Shown here: in pieces, positions 1 through 64,000 of the stretch | How positions within the stretch are numbered: the first letter of the stretch is position 1 | Layout: the number at the start of each line of letters is the position of its first letter | Assembly (NCBI GenBank): GCA_963732875.1 | Contig: CAVTBD010000002.1 | Location: 1,687,289-1,751,288 of the forward strand | Direction of reading: 5' to 3' | Source: an uncultured Alphaproteobacteria bacterium | GTDB lineage: Bacteria > Pseudomonadota > Alphaproteobacteria > SMXQ01 | Length of the DNA: 64,000 nt | Notes under the pieces: model-generated | Database searches by the model: none | Told to the model about the DNA's origin: nothing | The model's input: only the letters and a program-made list of their open reading frames with translations | Position numbers and translations under genes: made by a program

Positions 1-104
1 AAGAAACTTTGTCTCGCGATCCTTTTTGAGGATTTTGGTTTTTTCTTCTGCATATTTTTCATCAGAGATTCCGGAAACCTGAGCCGCTTCCTTTTCTTCA
101 GGAG

Positions 105-941
105 TTAAGTCAGATTCTGCAAGCGGCAAGCTGCGACGATCAGGTGTTCTCGGTGACTGCTGCGCACCACGTAGTCGATGTCGGCGCCGTAAGCGACGGC
201 GCGGTTGGCCGGCAGCGTCCACGGCGTCGTGGTCCAGATCACGACCGAGGCGCCTGCAAGCTCTTGGCGCGGCGCGGTCACCGCCGGGAACCGCACCCAC
301 ACGGTGTTCGACGTATGATCCTCGTATTCGACCTCGGCCTCGGCAAGCGAGGTCTTCTCCACCACCGACCACATCACCGGCTTGAAGCCGCGGAACAGCC
401 CGCCGTTCAGCACGAACTTGCCGAGCTCGGCAATGATCGCGGCCTCGGCCTCGTTGGTCATGGTAGTGTAGGGGTTGTCCCACTCGCCCATCACGCCGAG
501 GCGCTTGAACTCCTCGCGCTGCACGTCGATCCACCGGGCGGCGAAGGCACGGCATTCGGCGCGGAAGTCGAGCACCGGCACCTGGTCCTTGTCCTTGCCC
601 GCCTCGCGGTAGCGTTCCTCGATCTTCCACTCGATCGGCAGGCCGTGGCAGTCCCAGCCCGGCACGTAGTTGGCGTCGAAGCCCTCCATCTGCCGGGTGC
701 GGTTGATCACGTCCTTGAGGATCTTGTTGAGCGCGTGGCCGATATGGATGTTGCCGTTGGCATACGGCGGCCCGTCATGGAGGATGAACTTCTCGCGCCC
801 CTTCGCGGCCTCGCGCAGGCGCCGCCACAGGCCGATCTTCTCCCAACGCGCCAGCCACTCTGGCTCGCGCGCGGGCAGGCCCGCCTTCATCGGGAAGTCG
901 GCCTTGGGAAGAAAGACGGTGGATTTGTAATCGCCGCTCAT
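105..941 (-). CDS. ileS: Isoleucyl-tRNA synthetase, N-terminal ~260 aa only (truncated at a junction near 163)
   Basis: [20 protein letters not shown] start, [16 protein letters not shown] (HIGH), [22 protein letters not shown]; similarity ends after ADIDYVVR; directly downstream of ribF as usual. Confidence 0.93.
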
Positions 942-1045
942 GATTTTTGGACGGGGGGCTTTCGCACGGGGGTTCACGGGACGGCGGCATGGAAAGCCAA
1001 TCCGGAGCCCCAGTCAACCTCCGGAGCGGCCCGGTGGCACGCTTT

Positions 1046-1990
1046 TTAGCGGGAATCCGCCGCGAGCGCGGTCCGGGCGTCGGCCACGTCCCGCTTGATC
1101 TGAACCACCAGCGCCGCAACGTCGTCGAATTTGCGCTCGCCGCGCAGGAAAGCATGGAACCGCACCCGGAGCGTCCGGCCATAGAGATCGCCCGCGAAAT
1201 CCATCAGGAACACCTCCATGCGCAGGTCCTGGCCCGCGAACTGGGGCCGGAGCCCGAAGCTCGCCGCGCCGTCGTGCCAGTGCGTGCGCCCGTCCTCCTC
1301 AAACCCGGCGCGCACCGCATAGATGCCCCTGGCGGGCTGCAGGTAATCGTCCATGTCGACGTTGGCGGTCGGGAAGCCGAGCTCGCGCCCGCGCGCGTCG
1401 CCATGGACTACCTCGCCCTCGATCTCCCAGGAATGGCCGAGCAGGCGCGCCGCGGCGGCGGGATCGCCCGCCCGCAGGGCGGCGCGGATGGTGTTGGACG
1501 AGATCACGGCGTCGCCCTCCAGCACCTTGGGCGCCGGCGTCAGGCCGAAGCCCGCCGCCGGCCCCCGCGCGCGCAGCAGCGCGACGTTGCCGGCACGGCG
1601 ATGGCCGAAGGCGAAGTCCTCGCCTACCACCACGTGGCGCACGCCGAGGCGGCCCGCCAGCACATCGCCGATGAAATCTTCCGCCGTCACCTGGGCGAAG
1701 GCACGGTCGAACGCGTAGACGTACATCAGGTCGACGCCGAGGGCTTCCAGCGCGCGCGCCTTGGAGGCGAGCGAGGACAGCCGGAACGGCGCGGCGTCGG
1801 GCTGGAACAGACGGCGCGGGTGGGGCTCGAAGGTGAGCACGGCCGACGGCGCGCCGAGCTCGGCGGCGATGCGCCGGGTTTCGGCGATCACCCCCCGGTG
1901 GCCGCGGTGGACCCCGTCGAAGTTGCCGATGGCGACCACCGCGCCGCGGGCGTCCGCGGGCATGGGGTCGGTATGTCGGATGATGCGCAT
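1046..1990 (-). CDS. ribF: Bifunctional riboflavin kinase/FAD synthetase
   Basis: AIGNFDGVHRGH, TFEPHP, ISSNTIR, GRELGFPTAN, LRGERKF motifs; ATG at 1990. Confidence 0.95.
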   Translation of the reverse strand: MRIIRHTDPMPADARGAVVAIGNFDGVHRGHRGVIAETRRIAAELGAPSAVLTFEPHPRRLFQPDAAPFRLSSLASKARALEALGVDLMYVYAFDRAFAQVTAEDFIGDVLAGRLGVRHVVVGEDFAFGHRRAGNVALLRARGPAAGFGLTPAPKVLEGDAVISSNTIRAALRAGDPAAAARLLGHSWEIEGEVVHGDARGRELGFPTANVDMDDYLQPARGIYAVRAGFEEDGRTHWHDGAASFGLRPQFAGQDLRMEVFLMDFAGDLYGRTLRVRFHAFLRGERKFDDVAALVVQIKRDVADARTALAADSR

Positions 1991-2120
1991 GGCGCGGGAC
2001 GGGTCCTCACAACAGGGCCTGGGTGGGGGCCGGGGCGCCCCCGCGCCCGCCCCCGGCGGATGCGCCCTCAATAGGAAGGCGCGCGCCGGAAAGCAAGGGA
2101 AACAAGGGCCGGTAGACGCC

Positions 2121-2867
2121 TCAGGTCAGTTCCATGGCCATGGTGCCGCCGTCGAGGAACAGATTCTCGCCCCAGACGAAGTCGGAATCATCGGACACCA
2201 TGAACAGGCAGGCCTTGGCCATGTCCTCGGGCACGCCGGTGCGCTCCGCGAGGTTCTTGACGGGCCGGGTCGGGTCGAACTCCTCCTTGCCCACGGGCGA
2301 GCCGATCTTGTTGGGCGAGATGGAGTTGACGCGGATCTTGTGGGGCGCGAGCTGCACCGCCATGGAGCGGGTCAGGTTGATCACGCCGCCCTTGGCCGTG
2401 GTGTAGGCGATGGCGCGCGGCCGGCCGCGCCAGCCCGAGGTCGAGGCGATGTTGAGGATGTTGCCGCCGCCGCCCTGGGCGACCATCTGCTGGGCGACGT
2501 ACTTGCCCATCAGGAACGGCGCGCCGAGCGTGACGGCGATCACCTTGTCCCAGTCCGCCTTGGAGATCTCGAGAATGTGCTGGTTGTCCGAGATGGCGAC
2601 GTTGTTGATGAGGATGTCGATGCGGCCGAACGCCTTGACCACGTCGGCGACCAGCTTCTTGACGGCGTCCTCGTCGGCGACGTTGGCGACGAATCCCTGG
2701 GCCATGCCGCCCGCGGCGACGATGTCCTTGGCGACCTTGTCCGCGCGCGCCTTGTCGAGGTCGACCACGGCGACCTTGGCGCCCTCGCGGGCGAAGGTGT
2801 GCGAGACCGCCTCCCCGATGTTGCGCCCGGCGCCTGTGACGATGGCGACCTTGTCCTTGAGTTTCAT
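2121..2867 (-). CDS. Short-chain dehydrogenase/reductase
   Basis: TGAGRNIG Rossmann motif, YTTAK catalytic motif. Confidence 0.9.
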   Translation of the reverse strand: MKLKDKVAIVTGAGRNIGEAVSHTFAREGAKVAVVDLDKARADKVAKDIVAAGGMAQGFVANVADEDAVKKLVADVVKAFGRIDILINNVAISDNQHILEISKADWDKVIAVTLGAPFLMGKYVAQQMVAQGGGGNILNIASTSGWRGRPRAIAYTTAKGGVINLTRSMAVQLAPHKIRVNSISPNKIGSPVGKEEFDPTRPVKNLAERTGVPEDMAKACLFMVSDDSDFVWGENLFLDGGTMAMELT

Positions 2868-3046
2868 GTGCCGGTTCTCCCTTGTTCTGAGGCGGCGCCA
2901 TTCAACCCCAGCGGCGGCGCAGGGTCAATTCCCGCCCCGGGCGCAGCGCGAGGCCGGGAAGCGGTGTTGTTCGGGACCGCGCAAAGCGGCTATTCTCTGC
3001 CCCGAACCGCCCTTAATACCCCGCCAGACCAGAAGGATGACCGCCG

Positions 3047-3265
3047 ATGGCGCGCATGCCCAAAATCCCGAAAGTCCGGGAATACGTCGAGTTGAAGCTG
3101 GGCGACGGGTCCGTGATGAAGGGCTACGTGTTCATCGAGGCGACCTCGCGCATCCAGGATCTTCTGAACGCGGACTTGCCCTTCTTCCCGTTCATCGACG
3201 AGCACGAGCAGATTCACCTGCTCAACAAGAACTGGGTCAAGGTCGTGCGCCCGTTCGACGGCTGA
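3047..3265 (+). CDS. Small hypothetical protein (72 aa)
   Basis: Host-like codon usage, AGAAGGA upstream, plausible globular beta-rich sequence. Confidence 0.7.
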   Translation: MARMPKIPKVREYVELKLGDGSVMKGYVFIEATSRIQDLLNADLPFFPFIDEHEQIHLLNKNWVKVVRPFDG

Positions 3266-3327
3266 TCGCGGGACCCCGTATCGCCACGCGCCTGCAACCA
3301 AGAAAACATCCTCAGGGGGACGCTCAC

Positions 3328-4311
3328 ATGGCAGACAAGCTCAAGCTCACCGTCGGCATCGAACGCTACGACCGGCACTTCCCGTTCTTCGACAGCACCG
3401 TGCCCGTGCCCGACGGGATGGAGCTCAAGGTGTTCCAGGTCGGCCAGAGCGTGACGCTGCGCGACGGCACCGACCGCCACGGCCGCATGCTGCACGGCAA
3501 GGAGTTCGACGTCGCCGAATTCTCGATGTCGAGCTACCTGATGGCCAAGGGCCGCGGCATGCCGATCGCCGGCATTCCCGTGTTCCCGCGGCGCCTGTTC
3601 AGCCAGAGCCAGATGTGGGTGCACCCCAAATCCAACCTGTGGCATCCCAAGGACCTGATCGGCAAGAAGGTGGCGCTGTCGTCGTTCCAGACCACGCTGT
3701 CGCTGCTGGCCAAGGGCGACATGAAGTTCTACTACGACGTGCCATGGGAGAAGATCCACTGGCTGCTGACCACCGAGGAGAAGGTGAAATTCAAGGTGAA
3801 GGAGGGCGTGAAGCTCGACTTCATCGGCGACCGCCAGGACCTCGGCCGCGCGCTCGAAACCAAGGAGATCGACGCGTTCTTCCTGCCCCACCCGCCGCAT
3901 TCGGTGGTATCCGGCGCAACCCAGGCACGGCGCCTGTTCGCCGACTGCAAGGCCGAGGAGCTCGCCTACTACGAGAAGGTCGGCGACTACCCGATCATGC
4001 ACGTGGTCGCCATCCGCCAGGAGGTGGTCGACAAGAACCCGTGGGTCGCCATGGCGGTGTTCAAGCTGTTCAACGACGCCAAGGACATCGCCGAGAGCTA
4101 CTACGAGGACCCCAACTGGTCGCGGCTCGCCTGGGGGCGCCACTACTTCGAGGAGGAGCGCCAGCTGTTCGTCCGCGACCCGTGGGAGAACGGGTTCAAG
4201 CGCAACTACAAGAACATCGAGCGGTTCATCAAATACTCCCACGACCAGGGCCTGATCGACTCTGCCTACCCGCCCGAAACCCTGTTCTGCAAGGAGACGC
4301 TGGACACCTAG
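3328..4311 (+). CDS. 4,5-dihydroxyphthalate decarboxylase-like / periplasmic-binding-fold protein
   Basis: AGGGGG RBS before ATG 3328; FDVAEFSMSSY, PVFPRRLF, YPIMHVVAIR motifs typical of the PhtD/OphC-like family. Confidence 0.75.
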   Translation: MADKLKLTVGIERYDRHFPFFDSTVPVPDGMELKVFQVGQSVTLRDGTDRHGRMLHGKEFDVAEFSMSSYLMAKGRGMPIAGIPVFPRRLFSQSQMWVHPKSNLWHPKDLIGKKVALSSFQTTLSLLAKGDMKFYYDVPWEKIHWLLTTEEKVKFKVKEGVKLDFIGDRQDLGRALETKEIDAFFLPHPPHSVVSGATQARRLFADCKAEELAYYEKVGDYPIMHVVAIRQEVVDKNPWVAMAVFKLFNDAKDIAESYYEDPNWSRLAWGRHYFEEERQLFVRDPWENGFKRNYKNIERFIKYSHDQGLIDSAYPPETLFCKETLDT

Positions 4312-4353
4312 AGCAGGGTCGGTTCGGATCGTTCCGATCCGATCGGGCTCCAG
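4308..4353. repeat. Internally deleted copy of a RIME-like (CTAGAGC...GCTCTAG) intergenic element
   Basis: First 22 nt (ctagagcagggtcggttcggat) are identical to 41680-41701; the rest matches the right end of that element; it supplies the TAG stop of the upstream gene. Confidence 0.7.
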
Positions 4354-4547
4354 GCGTCCCGCACGCGTCCGTCGCGCTTTCCCCGCCGCCTCGGACGGGC
4401 TAGACTTTTCCATCATTTACCGGCCCGAGCCCGGACCCTCACGCACGCGGACCACGGCCCGCATGCCAACGACGAGGGACCGGAACACGGCCATCACGCA
4501 ACGGGCGCGGCCGGAACAGGCGGACGCGCCTTCTGGGAGCTGACCAA

Positions 4548-5642
4548 ATGAAAAAGGCAGTCATGATCGTGCCGGCCCTCGGGCTGGCGGTTTTCGCCGG
4601 CCTGCCGGCAAGCCCCGCGTCGGCCGACGCGGTGTCTGATTTCTACCAGGGCCGCCGGATCGAAATGATTATCCGCACCCCGCCGGGGGGCGGCTACGAC
4701 CTAAGTGCACGCCTGCTGATGCGTCACATGCCGCGCCATATCCCCGGCACGCCGACGGCGGTCAACGTCAACATGCCGGGCGGTGGCGGCATCAAGGCCG
4801 CCAACTACGTCGCCAAGGTGGCGCCGCGCGACGGCTCGGTGCTGACCATCGTCAGCGGTTCCATCCCGATGTATCAGGGGCTCCAGCTCGGCGGCAAACT
4901 CCAGGCCGACATGAAGGCGTTCAACTGGATCGGCGTGATATCGACCGCGAACCGGGTGCTGGCCGTCTGGCACACCTCGCCGGCCCATACCGTTGCGGAC
5001 ATGAAGAAGCGCACGATCAACATCGGCGCCACCGGCGCGGGCTCGCCGTCGGTGATCCTGCCGGCAGTCCTCAACAACGTGCTCGGCACCAAGCTCAAGA
5101 TCATCACGGGCTACCCAGGGGGCAACGAAATCGATGCCGCGATGGAGAAGGGCGAGCTCGAGGGCCGCGGCTCCAATCCGTGGTCGAGCTGGGTGGCGAG
5201 CTCACCGCGACTGGTCCGGGACAAGCTGGTCCGGCCGATGGTCCAGGTCGGGTTCAAGGCGGACCCGGAGCTGCCCGGCGTCGTGCCCCTGCTGAAGGAC
5301 CTCGGCGAAAACCCCAAGCAGACCGAGATCCTCACCTACGTGACCAAGGCGTTCATGACGGGCTTCCCGTTCGCGACCGCCCAGGGCGTGCCCGCCGACC
5401 GGGTCAAGGCACTTCGCGCCGCGTTCGACGCGACCATGAAGGACAAGTCGTTCCTGGCCGAGGCCAAGCGCACGCGTACCGACGTGGCCCCCACGGACGG
5501 TGTCGCGCTGCAAAAGCTGGTCACCGATATCGTCGATGTCTCGCCCGAGCTGCGTGAAGAGGTGCGTACCGCGATCACACCGCCCGGGGCTTATTACGGC
5601 AGGCTCAAGGGCGCGAAGAAGAAGAGCAAGAAGAAGAAGTAA
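4548..5642 (+). CDS. Tripartite tricarboxylate transporter substrate-binding protein (Bug/TctC family), copy 1
   Basis: Signal peptide, PPGGGYDLSAR, NMPGGGG, GYPGG...GELEG motifs; Lys-rich C-terminus. Confidence 0.9.
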   Translation: MKKAVMIVPALGLAVFAGLPASPASADAVSDFYQGRRIEMIIRTPPGGGYDLSARLLMRHMPRHIPGTPTAVNVNMPGGGGIKAANYVAKVAPRDGSVLTIVSGSIPMYQGLQLGGKLQADMKAFNWIGVISTANRVLAVWHTSPAHTVADMKKRTINIGATGAGSPSVILPAVLNNVLGTKLKIITGYPGGNEIDAAMEKGELEGRGSNPWSSWVASSPRLVRDKLVRPMVQVGFKADPELPGVVPLLKDLGENPKQTEILTYVTKAFMTGFPFATAQGVPADRVKALRAAFDATMKDKSFLAEAKRTRTDVAPTDGVALQKLVTDIVDVSPELREEVRTAITPPGAYYGRLKGAKKKSKKKK

Positions 5643-5664
5643 GGACGGGAATCTTTTCGATTGG

Positions 5665-5691
5665 AGAGGCCGGCGCACGCCGGCCTCTTTT
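5665..5691 (+). terminator. Intrinsic terminator hairpin
   Basis: agaggccggcg-ca-cgccggcctct followed by T-tract; same hairpin at 7057-7080. Confidence 0.75.
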
Positions 5692-5775
5692 CTATCTGCC
5701 GGCCGCATGGGACCGGCGCGCAGGAGGCTGCCGTCGTTGGCCGCCATCGGCACCCGGCCCATGGCCCATCGCGCT
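5692..5775 (-). pseudogene. Degenerate duplicate of the 3' end of the ggt-family gene
   Basis: Translates MGRVPMAANDGSLLRAG vs MGRVLMAANDGSLLRAG at the end of the 7084-8892 gene. Confidence 0.8.
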
Positions 5776-5935
5776 TCCCCCGCCCCGAACGGCGGGCTAG
5801 TCTCCGTTCATCCGGTCCATGCCCGGAACCTCCCGCACGCGGCCCAGCGCCGTGCCAACGACGGGAGGCGGGGATGCGGCCATCACGCAACGGGCGCGGC
5901 CGCAACCGGCGGGCGCGCCCTCTGGGAGGTAACCC

Positions 5936-7036
5936 ATGAAAAAGGCAGTCATGACCCTGCCGGCCCTCGGGCTGGCGGTTTTCGCCGGCCTGCCGGCAAG
6001 CCCCGCGTCCGCCGACGCGGTATCCGATTTCTACCAGGGCCGTCAGATCAAGATGATCATCCGCACCGCATCGGGCGGCGGCTACGACCTCTACGCGCGC
6101 CTGCTGATGCGCCACATGACGCGCCACATCCCGGGTCATCCCAGCGCGGTCAACGTCAACATGCCGGGCGGCGGCGGTCTCAAGGCGGCCAACTACGTCG
6201 CCAAGGTGGCGCCGCGCGACGGCTCGATCCTGACCATCGTCAGCCAGGCGCTGCCCATGTACCAGGGCCTCAAGCTCGGCACCAAGCTCGAAGCCGACAT
6301 GAAGGCGTTCAACTGGATCGGCAACATGTCGAAGTCGAACCAGGTGTTCGTGGTGTGGCACACCTCGCCCGCCAGGACCGTGGACGATCTCAAGAAGCGC
6401 GTGGTGACCATGGGCGGCACCGGCGCAGGCTCGGCCTCGGTGCAGCTGCCCGCCGTCTACAACAACGTGCTCGGCACCAGGCTCAAGATCATCTACGGCT
6501 ACAAGTCGGGTACCGAGATCAACTTCGCCATGGAGCGGGGCGAGCTCGAAGGCCGCGGCACCAACCCGTGGGCGAGCTGGGTGTCGGCGACGCCGCGCCT
6601 CGTCGAGAAGAAGCTGATCCGCCCGCTGATCCAGGTCGGGCTGGAGAAAGACCCGGCGCTGCCCAACGTGGCGCTGCTCAAGGACCTCGGCAAGACGCCC
6701 GAGGAGACCGCGATCCTCACCTACGTCTCCAAGGCCGTGGTGGTGGGCCGTCCCATCGCCGTCGCCCAAGGCGTGCCCGCCGACCGGGTCGCGGCGCTGC
6801 GCGCGGCGTTCGACGCGACCCTCAAGGACCCGAAGTTCATGGCCGACGCCAAGCGTGAGCGTGCCGACATCGACGCCATGACCGGCGTTGAGCTGCAGCA
6901 GCTGGTGGCCGACGTGGTCGACGTGCCCGACGCGCTGCGCGAGAAGGTGCGCGCCGCCATCGTGCCCCACAAGACCGATGCGTCGAAGAAGGCAGGCGGC
7001 AAGAAGGGCAAGAAGAAAAAGAAGAAGAACGGCTAG
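5936..7036 (+). CDS. Bug/TctC family substrate-binding protein, copy 2
   Basis: Close paralog of 4548-5642 with near-identical N-terminus (MKKAVM..PALGLAVFAGLPASPASADAVSDFYQGR); poly-Lys tail. Confidence 0.9.
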   Translation: MKKAVMTLPALGLAVFAGLPASPASADAVSDFYQGRQIKMIIRTASGGGYDLYARLLMRHMTRHIPGHPSAVNVNMPGGGGLKAANYVAKVAPRDGSILTIVSQALPMYQGLKLGTKLEADMKAFNWIGNMSKSNQVFVVWHTSPARTVDDLKKRVVTMGGTGAGSASVQLPAVYNNVLGTRLKIIYGYKSGTEINFAMERGELEGRGTNPWASWVSATPRLVEKKLIRPLIQVGLEKDPALPNVALLKDLGKTPEETAILTYVSKAVVVGRPIAVAQGVPADRVAALRAAFDATLKDPKFMADAKRERADIDAMTGVELQQLVADVVDVPDALREKVRAAIVPHKTDASKKAGGKKGKKKKKKNG

Positions 7037-7056
7037 GTTCCGGACCCATCCCTCAG

Positions 7057-7080
7057 AGAGGCCGGCGCACGCCGGCCTCT
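7057..7080. terminator. Hairpin between convergent tctC and ggt, likely bidirectional terminator
   Basis: agaggccggcg-ca-cgccggcctct inverted repeat. Confidence 0.7.
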
Positions 7081-7083
7081 TCC

Positions 7084-8892
7084 TTATCTGCCGGCCACGT
7101 AGGACTGCATGAAGCGCGAGGTCGCGCCGGCGCGCAGCAGGCTGCCGTCGTTGGCCGCCATCAGCACGCGGCCCATGGTCCAGCGCGGGCTTTCCTCGAC
7201 CCGGTGGCCGCGGCGCTTGAGCTCGGCCACGGTCGCTTCCGGGTAGCCGCCCTCGACGCCGAGATGGCCCGGATAAGCGTCGCGCGGCCAGAACGAGTTG
7301 GGGAAGTGCAGGGTCTCGAACAGCGGCAGGTCGATCGCCTCCTGCAGGTTGAGACCGAAATGGACGTGGCGCAGGAAGCAGGTGAGCGGCCACTGGTCCT
7401 GCATGTCGCCGCCGGGCGTGCCGAACGCCATGTAGGGCGTGCCGTCCCGGAGCGCGAACGACGGCGACAGCGTGGTGCGCGGCCGCTTGCCGGGCGCCAG
7501 GCCGCATGGATGGTCGGCGTCGAGCCAGAACATCTGGGCGCGCGTGCCGAGCGGGAAGCCGAGGCCGGGCACGGCGGGCGAGCTTTGCAGCCAGGCGCCC
7601 GACGGCGTCGCCGAGACGATGTTGCCGAAGCGGTCGACCACGTCGATGTGCACCGTGTCGGAGCGCGCGCCCTTGTTCAACGCGGCGTCCAGCACGGCGC
7701 CGGGCTCGCCCGCGCCCGCGCCCGCGCCGCCCGCGCCGTCGCCCACCAGGATGCGCTTGGCGCCGAAGCCCGGCACGTCGCCCGGTCGCAATTCCAGCGA
7801 GGCGCGTTCCGTGACCAGCTTGCGGCGCGCGTCGTTGTAGGCATCCGACAGCAGCACGTCCATCGGCACCTTGGCGAATTCGGGATCGCCGTAGAACTTC
7901 TCGCGGTCGGCGAAGGCGAGCTTGGCGCATTCGATCACGGTATGGACGAAGTCGGGGCCGAGCGGGTCCAGGACGCCGAGATCGAAGCCCTTGATCAGCG
8001 CCAGGGTCTGCAGCGCCACCGGCCCCTGGCTCCACGGCCCGCCCTTGGCCAGCGTGTAGCCGTGATAGTCGTAGGTGAGCGGCGCCTCGTAGGGCGCGCT
8101 CCAGCGCGCCATGTCGTCGCCGGTGAGCAGCCCGCCGTGATAGTCGCCCGACGAATCGAGCATCTTCTCGTCGCGGCAGAAGCGATCGACGGCGTCGGCG
8201 ACGAAGCCTTCCTTCCACACCCCGCGGGCGCGCGCGATCACCGCCTCTCGGCCACCACCCCCCGCTTCCGCCTCGCGGATCACGCGCCGATAGGTCGCGG
8301 CGAGCTGCGGCAGGCGGTAGAGCATGCGCGCACGCGGCGCCTCGCCGCCCACCAGATAGGCCTCGACCGAGCTCCGCCATTCGGTGACGAACACCTCGCG
8401 TACCGACTCGATCGCACCCGCCACCATGGGCGGCACGGGATAGCCGGTCTCGGCATAGCCGAGCGCGGGCGCCAAAACGTCCGCGAGCGAAAGCGTGCCG
8501 TGGTCGGCGAGCAGCATCATCCAGGTATCGAACGCGGCGGGCACGGTCGCCGCCATCAGGCCGGTGCCGGGGATGGTGTCGAAGCCGGCGTCCCGGTAGG
8601 CCGCGATAGTGGCCGCCGCCGGCGCCGGGCCCTGGCCCGCCAGCATGGTGACGGCACCGCCCTCCTTCGAGAACAGGATCGGCACCTCGCCGAGCGGTCC
8701 GCACATGTGGGGCTGGACCACCTGCAGGGTGAACCCCGCCGCCACCGCGGCGTCGAAGGCGTTGCCGCCCTGCTCCAGCATCGCCATGCCGGCCGCCGAG
8801 GCGAGCCAGTGGGAGGACGCGACCATGCCGAAGGTGCCGAGCAGCTCCGGCCGTGTGGTCGGGAAGCCCCCGAGATTGCGCGCGCCGGCCAT
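7084..8892 (-). CDS. Gamma-glutamyltransferase family protein (Ntn hydrolase)
   Basis: GGNAFDAAVAAGFTL, nucleophile D-T-V-H, PGKRPRTTLSP, FGTPGGD motifs. Confidence 0.92.
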   Translation of the reverse strand: MAGARNLGGFPTTRPELLGTFGMVASSHWLASAAGMAMLEQGGNAFDAAVAAGFTLQVVQPHMCGPLGEVPILFSKEGGAVTMLAGQGPAPAAATIAAYRDAGFDTIPGTGLMAATVPAAFDTWMMLLADHGTLSLADVLAPALGYAETGYPVPPMVAGAIESVREVFVTEWRSSVEAYLVGGEAPRARMLYRLPQLAATYRRVIREAEAGGGGREAVIARARGVWKEGFVADAVDRFCRDEKMLDSSGDYHGGLLTGDDMARWSAPYEAPLTYDYHGYTLAKGGPWSQGPVALQTLALIKGFDLGVLDPLGPDFVHTVIECAKLAFADREKFYGDPEFAKVPMDVLLSDAYNDARRKLVTERASLELRPGDVPGFGAKRILVGDGAGGAGAGAGEPGAVLDAALNKGARSDTVHIDVVDRFGNIVSATPSGAWLQSSPAVPGLGFPLGTRAQMFWLDADHPCGLAPGKRPRTTLSPSFALRDGTPYMAFGTPGGDMQDQWPLTCFLRHVHFGLNLQEAIDLPLFETLHFPNSFWPRDAYPGHLGVEGGYPEATVAELKRRGHRVEESPRWTMGRVLMAANDGSLLRAGATSRFMQSYVAGR

Positions 8893-9015
8893 GTCGCCGT
8901 TTCTCCCTCGTTCGCCTTGAAACCGTTTCGGCCAATTCTATAGTGGCCGGCAACCACATCACAACGCCCGGGGCCGTCCCGAAGGCGGCCGCAACACAGG
9001 GGGACCACCAACGTC

Positions 9016-9741
9016 ATGGCCGACGACACCAGCATCCTTGCCATGCATTCGGGCTACGACACCGACGGCGTCTATACCGACGGCTTCCTCGCGCGCCCGG
9101 CGCGCGGCACGGGGCTGCCGGGCGTGGTGCTGCTGTCGGGCATGGGCGGCATGACCTGGACCCAGCGCGAGATCACGCGGCGCTTCGCGCGCGCGGGCTT
9201 CGTCGCGCTCTCGCCCGACTACATGGGCGAGGCCCTCGACGGCCACGCCGAGCGGCTGCGCGCCAAGAACGCGCTGGACGTGGACGCCGCCGTCAGCCGG
9301 ATCGTCGGTGCCGCCGCCTTCCTGCGCTCGCTGCCATGGGTCGGCGACAAGGGCGCCGTCGGCATCATGGGCTTCTGCCTCGGCGGCGGGCTCGCGATCC
9401 TGGCCGCGGCGCGCAGCCGTGCGTTCCAGGCGAGCGTGATCTACCACCACAGCCTGTTCCCCGACGAGAGCGAGCTCGACGGGCTTGACGGCCCGATGCA
9501 GTACCACATCGGCACCGACGACCATTCGACGCCCCGGGTCGAACTCGAGGCCTTCACCGCCGCGCTCGAGCGAAGGCGCAAACCGTGCGAGGTCAACTGG
9601 TACGAGGGCATGGGCCACAGCTTCGCCCAGATCACGCCCGACGCCGACGTGCCCGCCGCCCAGAAGGAGGCGTCGGATCTCTCCTATCAGCGCAGCTTCG
9701 AGTTCCTGCACCGCGCGCTCTCGGGCAAGCGCGGGGCGTAA
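9016..9741 (+). CDS. Dienelactone hydrolase family protein
   Basis: GFCLGG nucleophile elbow, D and GHSF triad residues. Confidence 0.88.
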   Translation: MADDTSILAMHSGYDTDGVYTDGFLARPARGTGLPGVVLLSGMGGMTWTQREITRRFARAGFVALSPDYMGEALDGHAERLRAKNALDVDAAVSRIVGAAAFLRSLPWVGDKGAVGIMGFCLGGGLAILAAARSRAFQASVIYHHSLFPDESELDGLDGPMQYHIGTDDHSTPRVELEAFTAALERRRKPCEVNWYEGMGHSFAQITPDADVPAAQKEASDLSYQRSFEFLHRALSGKRGA

Positions 9742-9769
9742 GACGCGATTCGTTTGGGCCGCCTCATGT

Positions 9770-9864
9770 CGTCATCGCGAGGAGCGTAGCGACGAAGCGA
9801 TCCAGACTGCGCGTGGCCCCTACTGGATTGCTTCCGCCTCGCGACGCTCGGCGTCGCAATGACG
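9770..9864. repeat. Alphaproteobacterial REP-like palindromic element (GTCAT.GCGAG...GAAGC.ATCC / GGATTGCTTC...CGCAATGAC)
   Basis: Terminal inverted repeats cgtcatcgcga / tcgcaatgacg and inner gaagcgatccag / ctggattgcttc. Confidence 0.75.
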
Positions 9865-9889
9865 CGCCAGGCATTTTTCGCAGGAGCGG

Positions 9890-10255
9890 TTTCGGGGTTT
9901 GGATAAAGGGAGGGGTTCGCACGTCCTTGTTCGGACATGCGCGGGCCTCGGCCGGCATCCAGCCTGACGCCTGGAATCCCTGGGGAGAAGGGGCGGTCGG
10001 AGGAGGGCCGCCGGGGGTTACTGGGTGGCGGCAAGTCGTCCGGGCTCTTAAGCCTTCCCCCCGCCTTGCTGCGACGCGGGGTACGCGTGGGGGCACGAGG
10101 GGTGCTCCCGAGGTCGACCAGAGAAGGAATGCGTCGCAGCCCGACTGGGAAGCGCCCGCGCACTCTCCGATACGGGCCTCCCGCCCGACGGGGCGGAAAG
10201 CCTGCCGGATCCTTGGCCGACTCCCTAGGACGGTCGGCGATCGAATTCGACGATA
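9890..10255 (-). ncRNA. Candidate structured non-coding RNA downstream of a LexA-box promoter
   Basis: Nested perfect stems (9938-9946/10154-10162; 10068-10077/10131-10140; 10181-10186/10191-10196; 10216-10221/10233-10238); no credible ORF. Confidence 0.5.
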
Positions 10256-10258
10256 GCT

Positions 10259-10287
10259 ACACTAACATAGGAACATAACAAGAACAA
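10259..10287 (-). promoter_or_regulatory. Sigma70-type promoter overlapped by an alphaproteobacterial LexA (SOS) box
   Basis: GAAC-ATAACAA-GAAC at 10271-10285 (GTTC-N7-GTTC on minus); -35 TTGTTC, 17-bp spacer, -10 TAGTGT. Confidence 0.75.
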
Positions 10288-10354
10288 GTGGAATCTTCCG
10301 CTCAGACGCGAAAAATTGCGGCAGACACAAAAACTGCCCACCTAACAGGGGCAA

Positions 10355-10702
10355 TCACGGAAGCTTTCTCGTACCCTTTGGCCCCCAACGCTCCGCAACA
10401 CGTTTCTGATCCTCGGCAATACGCTTTCGTTTATCGGCAGTGCGCCGTTCCATTTCGGCAAGGCGCGCCTCTTTGGCAGCTTGCCGATCTTCATCCTCCA
10501 TCCGAAGCTCGTATGCCTTAGCAATCATGTGAATGTCGGAAAGGTGATCATCCATTTTTTCCAATATTTGTTCGGCGCCTTCTAATCTTTTGGAAAGACT
10601 GCTCAGCTCGTCCGAGCAACGCCGAACGTCGAGGGAAGCCCGCCAAACCCACCACCCAACAGCCAAAAGGATGATCGCAATGACGGCGATCTCTTCACCC
10701 AT
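10355..10702 (-). CDS. Hypothetical membrane-anchored coiled-coil protein (low GC)
   Basis: GAGG RBS, N-terminal TM helix (IAVIAIILLAVGWWVW), charged helical remainder. Confidence 0.65.
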   Translation of the reverse strand: MGEEIAVIAIILLAVGWWVWRASLDVRRCSDELSSLSKRLEGAEQILEKMDDHLSDIHMIAKAYELRMEDEDRQAAKEARLAEMERRTADKRKRIAEDQKRVAERWGPKGTRKLP

Positions 10703-10774
10703 GGTTTTTTCCTCGCTTCAAACTGAGGTGGACACATTTTGTCCTGTCATACGGACGCTTTCGGAAAGTCGTGG

Positions 10775-11470
10775 CTATTTACACCGAACATCGCGCAAAG
10801 CCCGCTTGACCTCCTGTCGAGTTAATCGGTCGAACTCTTCCACCTCTCCCGCATCGCACGCGGCAATTAAATCCTGTACGTATCGACCGCGTGGCTGTTG
10901 ACTGATGTCGGAGAGTTCTACCGATTTCTCCCAAACCCTGCCACGCTGACGCTGATAAAACGCTTTTTCTATACCGAGCAGAGGAAGCAGGAAACACCAG
11001 TGATATTTCGACTCGCGGAGAATTTCCGCACTTCTCCGCTCGATATCCTCCGGGCGCAAAGCACCTGTCGGGGCGAATGTTGCAACGGGACTTTCGGGAA
11101 TACCGGTACAGACCAACAGCCACACCTCACTGAGCCAATCGAATTCGTGCGAAGCCGCAATCTTTACCTTGCGCTCGATCGTACAACGGATGGCACCAAG
11201 AACAATGTCCGGGCTGTTCTGTGCAAACATCCCATATTGGCCGTCCGCTGCGAGCCTCCTTTCGTCGCCGCGTGTACCAGGTGCCGACCATGGATCAAGT
11301 TCCGTGACTTGAATTCCAATCTTTCGTCCATCCTTCAAATTGGCCACACAATCGACGCCCTTATCGGGTTTGCCTTGCTCGTTAGGATTGATGACTGGCG
11401 TCGAAAGGTCGAGGCGGAGCCGCAAGAGCAGCTCTTCGGCCCGCGCTCTTTCCTGTTCAAAGCTGACCAT
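10775..11470 (-). CDS. Hypothetical protein, possible PD-(D/E)XK nuclease-like fold (low GC)
   Basis: ~230-aa open frame; PDKGVD...IGIQVTE and EVWLLV patterns; start may be 11470 or 11491. Confidence 0.6.
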   Translation of the reverse strand: MVSFEQERARAEELLLRLRLDLSTPVINPNEQGKPDKGVDCVANLKDGRKIGIQVTELDPWSAPGTRGDERRLAADGQYGMFAQNSPDIVLGAIRCTIERKVKIAASHEFDWLSEVWLLVCTGIPESPVATFAPTGALRPEDIERRSAEILRESKYHWCFLLPLLGIEKAFYQRQRGRVWEKSVELSDISQQPRGRYVQDLIAACDAGEVEEFDRLTRQEVKRALRDVRCK

Positions 11471-11583
11471 TGACGTCGCGTTCCCAAGCAAGATGAAGGG
11501 GGTTCAGAATTACTGTTGCTAATTTTACTCCCCATCAAGAGTCGTGTCGCGCCCGAGGGTGGAACCACCACCCTTCTTCGCCC

Positions 11584-12369
11584 CTACAGATCCGCCGTGG
11601 TGCCCTTGAAGGCGAGGAAGCCGCCGTCGATCAAGAGGTCCATGCCGGTGCAGAACGAGGCCTCGTCCGACGCCAGATACACCGCGCCCGCGGCGATCTC
11701 GTCCACCTTGCCGGGCCTGCCCGTGAGGTAGAACTTGCCGCGCGCGCGGATCGCCTCTTCCTCGGTCTTGTAGCGCCACATGGAGCGCGGCGTGTTGATG
11801 GCGCCGGGCGAGATGGAATTGACACGGATATTGTCGCGCGCGTGGTCGATCGCCATGCAGCGGGTGAGCTCGATGATCGCCGCCTTGGACGAGCAGTAGG
11901 CGACGCGCCGCGGCACGCCGATCTGGCCGAGCTGGGAAGCGATGTTGATGACGGCGCCGCCGCCCGCCTCGGCCATGCGCGGGAGCGCGTATTTGGCCAT
12001 CAGGAAATAGCCGGTGAGATTGACCGTGAGCTCCCGGGTCCAGTCTTCCAGGGCCAGCTCGACGACGCTGCCGTCATGGGTCGGCCCGGCGGCGACATTG
12101 ACCAGCACGGTCGGCCCGCCGAACTTCTCGGCCGCGAGTTGCACCGCGCGCTCGGCCTGGGCCGGGTCGGTGACGTCCAGCGGACAGGCGACCGCGCGAC
12201 CGCCCTTGAGCTCGATCTCGGTGACGTTCTTCTCGGCACCTTCCAGGTCGATGTCGCCAAGGCACACCGCCGCGCCCTCGGCCGCGAAGCGCCGCGCGAT
12301 GGCGCCGCCGATGGCGCCCCCCGCCCCCGTGACCAGGGCCGTCTTGCCCTCCAGCCGTCCACCCGCCAT
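11584..12369 (-). CDS. Short-chain dehydrogenase/reductase
   Basis: TGAGGAIG, YCSSK; GGAG RBS. Confidence 0.9.
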   Translation of the reverse strand: MAGGRLEGKTALVTGAGGAIGGAIARRFAAEGAAVCLGDIDLEGAEKNVTEIELKGGRAVACPLDVTDPAQAERAVQLAAEKFGGPTVLVNVAAGPTHDGSVVELALEDWTRELTVNLTGYFLMAKYALPRMAEAGGGAVINIASQLGQIGVPRRVAYCSSKAAIIELTRCMAIDHARDNIRVNSISPGAINTPRSMWRYKTEEEAIRARGKFYLTGRPGKVDEIAAGAVYLASDEASFCTGMDLLIDGGFLAFKGTTADL

Positions 12370-12462
12370 GGTGTCCTCCCTATTTGTTTGTCGGGGCCTT
12401 TTCCCTTAACAGGACGCAAGTCTCGTCTAAAATCGGCGCAAAATCAAAACGGGAGGCCCTCC

Positions 12463-13443
12463 ATGAAGATCGTGTTCCACCTCATCAGCAAGCGGTTCGA
12501 CATCGCGCCGCTGCAGAAGCGCTTCCCCGGCCACGAGATCGTCGTGACCCGCGAGCTCGGCGATCTGGCGCGCGAGATTCCCGAGGCCGAGATCTTCGTC
12601 ACCTCCAACCGCCCCTACTACCCGGACATGGTCAAGGCGGTGAACGAGAACCAGAAGAAGATCAAGTGGATCCAGTTCACCACCTCGGGGATCGACAAGG
12701 CGCTACGCTCGGGCGGCTTCCCCAAAGGCGTCACGGTCACCAACTCGGCCGGGCTCGGCGCGCCGGTGCTCGCCGAGCACGCGTTCTACCTGTTCATGTC
12801 GGTGGGCCGGCGCATGCGCGACACCGAGGCGGCGGCAAAGAAGCACGAATGGATCCGCGACGAGGTCTCGCCCTCGGTCATCGCCATGACCTTCAAGACG
12901 CTCGTCATCATCGGCATGGGCGCGACCGGCCAGGAGGCGGCGCGGCGCGCCAAGGCGTTCCACATGAAGGTGGTCGGTGTGTCGCGCGGCTACCAGCCCG
13001 ACGCACTGGTGGACGAGGTGTTCCCGCGCGAGCGCGTGAAAGAAGCGCTGGCCAAGGCCGATTTCGTGCTGCTCTCCATGCCCGCGGTGGCCGAGACCGT
13101 GAACTTCATCAACGACGAGACGCTCGCCGCCATGAAGCCCACCGCGATCATCGCCAATGTCGCGCGCGGCGACCTGATCGACGAGGACGCGCTGGTGCGC
13201 GCCTGCCGCGAGGGCCGCATCGGTGGCGCCGGGCTCGACGTCACCAAGGACGAGCCGCTGCCCGCCGACAGCCCGCTGTGGGACGAGCCCCGTATCATCG
13301 TCACGCCGCACATCGCCGGCACCGGCGCGGACAAGGACAACAACCGGCGGCTGCTCGACATCATCGCCGACAACATGGAACGCTACTTCGCCGGCAAGCC
13401 GCTCACCCGCGTGCTCGACTGGGAGGCCATGAAGCCCGAGTGA
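12463..13443 (+). CDS. D-isomer-specific 2-hydroxyacid dehydrogenase
   Basis: GGGAGG RBS; GMGATG, NVARG, DVTKDEPLP, TPHIAG. Confidence 0.9.
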   Translation: MKIVFHLISKRFDIAPLQKRFPGHEIVVTRELGDLAREIPEAEIFVTSNRPYYPDMVKAVNENQKKIKWIQFTTSGIDKALRSGGFPKGVTVTNSAGLGAPVLAEHAFYLFMSVGRRMRDTEAAAKKHEWIRDEVSPSVIAMTFKTLVIIGMGATGQEAARRAKAFHMKVVGVSRGYQPDALVDEVFPRERVKEALAKADFVLLSMPAVAETVNFINDETLAAMKPTAIIANVARGDLIDEDALVRACREGRIGGAGLDVTKDEPLPADSPLWDEPRIIVTPHIAGTGADKDNNRRLLDIIADNMERYFAGKPLTRVLDWEAMKPE

Positions 13444-13461
13444 GGCGCGTCCCGTGACGCC

Positions 13462-13614
13462 CTAAAGCATGTTTCCGTTAGGTGGGAACGCCCCCCTCAC
13501 CCTTCCCTCTCCCCCCAGAGGGGGGAGAGGGTTGCAAAGGGTTGGCGAGGCGAAGCCGAACCTACCCGGAGCTGGGTGAGGGGGACTTTTCAAACTCGAA
13601 GAAACTTGCCTCAG
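13462..13614. repeat. REP-like CCCTCACCC/CCCTCTCCC...GGGAGAGGG/GGGTGAGGG element nested within RIME-like ends
   Basis: ccccctcaccc (13492) pairs with gggtgagggg (to 13584); inner ccctctcccccc/ggggggagaggg; outer gcatgtttc/gaaacttgc. Confidence 0.7.
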
Positions 13615-14606
13615 AGCGTGAGCGGGTTGCCGGCGGAATCGACCAGGTTGCGCAGCGGCCGCCCGTCGAGGAAGCGGCGCATGTTGTCCTCGAACAATTC
13701 GCGCATGCGTTCCCGCTCGGCGCCGCGCGCCTGGCCCGCGACATGGGGGTCCATCAGCACGTTGTCCATGTCCCACAGCGGACTGTCGGCGGGCAGCGGC
13801 TCGGTCTCGAACACGTCGAGGCCGGCGCCGAGGATGCGGCCTTCCCGCAGTGCCGCGATCAGGGCGGCCTCGTCGATCAGCGCGCCGCGCGCCACGTTGA
13901 CCACGGCGGCGGTCTTTTTCATCGCCGCTAACTCGGGCGCACCGATCATGTGATGCGTGCCCGCGTCGTAGGCGGTCGCCAGCATGACCACGTCGGCCTC
14001 GGGCAGCACGTCGCGCAAGGAGTCGCGCGGTACCACCCGGTCGAAATCGCCACCCACGGCGCCGGCCCGGCTCACGCCGATCACGGTCATGTCGAACGCC
14101 TTGGCCTTGTGCGCGATGGCGTGCCCGACGTCGCCCATGCCGCACAGCACCATGGTGCCCTCGTCGGTCGGCACCAGCCACGGGAACATCTCGTCGCGCG
14201 CCCACTGGCGCGCGCGGCGGTACTTGCGGTAGGGCGCGAGCCCGCGCATGACGCCGAGCATCAGGCAGATGGCGTGGGACGAGAGAATGCCCGTGCGCAC
14301 GCCGCGCACGTTGGTGATGGCGACACCTCGGGAAAGCCGTCCTCGGGCGCGCCGTCGATGCCGACGGTGGCGAACTGGACCCATCTGAGGCGCTGCGCGG
14401 CTGGCCGCGACGATCTCCGCCACCTCGCGGTCGTACCAGGGATTGGTGACGGTGAGCACGTCGGCATCACTGATCTCGCGCGCGAGCGCCGGCACCCCGT
14501 CCACATTGACGAAGCGCACCTTGGGGAAGGATGCGCGGAACGCCGCGTCCACCATGTCGTGGTGGGGCTGGATGAACTGGACGACCTTGATGCCGCGTTC
14601 GGCCAT
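13611..14606 (-). CDS. D-2-hydroxyacid dehydrogenase (two compensating 1-bp indels near 14330 and 14395)
   Basis: GMGDVG, NVARG, DVFETEPLP, DPHVAG; the conserved RLRWVQFATVGID segment lies in another frame. Confidence 0.85.
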   Translation of the reverse strand: MAERGIKVVQFIQPHHDMVDAAFRASFPKVRFVNVDGVPALAREISDADVLTVTNPWYDREVAEIVAASRAAPQMGPVRHRRHRRRARGRLSRGVAITNVRGVRTGILSSHAICLMLGVMRGLAPYRKYRRARQWARDEMFPWLVPTDEGTMVLCGMGDVGHAIAHKAKAFDMTVIGVSRAGAVGGDFDRVVPRDSLRDVLPEADVVMLATAYDAGTHHMIGAPELAAMKKTAAVVNVARGALIDEAALIAALREGRILGAGLDVFETEPLPADSPLWDMDNVLMDPHVAGQARGAERERMRELFEDNMRRFLDGRPLRNLVDSAGNPLTL

Positions 14607-14620
14607 CGGCCGGGCGGCGC

Positions 14621-15142
14621 TCAGCGGAAGAAGGCTCCCGGCTTGAACACGCACGGGATGGCGTTGTTCTTCGACGAGTTGCCGATCATGGGCGTGCCGT
14701 CGCCGAGCACGCGGCCGTAGGGGCTTTTGGACGCGTCCACGGTCGCGCCGACGCGCAGCATCACCAGCGGCTCACCGCCCGACGCGGTGAAGGTATAGAG
14801 GCAGTTGCGCGGCAGCATGATGCCCTGGTGCTTCTTCACCATGGAGGTCTCGCCGCCCGGTCCGACGAACTCGGCGGCGCCCATGAGGACGACGAAGGCA
14901 TGGTCCTCGTTGGTGTGGGTGTGCAGGATGTTCTCGCCGTCCTCGGGGGAATAGACGTTGAGGAAGATCGACATGCGGTCGGTGTGCGCCAAGTAGGTGC
15001 GGTCGTTCCCCTGCTCCGGGATCGGGCTCTCCATGGTGAACACGGTCGGCTTCTTCGCATCCGCGTCGAAGCCGATCTTCTCCATCAGCCGTTCCATGGT
15101 GCCGGTGGGGGCGTCGATGACGTGGTCGGGTGCGGTCTTCAT
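14621..15142 (-). CDS. Cupin-domain protein
   Basis: ENILHTHTNEDHAFVVLMG cupin metal motif, GIMLPRN. Confidence 0.8.
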   Translation of the reverse strand: MKTAPDHVIDAPTGTMERLMEKIGFDADAKKPTVFTMESPIPEQGNDRTYLAHTDRMSIFLNVYSPEDGENILHTHTNEDHAFVVLMGAAEFVGPGGETSMVKKHQGIMLPRNCLYTFTASGGEPLVMLRVGATVDASKSPYGRVLGDGTPMIGNSSKNNAIPCVFKPGAFFR

Positions 15143-15167
15143 GGCGGTTCTCCCTGTGCAGTCAGTG

Positions 15168-16148
15168 TCAGGCCCCGGCGGGTTCTCGGATCACGTTCTT
15201 GAGGGGCTTTCCGTCAAGATACCGGCGGGTGTTCTCGCGAACAAGGGCGGACAGGCGCACCCACTGGTCGTCCCCGCCCTGGCCGCCGAGATGGGGCGTG
15301 ATGATCAGGTTGGCGAGGTCCCAGAAACCGCTGTCTTCGGGCAGCGGCTCGTCCTCGAACACGTCGAGGCCGGCGCCGGCGATGCGTCCCGCCGCGAGAT
15401 GGGCGATCAGCGCCGCCTCGTCCACCACCGGCCCGCGCGAGATATTGACCAGCACCGCCGACGGCTTCAGGAGGGCGAGTTCGCCCGCGCCGATGAAGCC
15501 GCGCGTGTCCTCGTCGAGCGGCATGGCGATCATCACCGCGTCGGCGTCGGGCAGCACCGCACGCACGTCCTCGCGCGCGACCACCCGGTCGATGTCGGGC
15601 GAGGCCGGCGCGCCCGCGCGCGTGACGCAGATCACCTCCATGTCGAGCGCCTTCGCCTTGCGCGCGATGTCCTGGCCGATGCGCCCCATGCCGCACAGCA
15701 CCATGGTGGCGCCCTCGGGTGAGATCATGTGGGGCAGCATCTCGTCGCGCCCCCATTGGTGGGCGAGGCGGAACGGCTCGTAGTGCTGGAAGCCGCGCAT
15801 GCAGGCGAGCATCAGACCGATGGCGTGGCCCGACAGGATGGTCTGGCGCACGTTGCCGATGTTGGTGACGGTGACGTTGCCGGGCAGGCCCGCCGCCTCG
15901 GCATGGTCGGTGCCGACCGTGGTGAACTGGATCCAGCGCAACGCCTTGCCATGACGCGCGATGGCGCGGCCGACCTCGGGCGTGAAGAAGGAATCGTTGA
16001 TGTGGAAGATCTCGGCGCCGTCGAGCGCCGCCTCGAGCTCGGCGACGGTCGCCGGGCGCACCGAGTCGATCTCGGGAAAGTCGCGCAGGAACGCCGCGTC
16101 GACGACGTCGTGATAGTCGCGGCAGTACCGCACGATGCGGACCGGCAT
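15168..16148 (-). CDS. D-2-hydroxyacid dehydrogenase
   Basis: GMGRIG, NISRG, DVFEDEPLP, TPHLGG; paralog of 13611-14606. Confidence 0.9.
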   Translation of the reverse strand: MPVRIVRYCRDYHDVVDAAFLRDFPEIDSVRPATVAELEAALDGAEIFHINDSFFTPEVGRAIARHGKALRWIQFTTVGTDHAEAAGLPGNVTVTNIGNVRQTILSGHAIGLMLACMRGFQHYEPFRLAHQWGRDEMLPHMISPEGATMVLCGMGRIGQDIARKAKALDMEVICVTRAGAPASPDIDRVVAREDVRAVLPDADAVMIAMPLDEDTRGFIGAGELALLKPSAVLVNISRGPVVDEAALIAHLAAGRIAGAGLDVFEDEPLPEDSGFWDLANLIITPHLGGQGGDDQWVRLSALVRENTRRYLDGKPLKNVIREPAGA

Positions 16149-16272
16149 GGCTTCTCCCCGTTGACTGCGGCCCGGCGGGCAACAGTGTATTTCGTTTGTT
16201 CCCTTCATAGGGCTTGACTAGAGTGAGATCAATCGCCCGGCATCGACACGGGCGCGCGGATCGGGAGGAACC

Positions 16273-17157
16273 ATGGCGAATCAGGTACTTGCGGGAAAGG
16301 TGGCGATCGTCACCGGCGGCGGGCGCGGCATGGGCCGCGAAATGGCGCGCGCCTTTGCCCGCGCGGGCGCAGCAGGCATCTGCGTCACGTCGGGGTCGTC
16401 ACCCGATGAAACCCGGGAGGCAGCGGAAGAGATCGATCGGATCGCCGGGCGCAAGGGCGCCGGCCTCGGCCTCACCGCCGACGTGCGCGACGCCGAAGCC
16501 TGCGCCGAAGCGGTCGCGCGGACGGTCGAGACATTCGGCGCGCTGCACATCCTCGTCAACAACGCCGGTCTCGGCATGAAGAACGCCCAGCCCGCCGGCC
16601 AGCACGGTCCGTTCTGGGAAACGGATTCGGAAGGCTGGGACAAGGTGATGGCGGTCAACGTGTGCGGCCCCTTCCACATGGCGAAACCCGCCGCACCCCA
16701 CCTCGTCGAGGCCGGCTGGGGACGCGTCATCAACGTCTCGAAAAGTATCGATTCGATGCACGAGGCGCGCAATTCCCCCTACGGCCCGTCCAAGGCGGCG
16801 GTGGAGGCGATGACCATCTGCTGGGCGCAGGATTTCCTCGGCACCGGCGTGACCGCCAACGTCATCCTGCCCGGCGGCTTCACCGCGACGACGTTTTCGC
16901 GCCCGGGCGCGGTGGAAAAGGCGCGCGCGGCCGGCCGCAAGGTGTACGAGCCCGAGGACATCGCGCCGCTCGCCGTCGCGCTCGCCTCCGAGGCCTCCGC
17001 CCGCTACAGCGGCTGCCGCTTCATCGCGCGTGCGTGGCAGGGCGGCCTGCCGCCGGCAGACGCGCTGGAAGCTTGCCGCACGCCGGCGATCTTCCCCAAA
17101 CCCCGGCGCAAGCGCGCGTTGCTCACGGCGTGGGAGCCCGCCGCCGCCGATGGCTGA
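16273..17157 (+). CDS. Short-chain dehydrogenase/reductase
   Basis: TGGGRGMG, NNAG, YGPSK. Confidence 0.9.
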   Translation: MANQVLAGKVAIVTGGGRGMGREMARAFARAGAAGICVTSGSSPDETREAAEEIDRIAGRKGAGLGLTADVRDAEACAEAVARTVETFGALHILVNNAGLGMKNAQPAGQHGPFWETDSEGWDKVMAVNVCGPFHMAKPAAPHLVEAGWGRVINVSKSIDSMHEARNSPYGPSKAAVEAMTICWAQDFLGTGVTANVILPGGFTATTFSRPGAVEKARAAGRKVYEPEDIAPLAVALASEASARYSGCRFIARAWQGGLPPADALEACRTPAIFPKPRRKRALLTAWEPAAADG

Positions 17158-18532
17158 CGGATACGATCCGCGCGCGCCGCGCGCGAAGAGCTTCTGCGAG
17201 ACGCGCGCCGACTTTCGCGCCGGGCGCGACACGCCAAGCGCGTATCTCGCGCGCCATATCGCGCGGATCGAGGCGCGCGAGCCCGCGCTCCACGCCTTCA
17301 CCGTGCTCGACCTCGGCCGTGCCCGCGCCGCGGCACAAACCGCCGACGCACGCTACCGCGCGGGCAAGCCGGTTTCGCCGGTGGACGGCCTGCCGATCGC
17401 GCTCAAGGACATCTTCGAGGTCGCCGGCCTGCCCACCACCTGGGGCGTGCCGGGCGCGCCCCATGCCGCGTGGCGCGACGCGGCGATCGTGCACGCGCTG
17501 AAAAAGGGCGGCGCCGTGATCGTCGGCAAGACCGCGCTCCCCGAGCTCGGCTTCGGCCGGCCCGCCGCCACGGTCAACCCGTGGGACGCCAGCCGCTCGC
17601 CCGGCGGCTCGTCGTCGGGCTCGGCCGCCGCCACCGGCGCGGGGCTGGTGCCGGTCGCCATCGGCACCCAGGGCAAGGGCTCGCTCACCCGGCCCGCGAG
17701 CTATTGCGGCGTGTTCGGCTTCAAGCCCGGCCACGGCACCATCCATCGCGGCGGCGACGGCGGCGGCCAGGAGACCAATACCCATGTCGGCACGCTCGCG
17801 GCGCACCTCGGCGATGCCTGGGCGGTGGCGCGCTGGCTGTCGGAGGAAGCGGGGCCGCATCCCGGCCATGTCGGGATCGAGGGGCCGGCCGAGCTGCCGG
17901 CGGCGGTGAAGCCCAAGCGCCTGGTGCGCCTCGAAGGGCCCGGCCGGCGCGCGACCGAGGCCGTGGCGCAGCACGCCTGCGACGCGCTGCTCGGCGGCAT
18001 CGCCGGGACCGGCGTGGCGGTCGCGGGCGCAAGTGAGGACGCGGCGACGCGCGCGCTCGAGGCCGACATGGAAGCCGCCGCCGAGGCGCTCGACGCCATC
18101 GCCGACTACGAATCGCGCTGGCCGCTGATCATGTACCTGGAGCAGGCGAAGGGTGCCGCGAACAGCCCCTACTCCGACCGGGTGATCGAGCGCGGGCTCA
18201 AGCGCGGCCAAGTCGCGCGCGCGACCTATCACGAGGCGCTGGGTTTTCGCGAATCCTACCGCGCCAAGCTGGCGGCGTGCCGCGCCGAGGGCCTGTTTCT
18301 GGTCTCGCCGTCCGCCACCGGCGGCCCGCCGGCCGTGACCGACGGCTCCACCGGCTCCTCCGTCTACCAGTGGGCCTCCTCGCTGGCCGGCAACCCGGTC
18401 GTGAGCCTGCCGTTCATGGCGGTGGGCGGCCTGCCGTTCGGGCTCCAGCTGCAGGGCTTCAACGGCGCGGACGCGGCGATGATGGCGGCGGCACGCTGGC
18501 TCGACGAGGCCTTCATGCAGGACACGTTCTGA
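17150..18532 (+). CDS. Amidase signature family protein
   Basis: GLPIALKD, PGGSSSGSAAA, GTQGKGSLTRPASYCG; overlaps the SDR stop. Confidence 0.9.
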   Translation: MADGYDPRAPRAKSFCETRADFRAGRDTPSAYLARHIARIEAREPALHAFTVLDLGRARAAAQTADARYRAGKPVSPVDGLPIALKDIFEVAGLPTTWGVPGAPHAAWRDAAIVHALKKGGAVIVGKTALPELGFGRPAATVNPWDASRSPGGSSSGSAAATGAGLVPVAIGTQGKGSLTRPASYCGVFGFKPGHGTIHRGGDGGGQETNTHVGTLAAHLGDAWAVARWLSEEAGPHPGHVGIEGPAELPAAVKPKRLVRLEGPGRRATEAVAQHACDALLGGIAGTGVAVAGASEDAATRALEADMEAAAEALDAIADYESRWPLIMYLEQAKGAANSPYSDRVIERGLKRGQVARATYHEALGFRESYRAKLAACRAEGLFLVSPSATGGPPAVTDGSTGSSVYQWASSLAGNPVVSLPFMAVGGLPFGLQLQGFNGADAAMMAAARWLDEAFMQDTF

Positions 18533-18546
18533 ATGCGCGGTTCGCG

Positions 18547-19210
18547 CTAGACGGAAAAGCCGAAGTTAGCCGCGAGAGGGCCGATGTTGACCGCGAGGAT
18601 ATAGAGCGTGCCCGCGCTCACCACGAAGGCGAACGCCGCGAGCAGCCCGTCGTGGGCGGTGAGCGCGAGGCCGAACATCGAGAACGCGAGCCCCGGCACG
18701 TGGGAGGCGAACGGCACCAGCTCGAGCAGCGGGATCGGCAGCGCGATCACGACGCACGCCCCGGCGACGACGTAGATCGCCGGCCGCTCGGTCAGCCACG
18801 ACTGGCGTGGACAGATCATCCGGTCGACCACGCGCGCCGTCGGTCGCGCCGCATCGAGCGCCTTGCGGAATTTCTCCTTGGGGAGATGGCGCTTGCAGGA
18901 TCACCCGGGGCAGCCAGATGCCGCCACCGCGCCCGATCAGGAGCTGGCCCGCGATCAGCAGCACGCTCGCCGCACAGGTGGTCGGCACCAGCGGGATCGT
19001 GGCGAGCGTCACCAGGATCAGGCCGACCACCAGGAGCGCCGGGCCGAACGAGCGCTGGCCGATCTCGCGGTGGACGTCGGCGACCGCGATGTCGCCCTCG
19101 CCTTGCGCCAGCGCCGCGAGGGTATCGAGCATGCCCTGGAGGTTGCGGGGAAGCGCGCGGGAGGACTTGCGCAGCCGCACGCGCGGCGTTTTGGAGGGGC
19201 GGGCTACCAT
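18547..19210 (-). CDS. Exopolysaccharide synthesis ExoD family membrane protein (1-bp frameshift near 18895)
   Basis: GQRSFGPALL, QLLIGR...IWLP, then PLLELVPFA...GLALTAHDGL in the second frame; start uncertain. Confidence 0.75.
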
Positions 19211-19298
19211 AATCCTGTACCGATGGCCGAGACGGGCTTTCCCCACTAACGCATGGGCGCCCGATTCGTGCCGCCGGGACCGGCGTTATTTGCGCCCG

Positions 19299-20486
19299 CT
19301 ACTCGACGAAGCTTTCCAGCAGCTCGACCGGGTCGCCGTAGCGGCGCGCAGCCGCGACCACCTCGGGCGCGCGCAGCGCCATCAGGAAGCCGTTGTCGAT
19401 CAGCGTCGTGTTGCCGAGCTTCACCGTAGTATCGAAGGTGGCAAGGTCCATGTGCAGCGGCGGCTCCTCCCAGTTCGGCACCACGCGGCGCAGGTAATTG
19501 GACGGCGTCGCATAGTTGATGCCCCAGTGCAGCGCGCCCGCCGAGTTGGGCCCGGCGGGATAGGTGGTGAAGCGCGGCGCCTTCGGGTTGTGGCCGCAGC
19601 CGAGCTCGGTCACCTTGCCGCCGACCACCATCTCGCGCAGCACGTCGGCCTCGCGCGACTTGCCGTGCACGGCGACGACTTCCGTGTCCTTCCATTCGAC
19701 GCCGATCTTCTCCTCGAACGGGCGCGGAAAGCCGACCGCCCATTGCGGATAGAGGATGCCCTCCATCTTGGCGACGCGCCCCTTCTCGCGCTTGAACGCC
19801 TCTCGGTCATAGATGTTGGGGCCGTGGGCCGGCAGATAATGGACGTAGCAGCCCGGCTCCTCGGCGGTGGTCGAGCCGCGCCAGCGGTTGGTGTCGAGCA
19901 TGTTCGACACCATCTCGGGCGTGAACCTGATGGTGACGTCGGAGCCGCGCGGATCGGTGAAGCGCATGTCGAAGGACCGGTCGCGCGGGAACATCGCGGC
20001 GTTGGCGCGGGTGATCTCGCCCACCAGCTCGGGCGGGAACCGGCCCTGGGGCGTCTCGAGCGCGTCGAGGTTGCGGAAATAGGTGATCTTGACCCAGCGC
20101 TGGCCCTTCTCCTTGCGCAGCTTCATGAACAGGGGCGCGTTGACCGAGGCGTACCAGGTGCCGACCACGAAGTCGGCGTCCTCCACCAGCGCGCGCGCCT
20201 CGGGCGGACAGTCGGTGAGCTGCGTCGTGGGCGCCACGGACTCGCGCACCGTGGCGCCGCGCGCCCGGGCGATCCCCGAGATCGCGTCCACCACGCGGCG
20301 GTCCAGCAGCGGATCGGTCAGCAGCACGACCCTCTCGCCGCCCCGGATCGCGAACACGCGCGCCATGTTGTCGATCGCCTGGAAATGGTTGCGCAGGCGT
20401 GCCGAGTCCGTGAGCTCGGCGGGCGGCATGGCGGATGCGGTCTTTGAAGCGAGGATATCCTCGATGGTCGGCGGAACGTGGCTCAT
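19299..20486 (-). CDS. Hypothetical protein, M29 aminopeptidase / NicX (2,5-dihydroxypyridine dioxygenase)-like fold
   Basis: GGGAGG RBS; GERVVLLTD, TDPRGSD, ELGCGHNPKA, GALHWG, HMD motifs. Confidence 0.55.
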   Translation of the reverse strand: MSHVPPTIEDILASKTASAMPPAELTDSARLRNHFQAIDNMARVFAIRGGERVVLLTDPLLDRRVVDAISGIARARGATVRESVAPTTQLTDCPPEARALVEDADFVVGTWYASVNAPLFMKLRKEKGQRWVKITYFRNLDALETPQGRFPPELVGEITRANAAMFPRDRSFDMRFTDPRGSDVTIRFTPEMVSNMLDTNRWRGSTTAEEPGCYVHYLPAHGPNIYDREAFKREKGRVAKMEGILYPQWAVGFPRPFEEKIGVEWKDTEVVAVHGKSREADVLREMVVGGKVTELGCGHNPKAPRFTTYPAGPNSAGALHWGINYATPSNYLRRVVPNWEEPPLHMDLATFDTTVKLGNTTLIDNGFLMALRAPEVVAAARRYGDPVELLESFVE

Positions 20487-20566
20487 GGCGGCCTCCCTCG
20501 GCCCGATGTCGTTTTCCCGCATTGTCGGCCCGCACGGCGGCACTGGCAAGGCCGCGCCGACCCGGC

Positions 20567-21478
20567 CTAGAACACGCTGAGGCCGGTACGGGCCGAGAAC
20601 AGCTCCAACGCGCGGGCACCCGCCACCGAATTGCCGAGCGGGTCCACCGCCGGCGACCACACCGCGACCGCGAGGCGGCGCGGCACGACGGCGACGATGC
20701 CGCCGCCGACGCCGCTCTTGGCGGGAATGCCGATGCGGAAGGCGAATTCGCCGGCCGCGTCGTAGGTGCCGCAGGTCTGCATCAACGCGTTGATCCGCTT
20801 GGCCTGGGCGACCGACACCACGCGCGCGCCGTCCCGCCCGCGCCCGCCGTGGGCCAGGAACAGCGTGGCGCGGGCGAGGTCGAGGCAGCTCATGGCCAGC
20901 GCACACTGGTGGAAATAGAGATCGAGCACGTCGTCCACCGCGGCGTGGAGGTTGCCCTCGGCCTTGAGGAAATTCGCCAGCGCCCGGTTGCGGAAGCCGG
21001 TCTCGGCCTCCGAGCGCGCCACCACGTCGTCGTAGGCGATCGCGTCGTTGCCGGCGAGCTCGCGGACGAAGGCGAGCAGCGTGTCGCGCAGGTGGGGGCG
21101 CGCGCCCATCAGCGCGTCGGTCACCACATGGGCGCCCGCGTTGATGAACGGATTGCGCGGGATGCCGTGCTCGTATTCGAGCTGCACGAGCGAGTTGAAG
21201 GCGCTGCCCGACGGCTCGCGCCCGACCCGCTTCCACAGCTTCTCGCCGACGTGCCGGAGCGCAAGCGTAAGCGTGAACAGCTTGGAGATGCTCTGGATCG
21301 AGAACGGCTCCCGGGCATCGCCGGCGACGGCCTCCTCGCCCTCCACCGTGACAACCGCCATGCCGAACTTGTCGCGCGGGATGCAGGCGAGCGCCGGGAT
21401 GTAATCGGCCACCCGGCCGCGGGCGAACAGGGGACGGACCTCGCCCCCGATATCCTCGATCATGCGCTGGTAATCCAT
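20567..21478 (-). CDS. glsA: Glutaminase
   Basis: GRVADYIPALA, FSIQSISK, GREPSG, PRNPFINAGA, PAKSGVGGG. Confidence 0.95.
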   Translation of the reverse strand: MDYQRMIEDIGGEVRPLFARGRVADYIPALACIPRDKFGMAVVTVEGEEAVAGDAREPFSIQSISKLFTLTLALRHVGEKLWKRVGREPSGSAFNSLVQLEYEHGIPRNPFINAGAHVVTDALMGARPHLRDTLLAFVRELAGNDAIAYDDVVARSEAETGFRNRALANFLKAEGNLHAAVDDVLDLYFHQCALAMSCLDLARATLFLAHGGRGRDGARVVSVAQAKRINALMQTCGTYDAAGEFAFRIGIPAKSGVGGGIVAVVPRRLAVAVWSPAVDPLGNSVAGARALELFSARTGLSVF

Positions 21479-21569
21479 CGCGCCTCTCCGGTTCTTTTCC
21501 GCGCCGCTGGCAAGGGCATCGGCGGGTGGTATTCTTGCCCCAACCATAACAGCGGGGACCGCCAGCACC

Positions 21570-22571
21570 ATGACCTTGTTCCTCAACGAAAAGCACATCG
21601 CGGGCATGATCAATGACGGCACCGCCACCATGGCGGATTTCATCGCCGCGGTGGAGGCCGCCTACACCGATCAGGGCGAGGGCCGGTTCGAGATCCTGCC
21701 GCGCACCAGCTTCAAAGTGGAGCTGCCCGGCAGGAAGCGCCCGGCCTCGCTCAAGATCGGCGGCGGCTGCCTCAAGGGGGTCGGCGTCATGGGCGCCTCA
21801 CTCTATTCGGGCGGCTACGGCGGCATGAACCTGTGGGTGACGCTCTACGACACCGCCAACGGCAAGGTGCCGGCGATCCTGCACGGCTCGATCATCGGCA
21901 AGATGAAGACCGGCGCTACCTCGGCGATGGCGGCCAAGCACATGGCGCGCAAGGGTGCCGCCAGGGTCGGCATCCTCGGCTCGGCCTCCCAGGCCCGCAC
22001 CCAGGTGCTCGGCCTCGCCGCAGTGCGGCCGATCCGCGAGCTGCGCGTGTTCAGCACGACCCGGGAGAACCGCGAGGCCTTCGCCGCCTGGGCGAAGGAC
22101 GCTGTGCCTGGGCTCCAGGCGCGCGCGGTCGCCAGCGCAGAAGAAGCGGCGCGCGACGTCGACATCCTGGTGACCGTCACCAACGCCAAGACGCCGATCC
22201 TCGATGCGTCCTGGATCGCGCCCGGCACGCACTGCAACATCATCGGCGCCCATGATCCCGACGCGCGCGAGATCGACACGGCGACCCTCAGGCTCGGGCG
22301 CGTGGTGGTGGACGACCTCGACCAGGCGTTCAACGAGAAGGGCGAGATCCTGATCCCGCTCGCCGCCGGTGAAATTTCGCGCGACCACGTCACCGGCGCC
22401 ATCGGCGACGTGCTCGCGGGCCGGATTCCGGGCCGCGCCAGCGACGACGAGATCACGCTTTTTCTTTCGGGCGGCACCAGCCTCGAATACATGGGCGCGT
22501 CGGCCATGCTCTACCGCAAGGCCGCGGCCGCGGGCATCGGCCAGGTGCTCGACTACGACGAGAATCGTTGA
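21570..22571 (+). CDS. Ornithine cyclodeaminase / mu-crystallin family protein
   Basis: KTGATSAMAA, GSASQA, GTHCNIIGA, GRASDDEITLF. Confidence 0.88.
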   Translation: MTLFLNEKHIAGMINDGTATMADFIAAVEAAYTDQGEGRFEILPRTSFKVELPGRKRPASLKIGGGCLKGVGVMGASLYSGGYGGMNLWVTLYDTANGKVPAILHGSIIGKMKTGATSAMAAKHMARKGAARVGILGSASQARTQVLGLAAVRPIRELRVFSTTRENREAFAAWAKDAVPGLQARAVASAEEAARDVDILVTVTNAKTPILDASWIAPGTHCNIIGAHDPDAREIDTATLRLGRVVVDDLDQAFNEKGEILIPLAAGEISRDHVTGAIGDVLAGRIPGRASDDEITLFLSGGTSLEYMGASAMLYRKAAAAGIGQVLDYDENR

Positions 22572-22638
22572 TCGTTGTTCACTTGACCGGCGGGCGGGCA
22601 CGGCCCGATGATGGGCCGTTCCAGGAAGGGAGGCCCCT

Positions 22639-23430
22639 GTGCCGCGTCCATTCCGCGCCCTGCTCGTCATCGCGCTGTTCACCGCCGCCGCCGTCCTGGC
22701 CCCGCCCACGCGCGCCCAGATCCCGGCCGGAACCGAGGTCGATCTCCAGCTCATCCTCGCCGCCGACGTGTCCGGCTCCATGGACGAGGACGAGGCCGCG
22801 CTGCAGCGTCGGGGCTACCTGCAGGCGCTCTCCGATCCACGCGTGGTGCGGGCGATCCAGTCGGGCGGCAAGGGGCGCATCGCGGTGCTCTACCTGGAAT
22901 GGGCCGGGCCCCACTGGCAGAAGGTGGTGGCCAACTGGACCCTGATCCACGATGCCGCCTCGGCCCAGGCGTTCGTCTCGGCGATCTCGGAAGAGCCGGT
23001 GGTGACCGAGCGGCGCACCTCGCTCTCGGCGGCAATCGACTACGGCGTGATCCTGTTCAAAAAGAGCCCCTATGCGGGCACGCGGCGCGTCATCGACATC
23101 TCCGGCGACGGGCCCAACAACCGCGGCCGCCCGGTCGTGCTCGCGCGCGACGAGGCGGTGGCCCAGGGCATCACCATCAACGGCCTGCCGATCATCGACG
23201 ACCATCCCAACCCTTGGGGCGGACCGCCGCCGCAGAACCTCGACCTCTACTACCAGGACCACGTGATCGGCGGGAACGGCGCCTTCATGATGCCGGCCAC
23301 CACCTTCAAGAACTTCGACCAGGCGATCCTCGCCAAGCTGATCCGCGAGATCGCCGGGCTCAAGGGGCCCGAGCGCGCCGATCCGGAACGGATATTGAAG
23401 CAGACCGCGGACGCATCACCGTCTCGGTGA
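22639..23430 (+). CDS. DUF1194 vWA-like exported protein
   Basis: Signal peptide, DVSGS MIDAS motif, RRVIDISGDGPNN, ITINGLPI. Confidence 0.85.
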   Translation: MPRPFRALLVIALFTAAAVLAPPTRAQIPAGTEVDLQLILAADVSGSMDEDEAALQRRGYLQALSDPRVVRAIQSGGKGRIAVLYLEWAGPHWQKVVANWTLIHDAASAQAFVSAISEEPVVTERRTSLSAAIDYGVILFKKSPYAGTRRVIDISGDGPNNRGRPVVLARDEAVAQGITINGLPIIDDHPNPWGGPPPQNLDLYYQDHVIGGNGAFMMPATTFKNFDQAILAKLIREIAGLKGPERADPERILKQTADASPSR

Positions 23431-23436
23431 TGCGGC

Positions 23437-24931
<1,495 letters not shown>

Positions 24932-25032
24932 CGTTCCTCTCTGTCGATTTTTGTCTGCTTATGTTCGAGGCAAGGTAGTGTGCCCTGCGGCGCGCGTCCA
25001 GCGCGCGGACATAAAGCGGTACGCGATCTCCG

Positions 25033-25050
25033 CTTTACCATTTGGTAACC
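25033..25050. promoter_or_regulatory. Palindrome resembling a CtrA box upstream of the Amt-kinase
   Basis: tttaccatttggtaacc: TTtA-N7-gTAAC, two mismatches to TTAA-N7-TTAAC. Confidence 0.3.
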
Positions 25051-25125
25051 GAAAATCCCTAGGTTTCTCCTCCAGTTATCGTTATCGGGGGCCTAATTCG
25101 AGGCACAGGCCGCCCTGTCAAATGG

Positions 25126-27271
<2,146 letters not shown>

Positions 27272-27708
27272 TCAGGCGCCGGCAGGGCCGGTGCAATCAG
27301 GTAATCGAGCGCGAAGCGGCGCCAGTCACCATCGGGCGAAGCGCACACGAGCCCGGTCGCCGTAAGCGTCAACGTCACCCCGCGCAGATGCCAGATCTTC
27401 TTGAAATCCGCGATGTCATCGAGGGTGGTCGCGAAGAAGCGCGCGCGCATGCGGCGGTGCACCCAGGGCCGGCCGACCCCGAAGTAGACCGCGACGCCGA
27501 GCGCCAGCGCGACGGCGCCCCGGATCCAGCCGAAAGCAAGGCCCGCGCCGACCGTCGCGGCGGTGACGGCATAGAGCCAGCGGTTGTGATCGGCCTGCAC
27601 CGCGATCGGCGAATCGGTGTGCTGCAGGCGCACGCAGTCGAGCGCCACCGACACGCGGCCGTCGGTGACGGCCCGGTTGAGAGCGCGGAGAAGGTCCTTC
27701 TCGTTCAT
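27272..27708 (-). CDS. Hypothetical membrane protein (stop codon apparently out of frame)
   Basis: [14 protein letters not shown]... with two TM segments, ending [16 protein letters not shown]; TGA lies one base off frame near 27271. Confidence 0.6.
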
Positions 27709-27749
27709 GGCATGGATATACGCCGGTGCCGCCGTTTCGGAAACGGCGA

Positions 27750-28934
27750 TCACGCGGCTGCGCGGGCGGCCAGATACATCGGCCCGTAGCGCAGGAGAAA
27801 CAGCGTAAAGGCCGCGATCCAGCACAGGCCGGCGGCTATCTGGAGCTCGATCCCGGCAGCCGGCCACAGGCCGGCGCAGATCCGCAGCGCCGCGGCCGCG
27901 CTGACCAGGAGATAGGCCGCGACCGTGACGCCGTCGGCGGCGAACGCGCGGCCGGTATGGCCGAGCGTGGCCCGCGTCATGACGGCGAGGATCATGGTCC
28001 CCATCGCCCCGGCGGTGAGCGCGTGAAGCGCGGCGCTCGGCCCGAGGTCGGGAACGAGGATTCCCGTGCCGGCGAGAACCAGTCCCAGCGCCACCCAGCC
28101 GTAGCCGAGGTGCAGCACCCAAACCAAAGCCTCGCCGCCGGTGCGCGCGCCGCCCCAGCGGGCGAGCCGGGCCGCCTGCAGCACGCCCGCGACGATCAGG
28201 GCCCAGGCGACGGCGATGGCCTCGGGCGCCGCCACCCAGGCCAGCAGGGCCAGGGCGGAGACGGCCAGCACCAGCTTGTCGAGCCGGCCGAACGGCACCG
28301 GCAGGCGGCTTTCGCCCGCCTTCTTCAGCCAGTTGCCGGTGAAGCTCGGCACGATGCGCCCGCCGATCAGCGAGATCAGCATGACGATCACGGCGACGGC
28401 GAGACGCAGCCCGGCCCAGGCCATGTCCGTATCGCCGGACAGGCCGCCATGGATCATCACATTGGCAACGAGGAGAGCCACGAGCACCAGCGCCACCGGC
28501 AGGTTGCGCCAGTTGCGCCCCGCGATCACCTCGCGCAGCACGACGGTGAGGACGACGGCGAGGAACGCACAGTCGAGGACGGCGGCCGCGACGAAACCGA
28601 TAATCGCGGAAATGGCGACGCCCGCGCGCCCCACGCACCACAACAGCGCGAGACCTGCGAGCGGTCCGCCCTGAAGCGGCATGCGCCCGGTCCAGTTGGG
28701 CACGGCGGTGAGCAGAAAGCCCGTGATGGCCGCGACCACGAAGCCGAACAGCATCTCATGGGCGTGCCAGGTCACGGGATCGAACGCGGTCGGCAGCGTC
28801 GCGCCCCGCCACAGCAGCAGGAGCCACGCCGCCATCGCGACCGCCGCCCACAGGCCGGCGAGCAGGAAGAACGGACGGAATCCCATGCTGAAGAGCGCGG
28901 GCCAGCGGGTTGCCTTGTAGCGCGGAACAGGCAT
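27750..28934 (-). CDS. nnrS: NnrS family protein
   Basis: [53 protein letters not shown]. Confidence 0.93.
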
Positions 28935-28983
28935 GGCACAAGTATAGGCGCAGGCCCCCCGCCCGCAAACCGGGGACCGCGCA

Positions 28984-29011
28984 CCGCCCCGCCGTCAGGG
29001 CGGCGGGGCGG
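28984..29011. terminator. GC-rich hairpin between the SBP gene and nnrS
   Basis: ccgccccgccg...cggcggggcgg inverted repeat, no clear U-tract. Confidence 0.4.
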
Positions 29012-29061
29012 CTTCGCGTGGGGGACGAACGCGGCTACCGGGTGCGGCTACCGGGGCAGGG

Positions 29062-30483
29062 TCACTGGCAGGCGATGGTCGAGGCTTCGCTGCCCGACCC
29101 GCGATAGGTCAGCTTGCAAGACATGCCCGGCTTGATCGCACCGCGCCGTACCTTCTTGCCCGCCACCGTGATCTTGGTGCGCGAGCCGCTGACGCCGGTG
29201 GTCTCGGGCTTGCCGGCAGCCTTGAAATCGACCTGAGCGCCGCCCTTGCGCACCGCGCTCACCTTGATGTCGACGGTGCGCTCCGGACCCTCGCCCGACG
29301 CATGGGCCCAGTGCTCGCCCCAGATCTTCTGCACCTCGACGCTCACCTTGCCCATCAGCTCGGGCGCGCGGAACGCGATCTTGCGGCCGAGAATCTCGTC
29401 CGCGAACGGGGTGAACTCGCGCAGCTGCAGGTCCTTGTGGACCGGGACCGAGTGCGACGCGTAGAACTGCGCCACCTGACCTTCCTTGGAGAGCAGCCAG
29501 TTGACGTAGAGGCGCGACGCGTTGGGATGCGGGTTGCCCTTGAGGATGCCGAGCTCCGCCACCGACGCCGGCACCGGCTCGGGACAATGGTAGCCGACCG
29601 GCGCACCCCGCTTCTGCATCAGGCTGACGCGGAACTCCGACGACGGGATCGCCACCGAAAGTTCGCCGGCGATGGTGAGCGACACGAGCGCGTTCATGCC
29701 TTCCTTGCGGAGCTGCGGCTTCACCTCGTTGAACAGGCGCGCCATGTAGCGCTTGGCATAATCCGGCCCGTAGTAGTTCCACAGCATCAGGATCCAGAGC
29801 TGCGGCCGGTTGCCGATGCCGAGCTTGCCGCCGCGCCAGCGCGGATCGTTGAGGAACCCGTCCCAGGTCTTGGGCAGGTCGGCCTTCTTCACCAGGTTGG
29901 TGTTGTAGGAGACGCACCAGAACTGGCGGCGGTGCGAGATCCAGGTACCGTCCTTGCCGCGCGCCGCTTCCGGCACGGTGGTGAAGGTCGGCAGCTCGCG
30001 CAGGTCGGCGAGCATGTTCTCCTTGTGGAACTGCTCGTAGTAGCCGCCGAAGTCGGCCGCCACGTCGCTGGTGTAGTTGCCCGCCTTGACCGCGATCATG
30101 GTCCGGGTGGTGCGGGCCTGGTAGGCGCCGCGCGCGTAGTTGATCTTGATGAACGGATAGCGTGCCTTGAACGGCGCGATCATCTCCTCGAACTCGCGCT
30201 CGCCGTGGGTATCGACCAGCTTGAGCGCGCCTTCCTTCCTGGCGCCGTCGATCCAGGCCTGGGGCACGGCGAGCTCCTTGTCGAGCCCCGACAGCACGGA
30301 GTCGCTCACCTTGAGCTTCTTGAGGATGTCCTTGGTCGCCTGGGGCAGGTCGTCCGCCCGCGCCGCCGGCACGGCCGCGACCGCGGCGGCGACGGTGGCC
30401 GCGACCAGCGCCGCGAGCCACAGCCCCCGTGCGCGGTTGCCCCCTGTGCGGTTGCCCCCTGTGCGGTTGAGTGTCAGGTTCAT
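29062..30483 (-). CDS. ABC-type extracellular solute-binding protein (Fe3+/thiamine-like family) with extra C-terminal domain
   Basis: Signal peptide, YNTNLVKK..LPKTW, PHPNASRLYVNWLLSKEGQ; C-terminal ~60-aa Cys-containing extension. Confidence 0.85.
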   Translation of the reverse strand: MNLTLNRTGGNRTGGNRARGLWLAALVAATVAAAVAAVPAARADDLPQATKDILKKLKVSDSVLSGLDKELAVPQAWIDGARKEGALKLVDTHGEREFEEMIAPFKARYPFIKINYARGAYQARTTRTMIAVKAGNYTSDVAADFGGYYEQFHKENMLADLRELPTFTTVPEAARGKDGTWISHRRQFWCVSYNTNLVKKADLPKTWDGFLNDPRWRGGKLGIGNRPQLWILMLWNYYGPDYAKRYMARLFNEVKPQLRKEGMNALVSLTIAGELSVAIPSSEFRVSLMQKRGAPVGYHCPEPVPASVAELGILKGNPHPNASRLYVNWLLSKEGQVAQFYASHSVPVHKDLQLREFTPFADEILGRKIAFRAPELMGKVSVEVQKIWGEHWAHASGEGPERTVDIKVSAVRKGGAQVDFKAAGKPETTGVSGSRTKITVAGKKVRRGAIKPGMSCKLTYRGSGSEASTIACQ

Positions 30484-30535
30484 GGTGAAGCCCTCCTGTT
30501 GTCCGGCGCCGGTGCGATGCCATGCCGCTTGTTGT

Positions 30536-31903
30536 CTATTTGCAGATGACCTCGCGCGCCTCGCCCTTGTCGGCGGGATAGACGATGGTGCACTGCATGC
30601 CGGCGCGGAAATCCCCGCGCCCGGCCTTCTTGCCGCCGACGCGCATGGCGGTGCGCGACTGTGAAATCTTCACCGTATTGGTTTCCGTGCCCGCCTTGAA
30701 CTGGAGCTGGCGGCCGCCGCGGATCACCTTGACGAGGCGCGTGTTCACGGTCTTCGCCCCGCCGCCGCCCGCGGCCTTGTCCCAGTTCGCGCGCCACGTC
30801 GCCAGCACCTGCGGCCAGACGTCGTGCAGCAGCTGGGGATCGCGGAACGACTTCTTCTTTCCCTTGAGCTGCTCGGGGAAGGCGACCAGCTCGGGGATCT
30901 GCAGCTCGTCGCGCACCGAGGACGCCTGGATCGCGTAGTACTGCGCGATCTGGCCTTCCTTGGACAGCATCCAGTTGATGTAAATGCGCGCCGCGTCCGG
31001 ATGCGGATTGCCACGCAGCGCCACCACGGTCTGTACCGTCGACGGCACCGGCTCCGGGCAGTGATAGCCGATCGGGGCGCCCTTATCGACGTACTGGGAA
31101 ACACGGTACATGGCCGACGGGATGGTGACCGAGAACTCGCCCGCGATCACCAGCTCCACCAGCGCATTCATGCCTTCCTTGCGCTGTTGCGGTTTCACCT
31201 TGTTGAACAGCGTGTCCATGTAGTGCCGCCCCCAGGCGGCGCCGTTGGCCTTCCACAACTGCAGAAACCACAGGTTGGCGCGGTTGCCCATGCCGATGCG
31301 CCCGTTGCCCCACTTGGCCGCGTCGAGGAAGCCGTCCCAGGTCTTGGGCAGGTCGGCCTTCTTGACCTTGTTGGTGTTGTAGGCGACGCACCAGTAGCTG
31401 GCCTGGTGGCCGATCCAATAGCCGGCCGGATCGCGCAGGTCGGCGTCGAGCAATTTGGCGTTGGGCAGGTCCGTGATCTTCATCAGCGCGTTCGCGTCGC
31501 GAAACGCGAAATAGGCGTTGCTCAGCCCGGAGATCACGTCGGCGAGGTAGCGGCCCTCCCTGAACGCCATCAGCGGCTTGACCGCGCGGTCCTGCCGCCC
31601 GGCGCGGATGTAGTTCACCTTGACCCCGGGATAGCGTTCCAGAAACGGTGCGATATAGCGCCGGTACTGGGCCGCGTCCCAGGTGCCGATCACCTTGAGG
31701 GGCCCCGCCTTCTTCGCGCCGTCGAGCCAGGCGGCCGGCACCCGGTATTCCTGCTCGGACCCGGCGAGGATCCTGGGATCGAGCTTGAGCGCCTTGAGTA
31801 TCGCCCCTGTGGCCCTGGGCAGGTCGTCGGCCCGCACCGGCACGGCGGCGAGCGCGGCCGCCACGGCGACGGCGGCGGTCAGTGCGGCAAGCGGTTTCAG
31901 CAT
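30536..31903 (-). CDS. ABC-type extracellular solute-binding protein, paralog of 29062-30483
   Basis: GGAGGG RBS, signal peptide, YNTNKVKK..LPKTW, PHPDAARIYINWMLSKEGQ, same C-terminal extension. Confidence 0.85.
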   Translation of the reverse strand: MLKPLAALTAAVAVAAALAAVPVRADDLPRATGAILKALKLDPRILAGSEQEYRVPAAWLDGAKKAGPLKVIGTWDAAQYRRYIAPFLERYPGVKVNYIRAGRQDRAVKPLMAFREGRYLADVISGLSNAYFAFRDANALMKITDLPNAKLLDADLRDPAGYWIGHQASYWCVAYNTNKVKKADLPKTWDGFLDAAKWGNGRIGMGNRANLWFLQLWKANGAAWGRHYMDTLFNKVKPQQRKEGMNALVELVIAGEFSVTIPSAMYRVSQYVDKGAPIGYHCPEPVPSTVQTVVALRGNPHPDAARIYINWMLSKEGQIAQYYAIQASSVRDELQIPELVAFPEQLKGKKKSFRDPQLLHDVWPQVLATWRANWDKAAGGGGAKTVNTRLVKVIRGGRQLQFKAGTETNTVKISQSRTAMRVGGKKAGRGDFRAGMQCTIVYPADKGEAREVICK

Positions 31904-31943
31904 CCTTCCCTCCCCGCCGGCGGACGGCCGGCACTGGTGCGCG

Positions 31944-33080
31944 TCACAGGTCCTTGAAGTCGGGGCGCGGGCCCGTGTCATAGACGGGCCGCGGCTGTCG
32001 CACCTCGACGCCGTTGCCGGCGAGCTCGGCGGCGAATTCCTCGTAGATCGCGGGATCCTCGTACTCATACTCGATCTGGTCGGGACCCTCCGCCTTCTCG
32101 CCCCCCGACATGCCGATCTTCATCTTGTGCTCGGGACTGCCGCCGCGCCGGAGCGCGAGGTAGCGCGCCGGCTCCGTGCCGGTATTGAAATGCTGGTGGA
32201 AGCACCATTCCGGCGGCGCGAACATGGTGCCAGGGCCCCAGTCGACGCGCTCGCGCGGCTCGCCCTCCTTCCACAGAAGCGAGTAGCCCTGCCCTTGCAG
32301 GATGATGACGTGGGCGCCGGGGCCGTGGCGGTGCGCCTTCTTGTAGGTGCCTACCTCGAAGTCCGACACATGCGCCGCCATGGTGTGGTCGCTCATGGAG
32401 AGGTGCACCGTCTTGGCGGCATGACCGCGCAGCGCCCAGTGCGCGAGCGCCATGTCGAGCACGTCGGGCACGTAGTTGGAACGCAGCACCCTGGCGCCGA
32501 GATAAGTCGGGCGCATGTAGTCGGAGATCGGCTGGAAGAAGTCGTTCTGGCCGCGGAAGCGGTCCTTGAACACGAACGGGTTCTCGAAGATGAACTCTTC
32601 CGAATGGTAGAGGTTCATGGTGACCGGCGCGTTGGTCACCATCAGGAGCCGCGCCGGCTTGTGCGCATCCAGGTTGCGGTGCTGGTAGGTGGTATTCAGC
32701 GGCGGCCCGAACAGGCCGCGGTCGCTCCACTCGACGCGCCCGCCGGCCACGCCGGGCTGCTCGAAGGTGGTCTCGCCGCGCCCGTGCACCACGTAGCACC
32801 AGGTCTCGAACATGTGCTTGACGGGATTGAGCGTGGCGCCCGGCGGGATCTCCAGGATCGCCGCCGCAACGATATGGCAGTCGGCGAGGTTGATGAAGCA
32901 GCCTGCGCCGCCGAAGCGCCGCCACGGGCCGACCTCGACGGTGGCGAGATCGCGCACGTGGAACGTCTTGTGGATCGGGATGCCCTCGCGCTCCTGCCAG
33001 TCCTCGTAGAAGGTCTTGAGGCGCTTGAGGTCGGCGACGCCCTCGTAGGCGCCGGTGGGATCGAATACCTGCGTCGACAT
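31944..33080 (-). CDS. Bicupin protein (gentisate 1,2-dioxygenase-like)
   Basis: KHMFE..YVVHGRG and KAHRHGPGAH...FHQHFN cupin motifs. Confidence 0.8.
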   Translation of the reverse strand: MSTQVFDPTGAYEGVADLKRLKTFYEDWQEREGIPIHKTFHVRDLATVEVGPWRRFGGAGCFINLADCHIVAAAILEIPPGATLNPVKHMFETWCYVVHGRGETTFEQPGVAGGRVEWSDRGLFGPPLNTTYQHRNLDAHKPARLLMVTNAPVTMNLYHSEEFIFENPFVFKDRFRGQNDFFQPISDYMRPTYLGARVLRSNYVPDVLDMALAHWALRGHAAKTVHLSMSDHTMAAHVSDFEVGTYKKAHRHGPGAHVIILQGQGYSLLWKEGEPRERVDWGPGTMFAPPEWCFHQHFNTGTEPARYLALRRGGSPEHKMKIGMSGGEKAEGPDQIEYEYEDPAIYEEFAAELAGNGVEVRQPRPVYDTGPRPDFKDL

Positions 33081-33094
33081 CTACGCTTTCCCCC

Positions 33095-34336
33095 TTACAG
33101 TCCCGAAACGAGATGGCCGTGCGGACGCGAGCCGAGCCGGCGGCCGCCCTTGGGCGTGATGATGATGGTGTCGCCCCATACCGACTCGTAATTGTCGTCG
33201 GCGGAGATGACGGCCGGCTTGAAGATGAATGCCATGTTCTCGCGAAGCTGGCGCGCGAGCTGCTCGGGGCGCACCTGGCTCGGCGTGATCAGCGGGCCGT
33301 CGTCGCCCTGGCCGCGCCCGTGCATGTTGAGACGCCCCGTGGCGCCCGCGGCGGGGCCCTTGGCGGGCACCGCCTTGGCCGTGAATTCCTTGGCCTTCTC
33401 CGCGATCTCGCCGACCGTGACGCCGGGCTTCAGTATCTCGAGCAGGCGCCGGTAGACCTCGCCCTGCACCTTGATCAGCTCCTTGTGCACGGGATCGACC
33501 TCCTGCACGAACACAGGCTGTACCTGCTGGGCACGGTAGCCGATCCAGGAAGCTTCGATCTCGTTGACGATCAGGTCGCCCTTCTCGATTTTGCGGAAGG
33601 TGGGGCGCGTGAGCGTGCCGCCCGGATTCTTCGCGCACACCCAGTTGCAATGGACCGGAATCTCCGAGCCGCTCATGAGCAGCGCCGACTGCACCGCCGC
33701 CCACACGTGCCAGTCGATGGCGCCGGGTTTTGCGGCGGCGACCTTGGCCTCGATCCCCTTCTCGATGATGTCGATGGATTTCTGCAGCGCGGCGATTTCC
33801 TCCTCGCTCTTCTGGTAGCGCGCCTCCTCCAGGATATGGGTCGCATCGACGAACTGCGCGTTGGGGAAGGCGTCGCGCATCTGGGTGTAGAAGCCGTGCA
33901 GCATGGTGCCCATGGGCGTGCGCGTGCCGACGCCGAGGCCGACCACGCCGACCTTGCCGTTGGTGGTGCCGAGCTCCTTCAGGTGCTCGAGCACGCCCGA
34001 CACGGTATTGCGGCGCGTGTTGTAGAGCTTGGTGGTCCAGAACTGGATGGGCGCGGCCCAGTCGGTATGGGCACGGTTGACGCAGGCCGACGGCTCGCCC
34101 TCGAGCGGGAAGGTCACCGCGACCTCGGTGTCACCGCCGCCGCCGACGTGGCTGAGCCAGCGCGCCGAGGACTGGAAGTCGGTCGAGTGGCCGGTGTTGT
34201 TGGGCACCACGATGACCGGCAGGTCCTCCTTCGCCATCAGCGAGCGAACGAGCTTCCAGCGCCGGTCGCGCTCGGCCAGCGAGAATTGCGGATAAAGCTG
34301 ACCCTGCCCCACGGGGTCGGTGACGGTCTTGGTCAT
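33095..34336 (-). CDS. M24 (creatinase/Xaa-Pro peptidase fold) hydrolase with substituted metal ligands
   Basis: FSLAERDRRW, RYQKSEEEI, GDLIVNE, HGRG, DTIIIT pita-bread fold motifs. Confidence 0.82.
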   Translation of the reverse strand: MTKTVTDPVGQGQLYPQFSLAERDRRWKLVRSLMAKEDLPVIVVPNNTGHSTDFQSSARWLSHVGGGGDTEVAVTFPLEGEPSACVNRAHTDWAAPIQFWTTKLYNTRRNTVSGVLEHLKELGTTNGKVGVVGLGVGTRTPMGTMLHGFYTQMRDAFPNAQFVDATHILEEARYQKSEEEIAALQKSIDIIEKGIEAKVAAAKPGAIDWHVWAAVQSALLMSGSEIPVHCNWVCAKNPGGTLTRPTFRKIEKGDLIVNEIEASWIGYRAQQVQPVFVQEVDPVHKELIKVQGEVYRRLLEILKPGVTVGEIAEKAKEFTAKAVPAKGPAAGATGRLNMHGRGQGDDGPLITPSQVRPEQLARQLRENMAFIFKPAVISADDNYESVWGDTIIITPKGGRRLGSRPHGHLVSGL

Positions 34337-34398
34337 GATGCGTTGCCTGCCCTTCGGATATGTTCTTGTTGGTGACGGCGCGACGGTGAACCGGTCTG

Positions 34399-35328
34399 TC
34401 AGGCCCGCGCCTGGCCCTCGCAGAATTCGATGAAGTTGCCGCCGGTGTCGCGCATGTAGAGCGAGCGCGCGACCGGCCCGTTGCCGCCGTGGTCGACCGG
34501 CCCGGCGAAGACGCACCCGCGCGCCTCGAGCCGGCGGGCGAGACCGTCGAGCCCGCCTCGGGCCACGGCGAGGCCGGTGCGCGGCGTGCCGATCAACTGC
34601 GCCTCGGGCGGCTCGGCGTAGTCCTCCATGGCCATGTAAACGCCGATGGTACCGGTGCCGGCGGTGAAATACATCTGCAGGGAAGGCCGCGGCTGCATCC
34701 GGTTCTGGCCCGGGATCTCGCGGTAGTACTTGACCAGCCGGCAGCAGCCGGGCGCCATCGCCGCCGCCTCGTTGCCCCACGCCTGGGCGCGGACGTAGTC
34801 CTCGGTGTCAAGGCCGGTCACGTGCTCGACCGGCAGGCCGAGCATGTCGCGGTAGAATGCCTCGGCCCACTGCATGTCGTAGTCCTGCACGCAGGCGTGG
34901 TCGATGCCGCTGACTCCGTCGCCAGTTGCCGCGTCTTTGGCGGCTACCAACTGGGCACGATTGCCCGAGGGATCAAACACGTAGAAATTATCGTCCGCCT
35001 CGGCGGGCCGGTCCTCGCGGTAGGTTTCGACCGTAAAGCCGAGCTCGGCGAGGCGCGCGGCCGCAGCCACGCGGCCCTTGGCCGAAATGCGGTAGCCCTG
35101 GTGCACGCCGGTCGCCGACATATCGGTCTTGTGAGGATTGCGCGCCAGCACGAGATGGCTCTCGCCCGCCCGCAGCACGGCGTTGGCGCCGGCCTCGGGC
35201 CAGGCGTCGCGCCCGACCACGCTGAATCCCAGGCCGTCGCGGTAGAACGCTTCGGCCGCGTCGAGGTCGGTGACCTCGATCACCAGATGGGACAGGCCCG
35301 CGAAACCGTTGCTCGCCACCGCGCTCAC
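34399..35328 (-). CDS. Two-domain VOC (glyoxalase/extradiol dioxygenase) family protein
   Basis: LSHLVIEV..FY...LG, FDPSGN, IDHACV, RDTGGNFIE; GTG start overlaps upstream TGA. Confidence 0.85.
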   Translation of the reverse strand: MSAVASNGFAGLSHLVIEVTDLDAAEAFYRDGLGFSVVGRDAWPEAGANAVLRAGESHLVLARNPHKTDMSATGVHQGYRISAKGRVAAAARLAELGFTVETYREDRPAEADDNFYVFDPSGNRAQLVAAKDAATGDGVSGIDHACVQDYDMQWAEAFYRDMLGLPVEHVTGLDTEDYVRAQAWGNEAAAMAPGCCRLVKYYREIPGQNRMQPRPSLQMYFTAGTGTIGVYMAMEDYAEPPEAQLIGTPRTGLAVARGGLDGLARRLEARGCVFAGPVDHGGNGPVARSLYMRDTGGNFIEFCEGQARA

Positions 35329-35792
35329 TCCGGGCTCAGGTAGCTGCGGTTCTTGGGCAGGTCACCTTCGTCGCGCCGCCATACGAACTCGAGAAAATTG
35401 CCGGACGGGTCCTTGAAGTAGATCGATTCGCCGAACGGCCCCTTCGCGGGCTGGGCGACCGGGCCCTGGAACGGCACGTCATGCGCCTTGAGCGAGGCGA
35501 CGATCGCGTCGAACTTGTCGCGCGACACCTGGAAGCCGTGGCGGAAGCCGTGGGCCCCGCGGAACTGGTCGGCGGGCGGCATGTCCATCCGGTTGCGCGC
35601 GACCGTCAGGGCCAGCAGGAAGTCGCCGATCACGTAGGACTTGAAGATCGCCGCGCCGGTCTTGACGTCCTCATACGCGAAGCAGGTGCAGCCGTGGGGT
35701 GTGGCACCGAGAACGTCGCGGTAGAACGCTTCCGCCGCCTGCATGTCGGAAACCGGCATGGCGGTGTGGTTGAGGCTGTGCATGCCGCTCAT
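35325..35792 (-). CDS. Single-domain VOC family protein
   Basis: GGAGG RBS; LNHTAMPV..FY...LG, RHGF, YFKDPSGNFLE. Confidence 0.85.
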   Translation of the reverse strand: MSGMHSLNHTAMPVSDMQAAEAFYRDVLGATPHGCTCFAYEDVKTGAAIFKSYVIGDFLLALTVARNRMDMPPADQFRGAHGFRHGFQVSRDKFDAIVASLKAHDVPFQGPVAQPAKGPFGESIYFKDPSGNFLEFVWRRDEGDLPKNRSYLSPE

Positions 35793-35803
35793 GGTATCCT
35801 CCA

Positions 35804-36619
35804 TCACACGTGCTCGTAGGCGGCGGTGTCGCTGGCGGCGCCGGGCTCGGCCGGCACCGCGTCCGATGCCGACGCGGTCTTGCGCATCAGCAGCACGTCG
35901 GTATCGACCGTAATGTCGCCCGCCGCGTCGATCGCCACCGGATGGAGCCGCAGCGGCGCCAGCGTGTCGAACGGATGATGGCTGTTGGAGCGGCCCTGCC
36001 GGTCGAAGGTCGCCTTGTGGTAGGGGCAGTAGAAATGCCAGTGGTTGGGCTTCCACTGCACCAGCCCGTTCATGTGGGTGCACCAGCGCGACAGCGCGAG
36101 GAACCCTTCCTCGCGCCGCACCAGGTAGAACTTGCCCTCGTTGAACGACCGCACCTCGCCGACCGCGTAGTCGGCGATATTGCCGCAATCGATCCGACCG
36201 GCCTCGGGCTTGAGGATGGTGTAGGCCTCCGGGCCCACGGTCTGGACCTGATAGCGGTGCCCGTCGGGGTCAAACACGTCGAAGCTCTTCTGGCCCATGG
36301 CGCGCATCGCCTCGCGCGTGTCGGCGATGGGGAAGCCCTTTTCATTGAGACGCGCCCGCGCCGCGGCGTGCTGTTCAGGAGTCAGATACCAGGCATGGTG
36401 GATCGAGGTGGTCTTGCCGCGGAACGGCTCGACCGAGGGCACCTCGACCAGCACCACCAGATGGCCCGACTGGGTGCGGAACAGCGAGGTCGGCCCGTCG
36501 TCGGCCACGAGGTCGCGGCCCATGGGCTCGAGCCCCATGATGTCGCGATAGAAGTCCTCCGACCGGTCGAGGTCGGTGACATGTATCGTCAGATGGCTGA
36601 GCCCTTCGACCTGGGTCAC
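35804..36619 (-). CDS. VOC domain fused to a C-terminal Rieske [2Fe-2S] domain
   Basis: LSHLTIHV..FY, HHAW, FDPDGH; then CTHMNG...CPYH Rieske motif. Confidence 0.88.
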   Translation of the reverse strand: MTQVEGLSHLTIHVTDLDRSEDFYRDIMGLEPMGRDLVADDGPTSLFRTQSGHLVVLVEVPSVEPFRGKTTSIHHAWYLTPEQHAAARARLNEKGFPIADTREAMRAMGQKSFDVFDPDGHRYQVQTVGPEAYTILKPEAGRIDCGNIADYAVGEVRSFNEGKFYLVRREEGFLALSRWCTHMNGLVQWKPNHWHFYCPYHKATFDRQGRSNSHHPFDTLAPLRLHPVAIDAAGDITVDTDVLLMRKTASASDAVPAEPGAASDTAAYEHV

Positions 36620-36816
36620 GTGACTCTCCCTTTCCGGTACCGGCGGCGCCCGCCAAGGGAGGCGCGTCCTGTTGGTTCTTTCCTGCCGTTACCGAAGCCA
36701 AGCTTAGCCGCGCGTTTCGGCGATGAATAGCCCCGGACGGAGAAAGAAACCCTTGCCGGATGGGGGTAAATGGGGCTTGCCTTGCGGCATACCCGGCTTA
36801 ATCTATCTTTGCCCCC

Positions 36817-37221
36817 ATGACCGCCCCTGCCGATACCCCCCGTCCGCTTTCCGCCCCCGCCCTGGCCGCCATCCTGTTCGCCGCGCTTGCCGGCTGCGCG
36901 GCGGTCGCGCTCGGCGCGCTCGCCGCGCATGGCCTTGACGATTCCGTCCGCGCCCTCGCCGAGATCGCCGCGCGCTACGCCATGTGGCACGCGCTCGCCA
37001 TGATCGCCGCGGCACTCGTTCTCGACCGGACCGGGCGCGGCCGTACCCTCATCCTGGCCGCGCTGACGCTGTTCGCCATTGGCATCGTGCTGTTCTCGGG
37101 CGGGCTCACGGCACTCACCTTCGGCATCGATACCCGCACCGCGCCGCTCGGCGGCATGGCCTTCATGGCCGGCTGGATCGCACTCGCCCTCGCGGCCGTA
37201 CGCGCGCTGCTGCGCCGCTGA
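36817..37221 (+). CDS. DUF423 (YgdD/TMEM256-like) membrane protein
   Basis: GALAAHG, YAMWHALA, GIVLFSG, APLGG..F..GW. Confidence 0.85.
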   Translation: MTAPADTPRPLSAPALAAILFAALAGCAAVALGALAAHGLDDSVRALAEIAARYAMWHALAMIAAALVLDRTGRGRTLILAALTLFAIGIVLFSGGLTALTFGIDTRTAPLGGMAFMAGWIALALAAVRALLRR

Positions 37222-37296
37222 CCGGCATCGCGCCTGGCGACAGGAAGCGGCCGGGCACGGGGCCCGGCCGAAGTCATGAAGATGAAGATGGGGACT

Positions 37297-37334
37297 GAAA
37301 AAACGGGCGCGGTCCTAAAAAGGGCCGCGCCCGT
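37297..37334 (-). terminator. Intrinsic terminator for the small protein gene
   Basis: Minus strand acgggcgcggccct-tttt-aggaccgcgcccgt followed by T-tract. Confidence 0.8.
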
Positions 37335-37347
37335 CAAGTCGGCTCCG

Positions 37348-37503
37348 TCACACGAGGCCGAACCGCAATGGAATCAGGTGCCCGAAGGCCACGATGGCAA
37401 CGAGGGCGAGCAGCGCCACGACGATGAGGAGAGTGCCGCGTCCTGGCCGGGTGGCTTCCGAAACGTAGCTCTGATCACTTGTCGGGCGGATAACTCTTGT
37501 CAT
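37348..37503 (-). CDS. Small (51 aa) single-TM protein
   Basis: AGGAGG RBS, ATG, hydrophobic C-terminal helix LLIVVALLALVAIVAF, own terminator immediately downstream. Confidence 0.7.
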   Translation of the reverse strand: MTRVIRPTSDQSYVSEATRPGRGTLLIVVALLALVAIVAFGHLIPLRFGLV

Positions 37504-37590
37504 GAACGCCTCCTGATTTCTTATGCCCATGAACACTAGCGGGCCGCCCCCCGGCAAATCCTGAGCGGCGCATTAAAAGTTGTTAATGTT
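37464..37590. repeat. Direct repeat copy 1 (copy 2 at 41641-41886, interrupted by a RIME)
   Basis: ttgtcgggcggataactcttgt identical at 37479 and 41656; agcgggccgcccc...aatcctgagc...cattaaa.gttgtt shared. Confidence 0.85.
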
Positions 37591-37691
37591 GATGCTTCCT
37601 GACGCGCGCTGGGGCCATATCGTTACCGTCCAGGCCGCGTCGCAACCGCCATGAACGCCCAACAGCGGCATAGGGATTTGAATCCTGCGTC

Positions 37692-38474
37692 ATGAATGCC
37701 CGCTGTCGATCATTTCCCTGGAAGCTGTTCGGTGCGGAACTGATCGGCACGGCATTGCTGGTCGCGATCGGGCTTTCGGTCGTGATTTTCGATTTCGGCC
37801 GGGGCAGTCCGGTGCTCGAGTGGCTGCCGAGCGCCGCATGGCGGCGCCTCGTGACGGGCCTGCTGTTCGGCACGACCGGCGCGGCGATCGCCCTGTCTGC
37901 CCTCGGCAAGGAAAGCGGCGCCCACATTAATCCGGTCGTCACCCTCGCCTTCTGGCTGACGGGCCGGCTCAAGACGCGCCACGCCCTGGGCTATGTGGTA
38001 TCGCAGCTTGCCGGCGCGATCATCGGCGCACTGCCGTTGTTCGCCTGGGGCGGCATCGGACGCAGCGTGGCCTATGGCGCGACCGTGCCGGGCGATGCTT
38101 ACGGCCCGTGGTGGGGCCTGGCGGGCGAGACGGCGACCACCTTCGCCCTGGTGTTCGGACTGTTTCTGTTTCTGCGGCATCGATCCCTCAGGGCCTTCAC
38201 GCCCGCCCTTTTCCCCCCTCTCTATGCGATCATGGTGTGGCTCGAAGCGCCGGTCTCGGGCACCAGCACCAATCCGGCACGCAGTCTCGGGCCGGCGATG
38301 ATCTCGGGCGAGTGGCGCGACTGGTGGATTTACTGGCTCGGGCCCCTGGCGGGGACGCTGCTGGCAGTCGCCGCCCATCGATATACACGCGCGCGTCACG
38401 AGACTATCGAGGTCGCCAAGATTCACCACTTCGACCACGACCGCTATGGCGTATTCCACGTCCCGGCGCAATAG
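37692..38474 (+). CDS. MIP/aquaporin family protein (NPV/NPA variant)
   Basis: AELIGT, SGAHINPVVT, SGTSTNPARSLGP, WIYWLGP. Confidence 0.92.
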   Translation: MNARCRSFPWKLFGAELIGTALLVAIGLSVVIFDFGRGSPVLEWLPSAAWRRLVTGLLFGTTGAAIALSALGKESGAHINPVVTLAFWLTGRLKTRHALGYVVSQLAGAIIGALPLFAWGGIGRSVAYGATVPGDAYGPWWGLAGETATTFALVFGLFLFLRHRSLRAFTPALFPPLYAIMVWLEAPVSGTSTNPARSLGPAMISGEWRDWWIYWLGPLAGTLLAVAAHRYTRARHETIEVAKIHHFDHDRYGVFHVPAQ

Positions 38475-38487
38475 ATCGGCGATATTC

Positions 38488-40818
38488 ATGAAAGCTCCCT
38501 CCATCACGCCTTCGCGCCCGACCTGGGCATCCGCCCGCAAGGACATGGTGGGCGCCAGCCTGGGATCATCGAGACTGTGGTTCACCGTCGCGGAAGGCAT
38601 CGTCACCGAAGTCTATTACCCACGAATCGACATTCCCCAGATCAAGGACCTGGGATTCATCGTCGCAGACGACCGGGGATTCTGGGTCGAGCTGCGCCGC
38701 CTGGGCAACTACCAGATATCCCTGCCCAGACCGGGGGTGCCGGCGGTGGAGATCGTGCATCGCCACCCGCGCTTCACCTTCACGCTGCAGATATGCCCTT
38801 CGCAACGTTGCGACGTGCTGCTGCTGCGCTATCGGCTGGAAGGCGATGAAGGCTTGCGGCCTTATGCACTCCTGGCGGCACGCCTCGGTGGCGATGCGGA
38901 AAACAACATCGCGTCTGTCGCAGCGCACAACGGCCGCTCCGTCCTGTGGGCAGAGCAGGGACCTTTCGCGCTGGCGCTGTCGGCCGTGGACCGGGACGGC
39001 GCCGATGCTTGGCGGCGATGCTCGGTCGGATGCCTTGAGACGAGCGACGGCTGGCAAGACTTCAACCGGAACGGCCGCATGACGTGGCAATACGACAGCG
39101 CCGGGCCGGGGGCGGTCGCCCTGATCGGCGAGCTTCCCGCCGAGGCGACGCTCGCGCTCGGCCTCAGCACCAGCAAGATCGCCGCGGCGACACTCGCGCT
39201 ATCGACCCTCGTGGCCGATTTTTCCGCGGTATGGAACGGACAATGCCGCGCCTGGGAGACATGGCTGGCACAAGGCCGGCGCCCCGAGACGCGCGCCGAC
39301 ATCGACCGCATGCTCACACTGTCAGCGACCGTGCTGAAGGTCCACCAGGATCGAACCTATTGCGGCGCGGCCGTGGCGAGCCTGTCGGTGCCCTGGGGCG
39401 ACGCCTCCCAAAGCCGCGGCGGCTATCACCTCGTGTGGTCACGCGACCTGGTCGAGACGGCGGGTGCCCTGATCGCCATGGAGGCCTACGACGACGCGCG
39501 GGACACCCTGCGCTACCTCATCGCGACACAACAGTCTGATGGTCACTGGCTCCAGAACCAGTGGCTGGGCGGCACACCGTTCTGGCGCGGCGTCCAGCTC
39601 GACGAAACGGCATTTCCCGTGCTGTTGGCATCGGCCCTGAACGAGCGGCAGGCACTCGACGGGACCCCGGTCAAGGACATGATCGTGCATGCCCTGAGCT
39701 TCATCGCCCGCAACGGCCCCGGAACGAGTCAGGATCGCTGGGAAGAAGACGCCGGCATAAACACGTTCACGCTCGCCGTCGCCATCGCCGCCCTGGTCGA
39801 GGGAAGCGCCTTTCTCGATGAAGAGGCCCGTGAATTCGCGTTGCGTCTGGCCGATCTGTGGAACGCGCGTCTGGAGGATTGGACCTTCGTCCGGGACACG
39901 CCGACGGCGCGCCGGGTCGGCGTGGGCGGATACTACATCCGCACGGTACCGTCCGACGTGCTGACGCAAGCCGGCAACCCATCGGAGCACGTGCAGATCA
40001 AGAATCTCGCCCATGATCCGGACTTGCCGGCCAGCGCCCAGATTTCCACCGATTTCCTGCAACTCGTGCGCTACGGCCTGAGGCGGGCGGACGATCCCTG
40101 CATCGTCGACACGCTGAAAGTCGCCGACCAGTTACTGAAGACCGACACGCCAAGCGGTCCGGTCTGGCACCGCTACAACGACGACGGCTACGGGGAGCAC
40201 GAGGACGGCAGCCCATTCGACGGTACGGGACATGGGCGCGGCTGGCCTCTGCTGACCGGCGAGCGCGGACACTATGCACTCGCGGCGGGCGAGGACGCCC
40301 TGCCCTATATCGAGGCGTTGATGGCGATGAGCAGCTCCCTCGGACTGCTTCCCGAGCAGGTATGGGACAGCGCACCGGTGCCCGAATTCGGATTGGAGCC
40401 CGGCAGACCGAGCGGTTCCGCCATGCCGCTGGTATGGGCGCACAGCGAATTCATCAAGCTGTGCTACAGCCGCTTGCTGGGCCGCCCGGTCGATCGCCCC
40501 GCGGCCACCTGGGCCCGCTATGGCGGCGTGCGCCCTGGTATCGACTACGACATTTGGGGGCCCAGCTACCGCCCGCGTCGCCTGCGCGCGGGCAACGCGC
40601 TGTCCGTCGCGCTTACCGTGCCGGCGCGGGTGCATTGGGGCATCAATGGCTGGAAAGAAGTCCGGGACATCGACACCCGCAACACCGGGCTCGGCCTGCA
40701 TATCGCAGATCTGCCCGTGACGGCGCTTACCGCCGGGGAGACCGTTCAATTCACGTTTTTCCGGCTCGATTCGGAGACATGGGAAGGCAAGGACTATGAA
40801 ATGCAGATTGTGGACTGA
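38488..40818 (+). CDS. GH15 glucoamylase/glucodextranase with C-terminal carbohydrate-binding module
   Basis: WFTVAEGIVTEVYYP N-domain, GGYHLVWSRD, QLDE, QDRWEE, LLPEQVW, SAMPLVWAH, HWGINGW. Confidence 0.92.
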   Translation: MKAPSITPSRPTWASARKDMVGASLGSSRLWFTVAEGIVTEVYYPRIDIPQIKDLGFIVADDRGFWVELRRLGNYQISLPRPGVPAVEIVHRHPRFTFTLQICPSQRCDVLLLRYRLEGDEGLRPYALLAARLGGDAENNIASVAAHNGRSVLWAEQGPFALALSAVDRDGADAWRRCSVGCLETSDGWQDFNRNGRMTWQYDSAGPGAVALIGELPAEATLALGLSTSKIAAATLALSTLVADFSAVWNGQCRAWETWLAQGRRPETRADIDRMLTLSATVLKVHQDRTYCGAAVASLSVPWGDASQSRGGYHLVWSRDLVETAGALIAMEAYDDARDTLRYLIATQQSDGHWLQNQWLGGTPFWRGVQLDETAFPVLLASALNERQALDGTPVKDMIVHALSFIARNGPGTSQDRWEEDAGINTFTLAVAIAALVEGSAFLDEEAREFALRLADLWNARLEDWTFVRDTPTARRVGVGGYYIRTVPSDVLTQAGNPSEHVQIKNLAHDPDLPASAQISTDFLQLVRYGLRRADDPCIVDTLKVADQLLKTDTPSGPVWHRYNDDGYGEHEDGSPFDGTGHGRGWPLLTGERGHYALAAGEDALPYIEALMAMSSSLGLLPEQVWDSAPVPEFGLEPGRPSGSAMPLVWAHSEFIKLCYSRLLGRPVDRPAATWARYGGVRPGIDYDIWGPSYRPRRLRAGNALSVALTVPARVHWGINGWKEVRDIDTRNTGLGLHIADLPVTALTAGETVQFTFFRLDSETWEGKDYEMQIVD

Positions 40819-40833
40819 GGAAGGGACGGCACG

Positions 40834-41622
40834 ATGATCCCCATCGATCTGAGTGGACGAGCAGCTCTCATCACCGGCGGCGATTCTGGGCTTGGCGCGG
40901 CGACCGCGGCGTCGCTGGCGGAAGCCGGCGCCGACGTCGCCATCACCTATCAGGTGAAGCCGGAGGCGGCGGAAAGGATCGCCGCCGCGGCGCGGACGTA
41001 CGGCGTCAGGGCCGCCGCCGTTCAACTCGCCGACGTGTCCAGTCAAGCCGATGTGGCGGCACTGTTCCATCTCATGGATCAGGATTTCGGCGGCATCGAT
41101 ATTCTCGTCAACAACGCCGGTATGGACGGGCCACGCGCTTTATGCGCCGACAGCGATCCCGCCGCCTGGCGCCAGGTGCTCGAGGTCGATCTGGTCGGCG
41201 CCTACTACTGCGCGCGCGAAGCGGTGACACGCATGCGCATGCGCGGCGGCGGCGTCATCATCAACACCACCTCGGTGCACGAGTTCATTCCCTGGGCCGG
41301 ATACAGCGCCTACGCCGCCGCCAAGGCGGGCCTCAGCATGTTCAGCAAGACGCTGGCGCAGGAGGTCGCGGCCGACGGCATCCGCGTGATCGCCGTCGCC
41401 CCCGGCGCCATCAAGACCCCGATCAACGCCAACGTGTGGCAGGACCCGAAGGGCCTTGCCGATCTCGATGCGAAAATTCCCATGGGCCGCGTCGGCGAGC
41501 CCGACGAGATCGGCCGCACCGTCGCGTTCCTGTGCAGCGACCTGGCCGGCTACGTGACCGGCATCACGGTTCCGGTCGACGGCGGCATGCTGCTCTACCC
41601 GGACTTCCGTCACGGCGGCTGA
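40834..41622 (+). CDS. Glucose 1-dehydrogenase-like SDR
   Basis: TGGDSGLG, SVHEFIPW, YAAAK, APGAIKTPIN, DGGMLLYP. Confidence 0.85.
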   Translation: MIPIDLSGRAALITGGDSGLGAATAASLAEAGADVAITYQVKPEAAERIAAAARTYGVRAAAVQLADVSSQADVAALFHLMDQDFGGIDILVNNAGMDGPRALCADSDPAAWRQVLEVDLVGAYYCAREAVTRMRMRGGGVIINTTSVHEFIPWAGYSAYAAAKAGLSMFSKTLAQEVAADGIRVIAVAPGAIKTPINANVWQDPKGLADLDAKIPMGRVGEPDEIGRTVAFLCSDLAGYVTGITVPVDGGMLLYPDFRHGG

Positions 41623-41640
41623 TATCGAGCACGCGCCGGA

Positions 41641-41886
41641 CGTAACCCTGATCGGTTGTCGGGCGGATAACTCTTGTTACTAGAGCAGGGTCGGTTCGGA
41701 TTGACTAAATCTGAACCGTGAATCCTGCTCTAGATTTGAAGTATAGAGCCTGATTCACGGCTCAAGATCGTTCCGATCTGAGCCGATCAGGCTCTAACGC
41801 CTTCCTGACTCCTTACGTCACGCACACGGACACGAGCGGGCCGCCCCCGGGCGAATCCTGAGCAATGCATTAAAGTTGTTGATGTT
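41641..41886. repeat. Direct repeat copy 2 (degenerate 5' half of small-protein gene and its upstream region)
   Basis: Aligns to 37464-37590 on both sides of the RIME insertion. Confidence 0.8.
41680..41797. mobile_element. RIME-like double-hairpin intergenic mosaic element (MITE-like)
   Basis: Arms ctagagcagg/cctgctctag (41680-41733) and tagagcctgat/atcaggctcta (41744-41796) around an AT-rich spacer. Confidence 0.8.
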
Positions 41887-43908
41887 AGGGAGCGGATGTC
41901 GCCGGGGCGGCCAGGGCTTCGGCGACTGCCCGCGCCAGCTCGTGGTCGCGATAGGGTTTCTTCAGGAACGGGCGTATCTCCTCGGGCCGGTCGCAGACGC
42001 CGGCCGCATAGGCCGAGGTATAGAGCACGCGCAGGCCCGGCCGGCGGGCCGTGGCCTCCCGACCGAGTTGATAGCCGTTCAGCCGTCCCGGCAACATGAG
42101 GTCGGCGAACAGAAGGTCCACTTGGGGCGCGCTTTGCAAGGTGTGCAGCGCTTCCTCCGCCCGGGTTGTCTCGATCACCTGATAGCCGAGCTCGCGCAAG
42201 GTCTTTGAAATTGCGACCCGGACTTCGCTGTCGTCCTCGACGATGAGCACCGTGGAATCCGGCCGCCGGCGGATTCCACGGTTGTGACAGCGGCATCGGC
42301 ATCGGCCGGCAGCACGACTTCGCTGCGCGGCATGCATATGCGCACACGGGTTCCCTCGCCGGGCGTACTGTCGATGAGAAGCTGTCCGCCGGACTCCTTC
42401 ACGAACCCGTAGATGGTACTGAGTCCCAGTCCGGTGCCCTGCCCCACCTCCTTGGTGGTGAAGAACGGCTCGATGGCGCGTGCCAGGACTTCCCTGGCCA
42501 TGCCTACGCCGGTATCCGCTATCTCGAGGACGACGAAGGCATCCTGGCCCGGCCGGTCCCCGAGCCCGGGAATGTCGGCCCGCCCGGCATTGAATGCGCT
42601 CACGGTGACTTGCCCACCCGCCGGCATCGCATCCCTTGCGTTGACCAGCAAATTCATCACCGCAGCTTCCATCTGCGTACGGTCGGCGAAAATCGGCCAT
42701 AGATCGTCCGCCAGGTCGAAGGCGATCTCAATCCCGCCGCCGAAGGTCCGCTCGAGTAGCTCCGTAAGCCCGTGGACGACGCTGTTAAGATCGAGCGGCA
42801 CCGGCGACAAGGGCTGATTCCGAGCGAATCCCAGCAACCGCTCGGTCAGATCGGCACAGCGGAGCGCGCCCTGCAGCGCGGAGCCGATCCGCTTCTCCGC
42901 GCGCTCGGGAAGCGCCTCGCGACGCAGTGCCGAATCCAGGCTGGCGATGACAACGGTAAGCATGTTGTTGAAATCATGTGCGATACCTCCGGTCAACTTG
43001 CCGAGGGCATCCATCTTCTGGGCTTGCAGAAGCTGCTGCTCCAGCGCGCGCCGTTCGTGCTGATCGAGCACCGCGCCAACCACCCGCGTCGGCTCGCCGG
43101 CCGCTCCTTCGATCACGACGCCATGATCGCCGAAATAGCGGTATGCCTCGTCCGCGCACCGCCAGCGGTACTCGATGGAGTAGTTCCCGCCCCGTGCCAG
43201 CGCCTCTGCCACCGCCGTGGCGTCGTCCGGGTGCACGCGCTCCATCCACAATTCCGGCGTTTTCCAGAACTGCGACGCGGGAAAACCGGTCAACCGGATC
43301 ACTTTGTCGTTCATGAACCTGCGCGCACCGGCGGCAGCCTGCTCTACCTCGTAGAGCGCGATCGGCAGCGCCCGAATGACCAACAACTCGCGCGCCTCGC
43401 TGGAACGCAGGCGACGTTCGGTCTCCAGCATGGCGGCGCGTATGTGCAGATTCTCCTCGAGAAGATGCTTTTCCTGCTCCCGCTGGCGATAGAGTTCGAT
43501 GAAAACGCGCGCCTTGCTGCGCAGCACGTGCAGGTCGAACGGCTTGAAGACGTAGTCAACCGCGCCCGCCTCGTAACCACGGAAGATGTGCGATTCCTCG
43601 GGCGCGATCGCGGTCAGGAAAATGAGAGGAATGCGCCGCGACTTTCCGCGCTCCCGGATGGCCGCAGCGACCTCGTAACCGTCCATGTCGGGCATGCGGA
43701 CATCGAGCAGGATCAGCGCAAAATCCCGCTGCAGCACATAGCGCAACGCGTCGGCGCCCGAATTTGCCACGACCACCTCGACGTCGAGATCGGCAAGGGC
43801 CTCGCTGAGCGTGAACAGGGCGGCAGAATCGTCGTCAACCACGAGGACCGCAGGCCGCGCGGGCGAACCGCCGCGACCCTGTCCTTGCCTGAGGCCGGAT
43901 ACCGTCAT
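41885..43908 (-). CDS. Hybrid sensor kinase REC-PAS-HisKA-HATPase-REC (frameshift near 42265)
   Basis: [40 protein letters not shown]; the C-terminal REC (VLIVEDD..FADLMLP..KPY) is in another frame. Confidence 0.88.
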
Positions 43909-43910
43909 CG

Positions 43911-46900
43911 TCAGTCGACGCCTTCTTCCGAATTCATGCCGACGTCAGCCTCGCGGGCATCCGTACCGCCGGGCCCGGTCTCCCGGAACAGGAAAGCGCG
44001 CAAAGTGGAGATGAGTTGGGCGGGCTCCACCGGCTTGGCCAGATAGCCGCTGGCCCCGGCATCCCGACACTTGTCGCGATCCTCCGGCATGGCCTTGGCG
44101 GTCACGGCAATCAGGGGCAGCGTCGCGAACTGCTCCATTTCCCGGACACGCTTCATGGTCTCGTAGCCGTCCATCTCCGGCATCATGATGTCCACCAGAA
44201 CCGCGTCCACGTCGGGATGCTCGCGGAGAAGGCCGATGCCGCTCCGGCCATCCTCAGCATAAACGACGTCGATGGCGAATTGTTCCAGGACGCTCGTGAG
44301 GGAATAGATGTTCCGGATGTCGTCGTCGATAATCGCCACCTTGGTGCCGGCGAGTGTCCGGTCAGAACATTCGAGCAACCTGAGCGCGTTCCGTGCCTCC
44401 TCCGGCAGATCGTCGGGATCGAGATGCAATCTCAGCGAAACCGCGTCGACGAGTTCGATTTCGGTGCTCACCGTCGTGACGTTGGCATCCCGCGTCCATG
44501 CCGTGATGCCCTCGGCTTCGACGTTCCCGTGCGGTGCCAATATCACGGAGGCCGGGGAACGGGGCCGCCTCAGGCGTGGCAGCCGCGCGAGGAAATCGGC
44601 CCGCGCCTCCGCATCCGGCGCCGATACCAGATCGATGACGACACAGTCGACGTCGTCGCGATCGAACGCTTCCTTCACCCCTTCCGGCGTGACCATCTCC
44701 ATATCGACGTCCCAGCCCCGGAACGCCCGACCGGTGCCGGCCTCGTCGGTCGTCGGCTCCGCGATGACCACGAGGCGCCGCTGCGGGCGGGCAACGAAGT
44801 CCTTGAGCCTCCCGAAGACGAGGGGAAGGGCATCGGAATCGAGCGGCACGGAGGCGACCGAAAACGCCCCCATATCGAGCGCCCGGGCACGCCGGTGATG
44901 GGCGACGAAAACGTTGACGGGCAGATGACGCACCTCGGGGGAGCGCTTGAGGCCGTCGAGGAGGGCCCAGCCATCGCTGTCGTCGTCGCCGATGTCGAAC
45001 GCCACGGCGTCGATCCTGAACCGCCGCATGGACGCCATGACGCTCCAGTTGCGCGGGGCGCGTATTCCCTTCCAGCCGTGTGCGCGCGCCACCTCCAGCA
45101 CCTCTGCCGAAAGGTTCCTGTTGTCGCTCACGATCAGCAGGGTCGGCGTCGTATCGTCGAGGCTGGTCCGGTCGTCCGGCTCGTCCTCCGGGGACGGCAT
45201 CGGCGAATCCGCGGCCTTCGGGGAAGTCAGAAGAACACGGTCGCTGCCGTGGTGCGCATCGCCCGCGCGGTCGGCGGCGTGCCGCGCCATCGGATGGAGC
45301 GGCAGGTAAAGTCTGAAGGTGCTGCCCACGCCGAGGGTGCTTTCCAGCACGATCTCGCCGCCCAGCCGGCCCGAAATCTCGCGCGAGATGGAAAGCCCGA
45401 GGCCGGTGCCGCCGTACCTGCGGTTGGTGGACCCGTCGGCCTGCTGGAACGCCTCGAACACGATCTTCTGGTTTTCCGGCGAGATGCCGATGCCGGTATC
45501 GGAGATCGCGAATTCGACCGCGTGCTCGCAACCGCCGAGCACGGGATGCTCCAGATTCCAGCCGCCCGCGGCCTGCACGATGCGCACGATGACCTCTCCT
45601 TCCGCGGTGAACTTGAAGGCGTTGGAAAGGAGGTTCAGCAGAATCTGCTGGAGCCGCATTTCGTCGGTGAAGATGCTTTCGGGAAGCTCCGGGTCGATTT
45701 CGATCCGGAAGCTGATGCCCTTTTCCGAAGCGACCAGGTCGAACGTCCGCGCGAGATAGTTACGCAATGCATCGAACCTCAGCTCGCCGATGTCCAGCGT
45801 CATGATGCCGGACTCGATCTTGGACAGGTCCAGGATGTCGTTGATCAGCGAGAGGAGATCGCTGCCCGATGACTGGATGGTCTTGGCGAACTCCACCTGC
45901 TTGCCGGTCAGGACACCATCGCGGTTGTCCGCGAGCAGCTTGGAGAGCACCAGCATGCTGTTGAGCGGCGTACGCAGCTCATGGGACATGTTCGCCAGGA
46001 ACTCGGACTTGTACTTCGACGTAAGCGCAAGCTGCTCGGCCTTCTCCTCGACCGCCATCTTGGCCATCTCGACTTCCCGGTTGGTCGCCTCGACCTGCTT
46101 CTTCTCCAGGGCGAGCAGCCTGGCCTTTTCCTGGAGCTCCTCGTTCGTGTTACGCAACTCGTCCTGTTGCAGCTTGAGAAGCTCTTCGGATTGCCGCAGG
46201 GAAGCGGCCTGCTGCTCCAGCCGCTCATTGGTATTGCGCAGCTCTTCCTGCTGGGCCTGCAGTTCACTCGTCAGGCGCTGGGACTGCTTGAGGAGTCCTT
46301 CCGTCCTCATGTTGGCTTCGATCGTGTTGAGAACGATGCCGATGCTTTCCATGAGCTGGTCGAGGAACGACAGGTGGGTTTCGTTGAAGGCACTGAACGA
46401 GGCGAGCTCGATCACCGCCTGGATATCGCCTTCGAACAGGACCGGCAGGACGACGATATTGAGGGGCTTCGCCTCCCCGAGGCCGGAGCTGATGCGGACA
46501 TAGTCGTCCGGCACCGACGTCAGCAGAATCCGCTGCTTCTCTACCGCGCACTGGCCGATCAGGCCCTCGCGCAGGCGGTACGACTTCGCACCCCCCCGAC
46601 GCGCCTTGAAGGCGTAGCTCGCGAACCTCTCGAGGACCGTTTCGCCGGCCGCGCCCTCCTCCTTGCGCGCCACGTAGAAGATGCCCTGCTGCGCCTCGAC
46701 CAGCGGTGCGAGCTCGGACAGCACGAGGTTGGAAACCGTGACCAGATCGCGTTCGCCCTGCAGAAGGCGGGTGAAGCGCGCGATATTGGTCTTCAGCCAG
46801 TCCTGTTCGGTGTTCTTGAGCGTGGTATCCTTGAGGTTGCGTATCATCTCGTTGATGTTGTCTTTCAGCGCCGCGACCTCGCCCAACGCCTCCACCGTGA

Positions 46901-49505
46901 TGGACCGGGTCAGGTCGCCCTTGGTCACCGCCGTGGCAACCTCGGCGATGGCGCGGACCTGGGTCGTCAGGTTCGCGGCCAGCTGGTTCACGTTGTCGGT
47001 GAGGGCGCGCCACAGGCCGGCGGCGCCGGGCACGCGTGCCTGGCCGCCGAGCTTGCCTTCGATGCCCACTTCGCGCGCGACGTTGGTGACCTGGTCGCCG
47101 AAGGTCGCGAGCGTGTCGATCATCCCGTTGATCGTATCGGCCAGCGCCGCGATCTCGCCCTTGGCGTCCACGGCCAGTTTGTGGGTGAGATCGCCGCAGG
47201 CGACCGCGGTCACCACGTCCGCGATACCGCGCACCTGACCGGTAAGGTTGGTGGCCATGGCGTTCACGTTGTCGGTCAGGTCCTTCCACGTGCCCGCGAC
47301 CCCGGTCACCTGCGCCTGGCCGCCGAGCTTGCCTTCCGTGCCCACCTCGCGCGCCACGCGCGTCACTTCCGAGGCGAAGGAGTTGAGCTGGTCCAGCATG
47401 GTGTTGATGGTGTCCTTGAGCTCGAGGATCTCGCCCTTCACGTCCACCGTGATCTTCTTCGACAGGTCGCCGTTGGCGACCGCGGTCGTGACCTCGGCGA
47501 TGTTGCGCACCTGGCTGGTCAGGTTGGTCGCCATGGCGTTCACGTTGTCGGTCAGGTCCTTCCACGTGCCGGCAACGCCGGTCACCTGCGCCTGGCCGCC
47601 GAGCTTGCCTTCCGTGCCCACCTCGCGCGCCACGCGCGTCACTTCCGAGGCGAACGACGAAAGTTGCCCCACCATGGTGTTGATGGTGTCCTTGAGCTCG
47701 AGAATCTCGCCCTTCACGTCCACCGTGATCTTCTTCGACAGGTCGCCGCGCGCGACCGCGGTCGTCACCTCGGCGATGTTGCGCACCTGACCGGTCAGGT
47801 TGGTCGCCATGGCGTTCACGTTGTCGGTCAGGTCCTTCCACGTGCCGCCCACGCCCTCCACCCGTGCCTGGCCGCCGAGCTTGCCTTCCGTGCCCACCTC
47901 TCGCGCCACGCGCGTCACTTCCGCCGCGAACGACGAAAGCTGGTCCACCATGGTGTTGATGGTGTTCTTGAGCTCGAGGATTTCGCCACGCACGTCCACC
48001 GTGATCTTCTTCGACAGGTCACCGCGCGCGACCGCGGTCGTCACCTCGGCGATGTTGCGCACCTGGCTGGTCAGGTTGGTCGCCATGGCGTTCACGTTGT
48101 CGGTCAGGTCCTTCCACGTGCCGGCAACGCCGGTCACCTGCGCCTGGCCGCCGAGCTTGCCTTCCGTGCCCACCTCGCGCGCCACGCGCGTCACTTCCGC
48201 CGCGAACGACGAAAGTTGCCCCACCATGGTGTTGATGGTGTCCTTGAGCTCGAGGATCTCGCCCTTCACGTCCACCGTGATCTTCTTCGACAGGTCGCCG
48301 TTGGCGACCGCGGTCGTGACCTCGGCGATGTTGCGCACCTGGCTGGTCAGGTTGGTCGCCATCAGGTTCACGTTGTCGGTCAGGTCCTTCCACGTGCCGG
48401 CAACGCCTTTCACCTGCGCCTGGCCGCCGAGCTTGCCTTCCGTGCCCACCTCGCGCGCCACGCGCGTCACTTCCGCCGCGAACGACGAGAGCTGTCCCAC
48501 CATGGTGTTGACCACCTGCCCGATGCGCAGGAACTCGCCGCGCAACGGGCGGCCGTCGATCTCCAGCATCATGGTCTGGGTGAGGTCGCCGCGCGCGACC
48601 GCGGTCGTCACCTCGGCGATGTTGCGCACCTGACCGGTCAGGTTGGTCGCCATGGCGTTCACGTTGTCGGTCAGGTCCTTCCACGTGCCGCCCACGCCCT
48701 CCACCCGTGCCTGGCCGCCGAGCTTGCCTTCCGTGCCCACCTCGCGCGCCACGCGCGTCACTTCCGCCGCGAACGACGAAAGCTGGTCCACCATGGTGTT
48801 GATGGTGTTCTTGAGCTCGAGGATTTCGCCACGCACGTCCACCGTGATCTTCTTCGACAGGTCACCGCGCGCGACCGCGGTCGTCACCTCGGCGATGTTG
48901 CGCACCTGGCTGGTCAGGTTGGTCGCCATCAGGTTCACGTTGTCGGTCAGGTCCTTCCACGTGCCGGCGCCGCCCTTCACTTTCGCCTGGCCGCCGAGCT
49001 TGCCTTCCGTGCCCACCTCGCGCGCCACGCGCGTCACCTCCGCCGCGAACGACGAAAGCTGGTCCACCATGGTGTTCACGACCTTGCCGATGCGCAGGAA
49101 CTCGCCGCGCAGAGGACGACCATCGGTATCGAGATTCATGCGCTGGGTGAGGTCGCCCTTGGCGACGGCGCCGATAACCCGCGCGACCTCCACGGTGGGA
49201 TGGGTCATGTCGCCGATGAGGTCGTTGACTGCATCGACCGAGCTCTGCCAACCGCCCCTGGCACCAGCCATGCGGGCACGCTGGTTGATCTTGCCTTCCT
49301 TGCCCACTGCCGTGCCGAGGCGCGTGAGCTCTTTCGTGAGTTCGTAGTTGAGCTCGACGACGTCGTTGAAGGCCTGGGCGATCTCGCCCTCTATTCCCGT
49401 GTAACTGAGGGACAGGCGCGCCGTGAAATCGCCCTTGCGAAAGGCACGTAGCGCTTCAAGAAGTTGACGGCTGTCCAAGGACTCGAGAGTTCCCGCATCA
49501 GGCAT
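43911..49505 (-). CDS. Poly-HAMP hybrid histidine kinase (HAMP array-GAF-HisKA-HATPase-3xREC)
   Basis: Eight EGKLGGQA-containing ~92-aa repeats, [24 protein letters not shown], intact terminal REC (DIMMPEMDG...KP). Confidence 0.93.
47030..49170. repeat. Tandem ~276-bp coding repeats (HAMP pairs)
   Basis: tggccgccgagcttgccttccgtgcccacctc and gttcacgttgtcggtcaggtccttccacgtgcc recur at ~276-291 bp spacing. Confidence 0.92.
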
Positions 49506-49945
49506 AGAAAACCTCCCAACGCCACCGCGGCCCCCCTCCGCACCGGCGTGTTCAATTCTGTTAGCCCTGCACGTCCTCTTCGGTTCCGGTGCGGCAACAC
49601 CGCACGGGATATCCCCATATCCCCTGCGGTCACGTGTCCTCCGGCCACTCTCCTGACGCCACCCACCATTACGGAGAATGCGGCGTTAGAATACTCTAAG
49701 CTACTGACTTACAACACAAATGTTACCATCCCACCGCACCTGACGTGCGCGAAGCAACAAAAGCTCATATCTCCATATTATCCCGGTATGTAGTCCGGAC
49801 TTGAATGATGCCAAAGTTCCAATGCAGTGAAAAGGCATTAATTTTCACTGGCGGCCAAATGTAAGCTACTAAATCATAAGCACTCGACTACCCGTACCAA
49901 AGCACGCGATTCCACAAACCGGCCGTTCAACAAAGGCGTGTCCGG

Positions 49946-50398
49946 TCAAATACCATCATCGGGCCGACCGTCGGCCCGTTCATCAGCGTTGTTATGGGAT
50001 CGCTCCACCAGCAACGCGGCGATAGCGGTCTGCAACGCCTCGAAATTGGTCGGTTTCTCGAAAGCCGGGACATCGGGGAACCGCGTCTGGAGTTCCGTGA
50101 GCTTGCGGTAACCGGACAGGAACACGAACGGAATGTCGCGTTCACGAAGCGCTTCCGCGAGCGGATGGACGCTGCGTCCGCGCAGGCTCGCGTCCAGCAG
50201 GGCAAGATCGAAGCTCTCGCTTTCGATCAACGCCAGGCCTTCTTCCAGGCTGGTCGCCGGCCCTACCGCTTCTGCGCCCATGTCGCACAGCGACTGTTCC
50301 AGCACCTCGGCCAGAAGGAAATCGTCCTCCACTACGAGGATTCTCGTGCCCGAGATGTCCGCCGCCCCACCGTGCGGTTCCCGTAATGACCCCGGCAT
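49946..50398 (-). CDS. Single-domain response regulator
   Basis: ILVVEDD, ALLDASL, FLSGY, EKP. Confidence 0.85.
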   Translation of the reverse strand: MPGSLREPHGGAADISGTRILVVEDDFLLAEVLEQSLCDMGAEAVGPATSLEEGLALIESESFDLALLDASLRGRSVHPLAEALRERDIPFVFLSGYRKLTELQTRFPDVPAFEKPTNFEALQTAIAALLVERSHNNADERADGRPDDGI

Positions 50399-50601
50399 GC
50401 TCCCGCTCCGCAGCTTGTCTTCTACGTCAGCCGTTTCGCACCCCGGCGGTAGAACCGGGCCTCAGAACTCCGCAAGCAATTAAATCAAATAGGTATGTAA
50501 GTAATAATACATCAGCATTTACGAACCGTGTCAGAAACGCAAGAGGCATCGTCGGCGTTTCTGACACGCTGGAGTTTGAACCTTAGCCCAAAGATATGGG
50601 A

Positions 50602-50688
50602 TGGTGCCCCCGGGGAGACTCGAACTCCCACGTCCTTGCGAACAACAGATTTTGAGTTTGCCGCGTCTACCGGTTCCGCCACAGGGGC
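50602..50688 (-). tRNA. tRNA-Leu(CAA)
   Basis: 87 nt GCCCCTG...CGGGGGC-ACCA, anticodon loop CTCAAAA, long variable arm, GTTCGAGTC T-loop; one A-C mismatch in the anticodon stem. Confidence 0.95.
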
Positions 50689-50774
50689 CCGCGCGGGAAG
50701 ATAGGCGCTCGTGCGCGGCGCGGCAACACGCGCGGCGTCCCGTCAGCCCAAACTTCCGTCGGCGCAGGCCCCCG

Positions 50775-50990
50775 TCAACGCAGGCCGATAAGACGCCGCA
50801 GGACCACGCCCAGCGAGCGGCGCGGCGGATCGGCCGCCGGGGCCGGCGCCGCCGGCGCGGGGTCGGCGACGTCTTCTGCCGCCGCCGGGTCCGCCGGCAG
50901 TGTCGTGTAGGCGTGGGAGCCGTCGCACCAGGGATAGGCGGCGCTCCGTCCGCAGTAGCAGCGATTGGCCATTCGTGTGTGTCCATCCAC
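50775..50990 (-). CDS. Small CDGSH iron-sulfur domain protein
   Basis: CYCGRSAAYPWCDGSH matches C-x-C-x2-S-x3-P-x-CDGSH. Confidence 0.8.
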   Translation of the reverse strand: MDGHTRMANRCYCGRSAAYPWCDGSHAYTTLPADPAAAEDVADPAPAAPAPAADPPRRSLGVVLRRLIGLR

Positions 50991-51091
50991 CCCACATTAC
51001 GGGGCCACACATTACGGGCAGGTCCCGCGGGCGGCAACATGGGCGACGGTGCGCTTGCCCGCCGTCGCGCCCGGCGTGCTAGTCTGCCGCC

Positions 51092-51463
51092 ATGGACGCG
51101 AAACCGGATACCGCCTCCCTCGATCCCGCCGTCATAGCTGCGTGGCACGCGCACATCTACTACGACCCGGCCACGACCAAGGACCGGGCCGCGCGGCTGC
51201 GCGACAAGATCGCCGCCGCCTTTCCCGATGCCCTGATCGGGCGCTGGCACGACACCCTGGTCGGGCCCCACACGCGCGCCATGTATCAGGTCGCCTTCGC
51301 CGCCGACCTGTTCGCCCGGTTCGTGCCGTGGCTCGCGATCCACCGCGACGGGCTCGCCATCCTGGTCCATGCCGATTCCACCGGCGACCACAAGAAGGAC
51401 CACACCGACCACGCCATCTGGATGGGCGAGGTCCTGCCGGTCAACACCAGCAACTGGGACTGA
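51092..51463 (+). CDS. DOPA 4,5-dioxygenase family protein
   Basis: WHAHIYYD, VGPHTRAMYQ, LAILVH, DHTDHAIWMG. Confidence 0.88.
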   Translation: MDAKPDTASLDPAVIAAWHAHIYYDPATTKDRAARLRDKIAAAFPDALIGRWHDTLVGPHTRAMYQVAFAADLFARFVPWLAIHRDGLAILVHADSTGDHKKDHTDHAIWMGEVLPVNTSNWD

Positions 51464-51627
51464 TCCCCGCGCGCGATTCCGTCCGCGCGACCGCCGCCGT
51501 CAAGGGGCCGGCTTGCGCTGCCCGCGCGAATCGGGCTCTAATGGCCGCGCGCGCAAGCCTTTTCCAAGGGCATTTACGGGGCAAATTCAAGGAGATCGGG
51601 AACCACACCGGCACGGTACGGAGGGTC

Positions 51628-53067
51628 ATGGCGGCAGGTAAATTCTTCGACGAAATGCATGGCACCGATGAAGCGGTGCGCCAATCATACGATGCCATCG
51701 CCAATTGGCTCCATGCCATCTCCAGGCGCGAGCTGAGCGCCAAGCGCAAGGAGGCGGAAGTGCTGTTCCGCCGCATGGGGATCACCTTCCTGGTCTACGG
51801 CACCGGCGCCTCCAACGAGCGCCTGATCCCGTTCGACCTGATTCCGCGGGTGCTTACCCAAGACGAATGGTCGGTGATCGAGCGCGGTTGCGTGCAGCGC
51901 GTGCGCGCCATCAACGCCTTCCTGCACGACATCTACCACGGCCAGGAGATCATCAAGGCCGGCAGGATTCCCGCCGAGAAGGTGCTGACCAACTCGCGTT
52001 ACCGCCCAGAGATGCAGGACCTCGACGTGCCGGGCGATATCTACGTTCACATCACCGGCATCGACCTGGTGCGTACCGGCGAGCGCGAGTTCTACGTGCT
52101 CGAGGACAACCTGCGCAATCCGTCCGGCGTCAGCTACATGATGGAGAACCGCGAGGTGATGATGCGGCTGTTCCCGTCGCTGTTCTCGGGCAACCGCATC
52201 CTGCCGGTGAACAACTATCCTGAGCTGCTGCTCGAGAACCTGCGCGCGGTCGCGCCGCGCGGCGTGAGCTGGCCGACGGTCGCGCTGCTGACGCCCGGCA
52301 TCTACAACTCGGCCTATTTCGAGCACGTGTTCCTGGCCGACGAGATGGGCGTCGAGCTGGTCGAGGGCCAGGACATGTTCGTCAAGGACGACCAGGTGTT
52401 CATGCGCACCACCCATGGCCCGGTGCGGGTCGACGTGATCTACCGGCGCATCGACGACGATTTCGTCGATCCGCTGGCGTTCAACGCCGACTCCATGCTG
52501 GGGGTGCCCGGGCTGCTGTCGGCCTACCGCGCCGGCGGCGTGACGCTCGCCAACGCCATCGGCACCGGCGTCGCCGACGACAAGGCCATGTACATCCACG
52601 TGCCCGACATGATCGAGTTCTACCTGGGCGAGACGCCGATACTCTCCAACGTGCCGACCTACGCCCTGCGCAAGCCCGACGACCTCAAGTACGCGCTCGA
52701 CCACCTGGACGAGCTGGTGGTCAAGGAGGTGGGCGGCGCCGGCGGCTACGGCATGCTGGTGGGCCCGGCCGCCACCAAGGCCGAGATCGCCGCCTACCGC
52801 CAGCGCATCCTGTCCGATCCCGCCAACTTCATCGCCCAGCCGACGCTGTCGCTGTCCACCTGCCCGACCTTCACCGACAAGGGGATCGCGCCGCGCCACG
52901 TCGACCTGCGGCCCTACGTGCTGATGGGCCCGAACGCGGTCACGGTCGTGCCCGGCGGGCTCACCCGGGTGGCGCTGCGCGAGGGCTCGCTGGTGGTCAA
53001 CTCCTCCCAGGGCGGCGGCACCAAGGACACATGGGTGCTGCGCGCCGGCGCGGGAGGCACGTCATGA
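51628..53067 (+). CDS. Circularly permuted type 2 ATP-grasp protein
   Basis: GITF.VY, ERLIPFDLIPR, VLEDN.R.PSGVSY, YRRIDDDF, GVADDK, LVVNSSQGGGTKDTWV. Confidence 0.93.
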   Translation: MAAGKFFDEMHGTDEAVRQSYDAIANWLHAISRRELSAKRKEAEVLFRRMGITFLVYGTGASNERLIPFDLIPRVLTQDEWSVIERGCVQRVRAINAFLHDIYHGQEIIKAGRIPAEKVLTNSRYRPEMQDLDVPGDIYVHITGIDLVRTGEREFYVLEDNLRNPSGVSYMMENREVMMRLFPSLFSGNRILPVNNYPELLLENLRAVAPRGVSWPTVALLTPGIYNSAYFEHVFLADEMGVELVEGQDMFVKDDQVFMRTTHGPVRVDVIYRRIDDDFVDPLAFNADSMLGVPGLLSAYRAGGVTLANAIGTGVADDKAMYIHVPDMIEFYLGETPILSNVPTYALRKPDDLKYALDHLDELVVKEVGGAGGYGMLVGPAATKAEIAAYRQRILSDPANFIAQPTLSLSTCPTFTDKGIAPRHVDLRPYVLMGPNAVTVVPGGLTRVALREGSLVVNSSQGGGTKDTWVLRAGAGGTS

Positions 53068-54020
53068 CCATCGTGCTGGCGCGCAGCGCCGATCACCTCT
53101 ACTGGATGTCGCGCTACGTCGAGCGCGCCGAGAACACCGCGCGCATTCTCGACGTGTCCGACCGCATGGGCCTGATGCCCGCCGACGCCGACGGCAAGGG
53201 CACCAGCGGCGAGTGGGAGGCGGTGCTCCAGATCACCGGAGACGTTGCCGGGTTCCACTCGCGCTTTCCCGAGGCGACCGCCGCCAACGTCATCCGCCAC
53301 ATGACGCTCGATCCGGAGAACCCGTCGAGCATCTACTCGACCGTGCGCGCCGCGCGCGAGAACGCGCGCGCCGAGCGCGTCGGCATCACCACCGAGATGT
53401 GGGAGGCGCTCAATTCCACCTGGCTCGAGATTTCCGCGCTGACGCCGACGCGCCTCGCGAGCCGCGGCTACCGCAACTTCTTCGACTGGATCAAGGAGCG
53501 CTCGCACCTGTTCCGCGGCTCCGCGGTCGCTACCATGCTGCGCGACGAGCGCTACCACTTCCTCCGGCTCGGCACCTTCATCGAACGCGCCGACAACACC
53601 GCGCGCATCCTCGACGTGAAATACCACATCCTGCTGCCGACCGTTTCCGACATCGGTAGCGCCATCGACTACTTCCAGTGGGGCGCGCTCCTGCGCTCGG
53701 TCTCGGCGTACCGCAACTACCACCACGCCTACAAGCAGGTGATCACGCCGGTGAACATCGCCGACCTGCTGATCTTCAACGACGCCTTCCCGCGCTCGCT
53801 GCATTCGTGTCTCAACGACGTGGTCGACCTGCTTGGCCAGATCGAGGGGCCGCGCGGCGCCGAGGCTGCCCGCCAGGGGGGCGAGATCCACGCCATGCTG
53901 CACTACGGGCGCATCGAGACCGTGTTCCAGCAGGGTCTGCACGAGTTCCTGTCCGACTTCATCATCCGCAACAACCGGCTCTCCGGCGAGATACAATCCG
54001 CCTACCTGGTCGCGCAGTAG
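53064..54020 (+). CDS. Alpha-E domain protein
   Basis: LYWMSRYVERAENTAR, ARENAR, FIERADNTARILDVKY, FPRS; ATGA overlap with the upstream gene. Confidence 0.92.
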   Translation: MTIVLARSADHLYWMSRYVERAENTARILDVSDRMGLMPADADGKGTSGEWEAVLQITGDVAGFHSRFPEATAANVIRHMTLDPENPSSIYSTVRAARENARAERVGITTEMWEALNSTWLEISALTPTRLASRGYRNFFDWIKERSHLFRGSAVATMLRDERYHFLRLGTFIERADNTARILDVKYHILLPTVSDIGSAIDYFQWGALLRSVSAYRNYHHAYKQVITPVNIADLLIFNDAFPRSLHSCLNDVVDLLGQIEGPRGAEAARQGGEIHAMLHYGRIETVFQQGLHEFLSDFIIRNNRLSGEIQSAYLVAQ

Positions 54021-54035
54021 CCCACCGGCCCATCC

Positions 54036-54842
54036 ATGCGTCTGTCGATCAGTCATATCACGCGCTACCGCTACAGCCAGCCGGCCCGCTACACGATCCA
54101 GTACCTGCGCCTCACGCCCTGGAGCGACGCGAGCCAGCACGTCGAGCGCTGGCGCCTGCGCACGCCGGGGCGGCTCACCCAGCACGTGGACGCGTTCGGC
54201 AACCTGATGCACGTGCTCGTGATCGACACGCTCCACGACGAGGTCGCGGTCACGGTCGAGGGCGAAGTCGAATCCTACGACACCGTCGGCGTGCTCGGGG
54301 ACGACGACCGGGTGTCGCCCATCCTCTACCTGCGCCCGACGCCGCTCACGGAGCCTGCCGGCAACGTCCAGGACTTCACCGCCGGCCTGCGCGCGCGCAT
54401 CAAAGCCGACCGTCTCGACGGCCTGCACGAGCTATCGCGCGCGGTGGCGCGCGCGGTCGTCTACCGCCCCGGCACCACCGACGTCGAGACCACCGCCGCC
54501 GCCGCGCTCGCCGCCGGCACCGGTGTATGCCAGGACCAGGCCCACGTGTTCGTCGCCGCGGCGCGCTTCCTCGGCGTGCCGACGCGCTACGTGTCGGGCT
54601 ACGTCCACGTCGCCGGCGACGGTGCCGACGAGACCGCCTCCCATGCCTGGTCCGAGGCCTGGGTGGACGGGCTCGGCTGGGTCGCCTTCGATGTCACCAA
54701 CGAGATCTGCGCCAACGACGCCCATGTCCGCATCGCCATCGGCCCCGATTACGCCGCCTGCGCGCCGGTGCGCGGCGTGCGCCGCGGCGGCGGCGCCGAG
54801 CGGCTCGACGTCAATGTCCATGTCGCGGCCATGAGCCAATAG
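54036..54842 (+). CDS. Transglutaminase-like protein
   Basis: H.T.Y.Y, LRLTP, DAFGN, GVCQD.AH, RYVSGY, HAWSE, GWVAFD (Cys-His-Asp triad). Confidence 0.93.
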   Translation: MRLSISHITRYRYSQPARYTIQYLRLTPWSDASQHVERWRLRTPGRLTQHVDAFGNLMHVLVIDTLHDEVAVTVEGEVESYDTVGVLGDDDRVSPILYLRPTPLTEPAGNVQDFTAGLRARIKADRLDGLHELSRAVARAVVYRPGTTDVETTAAAALAAGTGVCQDQAHVFVAAARFLGVPTRYVSGYVHVAGDGADETASHAWSEAWVDGLGWVAFDVTNEICANDAHVRIAIGPDYAACAPVRGVRRGGGAERLDVNVHVAAMSQ

Positions 54843-54998
54843 GTATAGACTGCCGCCCGCGTCGCACAGCGGCCGGGCGGCGCCGGTCCCGAGGATGGTC
54901 GTGTCGGAGTTGCTTACGCTTTGATGTCGTCCGTTTCCCCGCCGGGTTCGTTCAATCCCCCAACGCGCGCGCGCCAGCTTGCCGGAGAATCCAAACCC

Positions 54999-55731
54999 AT
55001 GACCTATGCCGTCGGATTCCTGCTCCAGGAGGGGCTCGTGTTCGCCTCCGATTCGCGCACCAATGCGGGCGTGGACCAGGTTTCCGTCGCCCGCAAGATG
55101 ACGGTGTTCGAAAAGCCGGACGAGCGCTTCATGGTGCTGCTCGCGGCCGGTAACCTCGCCATCACCCAGTCGGTGGTGCGGCTTCTCAATGAGGACCTGA
55201 ACAGCGACGGCCCGCGCGACCTGTTCGCCGCGCCGACCATGTTCGCCGCGGCCCGCATGGTCGGCGCGTCTTTGCGCAACGTCTACGAGGTGGACGGCGA
55301 CGCGCTCCGCGAGCAGGGGCTCGAGTTCAATGCCGCCTTCGTCTTCGGCGGCCAGATCAAGGGCGGCGAGGCGCGGCTCTACAACATCTACTCGGCGGGC
55401 AACTTCATCGAGGCCTCGCCCGAGGCGCCCTATCTACAGATCGGCGAGAACAAGTACGGCAAGCCGATCATCGACCGCACCATCACCTTCGAATCGTCCC
55501 TCAAGCAGGCAATCAAGTGCGCGATCCTGTCGTTCGAATTCGACCATGCGCTCCAACATCTCGGTCGGGCCGCCCATCGACATCCTCACCTACCAGCGCG
55601 ACTCGCTAAAATCCGGCCTGCGCATGCAGCTTGCCGAGGGCGACGCGTACCTTTACCTCATCCGCGACTACTGGGGCGGCGCGCTGCGGCACGCATTCGA
55701 GGACATGCCCGACCCCGACTGGCTCAAGTAG
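54999..55731 (+). CDS. Proteasome-type (Ntn, Anbu family) peptidase (1-bp frameshift near 55537)
   Basis: M-T1-YAVG, SDSRTNAGVD, AGNLA.TQ, GGQIKG, YSAGNFIE, QIGE.KYGKPI, then STMRSNISVGPPID in the second frame. Confidence 0.92.
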
Positions 55732-55742
55732 CGTTTTCCCGC

Positions 55743-56324
55743 ATGCTCCACCGTCTCTATGCCTGGACCATGCGGCTCGCCCGGCACCGCCACGCCGAGC
55801 GCTGGCTCGCACTCGTGGCCTTCGCCGAAAGCTCGTGCTTCCCGATCCCGCCTGACGTCATGCTGATCCCGATGGTGCTGGCGGACCGCAGCCGCGCCTG
55901 GCGTTTCGCGCTGATCTGCACCATCGCCTCGGTCGTGGGTGGGCTCGCCGGCTACGCCATCGGTGCATTCCTGTTCGAGACCGTCGGCAAGCCGCTGCTC
56001 GCGTTCTACGGCTATACCGACGCGTTCCGCAACTTCACCCAGCGCTACAATGAATGGGGCATCTGGATCGTCGCCGGAGCGGCGGTGACGCCGTTCCCGT
56101 TCAAGGTGATCACCATCGCCTCGGGCGTCACGCACCTCGACCTGATCGAGTTCACCGTCGCCGCCGCGCTCGCACGGGGCGCGCGGTTCTACGCCGTGGC
56201 GGCGCTCCTGTGGCGCTTCGGTGAACCGATCGAGGGCTTCATCGAACGCCACCTCGGCAAGCTCGCGACGCTTTTCTTCATCCTGCTGCTCGGCGGATTC
56301 GTTCTGGTAAAATACGTCCTGTGA
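55743..56324 (+). CDS. YqaA/DedA family membrane protein
   Basis: FAESS.FPIPPD, TPFPFKVITIASG, RGARF. Confidence 0.88.
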   Translation: MLHRLYAWTMRLARHRHAERWLALVAFAESSCFPIPPDVMLIPMVLADRSRAWRFALICTIASVVGGLAGYAIGAFLFETVGKPLLAFYGYTDAFRNFTQRYNEWGIWIVAGAAVTPFPFKVITIASGVTHLDLIEFTVAAALARGARFYAVAALLWRFGEPIEGFIERHLGKLATLFFILLLGGFVLVKYVL

Positions 56325-56833
56325 TGGACCGCCCCGCGCCCCGCCTCGCCTTCGCCCTGCTGCTCGCCGCCGCCGTCGCCATCCTCGCCGCGGCGCTCGC
56401 CTTCCAGTATCTGGGCGGGCTCCGGCCGTGCGAGCTGTGCCTGTGGCAGCGCTACCCCTATGCCGTACTGATCGGGATCGCCGGCGTCGGGATCGGCCTC
56501 GCCCGCGTGCCGGGCGTGCCGCGCGGCCTGCTCGCCGCGCTGGCCGCGCTGGCTGCGCTCGCCATGGCGGCGGATGCGGCCATCGCCGTGTTCCATGTCG
56601 GCGTCGAGCACCACTGGTGGCAGGGGCTCGCGAGCTGCTCGGGCAAGACCGGCGCCGCCCGAACGGTCGAGGAGCTGGCCCGCCAGCTCCAGGGCACCGC
56701 GGTGGTGCGCTGCGATGCCATCGCCTGGTCGTTCGCGGGAATCTCGATGGCGGGCTATAATGCGTTCGCGGCGACCGCGCTCGCGCTGTTCGCCGCCTGG
56801 ATCGCGCGTGGGCTGCTACGGCCCGCGCCCTGA
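56324..56833 (+). CDS. dsbB: Disulfide bond formation protein B
   Basis: PCELCLWQR, HVGVE..WW.G...C, VRCD, GISMAGYN. Confidence 0.88.
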   Translation: MDRPAPRLAFALLLAAAVAILAAALAFQYLGGLRPCELCLWQRYPYAVLIGIAGVGIGLARVPGVPRGLLAALAALAALAMAADAAIAVFHVGVEHHWWQGLASCSGKTGAARTVEELARQLQGTAVVRCDAIAWSFAGISMAGYNAFAATALALFAAWIARGLLRPAP

Positions 56834-56858
56834 GTTCGTCACGACCGAGGAGGTCGCC

Positions 56859-57401
56859 ATGGATACCACCCGCCACCCCGCCGACGGCGGCCGCGATACC
56901 CGCGTCGCCCGCATGATCCGCGTCGACCAGGCCGGCGAGTACGGCGCCGCGCGCATCTACGCGGGCCAGCTCGCGGTGCTGGGCGCGCGCGCCGGCACCG
57001 CGCCGATCCGCCACATGGCCGAGCAGGAAAAGCGCCATCTCGACGACCTCGACCGCCTGATGGTCGCGCGCCGGGTACGCCCGACCGCGCTCGCCCCGGT
57101 CTGGCACGTGGCCGGCTTCGCGCTGGGCGCGGCCACGGCGCTGATGGGGCGCCGCGCCGCCATGGCCTGCACCGAAGCGGTGGAAGAGGTGATCATCGAC
57201 CATTACGCGCGCCAGGAAGCGGCGCTCGGCGAGGACGACGCGGCACTCAGGTCGCTGATCGCAACCGCGCGCGAGGACGAGCAGGCCCACCGCGACACCG
57301 CGCTGTCGGAAGGCGCCGCCGGCGCGCCCTGCCACGAGCCGCTGACGACCGCGATCAAGGCCGGCACCCGGCTCGCGATCTGGCTGTCGGAGAGGATCTG
57401 A
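56859..57401 (+). CDS. coq7: Demethoxyubiquinone hydroxylase (Coq7 family)
   Basis: MIRVDQAGEYGA..IY.GQ, E..H, VEEVI..HY, DE..H di-iron motifs; GAGGAGG RBS. Confidence 0.92.
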   Translation: MDTTRHPADGGRDTRVARMIRVDQAGEYGAARIYAGQLAVLGARAGTAPIRHMAEQEKRHLDDLDRLMVARRVRPTALAPVWHVAGFALGAATALMGRRAAMACTEAVEEVIIDHYARQEAALGEDDAALRSLIATAREDEQAHRDTALSEGAAGAPCHEPLTTAIKAGTRLAIWLSERI

Positions 57402-57402
57402 C

Positions 57403-57760
57403 ATGGCGCTCGCGCAATACCAAGGCGGCTGCCACTGCGGCAAGGTGCGCTACGAGGTCAACCTCGATCTTTCCCGCGTGCTCGTCGTGCAACTGCTCGT
57501 TCTGCGCCAAGCGCGGCAGCCTGCTCACCTTCACCACGCCTGACAATTTCAACCTGGTGTCGGGCGCCGACGCGCTCACGGAATACCGGTTCAACACCCG
57601 CAACATCCAGCACCTGTTCTGCCGGGAATGCGGCATCGAATTGTTCGCCCGCGGCATCGGGCCCGACGGCAAGGCGGTGGTGGCGATCAACGTGCGCTGC
57701 CTCGACGACGTCGATCCCGACGCCCTCGACGTGACCCGGTTCGATGGCAAGCACTTGTAG
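57403..57760 (+). CDS. GFA/CENP-V family Zn-binding protein (1-bp frameshift near 57484)
   Basis: GGCHCG, then CNCSFC, HLFCRECG, INVRCL in the shifted frame. Confidence 0.85.
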
Positions 57761-57778
57761 GAAAGGCGGCGGAGCGTC

Positions 57779-58348
57779 CTAACCGGTCTCGAGCTCGGAA
57801 TCCCAGTAGAGGTAGTCGCGCCAGCTCTCGTGCAGAAAATTGGGCGGGTAAGCCCGCCCATTCATCTGCAGTTCCTTGACGGTCGGCTCCTTGGGAGCGT
57901 GGAGCGGCAGCATCCCCGCCTCCCGCGGCAGGAAGCCGCCTTTCTCCAGGTTGCACGGCTCGCACGCGGCGACCACGTTCCACCAGCTGGTCTCGCCACC
58001 GAGCGACTTCGGGATTACGTGATCGAAGGTCAGGTGCTCGGCCGGACGGCGGATGCCGCAGTACTGGCACGAGAAGCGGTCGCGCAGGAACACGTTGAAC
58101 CGGGTGAAGGCCGGGCGGCGCGAGGTGTGGATGTACTGCTTGAGAGAGATCACCGAGGGCAGCGCCATCGAGAAGCTCGGGCTGTGCACCACGCGATCGT
58201 ATTCGGAGATGATGTTGACGCGGTCGAGGAACACCGCCTTCACCGCCTCCTGCCACGGCCACACCGAAAGCGGGAAGTAGCTCAGCGGACGGAAGTCCGC
58301 GTTCAGCACCAGGGCCGGACAGCTTTCGGGCGACGCGAACAGGGCCAA
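57779..58348 (-). CDS. HNH endonuclease (conserved alphaproteobacterial type)
   Basis: LVLNADFRPLS, NVFLRD..CQYCG, LTFDHV.P, NVVAAC..CN..K. Confidence 0.9.
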   Translation of the reverse strand: MALFASPESCPALVLNADFRPLSYFPLSVWPWQEAVKAVFLDRVNIISEYDRVVHSPSFSMALPSVISLKQYIHTSRRPAFTRFNVFLRDRFSCQYCGIRRPAEHLTFDHVIPKSLGGETSWWNVVAACEPCNLEKGGFLPREAGMLPLHAPKEPTVKELQMNGRAYPPNFLHESWRDYLYWDSELETG

Positions 58349-58500
58349 CTCCTCTTAAGCTGCGGGCTCCGCACTGCCGGAGCCCTGCTGAAATGGGTAC
58401 AACGTTTTTATGACACGCGCAAGAATGGGCCCCCGCTACCCACCATATCCGGTGGTAACGGCCGGAAATCCCTTCCAGATATGGCGCCCCGGTTATGAAG

Positions 58501-59184
58501 TCAGCGTGAACCCGCGACGCGGCCCAGGAACTTGACCGCGAGGCCGAGGCCGCGCTCGTCGATACCGTGGCCGAGTTCCGGCAGGACATGGGCCTGCACG
58601 TCGACGCCGCCGGCGAGCAGGGTGCGTTCGGCATCGCGCGCGCTGTCGACGGGCACCACCACGTCGTCTTCGCCGTGGACGATGAGCACCGGCGGCCGGC
58701 CGGCGATCTCCTCGGCGAGCCGGTTGCGCCCGACCAGCGCGCCCGAGAAGGCGAGGATCGCCGCGGGGCCGGGCGAGCGGCGCAGGCCGACGTGGAGCGC
58801 GGTCATGGCGCCTTGAGAGAACCCCGCCAGGATCAAGCGGTCGGGCGCGAGGCCGAGGCGGTCCAGGTTCTCGTCGAGGAACGCATCCACATCCGGCCGC
58901 GCGTGCTCGAGCCCGGCATAGAGCGTCATCGGGTCGCGGTCCTGCAGCGAGAACCACTGGCGCCCCATGGGCGCCATGTCGCACGGCTCGGGCCCGTCGG
59001 GAGCGAGGATGCGCGCACCCGGCAGCACCTTGGCGATATAGGGCGCGAGGCCGATCAGGTCGGCCCCGTCGGCGCCGAGCCCGTGCAGCACGACCACCAG
59101 CCAGGTCGCCTCGCCGCCCGCGGCGGGGCCGAAGGCGGGGCCGGACAGCGGGCGCGGCGGGCGGGCGGCGGTATCTTGATCCAA
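58501..59184 (-). CDS. Phospholipase/carboxylesterase (alpha/beta hydrolase)
   Basis: LHGLGADG, GRQWF, GFSQG, HGEDDVVV, GHGI; TTG start after GAGGAG (start uncertain). Confidence 0.88.
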   Translation of the reverse strand: MDQDTAARPPRPLSGPAFGPAAGGEATWLVVVLHGLGADGADLIGLAPYIAKVLPGARILAPDGPEPCDMAPMGRQWFSLQDRDPMTLYAGLEHARPDVDAFLDENLDRLGLAPDRLILAGFSQGAMTALHVGLRRSPGPAAILAFSGALVGRNRLAEEIAGRPPVLIVHGEDDVVVPVDSARDAERTLLAGGVDVQAHVLPELGHGIDERGLGLAVKFLGRVAGSR

Positions 59185-59311
59185 AACAGGCGCTCCTCGG
59201 CGGCACGGGTGACGGGCAACGGATCGGGCGGGCCTTCCTTGACGCGCCCGGGGGCTCCGGCACATTCTAGCGGCCCCATCCCTCAGGTATAAGCCAAGAC
59301 ATCGGGAGCCA

Positions 59312-60990
59312 ATGAGCGCAGCGCGAGCACAAGCGAGGCGGGCAATAGCCCATTCACCGTTGCGGGCGGGCGGGCGACGCTGGCCGCCGGGCTCGACGCC
59401 GCCGAGCGCTACCTCGCCCTGGCGCGCGCCAGGGTCGGCGAAACGGTCGCACAGGCCGGGCGCGACGGGCTCGATGCCTGCCAGTTCGCCGCCCATGGCC
59501 TGGCATGGACCGCCACCTACGTCGCGGCCCTGCGCCAGACCCTCGCCTGGACCCGCCGCCTCGACGACGCCGACGCCCTTGGCGAGGTCGAGGCCTTGAT
59601 CGCCGAGGCCGCGTTCGGCGAATACCTCGCCCAGCTCCGGGGCGGCATCGCGCTCTCACAGGGCGAGATCGTGCGCCCGGCCGACCTCGGCCTCGGCGAC
59701 GACGCGCTGGCATCGTTCGATGCGGCGCCCGTGCGCGCCCTGATCGCGACCGGCAACGGCATCGCCACGCGCCGGCGCATCGCCGCGCTCGCCGCCGAGG
59801 GCCGTTTCGGCGACTGGGGCCTCGGCGACGAGATCCTCGAGATGGTGCGCGCGCAGTTCCACCGCTTCGCCGACGAGCGCATCGCGCCGTTCGCCAACGA
59901 CTGGCACCGCGCCAACGCGCTGATCCCGGATGCGGTAATGGACGAACTTGCCGGGCTCGGCGTGTTCGGCCTCACGGTCGCGGAAGCGCACGGCGGGCTC
60001 GGCATGGGCAAGATCGCGCTTGCGGTGGTGACGGAGGAGCTCTCGCGCGGCTACATCGGCGTCGGCTCGCTGCCGACCCGCTCCGAGATCGCCTGCGAGC
60101 TGATCGGCGCCCACGGCACCGACGACCAGAAGGCGCGCTTCCTGCCCGGCATCGCGGCGGGCGCGATCATCGCGACCGCGGTGTTCACCGAGCCCAATAC
60201 CGGCTCCGACCTCGGGTCCTTACGCACCCGCGCGGTCAGGGACGGCGATAGCTGGCGCGTCACCGGCCAGAAGACCTGGATCACCCACGGCGCGCGCTCG
60301 GACCTGATGACCTTGCTCGCGCGCACCGACGCCGACGAGCCCGGCTGGCGCGGGCTCTCCATGTTCCTCGCCGAGAAGCCGCGCGGCAGCGAGTCCGATC
60401 CGTTCCCGGCGCCCGGCATGACCGGCACCGAGATCGAGGTGCTGGGCTACCGCGGCATGCGCGAGTACGAGCTTTCCTTCGACGGCTTCGAGGTGGCCGA
60501 CGCCAACCTGCTCGGCGGACGCCCCGGCGAGGGCTTCAAGCAGCTCATGGCGACCTTCGAATCGGCGCGCATCCAGACCGCCGCGCGCGCCAACGGTGTC
60601 GCCCAGAACGCGCTCGAGCTGGCCGTCGGCTACGCCAATGAGCGTAAGCAGTTCGGCAAGCCGATCGCCGCCTTCGATCGCGTCGCCGGCAAGATCGGCT
60701 GGATGGCGGCGGAAGTCATGGTATCGCGCCAGCTCGCCCTGTTCGCCGCGCGCGAGAAGGATTCGGGGCGGCGCTGCGACATGGAGGCGGGCATGGCGAA
60801 GCTGCTCGCCGCGCGCACCGCCTGGGCCGCCGCCGACAACGCCGTGCAGGTGTTCGGCGGCAACGGCTATGCCGTCGAGTTCCCGGTGAGCCGGCTGCTG
60901 CTGGACGCCCGCATCCTCAACATCTTCGAAGGCGCGGCCGAGATTCAGGCCCAGGTGATCGCCCGCGCGCTCCTGTCCGACCGCAACTGA
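59312..60990 (+). CDS. mcd: Acyl-CoA dehydrogenase, probably (2S)-methylsuccinyl-CoA dehydrogenase (1-bp indel right after ATG)
   Basis: N-terminal extension Q.AAHGLAW.ATY...GGI..SQGEIVR; FTEPNTGSDL, EIEVLGYRGM.EY, RILNIFEGAAEIQ. Confidence 0.8.
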
Positions 60991-61004
60991 GAAAGGCATC
61001 TTAC

Positions 61005-61199
61005 GTGACCGTCGTCCTGCCCTTCCTGATCGCCGCCGCCGCCATCGCCGTGCTGGTGGTGCTCGCAATCGGCATCATCAACATGTTTCGCAGGGATCAC
61101 GACCCGCGCCGCTCCAACAAGCTGATGCAGTGGCGCATCATCCTGCAGTTCGCGGCGATCATGCTGCTGGTCCTGTTCCTGTTCCTGATGAAGCACTGA
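61005..61199 (+). CDS. Twin transmembrane helix small protein (HIG1-like)
   Basis: SNKLMQWRI..Q motif, two TM helices, usual position upstream of the adenosyltransferase. Confidence 0.85.
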   Translation: MTVVLPFLIAAAAIAVLVVLAIGIINMFRRDHDPRRSNKLMQWRIILQFAAIMLLVLFLFLMKH

Positions 61200-61211
61200 G
61201 GGAAGCGGCCC

Positions 61212-61793
61212 ATGGCCAACATCAGGCTCACCAAGATCTACACGCGCGGCGGCGACGACGGCGAGACCTCGCTCGGCGACGGCGAGCGGCGCCCCAAGGA
61301 CGACCTGCGCGTCGCCGCCTACGGCACGGTGGACGAGGCCAACGCCGTGATCGGCGTGGCGCGGCTCCACCTCGCCGGCAGCGACAACGACATGATGGGC
61401 CGCATCCAGGACGACCTGTTCGACCTCGGCGCCGACCTGTGCATCCCCGAGGGCGGCCGCAAGGGCGAGAGCGCGGGCGTGGTGGCGCTGCGCGTCACCG
61501 CGACCCAGGTCAAGCGCCTCGAGGACGAGATCGACGCCATGAACGAGCACCTGGCGCCGCTCGCCTCGTTCGTGCTGCCGGGCGGCAGCGAGGCCGCGGC
61601 CTATCTCCATCTCGCACGCACGGTCGTACGCCGCGCCGAGCGCCTGATGGTGCGCCTCGCGCGCGCCGAGACCGTCAATCCCGAGGCGTTGCGCTACGTC
61701 AACCGGCTGTCAGACCACCTGTTCGTGATGGCGCGCCGCGCCAACGACGACGGCCGTACCGACGTGCTGTGGCGCCCGGGCGCCAACCGCTGA
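61212..61793 (+). CDS. PduO-type cob(I)alamin adenosyltransferase
   Basis: KIYTRGGD.G.T, YGTVDE.N, LFDLGADL, FVLPGG, RRAER, NRLSD. Confidence 0.93.
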   Translation: MANIRLTKIYTRGGDDGETSLGDGERRPKDDLRVAAYGTVDEANAVIGVARLHLAGSDNDMMGRIQDDLFDLGADLCIPEGGRKGESAGVVALRVTATQVKRLEDEIDAMNEHLAPLASFVLPGGSEAAAYLHLARTVVRRAERLMVRLARAETVNPEALRYVNRLSDHLFVMARRANDDGRTDVLWRPGANR

Positions 61794-61824
61794 AGCCCGT
61801 CTCCCCGGCCCATGAGCCGGGACG

Positions 61825-61849
61825 GGAACCAATCGACCTCTCCGCCGTT
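61825..61849 (+). promoter_or_regulatory. EcfG (sigma-T) general-stress promoter
   Basis: GGAAC-N16-CGTT, ~35 bp upstream of ATG 61885. Confidence 0.7.
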
Positions 61850-61884
61850 AATTACCTGAATACCATCCGGCAGAGGGGAGAAGC

Positions 61885-62634
61885 ATGGCCCTCCACATCC
61901 GCGTCCCGCCAGCGGTGCCGGCCCTGCTGACGGCTGGTTTCGTATTGTTATTGCCGGTTCACGCGACAGCACAGGACACCACGGACCACCAGTCCGCCTA
62001 CAACCCGCCCCTCGCGGCGAGCCCCGGCACCGCGGCGAAGGACGGCGACGCCGCCTCTGTCGGCGTCACCGCCAAGCATGGCCCCTGCGACTCCCGGCCG
62101 GCCGCCGCGGTCAACAGCTTCTTCCACCGCCTCACCGCCAACACCGATGCCGACGACCAGGCCCACCGCGTCGCGCGTTTCAAGGCGTTCAATGCCACCT
62201 TCACGACACGTCCCTTGGCCCGTGCCGTGCTTGGTCCGTCGTGGGATACGGCGAGCGAACCCGCGCGGGCCCAATATGTCGCCCTGTTCCATTTCTATTT
62301 CATGGACAATTATCTCGACTTGGCCGCCCAGGCGAGCCGGTCCTGGCACGACGGCATGATCGCCCGCACCGCCGACAACGGCGAAACGGTGGTCGCTCCG
62401 ACGGGGCAGGACGCCGGCTCCTCCAGGTTCAGCAATATCGAAATCTACGTGCGGCCGGCCACCTGCCGGCTGGCCCTGGTCGACGTCCATGCGGGCAGGC
62501 TGTCGCTGGCGAAGATGATCCGCTCGGAATTCCAGTCCATCCTGCACCAGAGCGGCCTCGCGGGGCTGATGGAACGGCTCCGGAACCGCGCCCACAAATC
62601 CCCGATGTGGGAGATGTGGCAGGCCTCCCGCTAG
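61885..62634 (+). CDS. MlaC/Ttg2D-like exported protein (divergent)
   Basis: Signal peptide; ARAVLG..W...S..Q...Y..LF, LVDV...SL....RSEF.S.L...GL.GL pattern. Confidence 0.65.
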   Translation: MALHIRVPPAVPALLTAGFVLLLPVHATAQDTTDHQSAYNPPLAASPGTAAKDGDAASVGVTAKHGPCDSRPAAAVNSFFHRLTANTDADDQAHRVARFKAFNATFTTRPLARAVLGPSWDTASEPARAQYVALFHFYFMDNYLDLAAQASRSWHDGMIARTADNGETVVAPTGQDAGSSRFSNIEIYVRPATCRLALVDVHAGRLSLAKMIRSEFQSILHQSGLAGLMERLRNRAHKSPMWEMWQASR

Positions 62635-62756
62635 CGCCGTCTGCTCCGGCGCGATCGCACTTCCGGGCCGCAAACGGGCGCCCCGGGGGCCGTTGACCCT
62701 TCCCCGCACGACCGGTACCTTGCCCGGCACGGTTTGAATCCCCGGGAAGGAGAAAA

Positions 62757-63506
62757 ATGAAGGTCCTCGTCGCGGTGAAGCGGGTGATCGACGCCAACGT
62801 CAAGGTGCGCGTGCGCCAGGACGGCAGCGGCGTCGAGACCAACAACGTCAAGATGGCCATGAACCCGTTCTGCGAGATCGCGGTCGAGGAAGCGGTGCGC
62901 CTCAAGGAGGCCGGCACGGCGAGCGAGACCGTGGTCGTCTCCGCCGGCCCGCAGGCGACCCAGGAGACCATCCGCACCGCGCTCGCCATGGGCGCCGACC
63001 GCGGCATCCACATCCCGTGCGACCAGCCGCTCGAGCCGCTCGCAGTCGCCAAGCTGCTCGCCGCGGTCGCGGCCAGGGAGCAGCCCGGCCTGATCCTGCT
63101 CGGCAAGCAAGCGATCGACGACGACGCCAACCAGACCGGCCAGATGCTGGCGGCGCTGCTGGGCTGGGCCCAGGGCACCTTCGCCTCCAGGATCGCGATC
63201 GAGGGCGACCGTGCCAGGGTGACGCGCGAGATCGACGGCGGCCTCGAGACGGTGGATCTCAAACTGCCCTGCGTGGTCACCACCGACCTGCGCCTGAACG
63301 AGCCGCGCTACGCGTCGCTGCCCAACATCATGAAGGCGAAGAAGAAGCCCATCGACCAGATCAAGCCCGACGAGCTCGGCGTCGACGTGAGCCCGCGCCT
63401 CAAACTGCTCAAGGTCGCCGAGCCGCCCGCGCGCGGCGCCGGCGTCAAGGTCGAGAGCGCCGCCGAGCTGGTGGACAGGCTGCACAACCAGGCGGGGGTG
63501 ATCTGA
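62757..63506 (+). CDS. etfB: Electron transfer flavoprotein beta subunit
   Basis: [47 protein letters not shown]. Confidence 0.96.
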
Positions 63507-64000
63507 TGACCGTCCTCGTCGTCGCGGAACATGCCGGCGGCGCGCTCGCGCCCGCCACCCTCGCCACCATCGGCGCGGCGCGCAAGCTCGCGGGCGCCGG
63601 CGCCGGCGACATCCACGTGCTGGTCACGGGCGACGACTGCCGCGCCGCCGCGGAACAGGCGGCCGGGATCGACGGCGTCGCCAAGGTACTGGTGGCCGAG
63701 GACGCGGCCTACGCCCACGGCCTCGCCGAGAACGTCGCGCTCCTGCTCAAGGGACTCGCCGACGACTACGGCCACCTGCTCGCGCCCGCCACCACCTTCG
63801 GCAAGAACGTCATGCCGAGGCTCGCCGCGCTGATCGATTCCCAGCAGGTGTCCGACATCGCGGAGATCGTCGACGCCGATACCTTCGTGCGGCCGATCTA
63901 CGCCGGCAACGCGCTCGCGACCGTGCAGTCGTCCGACGCGAAGAAAGTGATCACGGTGCGCGCCACCGCCTTCGAGAAGGCCGCCCCGGGCTCCGGCGCC
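63506..64000 (+). CDS. etfA: Electron transfer flavoprotein alpha subunit (partial, runs off the window)
   Basis: [35 protein letters not shown]. Confidence 0.95.
   Translation, partial: MTVLVVAEHAGGALAPATLATIGAARKLAGAGAGDIHVLVTGDDCRAAAEQAAGIDGVAKVLVAEDAAYAHGLAENVALLLKGLADDYGHLLAPATTFGKNVMPRLAALIDSQQVSDIAEIVDADTFVRPIYAGNALATVQSSDAKKVITVRATAFEKAAPGSGA

Follow-up and report, generated by a model that had tools for sequence, protein, structure and literature searches.

The window, a 64,000-nucleotide stretch of a contig from an uncultured alphaproteobacterium, carries one member of a new and real family of dispersed units, each made up of a promoter and a structured RNA and, in the window's genus, a LexA-type operator. 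The source genome (G000) contains 31 full-length copies, and the family is known from two genera of one small group of uncultured Alphaproteobacteria. On balance, we think it probable that the unit is a dispersed element, once or still mobile, that encodes a LexA-repressed structured noncoding RNA (ncRNA). Each copy would be a small transcription unit in which a promoter with its box is followed by a ncRNA of ~340-360 nt with a multi-helix fold. LexA would keep the ~30 element promoters shut, and DNA damage would free the promoters of all copies together, resulting in a burst of this large structured RNA. We lean toward an RNA that either promotes the propagation of the element itself or is a riboregulator at times of damage.

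Should LexA control these promoters, a single repeat would account for ~30 of the clear SOS boxes in a genome of 3.66 Mb and would also occupy a sizeable share of LexA's binding sites. Such an SOS output would be unlike the usual repair genes, prophages, and toxins. The family also represents a new large bacterial RNA that can be modelled, and its natural variation (31 + 2 + 2 copies, with dozens in the sister genus) is enough for structure work.

A dispersed repeat in the source genome

Using BLAST and three rounds of nhmmer, we recovered 31 full-length copies of a 381-position unit (~0.4 kb) from the four contigs of the source genome, with 21 copies on contig C2, nine on C3, and one on C4. 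The window copy (WIN) spans positions 9901-10297 on the minus strand. Of this interval, nhmmer delimited 9917-10297, and the 3' tail of ~16 nt was added from a comparison of filled and empty sites at the dnaE-rpsB locus. An earlier note, made from the letters of the window alone, had proposed a LexA-controlled promoter driving a highly structured element without a protein gene. It could not see the repeat nature of this element, so the main fact, the existence of 31 copies, was outside its view.

The copies are intergenic according to an open reading frame (ORF) filter, except for two with an ORF call over the 3' end. They neighbor unrelated housekeeping genes (e.g., dnaE, rpsB, dnaG, valS, ispG, and rplM), to which their orientation is mixed. 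We rejected the possibility that the unit is a 5' leader of downstream genes, since the neighbors are unrelated and the orientation to them is mixed.

A LexA-type box in a promoter-like site

The window copy begins with AAGATTCCAC (10288-10297, minus strand), which are the unit's first conserved bases in the alignment of the 31 copies and their flanks. These are followed on the same strand by a -35-like TTGTTC (10282-10287), kept in the copy alignment, and 17 nt later by a -10-like TAGTGT (10259-10264). The -35 and the spacer are covered by a perfect GTTC-N7-GTTC direct repeat (10271-10285), a motif that we take to be the alphaproteobacterial LexA site. Both the perfect box and the leftward promoter overlapping it had been named in the earlier note, and both were recovered on the minus strand, the former by a sequence scan and the latter by reading the hexamers. 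A sigma-70 promoter scan of 9600-10800 reported none at the window copy.

Within the window, the number of boxes is close to chance (2 seen versus 1.5 expected, with at least 2 in 42 of 100 shuffles). Hence, the weight of the window box comes not from window statistics but from its conservation across the copies, as 29 of the 31 have a perfect box. Genome-wide, there are 110 perfect GTTC-N7-GTTC sites, including these 29, while the extended form TGTTC-N6-TGTTC occurs at 31 sites, of which 20 are inside copies. Both GTTC halves are constant across copies and the 7-nt spacer between them is variable. The box is also kept in the single copies of two other species of the genus (G002 and G007).

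All of the 31 copies except c16, whose promoter is interrupted by an insertion, open with (A/C)AGATTCCAC or CAGAAAAA(G/A)C. After this opening motif come, in order, CTTGTTC, the variable 7-nt spacer, GTTC, and a -10-like hexamer. Reading the alignment by eye, we assigned the hexamer as TATAA(A/G) in 16 copies, TAGTGT in nine, TATGGT in four, and TAGTCT and TAGCGT in one each. The commonest variant, TATAAA, is missing the usual final T, which counts against the promoter reading. In its general form, the putative promoter would consist of a -35 TTGTTC, 17 nt, and a TAnnn(T/A) -10, with GTTC-N7-GTTC placed over the -35 and the spacer.

Outside the copies, boxes of this type with the same T-rich spacers precede dinB, a radical-SAM gene, and an SNase-like gene in the source genome, and two such boxes, one perfect and the other with a single mismatch, precede lexA. 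The region upstream of recA (G000:C4:106332-106800, on the 193-kb contig C4) has only GAAC-N10-GAAC, and because recA has N10 spacing instead of N7, the box rule in this genome is not fully understood. With a direct repeat in a promoter-like site, the unit has the sequence features expected of a candidate member of the alphaproteobacterial LexA regulon. Transcription of the element, binding by LexA, induction by DNA damage, and a role for the RNA are all predictions from sequence.

RNA structure and strand

To define the structure, we aligned the 31 copies from the source genome with the single copies from the two other species (alignment A1, 33 sequences) and computed a consensus with RNAalifold. 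The consensus structure has 71 pairs in 13 helices, with 98.4% of cells paired. Compensatory changes on both sides were counted in 13 of the 71 pairs. Shuffles matched the observed value in 0 of 500 cases on four of five measures and in 15 of 500 for further pair types, statistics that overstate the support because the sequences are kin within one genome. Pairing was just 35-46% in slid controls. There were 298 G-U cells versus 13 A-C cells, and therefore the folded strand is the promoter-sense strand. The window copy folded with z = -2.21 on the sense strand (2 of 100 shuffles as stable) and z = +0.18 on the opposite strand.

From 5' to 3' on the minus strand, the structure begins with P1 (10204-10250), a long hairpin with a variable tip that comprises helices 1-2, in which three of 13 pairs changed on both sides. 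P2 (10173-10204; helix 3) is a variable hairpin with two alternative modules and has three of four pairs changed on both sides. P3 (10160-10173) is a small hairpin with an invariant CGGAGA loop, the GGA being there in 33 of 33 sequences. In the RNAalifold consensus, these hairpins are followed by the 5' strand of P4 (10154-10159) with the P5/P6 domain (together 10057-10159), and by a 3' domain (9941-10056) that comprises P7-P11, including a C-rich loop of the CCUCCC type, as well as the 3' strand of P4 (9941-9946). The structure terminates with the P12 hairpin (9919-9940; helix 13), in which four of eight pairs changed on both sides. Beyond it lies a semi-conserved, C-rich 3' tail belonging to one of two classes (9901-9918), which was delineated from copy alignments and is inside the insert at dnaE-rpsB.

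Most of the stems named in the earlier note lie where it had placed them. Its perfect 10-bp stem (10131-10140 with 10068-10077), which is P6, and the cttccc/gggaag extension of this stem, which is P5, are both part of the consensus. The long-range stem that it drew around them stands only in its core, P4, as the outer five base pairs (tcgga/tccga) have the local hairpins P3 and P12 as rivals. P12 is better supported than this outer stem because of the compensatory changes in four of its pairs. P4 itself is invariant across the sequences, and therefore covariation neither supports nor opposes it.

The 5' hairpins are alternative modules that appear in mosaic combinations across copies. The core is nearly identical in ~20 copies, and six copies, including the one in the window, have a minority core type.

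These data bear on whether the repeat is inert and decaying, such that the box and pairings are leftovers without present function. The family is limited to two genera, as might be expected of such a relic, and in one copy (c16; G000:C3:151502-156431, L097) an insertion of 4.9 kb separates the -35 from the -10 and was left unrepaired. This insertion contains two IS1595-family transposase genes and has a 7-bp duplication, ATGTTAG, at its flanks. However, all 31 copies are full length, pairing has been preserved by compensatory changes and alternative hairpin modules, and the box is kept in three species, all of which makes decay very improbable.

A second possibility is that the unit is a portable SOS promoter that reads out into neighboring genes, causing sense activation or antisense interference, with the fold merely acting as a stabilizing or insulating leader. 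In keeping with read-out, most copies have no intrinsic terminator downstream of the terminal hairpin. By our count from the list of copies, the nearest downstream ORF is co-oriented for 13 of 30 copies and convergent for the other 17, with none called for one copy. Yet the neighbors have no common function, ~300 nt of conserved and covarying structure far exceeds the needs of a leader, and the C-rich tail could equally serve Rho-dependent termination. For these reasons, we regard a portable promoter as improbable.

Coding potential and known RNA families

The earlier note saw no credible ORF in the element, and no ORF is conserved among the copies on either strand. The longest open frames vary in frame and length from copy to copy, and no hydrophobic or length-conserved peptide was found from any start column present in at least 12 copies. 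Nevertheless, we considered whether the unit could be a structured mRNA that encodes a small protein, for example a type I toxin induced by the SOS response. LexA-controlled toxin mRNAs with structure are known, namely tisB, dinQ, and symE, in which an SOS box precedes a structured transcript a few hundred nucleotides long, as is predicted for the element. The element differs from them in its 31 copies and in having no conserved or hydrophobic small ORF.

A hint of translation comes from the sister genus described below, where 10 of the 13 copies read have a strong Shine-Dalgarno-AUG arrangement after the first hairpin, with GGAAAGGAGGU followed by 5-6 nt and AUG, and the distance from this AUG to an anchor in the core is divisible by 3 in all eight testable copies. 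Against this, near-identical downstream nucleotides are read in different frames in the sister genus, and the window's genus has no conserved start with a frame of consistent length. We therefore find a small-protein mRNA highly improbable, and the type I toxin that the earlier note had offered as an option is disfavored along with it.

Another option, a known ribozyme or regulatory RNA family, gained no support from the Rfam searches, which agree with the earlier statement that the element belongs to no known family. At gathering thresholds, the sole match of Rfam 15 to the whole window was a tRNA at 50605-50688. Searching 9700-10450 at E-values up to 10 gave four chance-level matches, the best having E = 2.4. 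In the portions of the literature covered by a full-text search, no description of a LexA-box-bearing dispersed RNA repeat was found.

Among alphaproteobacterial small RNAs, the 'cuckoo' or CcsR-like sRNAs are multicopy, ~80-120 nt long with two hairpins and CCUCC-type loops, and are represented in Rfam. The element is similar in having several copies per genome and a C-rich loop that could pair with a Shine-Dalgarno sequence, but its RNA is larger by a factor of three to four and matches nothing in Rfam. We also rejected a protein sponge of the CsrB/RsmZ type, as GGA occurs 7-12 times per copy versus 5-7 expected, UCC is equally frequent, and few are in loops. The source genome has a csrA gene.

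Insertion sites, ends, and orientation

The position of the copies relative to terminators is precise. For 19 of the 31 copies, a run of at least 5 A/T bases ends 9-13 nt before the first conserved base, as compared to 1.5% of random windows. The bases between the run and the unit have no conservation, and therefore we read the spacing as target choice rather than as part of the unit. A terminator scan of the window located a terminator-like hairpin and T-run at 10310-10342 (minus strand), in the flank outside the unit. Comparison of genomes at dnaE-rpsB identified the upstream hairpin and T-run as the neighboring gene's own terminator.

The spacer between these two genes contains c17 in the source genome and the single copy in G002, and in five genomes of the genus it is element-free with a length of 177-217 nt. 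Comparing filled and empty sites placed the 3' end of the unit ~14-16 nt past P12. The dnaE-rpsB spacer of G007 (G007:C55; L144, 948-1501) contains a different, low-GC insert with a small ORF. The window copy is flanked by an SDR gene and a dienelactone hydrolase gene, whose convergent spacer also contains the single copy of G007. In G001, G003, G005, and G006, the stop codons of the two genes abut, and G004 has another insert. No exact boundary emerged at this locus, since other repeats had inserted there as well. The syntenic copies of the window and G007 are only 63% identical and among the least alike, while the G007 copy is closest to c22 at 74%, which means that gene conversion or repeated insertion must have occurred. 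A genus-wide flank search from one locus on C3 revealed no synteny.

The ends of the unit are unlike those of a MITE. No target-site duplication was apparent, as the longest word shared by the flanks averaged 6.2 nt versus 6.1 nt in mismatched pairs, and scanning two copies for terminal inverted repeats returned internal arms only. We also saw no fixed target tetranucleotide at the 5' junction and no copy-specific match of the flanks to internal or variable sequence. Established families of small dispersed repeats, including Correia/NEMIS in Neisseria, enterobacterial ERIC, and pneumococcal BOX/RUP, are ~100-200 nt with terminal inverted repeats, and Correia elements are additionally flanked by a target duplication. 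The element resembles these families in being dispersed and intergenic, in having an RNA fold without a protein gene, and in possibly supplying promoters. In contrast to them, it is ~400 nt, has neither inverted ends nor duplication, and combines a complete putative promoter at its upstream end, with a LexA-type box, and a fold of many helices that a long-range stem closes.

The sense strand coincides with the G-rich strand in 25 of 31 copies (one-sided binomial ~4e-4 by our own arithmetic), a strand bias relative to replication that is not specific to IS200/IS605-type elements. Under the LexA-repressed ncRNA reading, the element would have spread as DNA, because its promoter is copied along with the unit, into spacers 9-13 bp past terminator A/T runs. 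Insertion would mostly have placed the structured strand on the G-rich strand. Of the options given in the earlier note, the RNA of a non-autonomous mobile element fits best, considering the 31 dispersed copies and the empty sites in relatives.

The same observations can be read in terms of DNA instead of RNA. The fold might act in single-stranded DNA, making the unit a non-autonomous transposon that is cut and pasted on the lagging-strand template in the manner of the palindrome-associated relatives of IS200/IS605 (PATEs), in which case the 5' TTGTTC and GTTC repeats would be transposase sites and not a LexA operator and promoter. PATEs have no inverted ends, no target duplication, strand-specific structure, and an orientation bias relative to replication. 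The element matches them in all of these respects. Its structured strand is predominantly the G-rich strand, whose sequence is that of the lagging-strand template. Its many G-T-compatible pairs and its precise spacing from hairpin and T-run landmarks also suit a single-stranded DNA transposon. However, there were no matches to the Y1 transposase (PF01797) in the source genome, whereas the control matched in 6 of 14 genomes, and the 5' junction has no fixed target tetranucleotide. Moreover, the 5' 45 nt are promoter-like, alternative -10 modules keep TA at the same spacing, and the box is not distinguishable from the lexA and dinB boxes. Strongly transcribed genes, too, are usually co-oriented with replication. 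Taken together, we consider a single-stranded DNA transposon unlikely.

Group IIC introns are another comparison, as they insert next to terminators. The element is likewise found right after terminator hairpins and T-runs with a strand bias. It differs in having no match to a group II model, the sole reverse transcriptase in the genome is truncated, and the element's promoter is copied with the unit, which a route through an RNA copy would not do.

Distribution and the sister genus

The element is present in three of the eight genomes of the genus, with 31 copies in G000 and one each in G002 and G007. DNA and pattern searches gave no match in the 23 other genomes of the family or in the 17 other families that were sampled. 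When the genomes of 185,579 species were scanned for exact 20-mers, 11 stretches were returned, two of them with the element, and only the records matching G002 and G007 contain it. Matches in Phototrophicaceae, Actinomycetospora, and similar taxa were set aside as chance words. Scanning metagenomes gave four stretches, of which two were real, and both of their contigs were broken at the element. The sequencing runs listed with element words were all DNA and had small word shares. Plasmid, phage, and viral collections had no match, aside from one viral 19-mer match without the element. A pattern scan of 401 genomes of the class, a sample outside of which the sister genus falls, detected no other multi-copy carrier. 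It gave 1-2 matches in each of three genomes from beyond the family, which by eye resemble coding DNA.

A covariance model of the P3-P6 core (R1) extended the family to a second genus, with five weak matches in G008 and two in G018. BLAST with one sister-genus locus returned 41 matching pieces in G008 and 33 in G018, and by our own count a 69-nt promoter module is found in ~35 places in G008 and ~30 in G018. In both genomes, the module is often 200-390 nt from contig ends (loci L154-L190), and because many contigs end at this distance from the module, the true copy number in the sister genus is probably higher. R1 matches 11 sister-genus loci at E < 0.01, with P5/P6 kept. In an alignment fitted to the model, the sister-genus P6 is 98% paired and six of its 10 pairs covary.

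A LexA-type box was present in none of the four sister-genus loci checked. Therefore, LexA control does not extend to all members of the family. The sister-genus module has 2-4 T(T/C)TCCACA(G) boxes, which we take to resemble the DnaA box, upstream of CTTGTGCC. It also contains a TTCCAC motif similar to the AAGATTCCAC of the window's genus. If the promoters in the window's genus are LexA-controlled, the family would be a clean case of a repeat swapping its sensor between genera while its RNA fold was kept.

Candidate partner proteins

We searched the source genome for proteins that might mobilize the element. TnpB (PF07282) had 0 matches with a working control. There were also 0 matches to RRXRR/IscB (PF14239) and to the Y2 transposase, but the control for the former matched nowhere and that for the latter was silent. 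No intact IS110 was found, as the one PF01548 match has an internal stop and is a pseudogene. No intact reverse transcriptase was found either, and the single RVT_1 match is a remnant of 229 aa. This remnant (G000:C2:1316445-1319909, L054) is directly downstream of an IS5-family transposase and is truncated by the IS5 insertion. Since no transposase or other partner was found, mobility is left without a mechanism. The precise terminator spacing, together with the lack of inverted ends, duplication, and known transposase, points to an undescribed insertion mechanism.

One protein co-occurs with a high copy number of the element. An 82-aa Zn-ribbon protein is present in G000, G008, and G018, which are the three high-copy genomes, and the other 28 genomes of the family have one weak match only, in G016. 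This co-occurrence covers two lineages only. The gene adjoins an SRAP gene in G000 and G008, and it is near integrases in G000. The source genome encodes the 82-aa protein at G000:C2:775179-775424 and a small paralogue at C2:348864-349394, and both have GAAC-N7-GAAC inside their first codons. One of them is beside the SRAP gene and an integrase, and the other is near recJ and an integrase. An atlas look-up placed the protein in unnamed clusters only.

It is conceivable that the RNA provides the specificity of an unrecognized mobile system that is guided or assisted by RNA, in which it would serve some protein as a guide, a bridge, or a ribozyme-like partner. The omega RNAs of TnpB/IscB and the bridge RNA of IS110 have a large conserved scaffold at the end of the mobile unit and a variable tail. 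The element is similarly organized, with a large conserved RNA scaffold and then a variable 3' tail. Its precise insertion spacing without target duplication, as well as the presence of the Zn-ribbon protein in the many-copy genomes, would fit such a system. Unlike the known examples, however, the element is accompanied by no TnpB, only an IS110 pseudogene, and a reverse transcriptase cut by IS5, and it has no HEARO or other Rfam match. The flanks have no copy-specific match to internal sequence, and the tails are not unique but form two classes. The Zn-ribbon co-occurrence comes from two lineages, and the protein has its own SRAP/integrase context. We thus deem an RNA-guided system quite unlikely.

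We would also call it a long shot that this RNA does the work in a new mobile system with little protein, one that homes to the spacer 9-13 bp past terminator A/T runs on the lagging-strand template. In such a system, lineages would have wired the RNA to different replication or damage sensors (the LexA box or T(T/C)TCCACA arrays), and the Zn-ribbon protein of the SOS island might be a partner.

Neighboring repeats and a low-GC island

Between the SDR gene and the window copy is an island (10300-11550) with a low GC content (48-56% versus ~70%). It contains two minus-strand ORFs, 10775-11491 (238 aa) and 10355-10702 (115 aa), neither of which has a Pfam or PADLOC match. The only NCBIfam match was to an IncP KfrC domain and fell far below threshold (16.7 bits versus a cut-off of 99). 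The island is missing from the syntenic spacer of G007.

On its other side, the unit is followed by a REP-like palindrome (~9764-9876), in line with the earlier description of the element as ending at a REP palindrome. REP-like palindromes of the gtcatcgcgag...ctcgcaatgac type are found beside the window copy, c03, c09, c22, c26, and c31. They also occur in spacers of G007 and G000 and constitute a separate repeat family.

Follow-up and report, generated by a model that had tools for sequence, protein, structure and literature searches.

What does a compact operon do when its first gene encodes a VOC domain fused to a Rieske domain? This question is raised by seven genes of an uncultured Alphaproteobacteria bacterium (SMXQ01; assembly GCA_963732875.1, contig CAVTBD010000002.1, positions 1,687,289-1,751,288 of the forward strand). 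We refer to this whole stretch of 64,000 nt as the window. The seven genes, named g1 to g7, are all on the minus strand and occupy window positions 29062..36619.

35804..36619, minus strand: g1, 271 aa; VOC domain (about residues 1-130) fused to a Rieske [2Fe-2S] domain (about residues 140-245)
35325..35792, minus strand: g2, one VOC domain (Pfam)
34399..35328, minus strand: g3, 309 aa; two VOC domains (Pfam)
33095..34336, minus strand: g4, M24B/creatinase fold; Peptidase_M24 (56.7 bits) and a weak Creatinase_N match (Pfam)
31944..33080, minus strand: g5, bicupin of 378 aa; Cupin_2 in the C-terminal half, weak cupin matches in the N-terminal half (Pfam)
30536..31903, minus strand: g6, periplasmic solute-binding protein (SBP); SBP_bac_1/8/6 (Pfam)
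29062..30483, minus strand: g7, second solute-binding protein; SBP_bac_1/8/6 (Pfam)
36620..36816, no strand: intergenic region of 197 nt between g1 and a divergent DUF423 gene; presumed promoter region, from its position only

A conserved module led by a VOC-Rieske fusion

The coordinates and Pfam matches agree with a preliminary description of the locus, in which seven co-oriented genes with these domains were joined by short or overlapping junctions. The junctions range from a 4-nt overlap up to 62 nt. There is an 11-nt gap between g1 and g2, the start of g3 overlaps the stop of g2 (GTGA), and the remaining spacings are 62 nt (g3/g4), 14 nt (g4/g5), 40 nt (g5/g6) and 52 nt (g6/g7). Translation of g1 starts at GTG with the ribosome-binding site GGGAGAG, and the ATG of g2 is preceded by GGAGGA. 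In g1, Pfam identifies Glyoxalase/VOC (PF00903, residues 7-124, 49.1 bits, cut-off 20.6) and Rieske (PF00355, residues 159-213, 30.4 bits, cut-off 20.3). No sigma-70-type promoter match was found in 36620..36816. The flanking genes are unrelated to the module, with NnrS and an Amt-histidine kinase downstream and DUF423, an aquaporin and a GH15 enzyme upstream. As had been described, Pfam finds no reductase, oxygenase large subunit, permease or regulator in the module or its flanking genes. None of the seven genes reaches a curated family cut-off in NCBIfam, and literature searches returned no paper on the VOC-Rieske module and no matching characterised pathway, in line with the earlier suggestion of a new one. 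The seven genes encode an uncharacterised enzyme set.

The genes also occur together elsewhere, the point on which the preliminary description had asked to be checked. We collected 72 full-length g1 units in 58 loci of other genomes, 56 of which were testable, with at least 3.7 kb of downstream sequence. In all 56 units g2 lies directly after g1, and the order g1-g2-g3 is kept in 53. The M24-like g4 is in place in 43 units and lies within 6 kb in 54. This arrangement is far beyond chance and is not a random neighbourhood. All 73 fetched loci are MAG records, with labels that cover at least seven lineages, including Alphaproteobacteria, Binatia, Gemmatimonas, Chloroflexota, Lustribacter/Eremiobacterota, Thermoleophilaceae and Acidiferrales. 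Many uncultured soil bacteria carry the VOC-Rieske module.

The genome of the window itself carries five g1-g2-g3 units (tblastn). One of these sits on an island of 53-61% GC against a background of 64-67%, which suggests that the module is mobile as a block. The island also encodes the alpha and beta subunits of a ring-hydroxylating oxygenase (RHO), an SBP, a permease and a LigXa-like oxygenase.

A predicted composite metal site between g1 and g2

Our best explanation is that the module encodes an Fe(II)-dependent ring-cleavage dioxygenase, split between genes and equipped with its own Rieske domain as an electron store, and that it belongs to a pathway for the import and catabolism of an aromatic compound. 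We hold this reading tentatively, at a probability of roughly 0.4. The proteins g1, g2 and g3 would form one hetero-oligomeric VOC-fold metalloenzyme, in which the VOC half of g1 and g2 pair up as the two halves do in a hydroquinone ring-cleavage dioxygenase of the PcpA/LinE type. The earlier proposal of a multi-subunit VOC enzyme with a built-in Rieske electron carrier gains a predicted g1-g2 heterodimer, a fused paralogue and intact Rieske ligands, while its chemistry remains a matter of reasoning.

The g1-g2 heterodimer is predicted with an ipSAE of 0.84 (runs 0.86, 0.84 and 0.83; best of three controls 0.00). Of 157 solved complexes 116 reach this ipSAE mark, as do 2 of 215 mismatched pairs, though a test of this kind does not separate a heterodimer from two homodimers and a pass may reflect likeness to the solved FosA/GlxI homodimers. 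The runs share at least 83% of contacts, and the partner pLDDT is at least 79. The contacts of lowest error join g1 residues 5-11, with His9, to g2 residues 78-83, with His80, and 130-132, with Glu130. Residues 1-8 of g2 contact residues 72-78 and 126-128 of g1. Here g2 is numbered by the 150-aa piece used in the analysis; 5 is added for the protein starting at 35792. The model therefore predicts a composite 2-His-1-carboxylate site made of g1 His9, g2 His80 and g2 Glu130, which would bind Fe(II), with g2 Tyr120 in the second sphere.

Conservation was read from alignments. In g1, H9, H74, H75, Q124, C180, H182, C198 and H201 are invariant in all 19 sequences. Across 23 sequences of g2, H4, R79, Y120 and E130 never vary, and at least 90% retain H80 and H109; Asp52 is also invariant, as is a C-terminal WRRD motif that is followed by E in at least 90%. 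Against the dioxygenase reading, the window's own g2 has Gln at the position of His109.

The PcpA iron site, formed by His11, His227 and Glu276, has a layout that matches the predicted g1-g2 site, in that the beta-1 His of the first half stands beside the His and Glu of the second. In the module, unlike the PcpA-type enzymes, the catalytic pseudo-dimer would be split over two genes and a Rieske domain is attached. There is always a second paralogue, fused and with a decayed site, and nearly always an M24-fold partner. The type I extradiol dioxygenases (BphC, XylE, HPCD) have the VOC fold and the 2-His-1-carboxylate set in common with the module. The C-terminal motif of g2, Tyr-x2-Asp-Pro-x-Gly-x3-Glu, is a further likeness, and its Tyr and Glu are those of the extradiol-type motif. 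However, the NCBIfam extradiol equivalogs score only 17-37 bits against the VOC proteins, where the cut-offs are above 320, and this counts against a dioxygenase.

A fused paralogue and a second conserved site

The N-terminal domain of g3 has 40% identity to the VOC half of g1 over 120 aa (BLASTP, E 1e-22), and its C-terminal domain matches g2 with an hhalign probability of 99.7%. By sequence, g3 corresponds to paralogues of the g1 VOC half and of g2 fused into one protein. In its model (pLDDT 86.0, pTM 0.86) the domain arrangement is that of the PcpA-type hydroquinone 1,2-dioxygenases (PcpA, LinE and MhqO type), not of BphC. These enzymes are likewise pseudo-dimeric and align with Z 22.9-23.1 and rmsd 2.6-2.9 over 240-252 residues (3oaj, Z 23.1, rmsd 2.6, 243 aligned; 1zsw, Z 23.1; PcpA 4huz, Z 22.9, rmsd 2.8, 240 aligned), though the sequence identity is just 13-14%. 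With BphC- and XylE-type enzymes a single domain aligns, at Z of about 9. In g3, H76, Q126, H144 and E301 are invariant but the beta-1 His of the N-terminal domain is not conserved; the composite site of g3 would have decayed.

A second invariant site, His/His/Gln, is present in the g1-g2 pair and in g3. It is the only conserved site in g3, and the dioxygenase model does not account for it, which counts against that reading. This brings in another explanation, in which the VOC proteins are not oxygenases but are of the same type as glyoxalase I, methylmalonyl-CoA epimerase or FosA/FosX, acting as metal-dependent isomerases, lyases or thiol/water transferases. They would work on ring-fission products, epoxides or quinones supplied by neighbouring oxygenases, with the Rieske cluster serving a structural purpose or as a redox sensor. 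At the level of sequence, g1, g2 and g3 match FosA-type thiol transferases (FosA, FosB, FosX) best in NCBIfam and the PDB, and not dioxygenases, which also counts against the dioxygenase reading. The His/His/Gln sites and Asp52 of g2 recall the site of methylmalonyl-CoA epimerase, where the ligands are His/Gln/His/Glu. Two-domain glyoxalase I and GLOD4 match g3 nearly as well as PcpA does (Z 20-21), and genes for CoA-transferase III and a ChsH2-like protein lie upstream in 5 of 61 related loci. Even so we consider this explanation unlikely. The Fos scores of 33-54 bits are far under the cut-offs of 180-275, there is no evident use for a redox cluster in reactions of this type, and g2 retains the Tyr and Glu of the extradiol-type motif.

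The role of the Rieske domain

The Rieske ligands of g1, CxH-x15-CxxH, are invariant in all 19 aligned homologues. In a structure search with the g1 model (AlphaFold, pLDDT 87.3, pTM 0.71) no listed PDB chain spans both domains, and the best TMq is 0.37. The closest solved Rieske domain is 9rk4, the soluble domain of an anammox bc-type Rieske protein (E 3.7e-7; TMt 0.79). As in Rieske oxygenases (LigXa, BenA/AntA) and Rieske ferredoxins (BphF, TodB, HcaC), the ligand motif comes without the bc1-type disulfide cysteines. Unlike the oxygenases, g1 has no Ring_hydroxyl_A or LigXa_C catalytic domain, and the partner domain is VOC.

Under the dioxygenase reading, the cluster would be a one-electron store that keeps or returns the catalytic iron as Fe(II), or that reduces the quinone form of the substrate. 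XylT-type ferredoxins return the iron of catechol 2,3-dioxygenase to Fe(II), and the common idea is a [2Fe-2S] protein that re-reduces an oxidised active-site iron. The comparison with XylT had been drawn before and holds only as an analogy; XylT is a separate plant-type ferredoxin, whereas the g1 cluster is of the Rieske type and is fused. Two points count against this role. Ring cleavage by VOC dioxygenases proceeds without external electrons and so does not call for a universal Rieske domain, and in the predicted complex the Rieske domain makes no contact with g2.

The constancy of the fusion, found in every one of the 72 full-length units counted, with its invariant ligands, suits a stoichiometric catalytic role better than occasional repair. 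It could therefore be that the module encodes a new Rieske-dependent oxygenase, in which the cluster passes electrons from a reductase encoded elsewhere to a mononuclear iron in the VOC cup. The reaction would be hydroxylation, demethylation or oxidative C-X cleavage and not reductant-free ring cleavage, with a VOC catalytic domain in place of the usual Rieske-oxygenase fold. Rieske oxygenases have this same cofactor pair, a 2-His-1-carboxylate site adjoining a Rieske cluster, and flavin-reductase genes occur in 5 of 61 related loci. We regard this as fairly unlikely. The operon in the window has no reductase or ferredoxin-reductase gene, the fold class of g3 is that of ring-cleaving and glyoxalase-type enzymes, and we know of no VOC enzyme that uses a Rieske partner.

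Alternatively, the g1 Rieske domain could be mainly the ferredoxin component of separate pathway oxygenases (RHO alpha/beta or LigXa-like), fused to a ring-cleavage subunit, much as if TodB were fused with half of TodE. In tod and bph operons the ferredoxin gene holds the position after RHO alpha and RHO beta. The low-GC copy has the order RHO alpha, RHO beta, g1, with no ferredoxin gene there. RHO alpha is directly upstream of g1 in four loci (L026, L039, L040 and L047; in L037 it is present but not adjacent), a Rieske oxygenase is found in 15 of 61 related loci, and the Rieske domain has a weak match to the HcaC ferredoxin model of NCBIfam (20.8 bits, cut-off 113). However, the fetched DNA of the other 46 loci contains no Rieske oxygenase, none of the 19 LigXa-like matches of the genome lies inside the 64-kb window, and the fusion is universal whether an oxygenase is nearby or not. 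We judge this explanation quite improbable.

Partner proteins and substrate class

The protein g4 shares Creatinase_N and the pita-bread fold with M24B prolidase/aminopeptidase P, creatinase and DoeA. Its PDB profile matches are prolidases (1pv9, E 2e-31; 1wy2, E 1e-29), creatinase (1chm, 4e-16) and DoeA (6twk, 3e-8). By pairwise alignment to 1wy2 and an alignment of 23 sequences, the canonical metal ligands D, D, H, E, E correspond to E260, Q271, H340, K374 and G389/D390. Only H340 is kept; E260, Q271, K374 and G389 replace D, D, E and E, and the g4 family has its own invariant motifs, ERDRR and HGRGxGDDGP. Because four of the five dinuclear-metal ligands are lost, g4 is not an ordinary metallohydrolase, a point on which the preliminary description needs correcting. 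We suggest that g4 would act beside the dioxygenase, most likely as a hydrolase of the ring-fission product or of a substrate conjugate (amide or ester). To our knowledge, no M24-fold enzyme acts as a hydrolase of ring-fission products, which again counts against the dioxygenase reading.

Of the related loci, 40 are at least 15 kb long; SBP genes occur in 30 of these, a fused ABC permease in 22, LysR in 15, a bicupin in 13, a Rieske oxygenase in 12, Amidohydro_2 in 12 and UbiD in 6, counts that come without a background control and from genomes rich in aromatic-type genes. The lack of permease and regulator is thus a peculiarity of the window's locus. The bicupin is an accessory member (13/40) and not part of the core. 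In the C-terminal cupin of g5, HRH (250-252) and HQH (295-297) are invariant in 15 aligned sequences, and this cupin alone has a weak PDB match to gentisate 1,2-dioxygenase (3bu7, E 5.7e-10). There are 23 tblastn matches to g5 in the genome, g5 itself included. Where present, the bicupin may provide a second, gentisate-dioxygenase-like step.

The neighbours in relatives include benzoate/anthranilate-dioxygenase-like alpha subunits, VdcC-like UbiD and gentisate/5-aminosalicylate-dioxygenase-like cupins. Since the relatives adjoin Rieske oxygenases, UbiD or Amidohydro_2 decarboxylases and gentisate-dioxygenase-like cupins, aromatic catabolism fits, in line with the earlier proposal. The substrate itself would be a small aromatic or hydroquinone-type compound, probably acidic. 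It would be bound by g6 and g7 and imported via an ABC transporter encoded elsewhere in this genome. Overall, the preliminary interpretation is partly supported.

The g6 protein has a signal peptide and belongs to the FbpA/PhnS-like class of SBPs, a class familiar mainly for binding Fe(III), phosphonates, thiamine and polyamines and less for aromatic acids. Its top PDB match is HitA (E 5.4e-5) and it scores 50.2 bits with NCBIfam phnS2 (cut-off 392.75). These matches are consistent with the usual ligands of the class, which count against the dioxygenase reading. At its C-terminus g6 carries an additional domain of some 70 aa, flanked by two cysteines, that has no Pfam match. The g7 protein is 46% identical to g6 and alike in architecture (Pfam, tblastn).

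Such matches bring in a further explanation, that the module degrades a non-aromatic N-rich zwitterion of the amidine, guanidine or betaine type, with g4 as a C-N hydrolase like creatinase or ectoine hydrolase. The top NCBIfam match of g4 is the ectoine hydrolase DoeA_2 (72.3 bits), and like creatinase it has no dinuclear metal site. The SBP, permease and ATPase best match the PhnS2, PhnU2, PhnT2 and PotA models. In L026, L027 and L054 an M24-like gene occurs with flavin reductase, SBP and ABC genes and with no VOC genes beside it; in L037 the M24-like gene and the flavin reductase are separated by a g2-like VOC gene. Nevertheless, we find this very improbable, as the scores are far under the cut-offs (72 against 575 for DoeA_2, 50 against 393 for phnS2) and the relatives' neighbours, Amidohydro_2 among them, are typical of aromatic acids.

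The DDVA pathway of Sphingobium sp. SYK-6 offers an analogy of logic only, with no claim of orthology. It includes the O-demethylase LigX, ring cleavage by LigZ, the hydrolase LigY and the decarboxylase LigW. Related loci likewise bring together a LigXa-like oxygenase, a candidate for ring cleavage, a protein of hydrolase fold and decarboxylases of the Amidohydro_2 or UbiD type. For ring cleavage and hydrolysis, the module has VOC and M24 proteins as candidates where DDVA has LigB-type and amidohydrolase proteins.

Organization of the operon

The operon comprises seven minus-strand genes arranged head to tail, and Pfam matches the domain assignments of the preliminary description for every one of them.

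36619 to 29062, minus strand: seven head-to-tail genes, g1 to g7
g1, minus strand: VOC domain, then Rieske domain (Pfam)
g2, minus strand, ATG at 35792: single VOC domain (Pfam)
g3, minus strand, GTG at 35328: two VOC domains (Pfam)
g4, minus strand, ATG at 34336: Peptidase_M24 and a weak Creatinase_N match (Pfam)
g5, minus strand: bicupin, Cupin_2 in the C-terminal half and a weaker cupin match in the N-terminal half (Pfam)
g6 and g7, minus strand: family-1 solute-binding proteins (SBPs) with signal peptides

The gaps from g1 through g7 are, in order, 11, -4, 62, 14, 40 and 52 nt. On reading the junctions, GGAGGA precedes the ATG of g2, and the GTG of g3 overlaps the g2 stop as GTGA. A regulator, permease, reductase and oxygenase large subunit had been reported as absent, and this is true locally at the window cluster. 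A scan for promoters and terminators gave one promoter-like and three terminator-like sites, a count no higher than in shuffled sequence, with none at the ends of the operon. Among the sequencing runs listed as matches, none was of RNA, and those of DNA had partial shares of 0.34 at most. The cluster is isolated among unrelated genes. One flank holds NnrS and a fusion of an ammonium transporter with a histidine kinase, and the opposite flank holds DUF423, an aquaporin and a GH15 glucoamylase. The fusion, downstream of the operon and adjoining NnrS, is an 887-aa ORF (25126-27789, plus strand) that joins an ammonium-transporter domain to a HisKA histidine-kinase region.

Conservation and spread of the module

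The preliminary description had made its reading depend on these genes occurring together elsewhere, and they do. Synteny was counted by tblastn of the seven window proteins against all loci around g1 relatives, excluding L061 and L063-L073, where only the VOC part matched (32-39% identity). There are 72 full-length units (a g1-type gene with its downstream genes) in 58 loci, and 56 of them, with at least 3.7 kb of downstream DNA, form the testable set. In this set g2 directly follows g1 in 56/56 units and g3 comes next in 53/56; g4 takes the following position in 43/56 and lies within 6 kb in 54/56. Wide flanks are available for 33 units, of which 21 have an SBP with at least 38% identity to g6 or g7 and 10 a bicupin. 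A Chloroflexi contig (L053) carries three g1-g2-g3 trios and zero g4. In four alphaproteobacterial loci (L025, L031, L036, L038), a complete g1-g2-g3-g4-SBP unit is immediately followed by a short second one, g1-g2-SBP, that lacks g3 and g4. The split g1-g2 pair may therefore be able to work with g3 and g4 from a neighboring unit.

The module is widespread and often multi-copy, and all fetched examples come from uncultured organisms. A search of metagenome collections with g1 gave 253 protein clusters at E ≤0.001 among 1791 candidates; the 120 listed of these 253 are 260-298 aa long and bear generic names only, such as 'VOC family protein'. In species-representative genomes, 259 relatives were confirmed and 73 loci returned, all with record titles denoting a MAG; a hand count from record prefixes places the fusion in about 40 assemblies. 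The locus labels are mostly Alphaproteobacteria, and the others include Candidatus Binatia, 'delta proteobacterium', Gemmatimonas, Chloroflexota, Lustribacter/Eremiobacterota, Thermoleophilaceae and Acidiferrales. The uncultured lineages of the fetched examples dominate soils.

The window's own genome (3.66 Mb, 4 contigs) holds five g1-g2-g3 units by tblastn. It also gives 23 bicupin tblastn matches, 15 SBPs of the g6/g7 family and 19 LigXa-like places, the window's own genes being counted throughout. The 22 bicupin matches other than g5 are 30-59% identical to it and lie on contigs C2 and C3, several of them in tandem runs, for example at C2:120204-128769 and C2:159139-162542. This expansion of bicupins, LigXa-like genes and SBPs is unusually large given the small size of the genome. 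Four orthologues of the fused permease found in relatives are encoded elsewhere in this genome. A second copy of the module (locus L074, C2:1942000-1960000, at about 6000-18000 of the locus) has the order RHO alpha, RHO beta, g1, g2, g3, g4, SBP, permease, LigXa-like oxygenase, with a divergent Amidohydro_2 gene. The island that carries this unit has a GC content of 53-61%, against 64-67% in the background; this suggests that the module moves as one block, and the island was probably acquired recently by horizontal transfer. Elsewhere on the same contig (L077, C2:70000-84000), a lone g3-like double VOC gene and, after it, an M24 gene in two frames occupy 5071-7436 of the locus. The frameshifted M24 remnant, with tblastn pieces at C2:76229-76675 and 76662-77429, adjoins TauD-family and LigXa-like genes, and reflects either decay of the copy or a frameshift in the assembly.

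The VOC trio

g1, g2 and g3 are members of the VOC superfamily: PF00903 scores 49.1, 47.8 and 64.6 bits (the last over two stretches) against a cut-off of 20.6, and models and fold searches concur. The N-terminal domain of g3 matches the VOC half of g1 (BLASTP, 40% identity over 120 residues, E 1e-22), and its C-terminal domain matches g2 (hhalign probability 99.7%, 33% identity over 133 columns). Thus, g3 is a fused paralogue of g1-VOC and g2, and this fusion provides a Rosetta-stone argument for the pairing of g1 with g2. The three proteins look like one enzyme.

The predicted g1-g2 complex has an ipSAE of 0.84 (0.86, 0.84 and 0.83 in separate runs), compared with 0.00 for the best of three controls; contacts agree by at least 83% between runs and partner pLDDT is at least 79. 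It passes a mark that 116/157 solved complexes and 2/215 mismatched pairs reach, counts which apply only roughly here because the alignments were self-supplied. VOC homodimers have been solved, so the pass may reflect likeness to solved complexes, and may be compatible with homodimers too.

The lowest-error contacts in the model set strand 5-11 of g1 (His9) against residues 78-83 (Arg79, His80) and 130-132 (Glu130) of g2, numbered on a 150-aa piece (add 5 for the full protein). Residues 1-8 of g2 (His4) are predicted to lie against 72-78 (His74, His75) and 126-128 (beside Gln124) of g1. His9, His74, His75 and Gln124 of g1 are invariant in 19/19 sequences. In g2, His4, Asp52, Arg79, Tyr120 and Glu130 are invariant in 23/23, and His80 and His109 are present in at least 90%. 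His76, Gln126, His144 and Glu301 of g3 are invariant in the alignment; its N-domain beta-1 position is His, Tyr or Phe, and the equivalent of g2 His80 is not His. We suggest that His9 of g1 with His80 and Glu130 of g2 would form one complete putative His/His/Glu site built from two polypeptides (site A). The conserved residues also point to two candidate His/His/Gln sites that are invariant (site B), of which the g1-g2 pair has one and g3 the other. The g2 of the window itself has Gln at residue 109 (35460-35470 region), within the motif GPVxHPxKGPFG of its homologues, where at least 90% of 23, including the two closest (L001, L003), have His. The Gln may be genuine, at what is likely a second-sphere residue, or may stem from a consensus error.

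The g3 model (pLDDT 86.0, pTM 0.86) is structurally closest to a putative dioxygenase of B. subtilis (3oaj, Z 23.1, rmsd 2.6, 243 aligned) and to 1zsw (Z 23.1). PcpA, a 2,6-dichlorohydroquinone 1,2-dioxygenase (4huz), follows at Z 22.9 (rmsd 2.8, 240 aligned), and GLOD4 and maize glyoxalase I at Z 20-21. As modelled, g3 shares the two-domain VOC pseudo-dimer arrangement of the PcpA/LinE-type hydroquinone dioxygenases. BphC-type, XylE-type and HsaC chains, in contrast, align over a single domain only (Z 8.8-9.1, Foldseek TM about 0.34). The type I extradiol dioxygenase models TIGR03211, TIGR03213 and TIGR02295 give 17-37 bits against cut-offs of 320-366, and neither arrangement nor curated score places the proteins with BphC, XylE or HpaD. 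In PcpA, Fe(II) is bound by the beta-1 His of the first domain together with one His and one Glu from the second domain. This triad is not kept in g3, where the beta-1 His is variable and there is no His at the g2-His80 position, whereas in the predicted g1-g2 pair His9, His80 and Glu130 lie together in the same layout.

By curated family, the best matches of all three proteins are fosfomycin-resistance models. However, 33.4, 33.4 and 53.8 bits against NCBIfam cut-offs of 180-275 place none of them among FosA, FosB or FosX. VOC chemistry other than oxygenation is, in our view, quite unlikely for the trio.

The Rieske domain

We class g1 as a probable Rieske [2Fe-2S] protein by motif and fold. 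PF00355 scores 30.4 bits against a cut-off of 20.3, the predicted cluster ligands Cys180, His182, Cys198 and His201 (CxH...CxxH) are invariant in 19/19 sequences, and in the model (pLDDT 87.3, pTM 0.71) the Rieske half resembles the soluble domain 9rk4 (TMt 0.79, rmsd 2.3). The VOC half has structural likeness to FosA, FosB and FosX. Among the PDB matches listed, none spans both domains (best TMq 0.37). Pfam finds neither Ring_hydroxyl_A nor LigXa_C in g1, which does not have the domain make-up of the Rieske non-haem iron oxygenases. A search for longer fused forms of g1 found none, which is weak evidence. True Rieske non-haem iron oxygenases do occur near g1 in some relatives, and the gene order RHO alpha-RHO beta-g1 at L074 would fit a Rieske domain that acts as ferredoxin for neighboring oxygenases. 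Nevertheless, 46/61 loci have no oxygenase in the DNA fetched, and we regard such a role as very unlikely.

The M24-like protein and the bicupin

The M24-like protein g4 has the pita-bread fold (PF00557, 56.7 bits against a cut-off of 23), with prolidases as closest relatives (1pv9, profile E 2.3e-31). The dinuclear-metal positions of prolidase 1wy2, which we take to be Asp, Asp, His, Glu and Glu, are occupied in a pairwise alignment by Glu260, Gln271, His340, Lys374 and Gly389/Asp390, so that E, Q, H, K and G stand in place of the five M24 ligands. Glu260, Gln271 and His340 are invariant, and Lys374, Gly389 and Asp390 are found in at least 90% of 23 sequences; g4 also has invariant motifs of its own, ERDRR and HGRGxGDDGP. 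From these residues g4, like creatinase, is probably not a dinuclear metallohydrolase. By curated score it falls in neither the creatinase nor the DoeA family (NF038259, 72.3 versus 575 bits; TIGR02993, 23.1 versus 613), and the ESM Atlas returned generic M24/Creatinase_N clusters only. In L026, L027 and L054 an M24-like gene of this family stands with flavin reductase, SBP and ABC genes and no adjoining VOC genes, and in L037 the M24-like gene and the flavin reductase are separated by a g2-like VOC gene. Thus, the link of g4 to the uptake system is as close as its link to the VOC trio.

In g5, the C-terminal cupin has invariant HRH (250-252) and HQH (295-297) motifs (15/15). Only this cupin matches gentisate dioxygenase 3bu7 (E 5.7e-10), and NCBIfam TIGR02272 gave no match to g5.

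Neighboring genes in relatives

Neighbors were mapped by tblastn with representatives of recurrent families, identified by Pfam and NCBIfam. A typical operon consists of LysR, g1, g2, g3, g4, one to four SBPs, a fused two-domain ABC permease and an ATPase, with an occasional LigXa-like Rieske oxygenase or bicupin before the permease. LysR is usually co-oriented just upstream; in L023, L027 and L059 it is downstream on the opposite strand.

Table. Neighbor families in the 40 loci of at least 15 kb
SBP: 30/40
Permease: 22/40
LysR: 15/40
Bicupin: 13/40
Rieske oxygenase: 12/40
Amidohydro_2: 12/40
UbiD: 6/40

The neighboring oxygenase alpha subunit scores 261.6 and 229.3 bits with the benzoate and anthranilate dioxygenase models, both under cut-off. 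The UbiD proteins resemble VdcC-type hydroxyarylic-acid decarboxylases, and a further cupin family is similar to gentisate and 5-aminosalicylate dioxygenases. These neighbors fit aromatic-acid catabolism, an association that is suggestive only, because these are raw counts from genomes rich in such genes. A non-aromatic, nitrogen-rich substrate seems to us even less probable than the ferredoxin role.

Curated families and literature

None of the seven proteins comes near any NCBIfam cut-off, and PDB sequence searches with the window proteins gave distant matches only.

Table. Best NCBIfam match of each window protein (bits, cut-off)
g1: Fos_GSH, 33.4, 180
g2: FosA, 33.4, 250
g3: FosA family, 53.8, 275
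g4: DoeA_2 (NF038259), 72.3, 575
g5: 5-aminosalicylate dioxygenase (NF049978), 25.9, 650
g6: phnS2, 50.2, 392.75
g7: PhnS, 35.8, 395.3

A phosphonate or fosfomycin theme, drawn from FosA-like VOC, PhnS-like SBP and OPAA-like M24 proteins, is rejected, as all scores fall far short of their cut-offs and g4 has lost the M24 metal site. DddP is an M24 enzyme and cupin-type DMSP lyases exist; the DddP model gives 25.4 bits against a cut-off of 600, and a DMSP-lyase theme is likewise rejected. No paper on the gene set was found in searches of the full text of papers available without subscription. PMC10380055 describes a VOC gene inside a caffeine cluster, unrelated to the present module, and a passage in PMC7910607 names PcpA only. 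The module is without a curated model, a solved structure of the fusion, an informative name in any source or a paper found. We rate the module as a VOC ring-cleavage-type enzyme in a previously undescribed split, Rieske-bearing, multi-protein form.

Proposed mechanism

Aerobic breakdown of aromatics has ring cleavage as its committing step, carried out by enzyme families that are generally regarded as well catalogued. We suggest, with a probability of about 0.4, that g1 and g2 form a split PcpA-like Fe(II) ring-cleavage dioxygenase, with g3 as its degenerate fused paralogue and the Rieske domain of g1 as a built-in electron store. The substrate would arrive via the SBPs, g4 would act on the ring-fission product or on a substrate conjugate, and g5 would supply an optional step. 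Several observations speak against this proposal. The Rieske domain is universal although ring cleavage requires no electrons, site B is left without a role, Fos enzymes are the best sequence matches, and position 109, mostly His in homologues, is Gln in the window g2. Should the split VOC pair with its Rieske domain be a self-reactivating or electron-dependent dioxygenase, it would represent a new architecture in the VOC superfamily. The module would then mark a class of substrates, perhaps hydroquinone-type or lignin- or humic-derived acids, for which turnover in soil at present escapes annotation. As a compact group of soluble proteins plus two binding proteins amenable to ligand screening, the system lends itself to direct testing.

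A true Rieske-dependent VOC oxygenase, which we consider unlikely, would make g1, g2 and g3 the first of their kind, with the invariant His/His/Gln sites and the metal-site-free M24 partner as integral parts of a four-protein machine for soil aromatics. Such an enzyme would define a new class, in which electrons from the cluster reach a mononuclear iron in a VOC cup and not in the usual catalytic domain of Rieske oxygenases. Its substrates would be soil aromatics imported via dedicated ABC systems by uncultured Alphaproteobacteria, Binatia, Eremiobacterota, Chloroflexota and others.

The binding proteins

g6 and g7 reach the SBP_bac_1/6/8 fold families in Pfam and none of the ligand-specific NCBIfam models. 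They are distant from Fe(III)-binding proteins (best PDB match HitA, E 5.4e-5). Given the paralogue numbers and the catabolic neighbors, iron or siderophore uptake seems unlikely.

At the N-terminus of g7 (30420-30483) a direct repeat, NRTGG-NRTGG, precedes the hydrophobic signal segment, and the true start may lie further downstream than predicted. Both binding proteins end in a domain of about 70 aa (30536-30781 and 29062-29307) with two cysteines, one nearly C-terminal, and an approximate consensus of ..GGR.I.F...GK....ISGSRTKITV.GKKAKR.ALK.GM.C.I.Y.G....A..I.CK. Pfam gave no family for the C-terminal 81 residues of g6 and g7, even at E 10. The same domain ends 43 ORFs of the window's genome, mostly of binding-protein size (about 430-530 aa). 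It is present in the SBPs of the closest relatives (L001, L003) and missing from many more distant ones.
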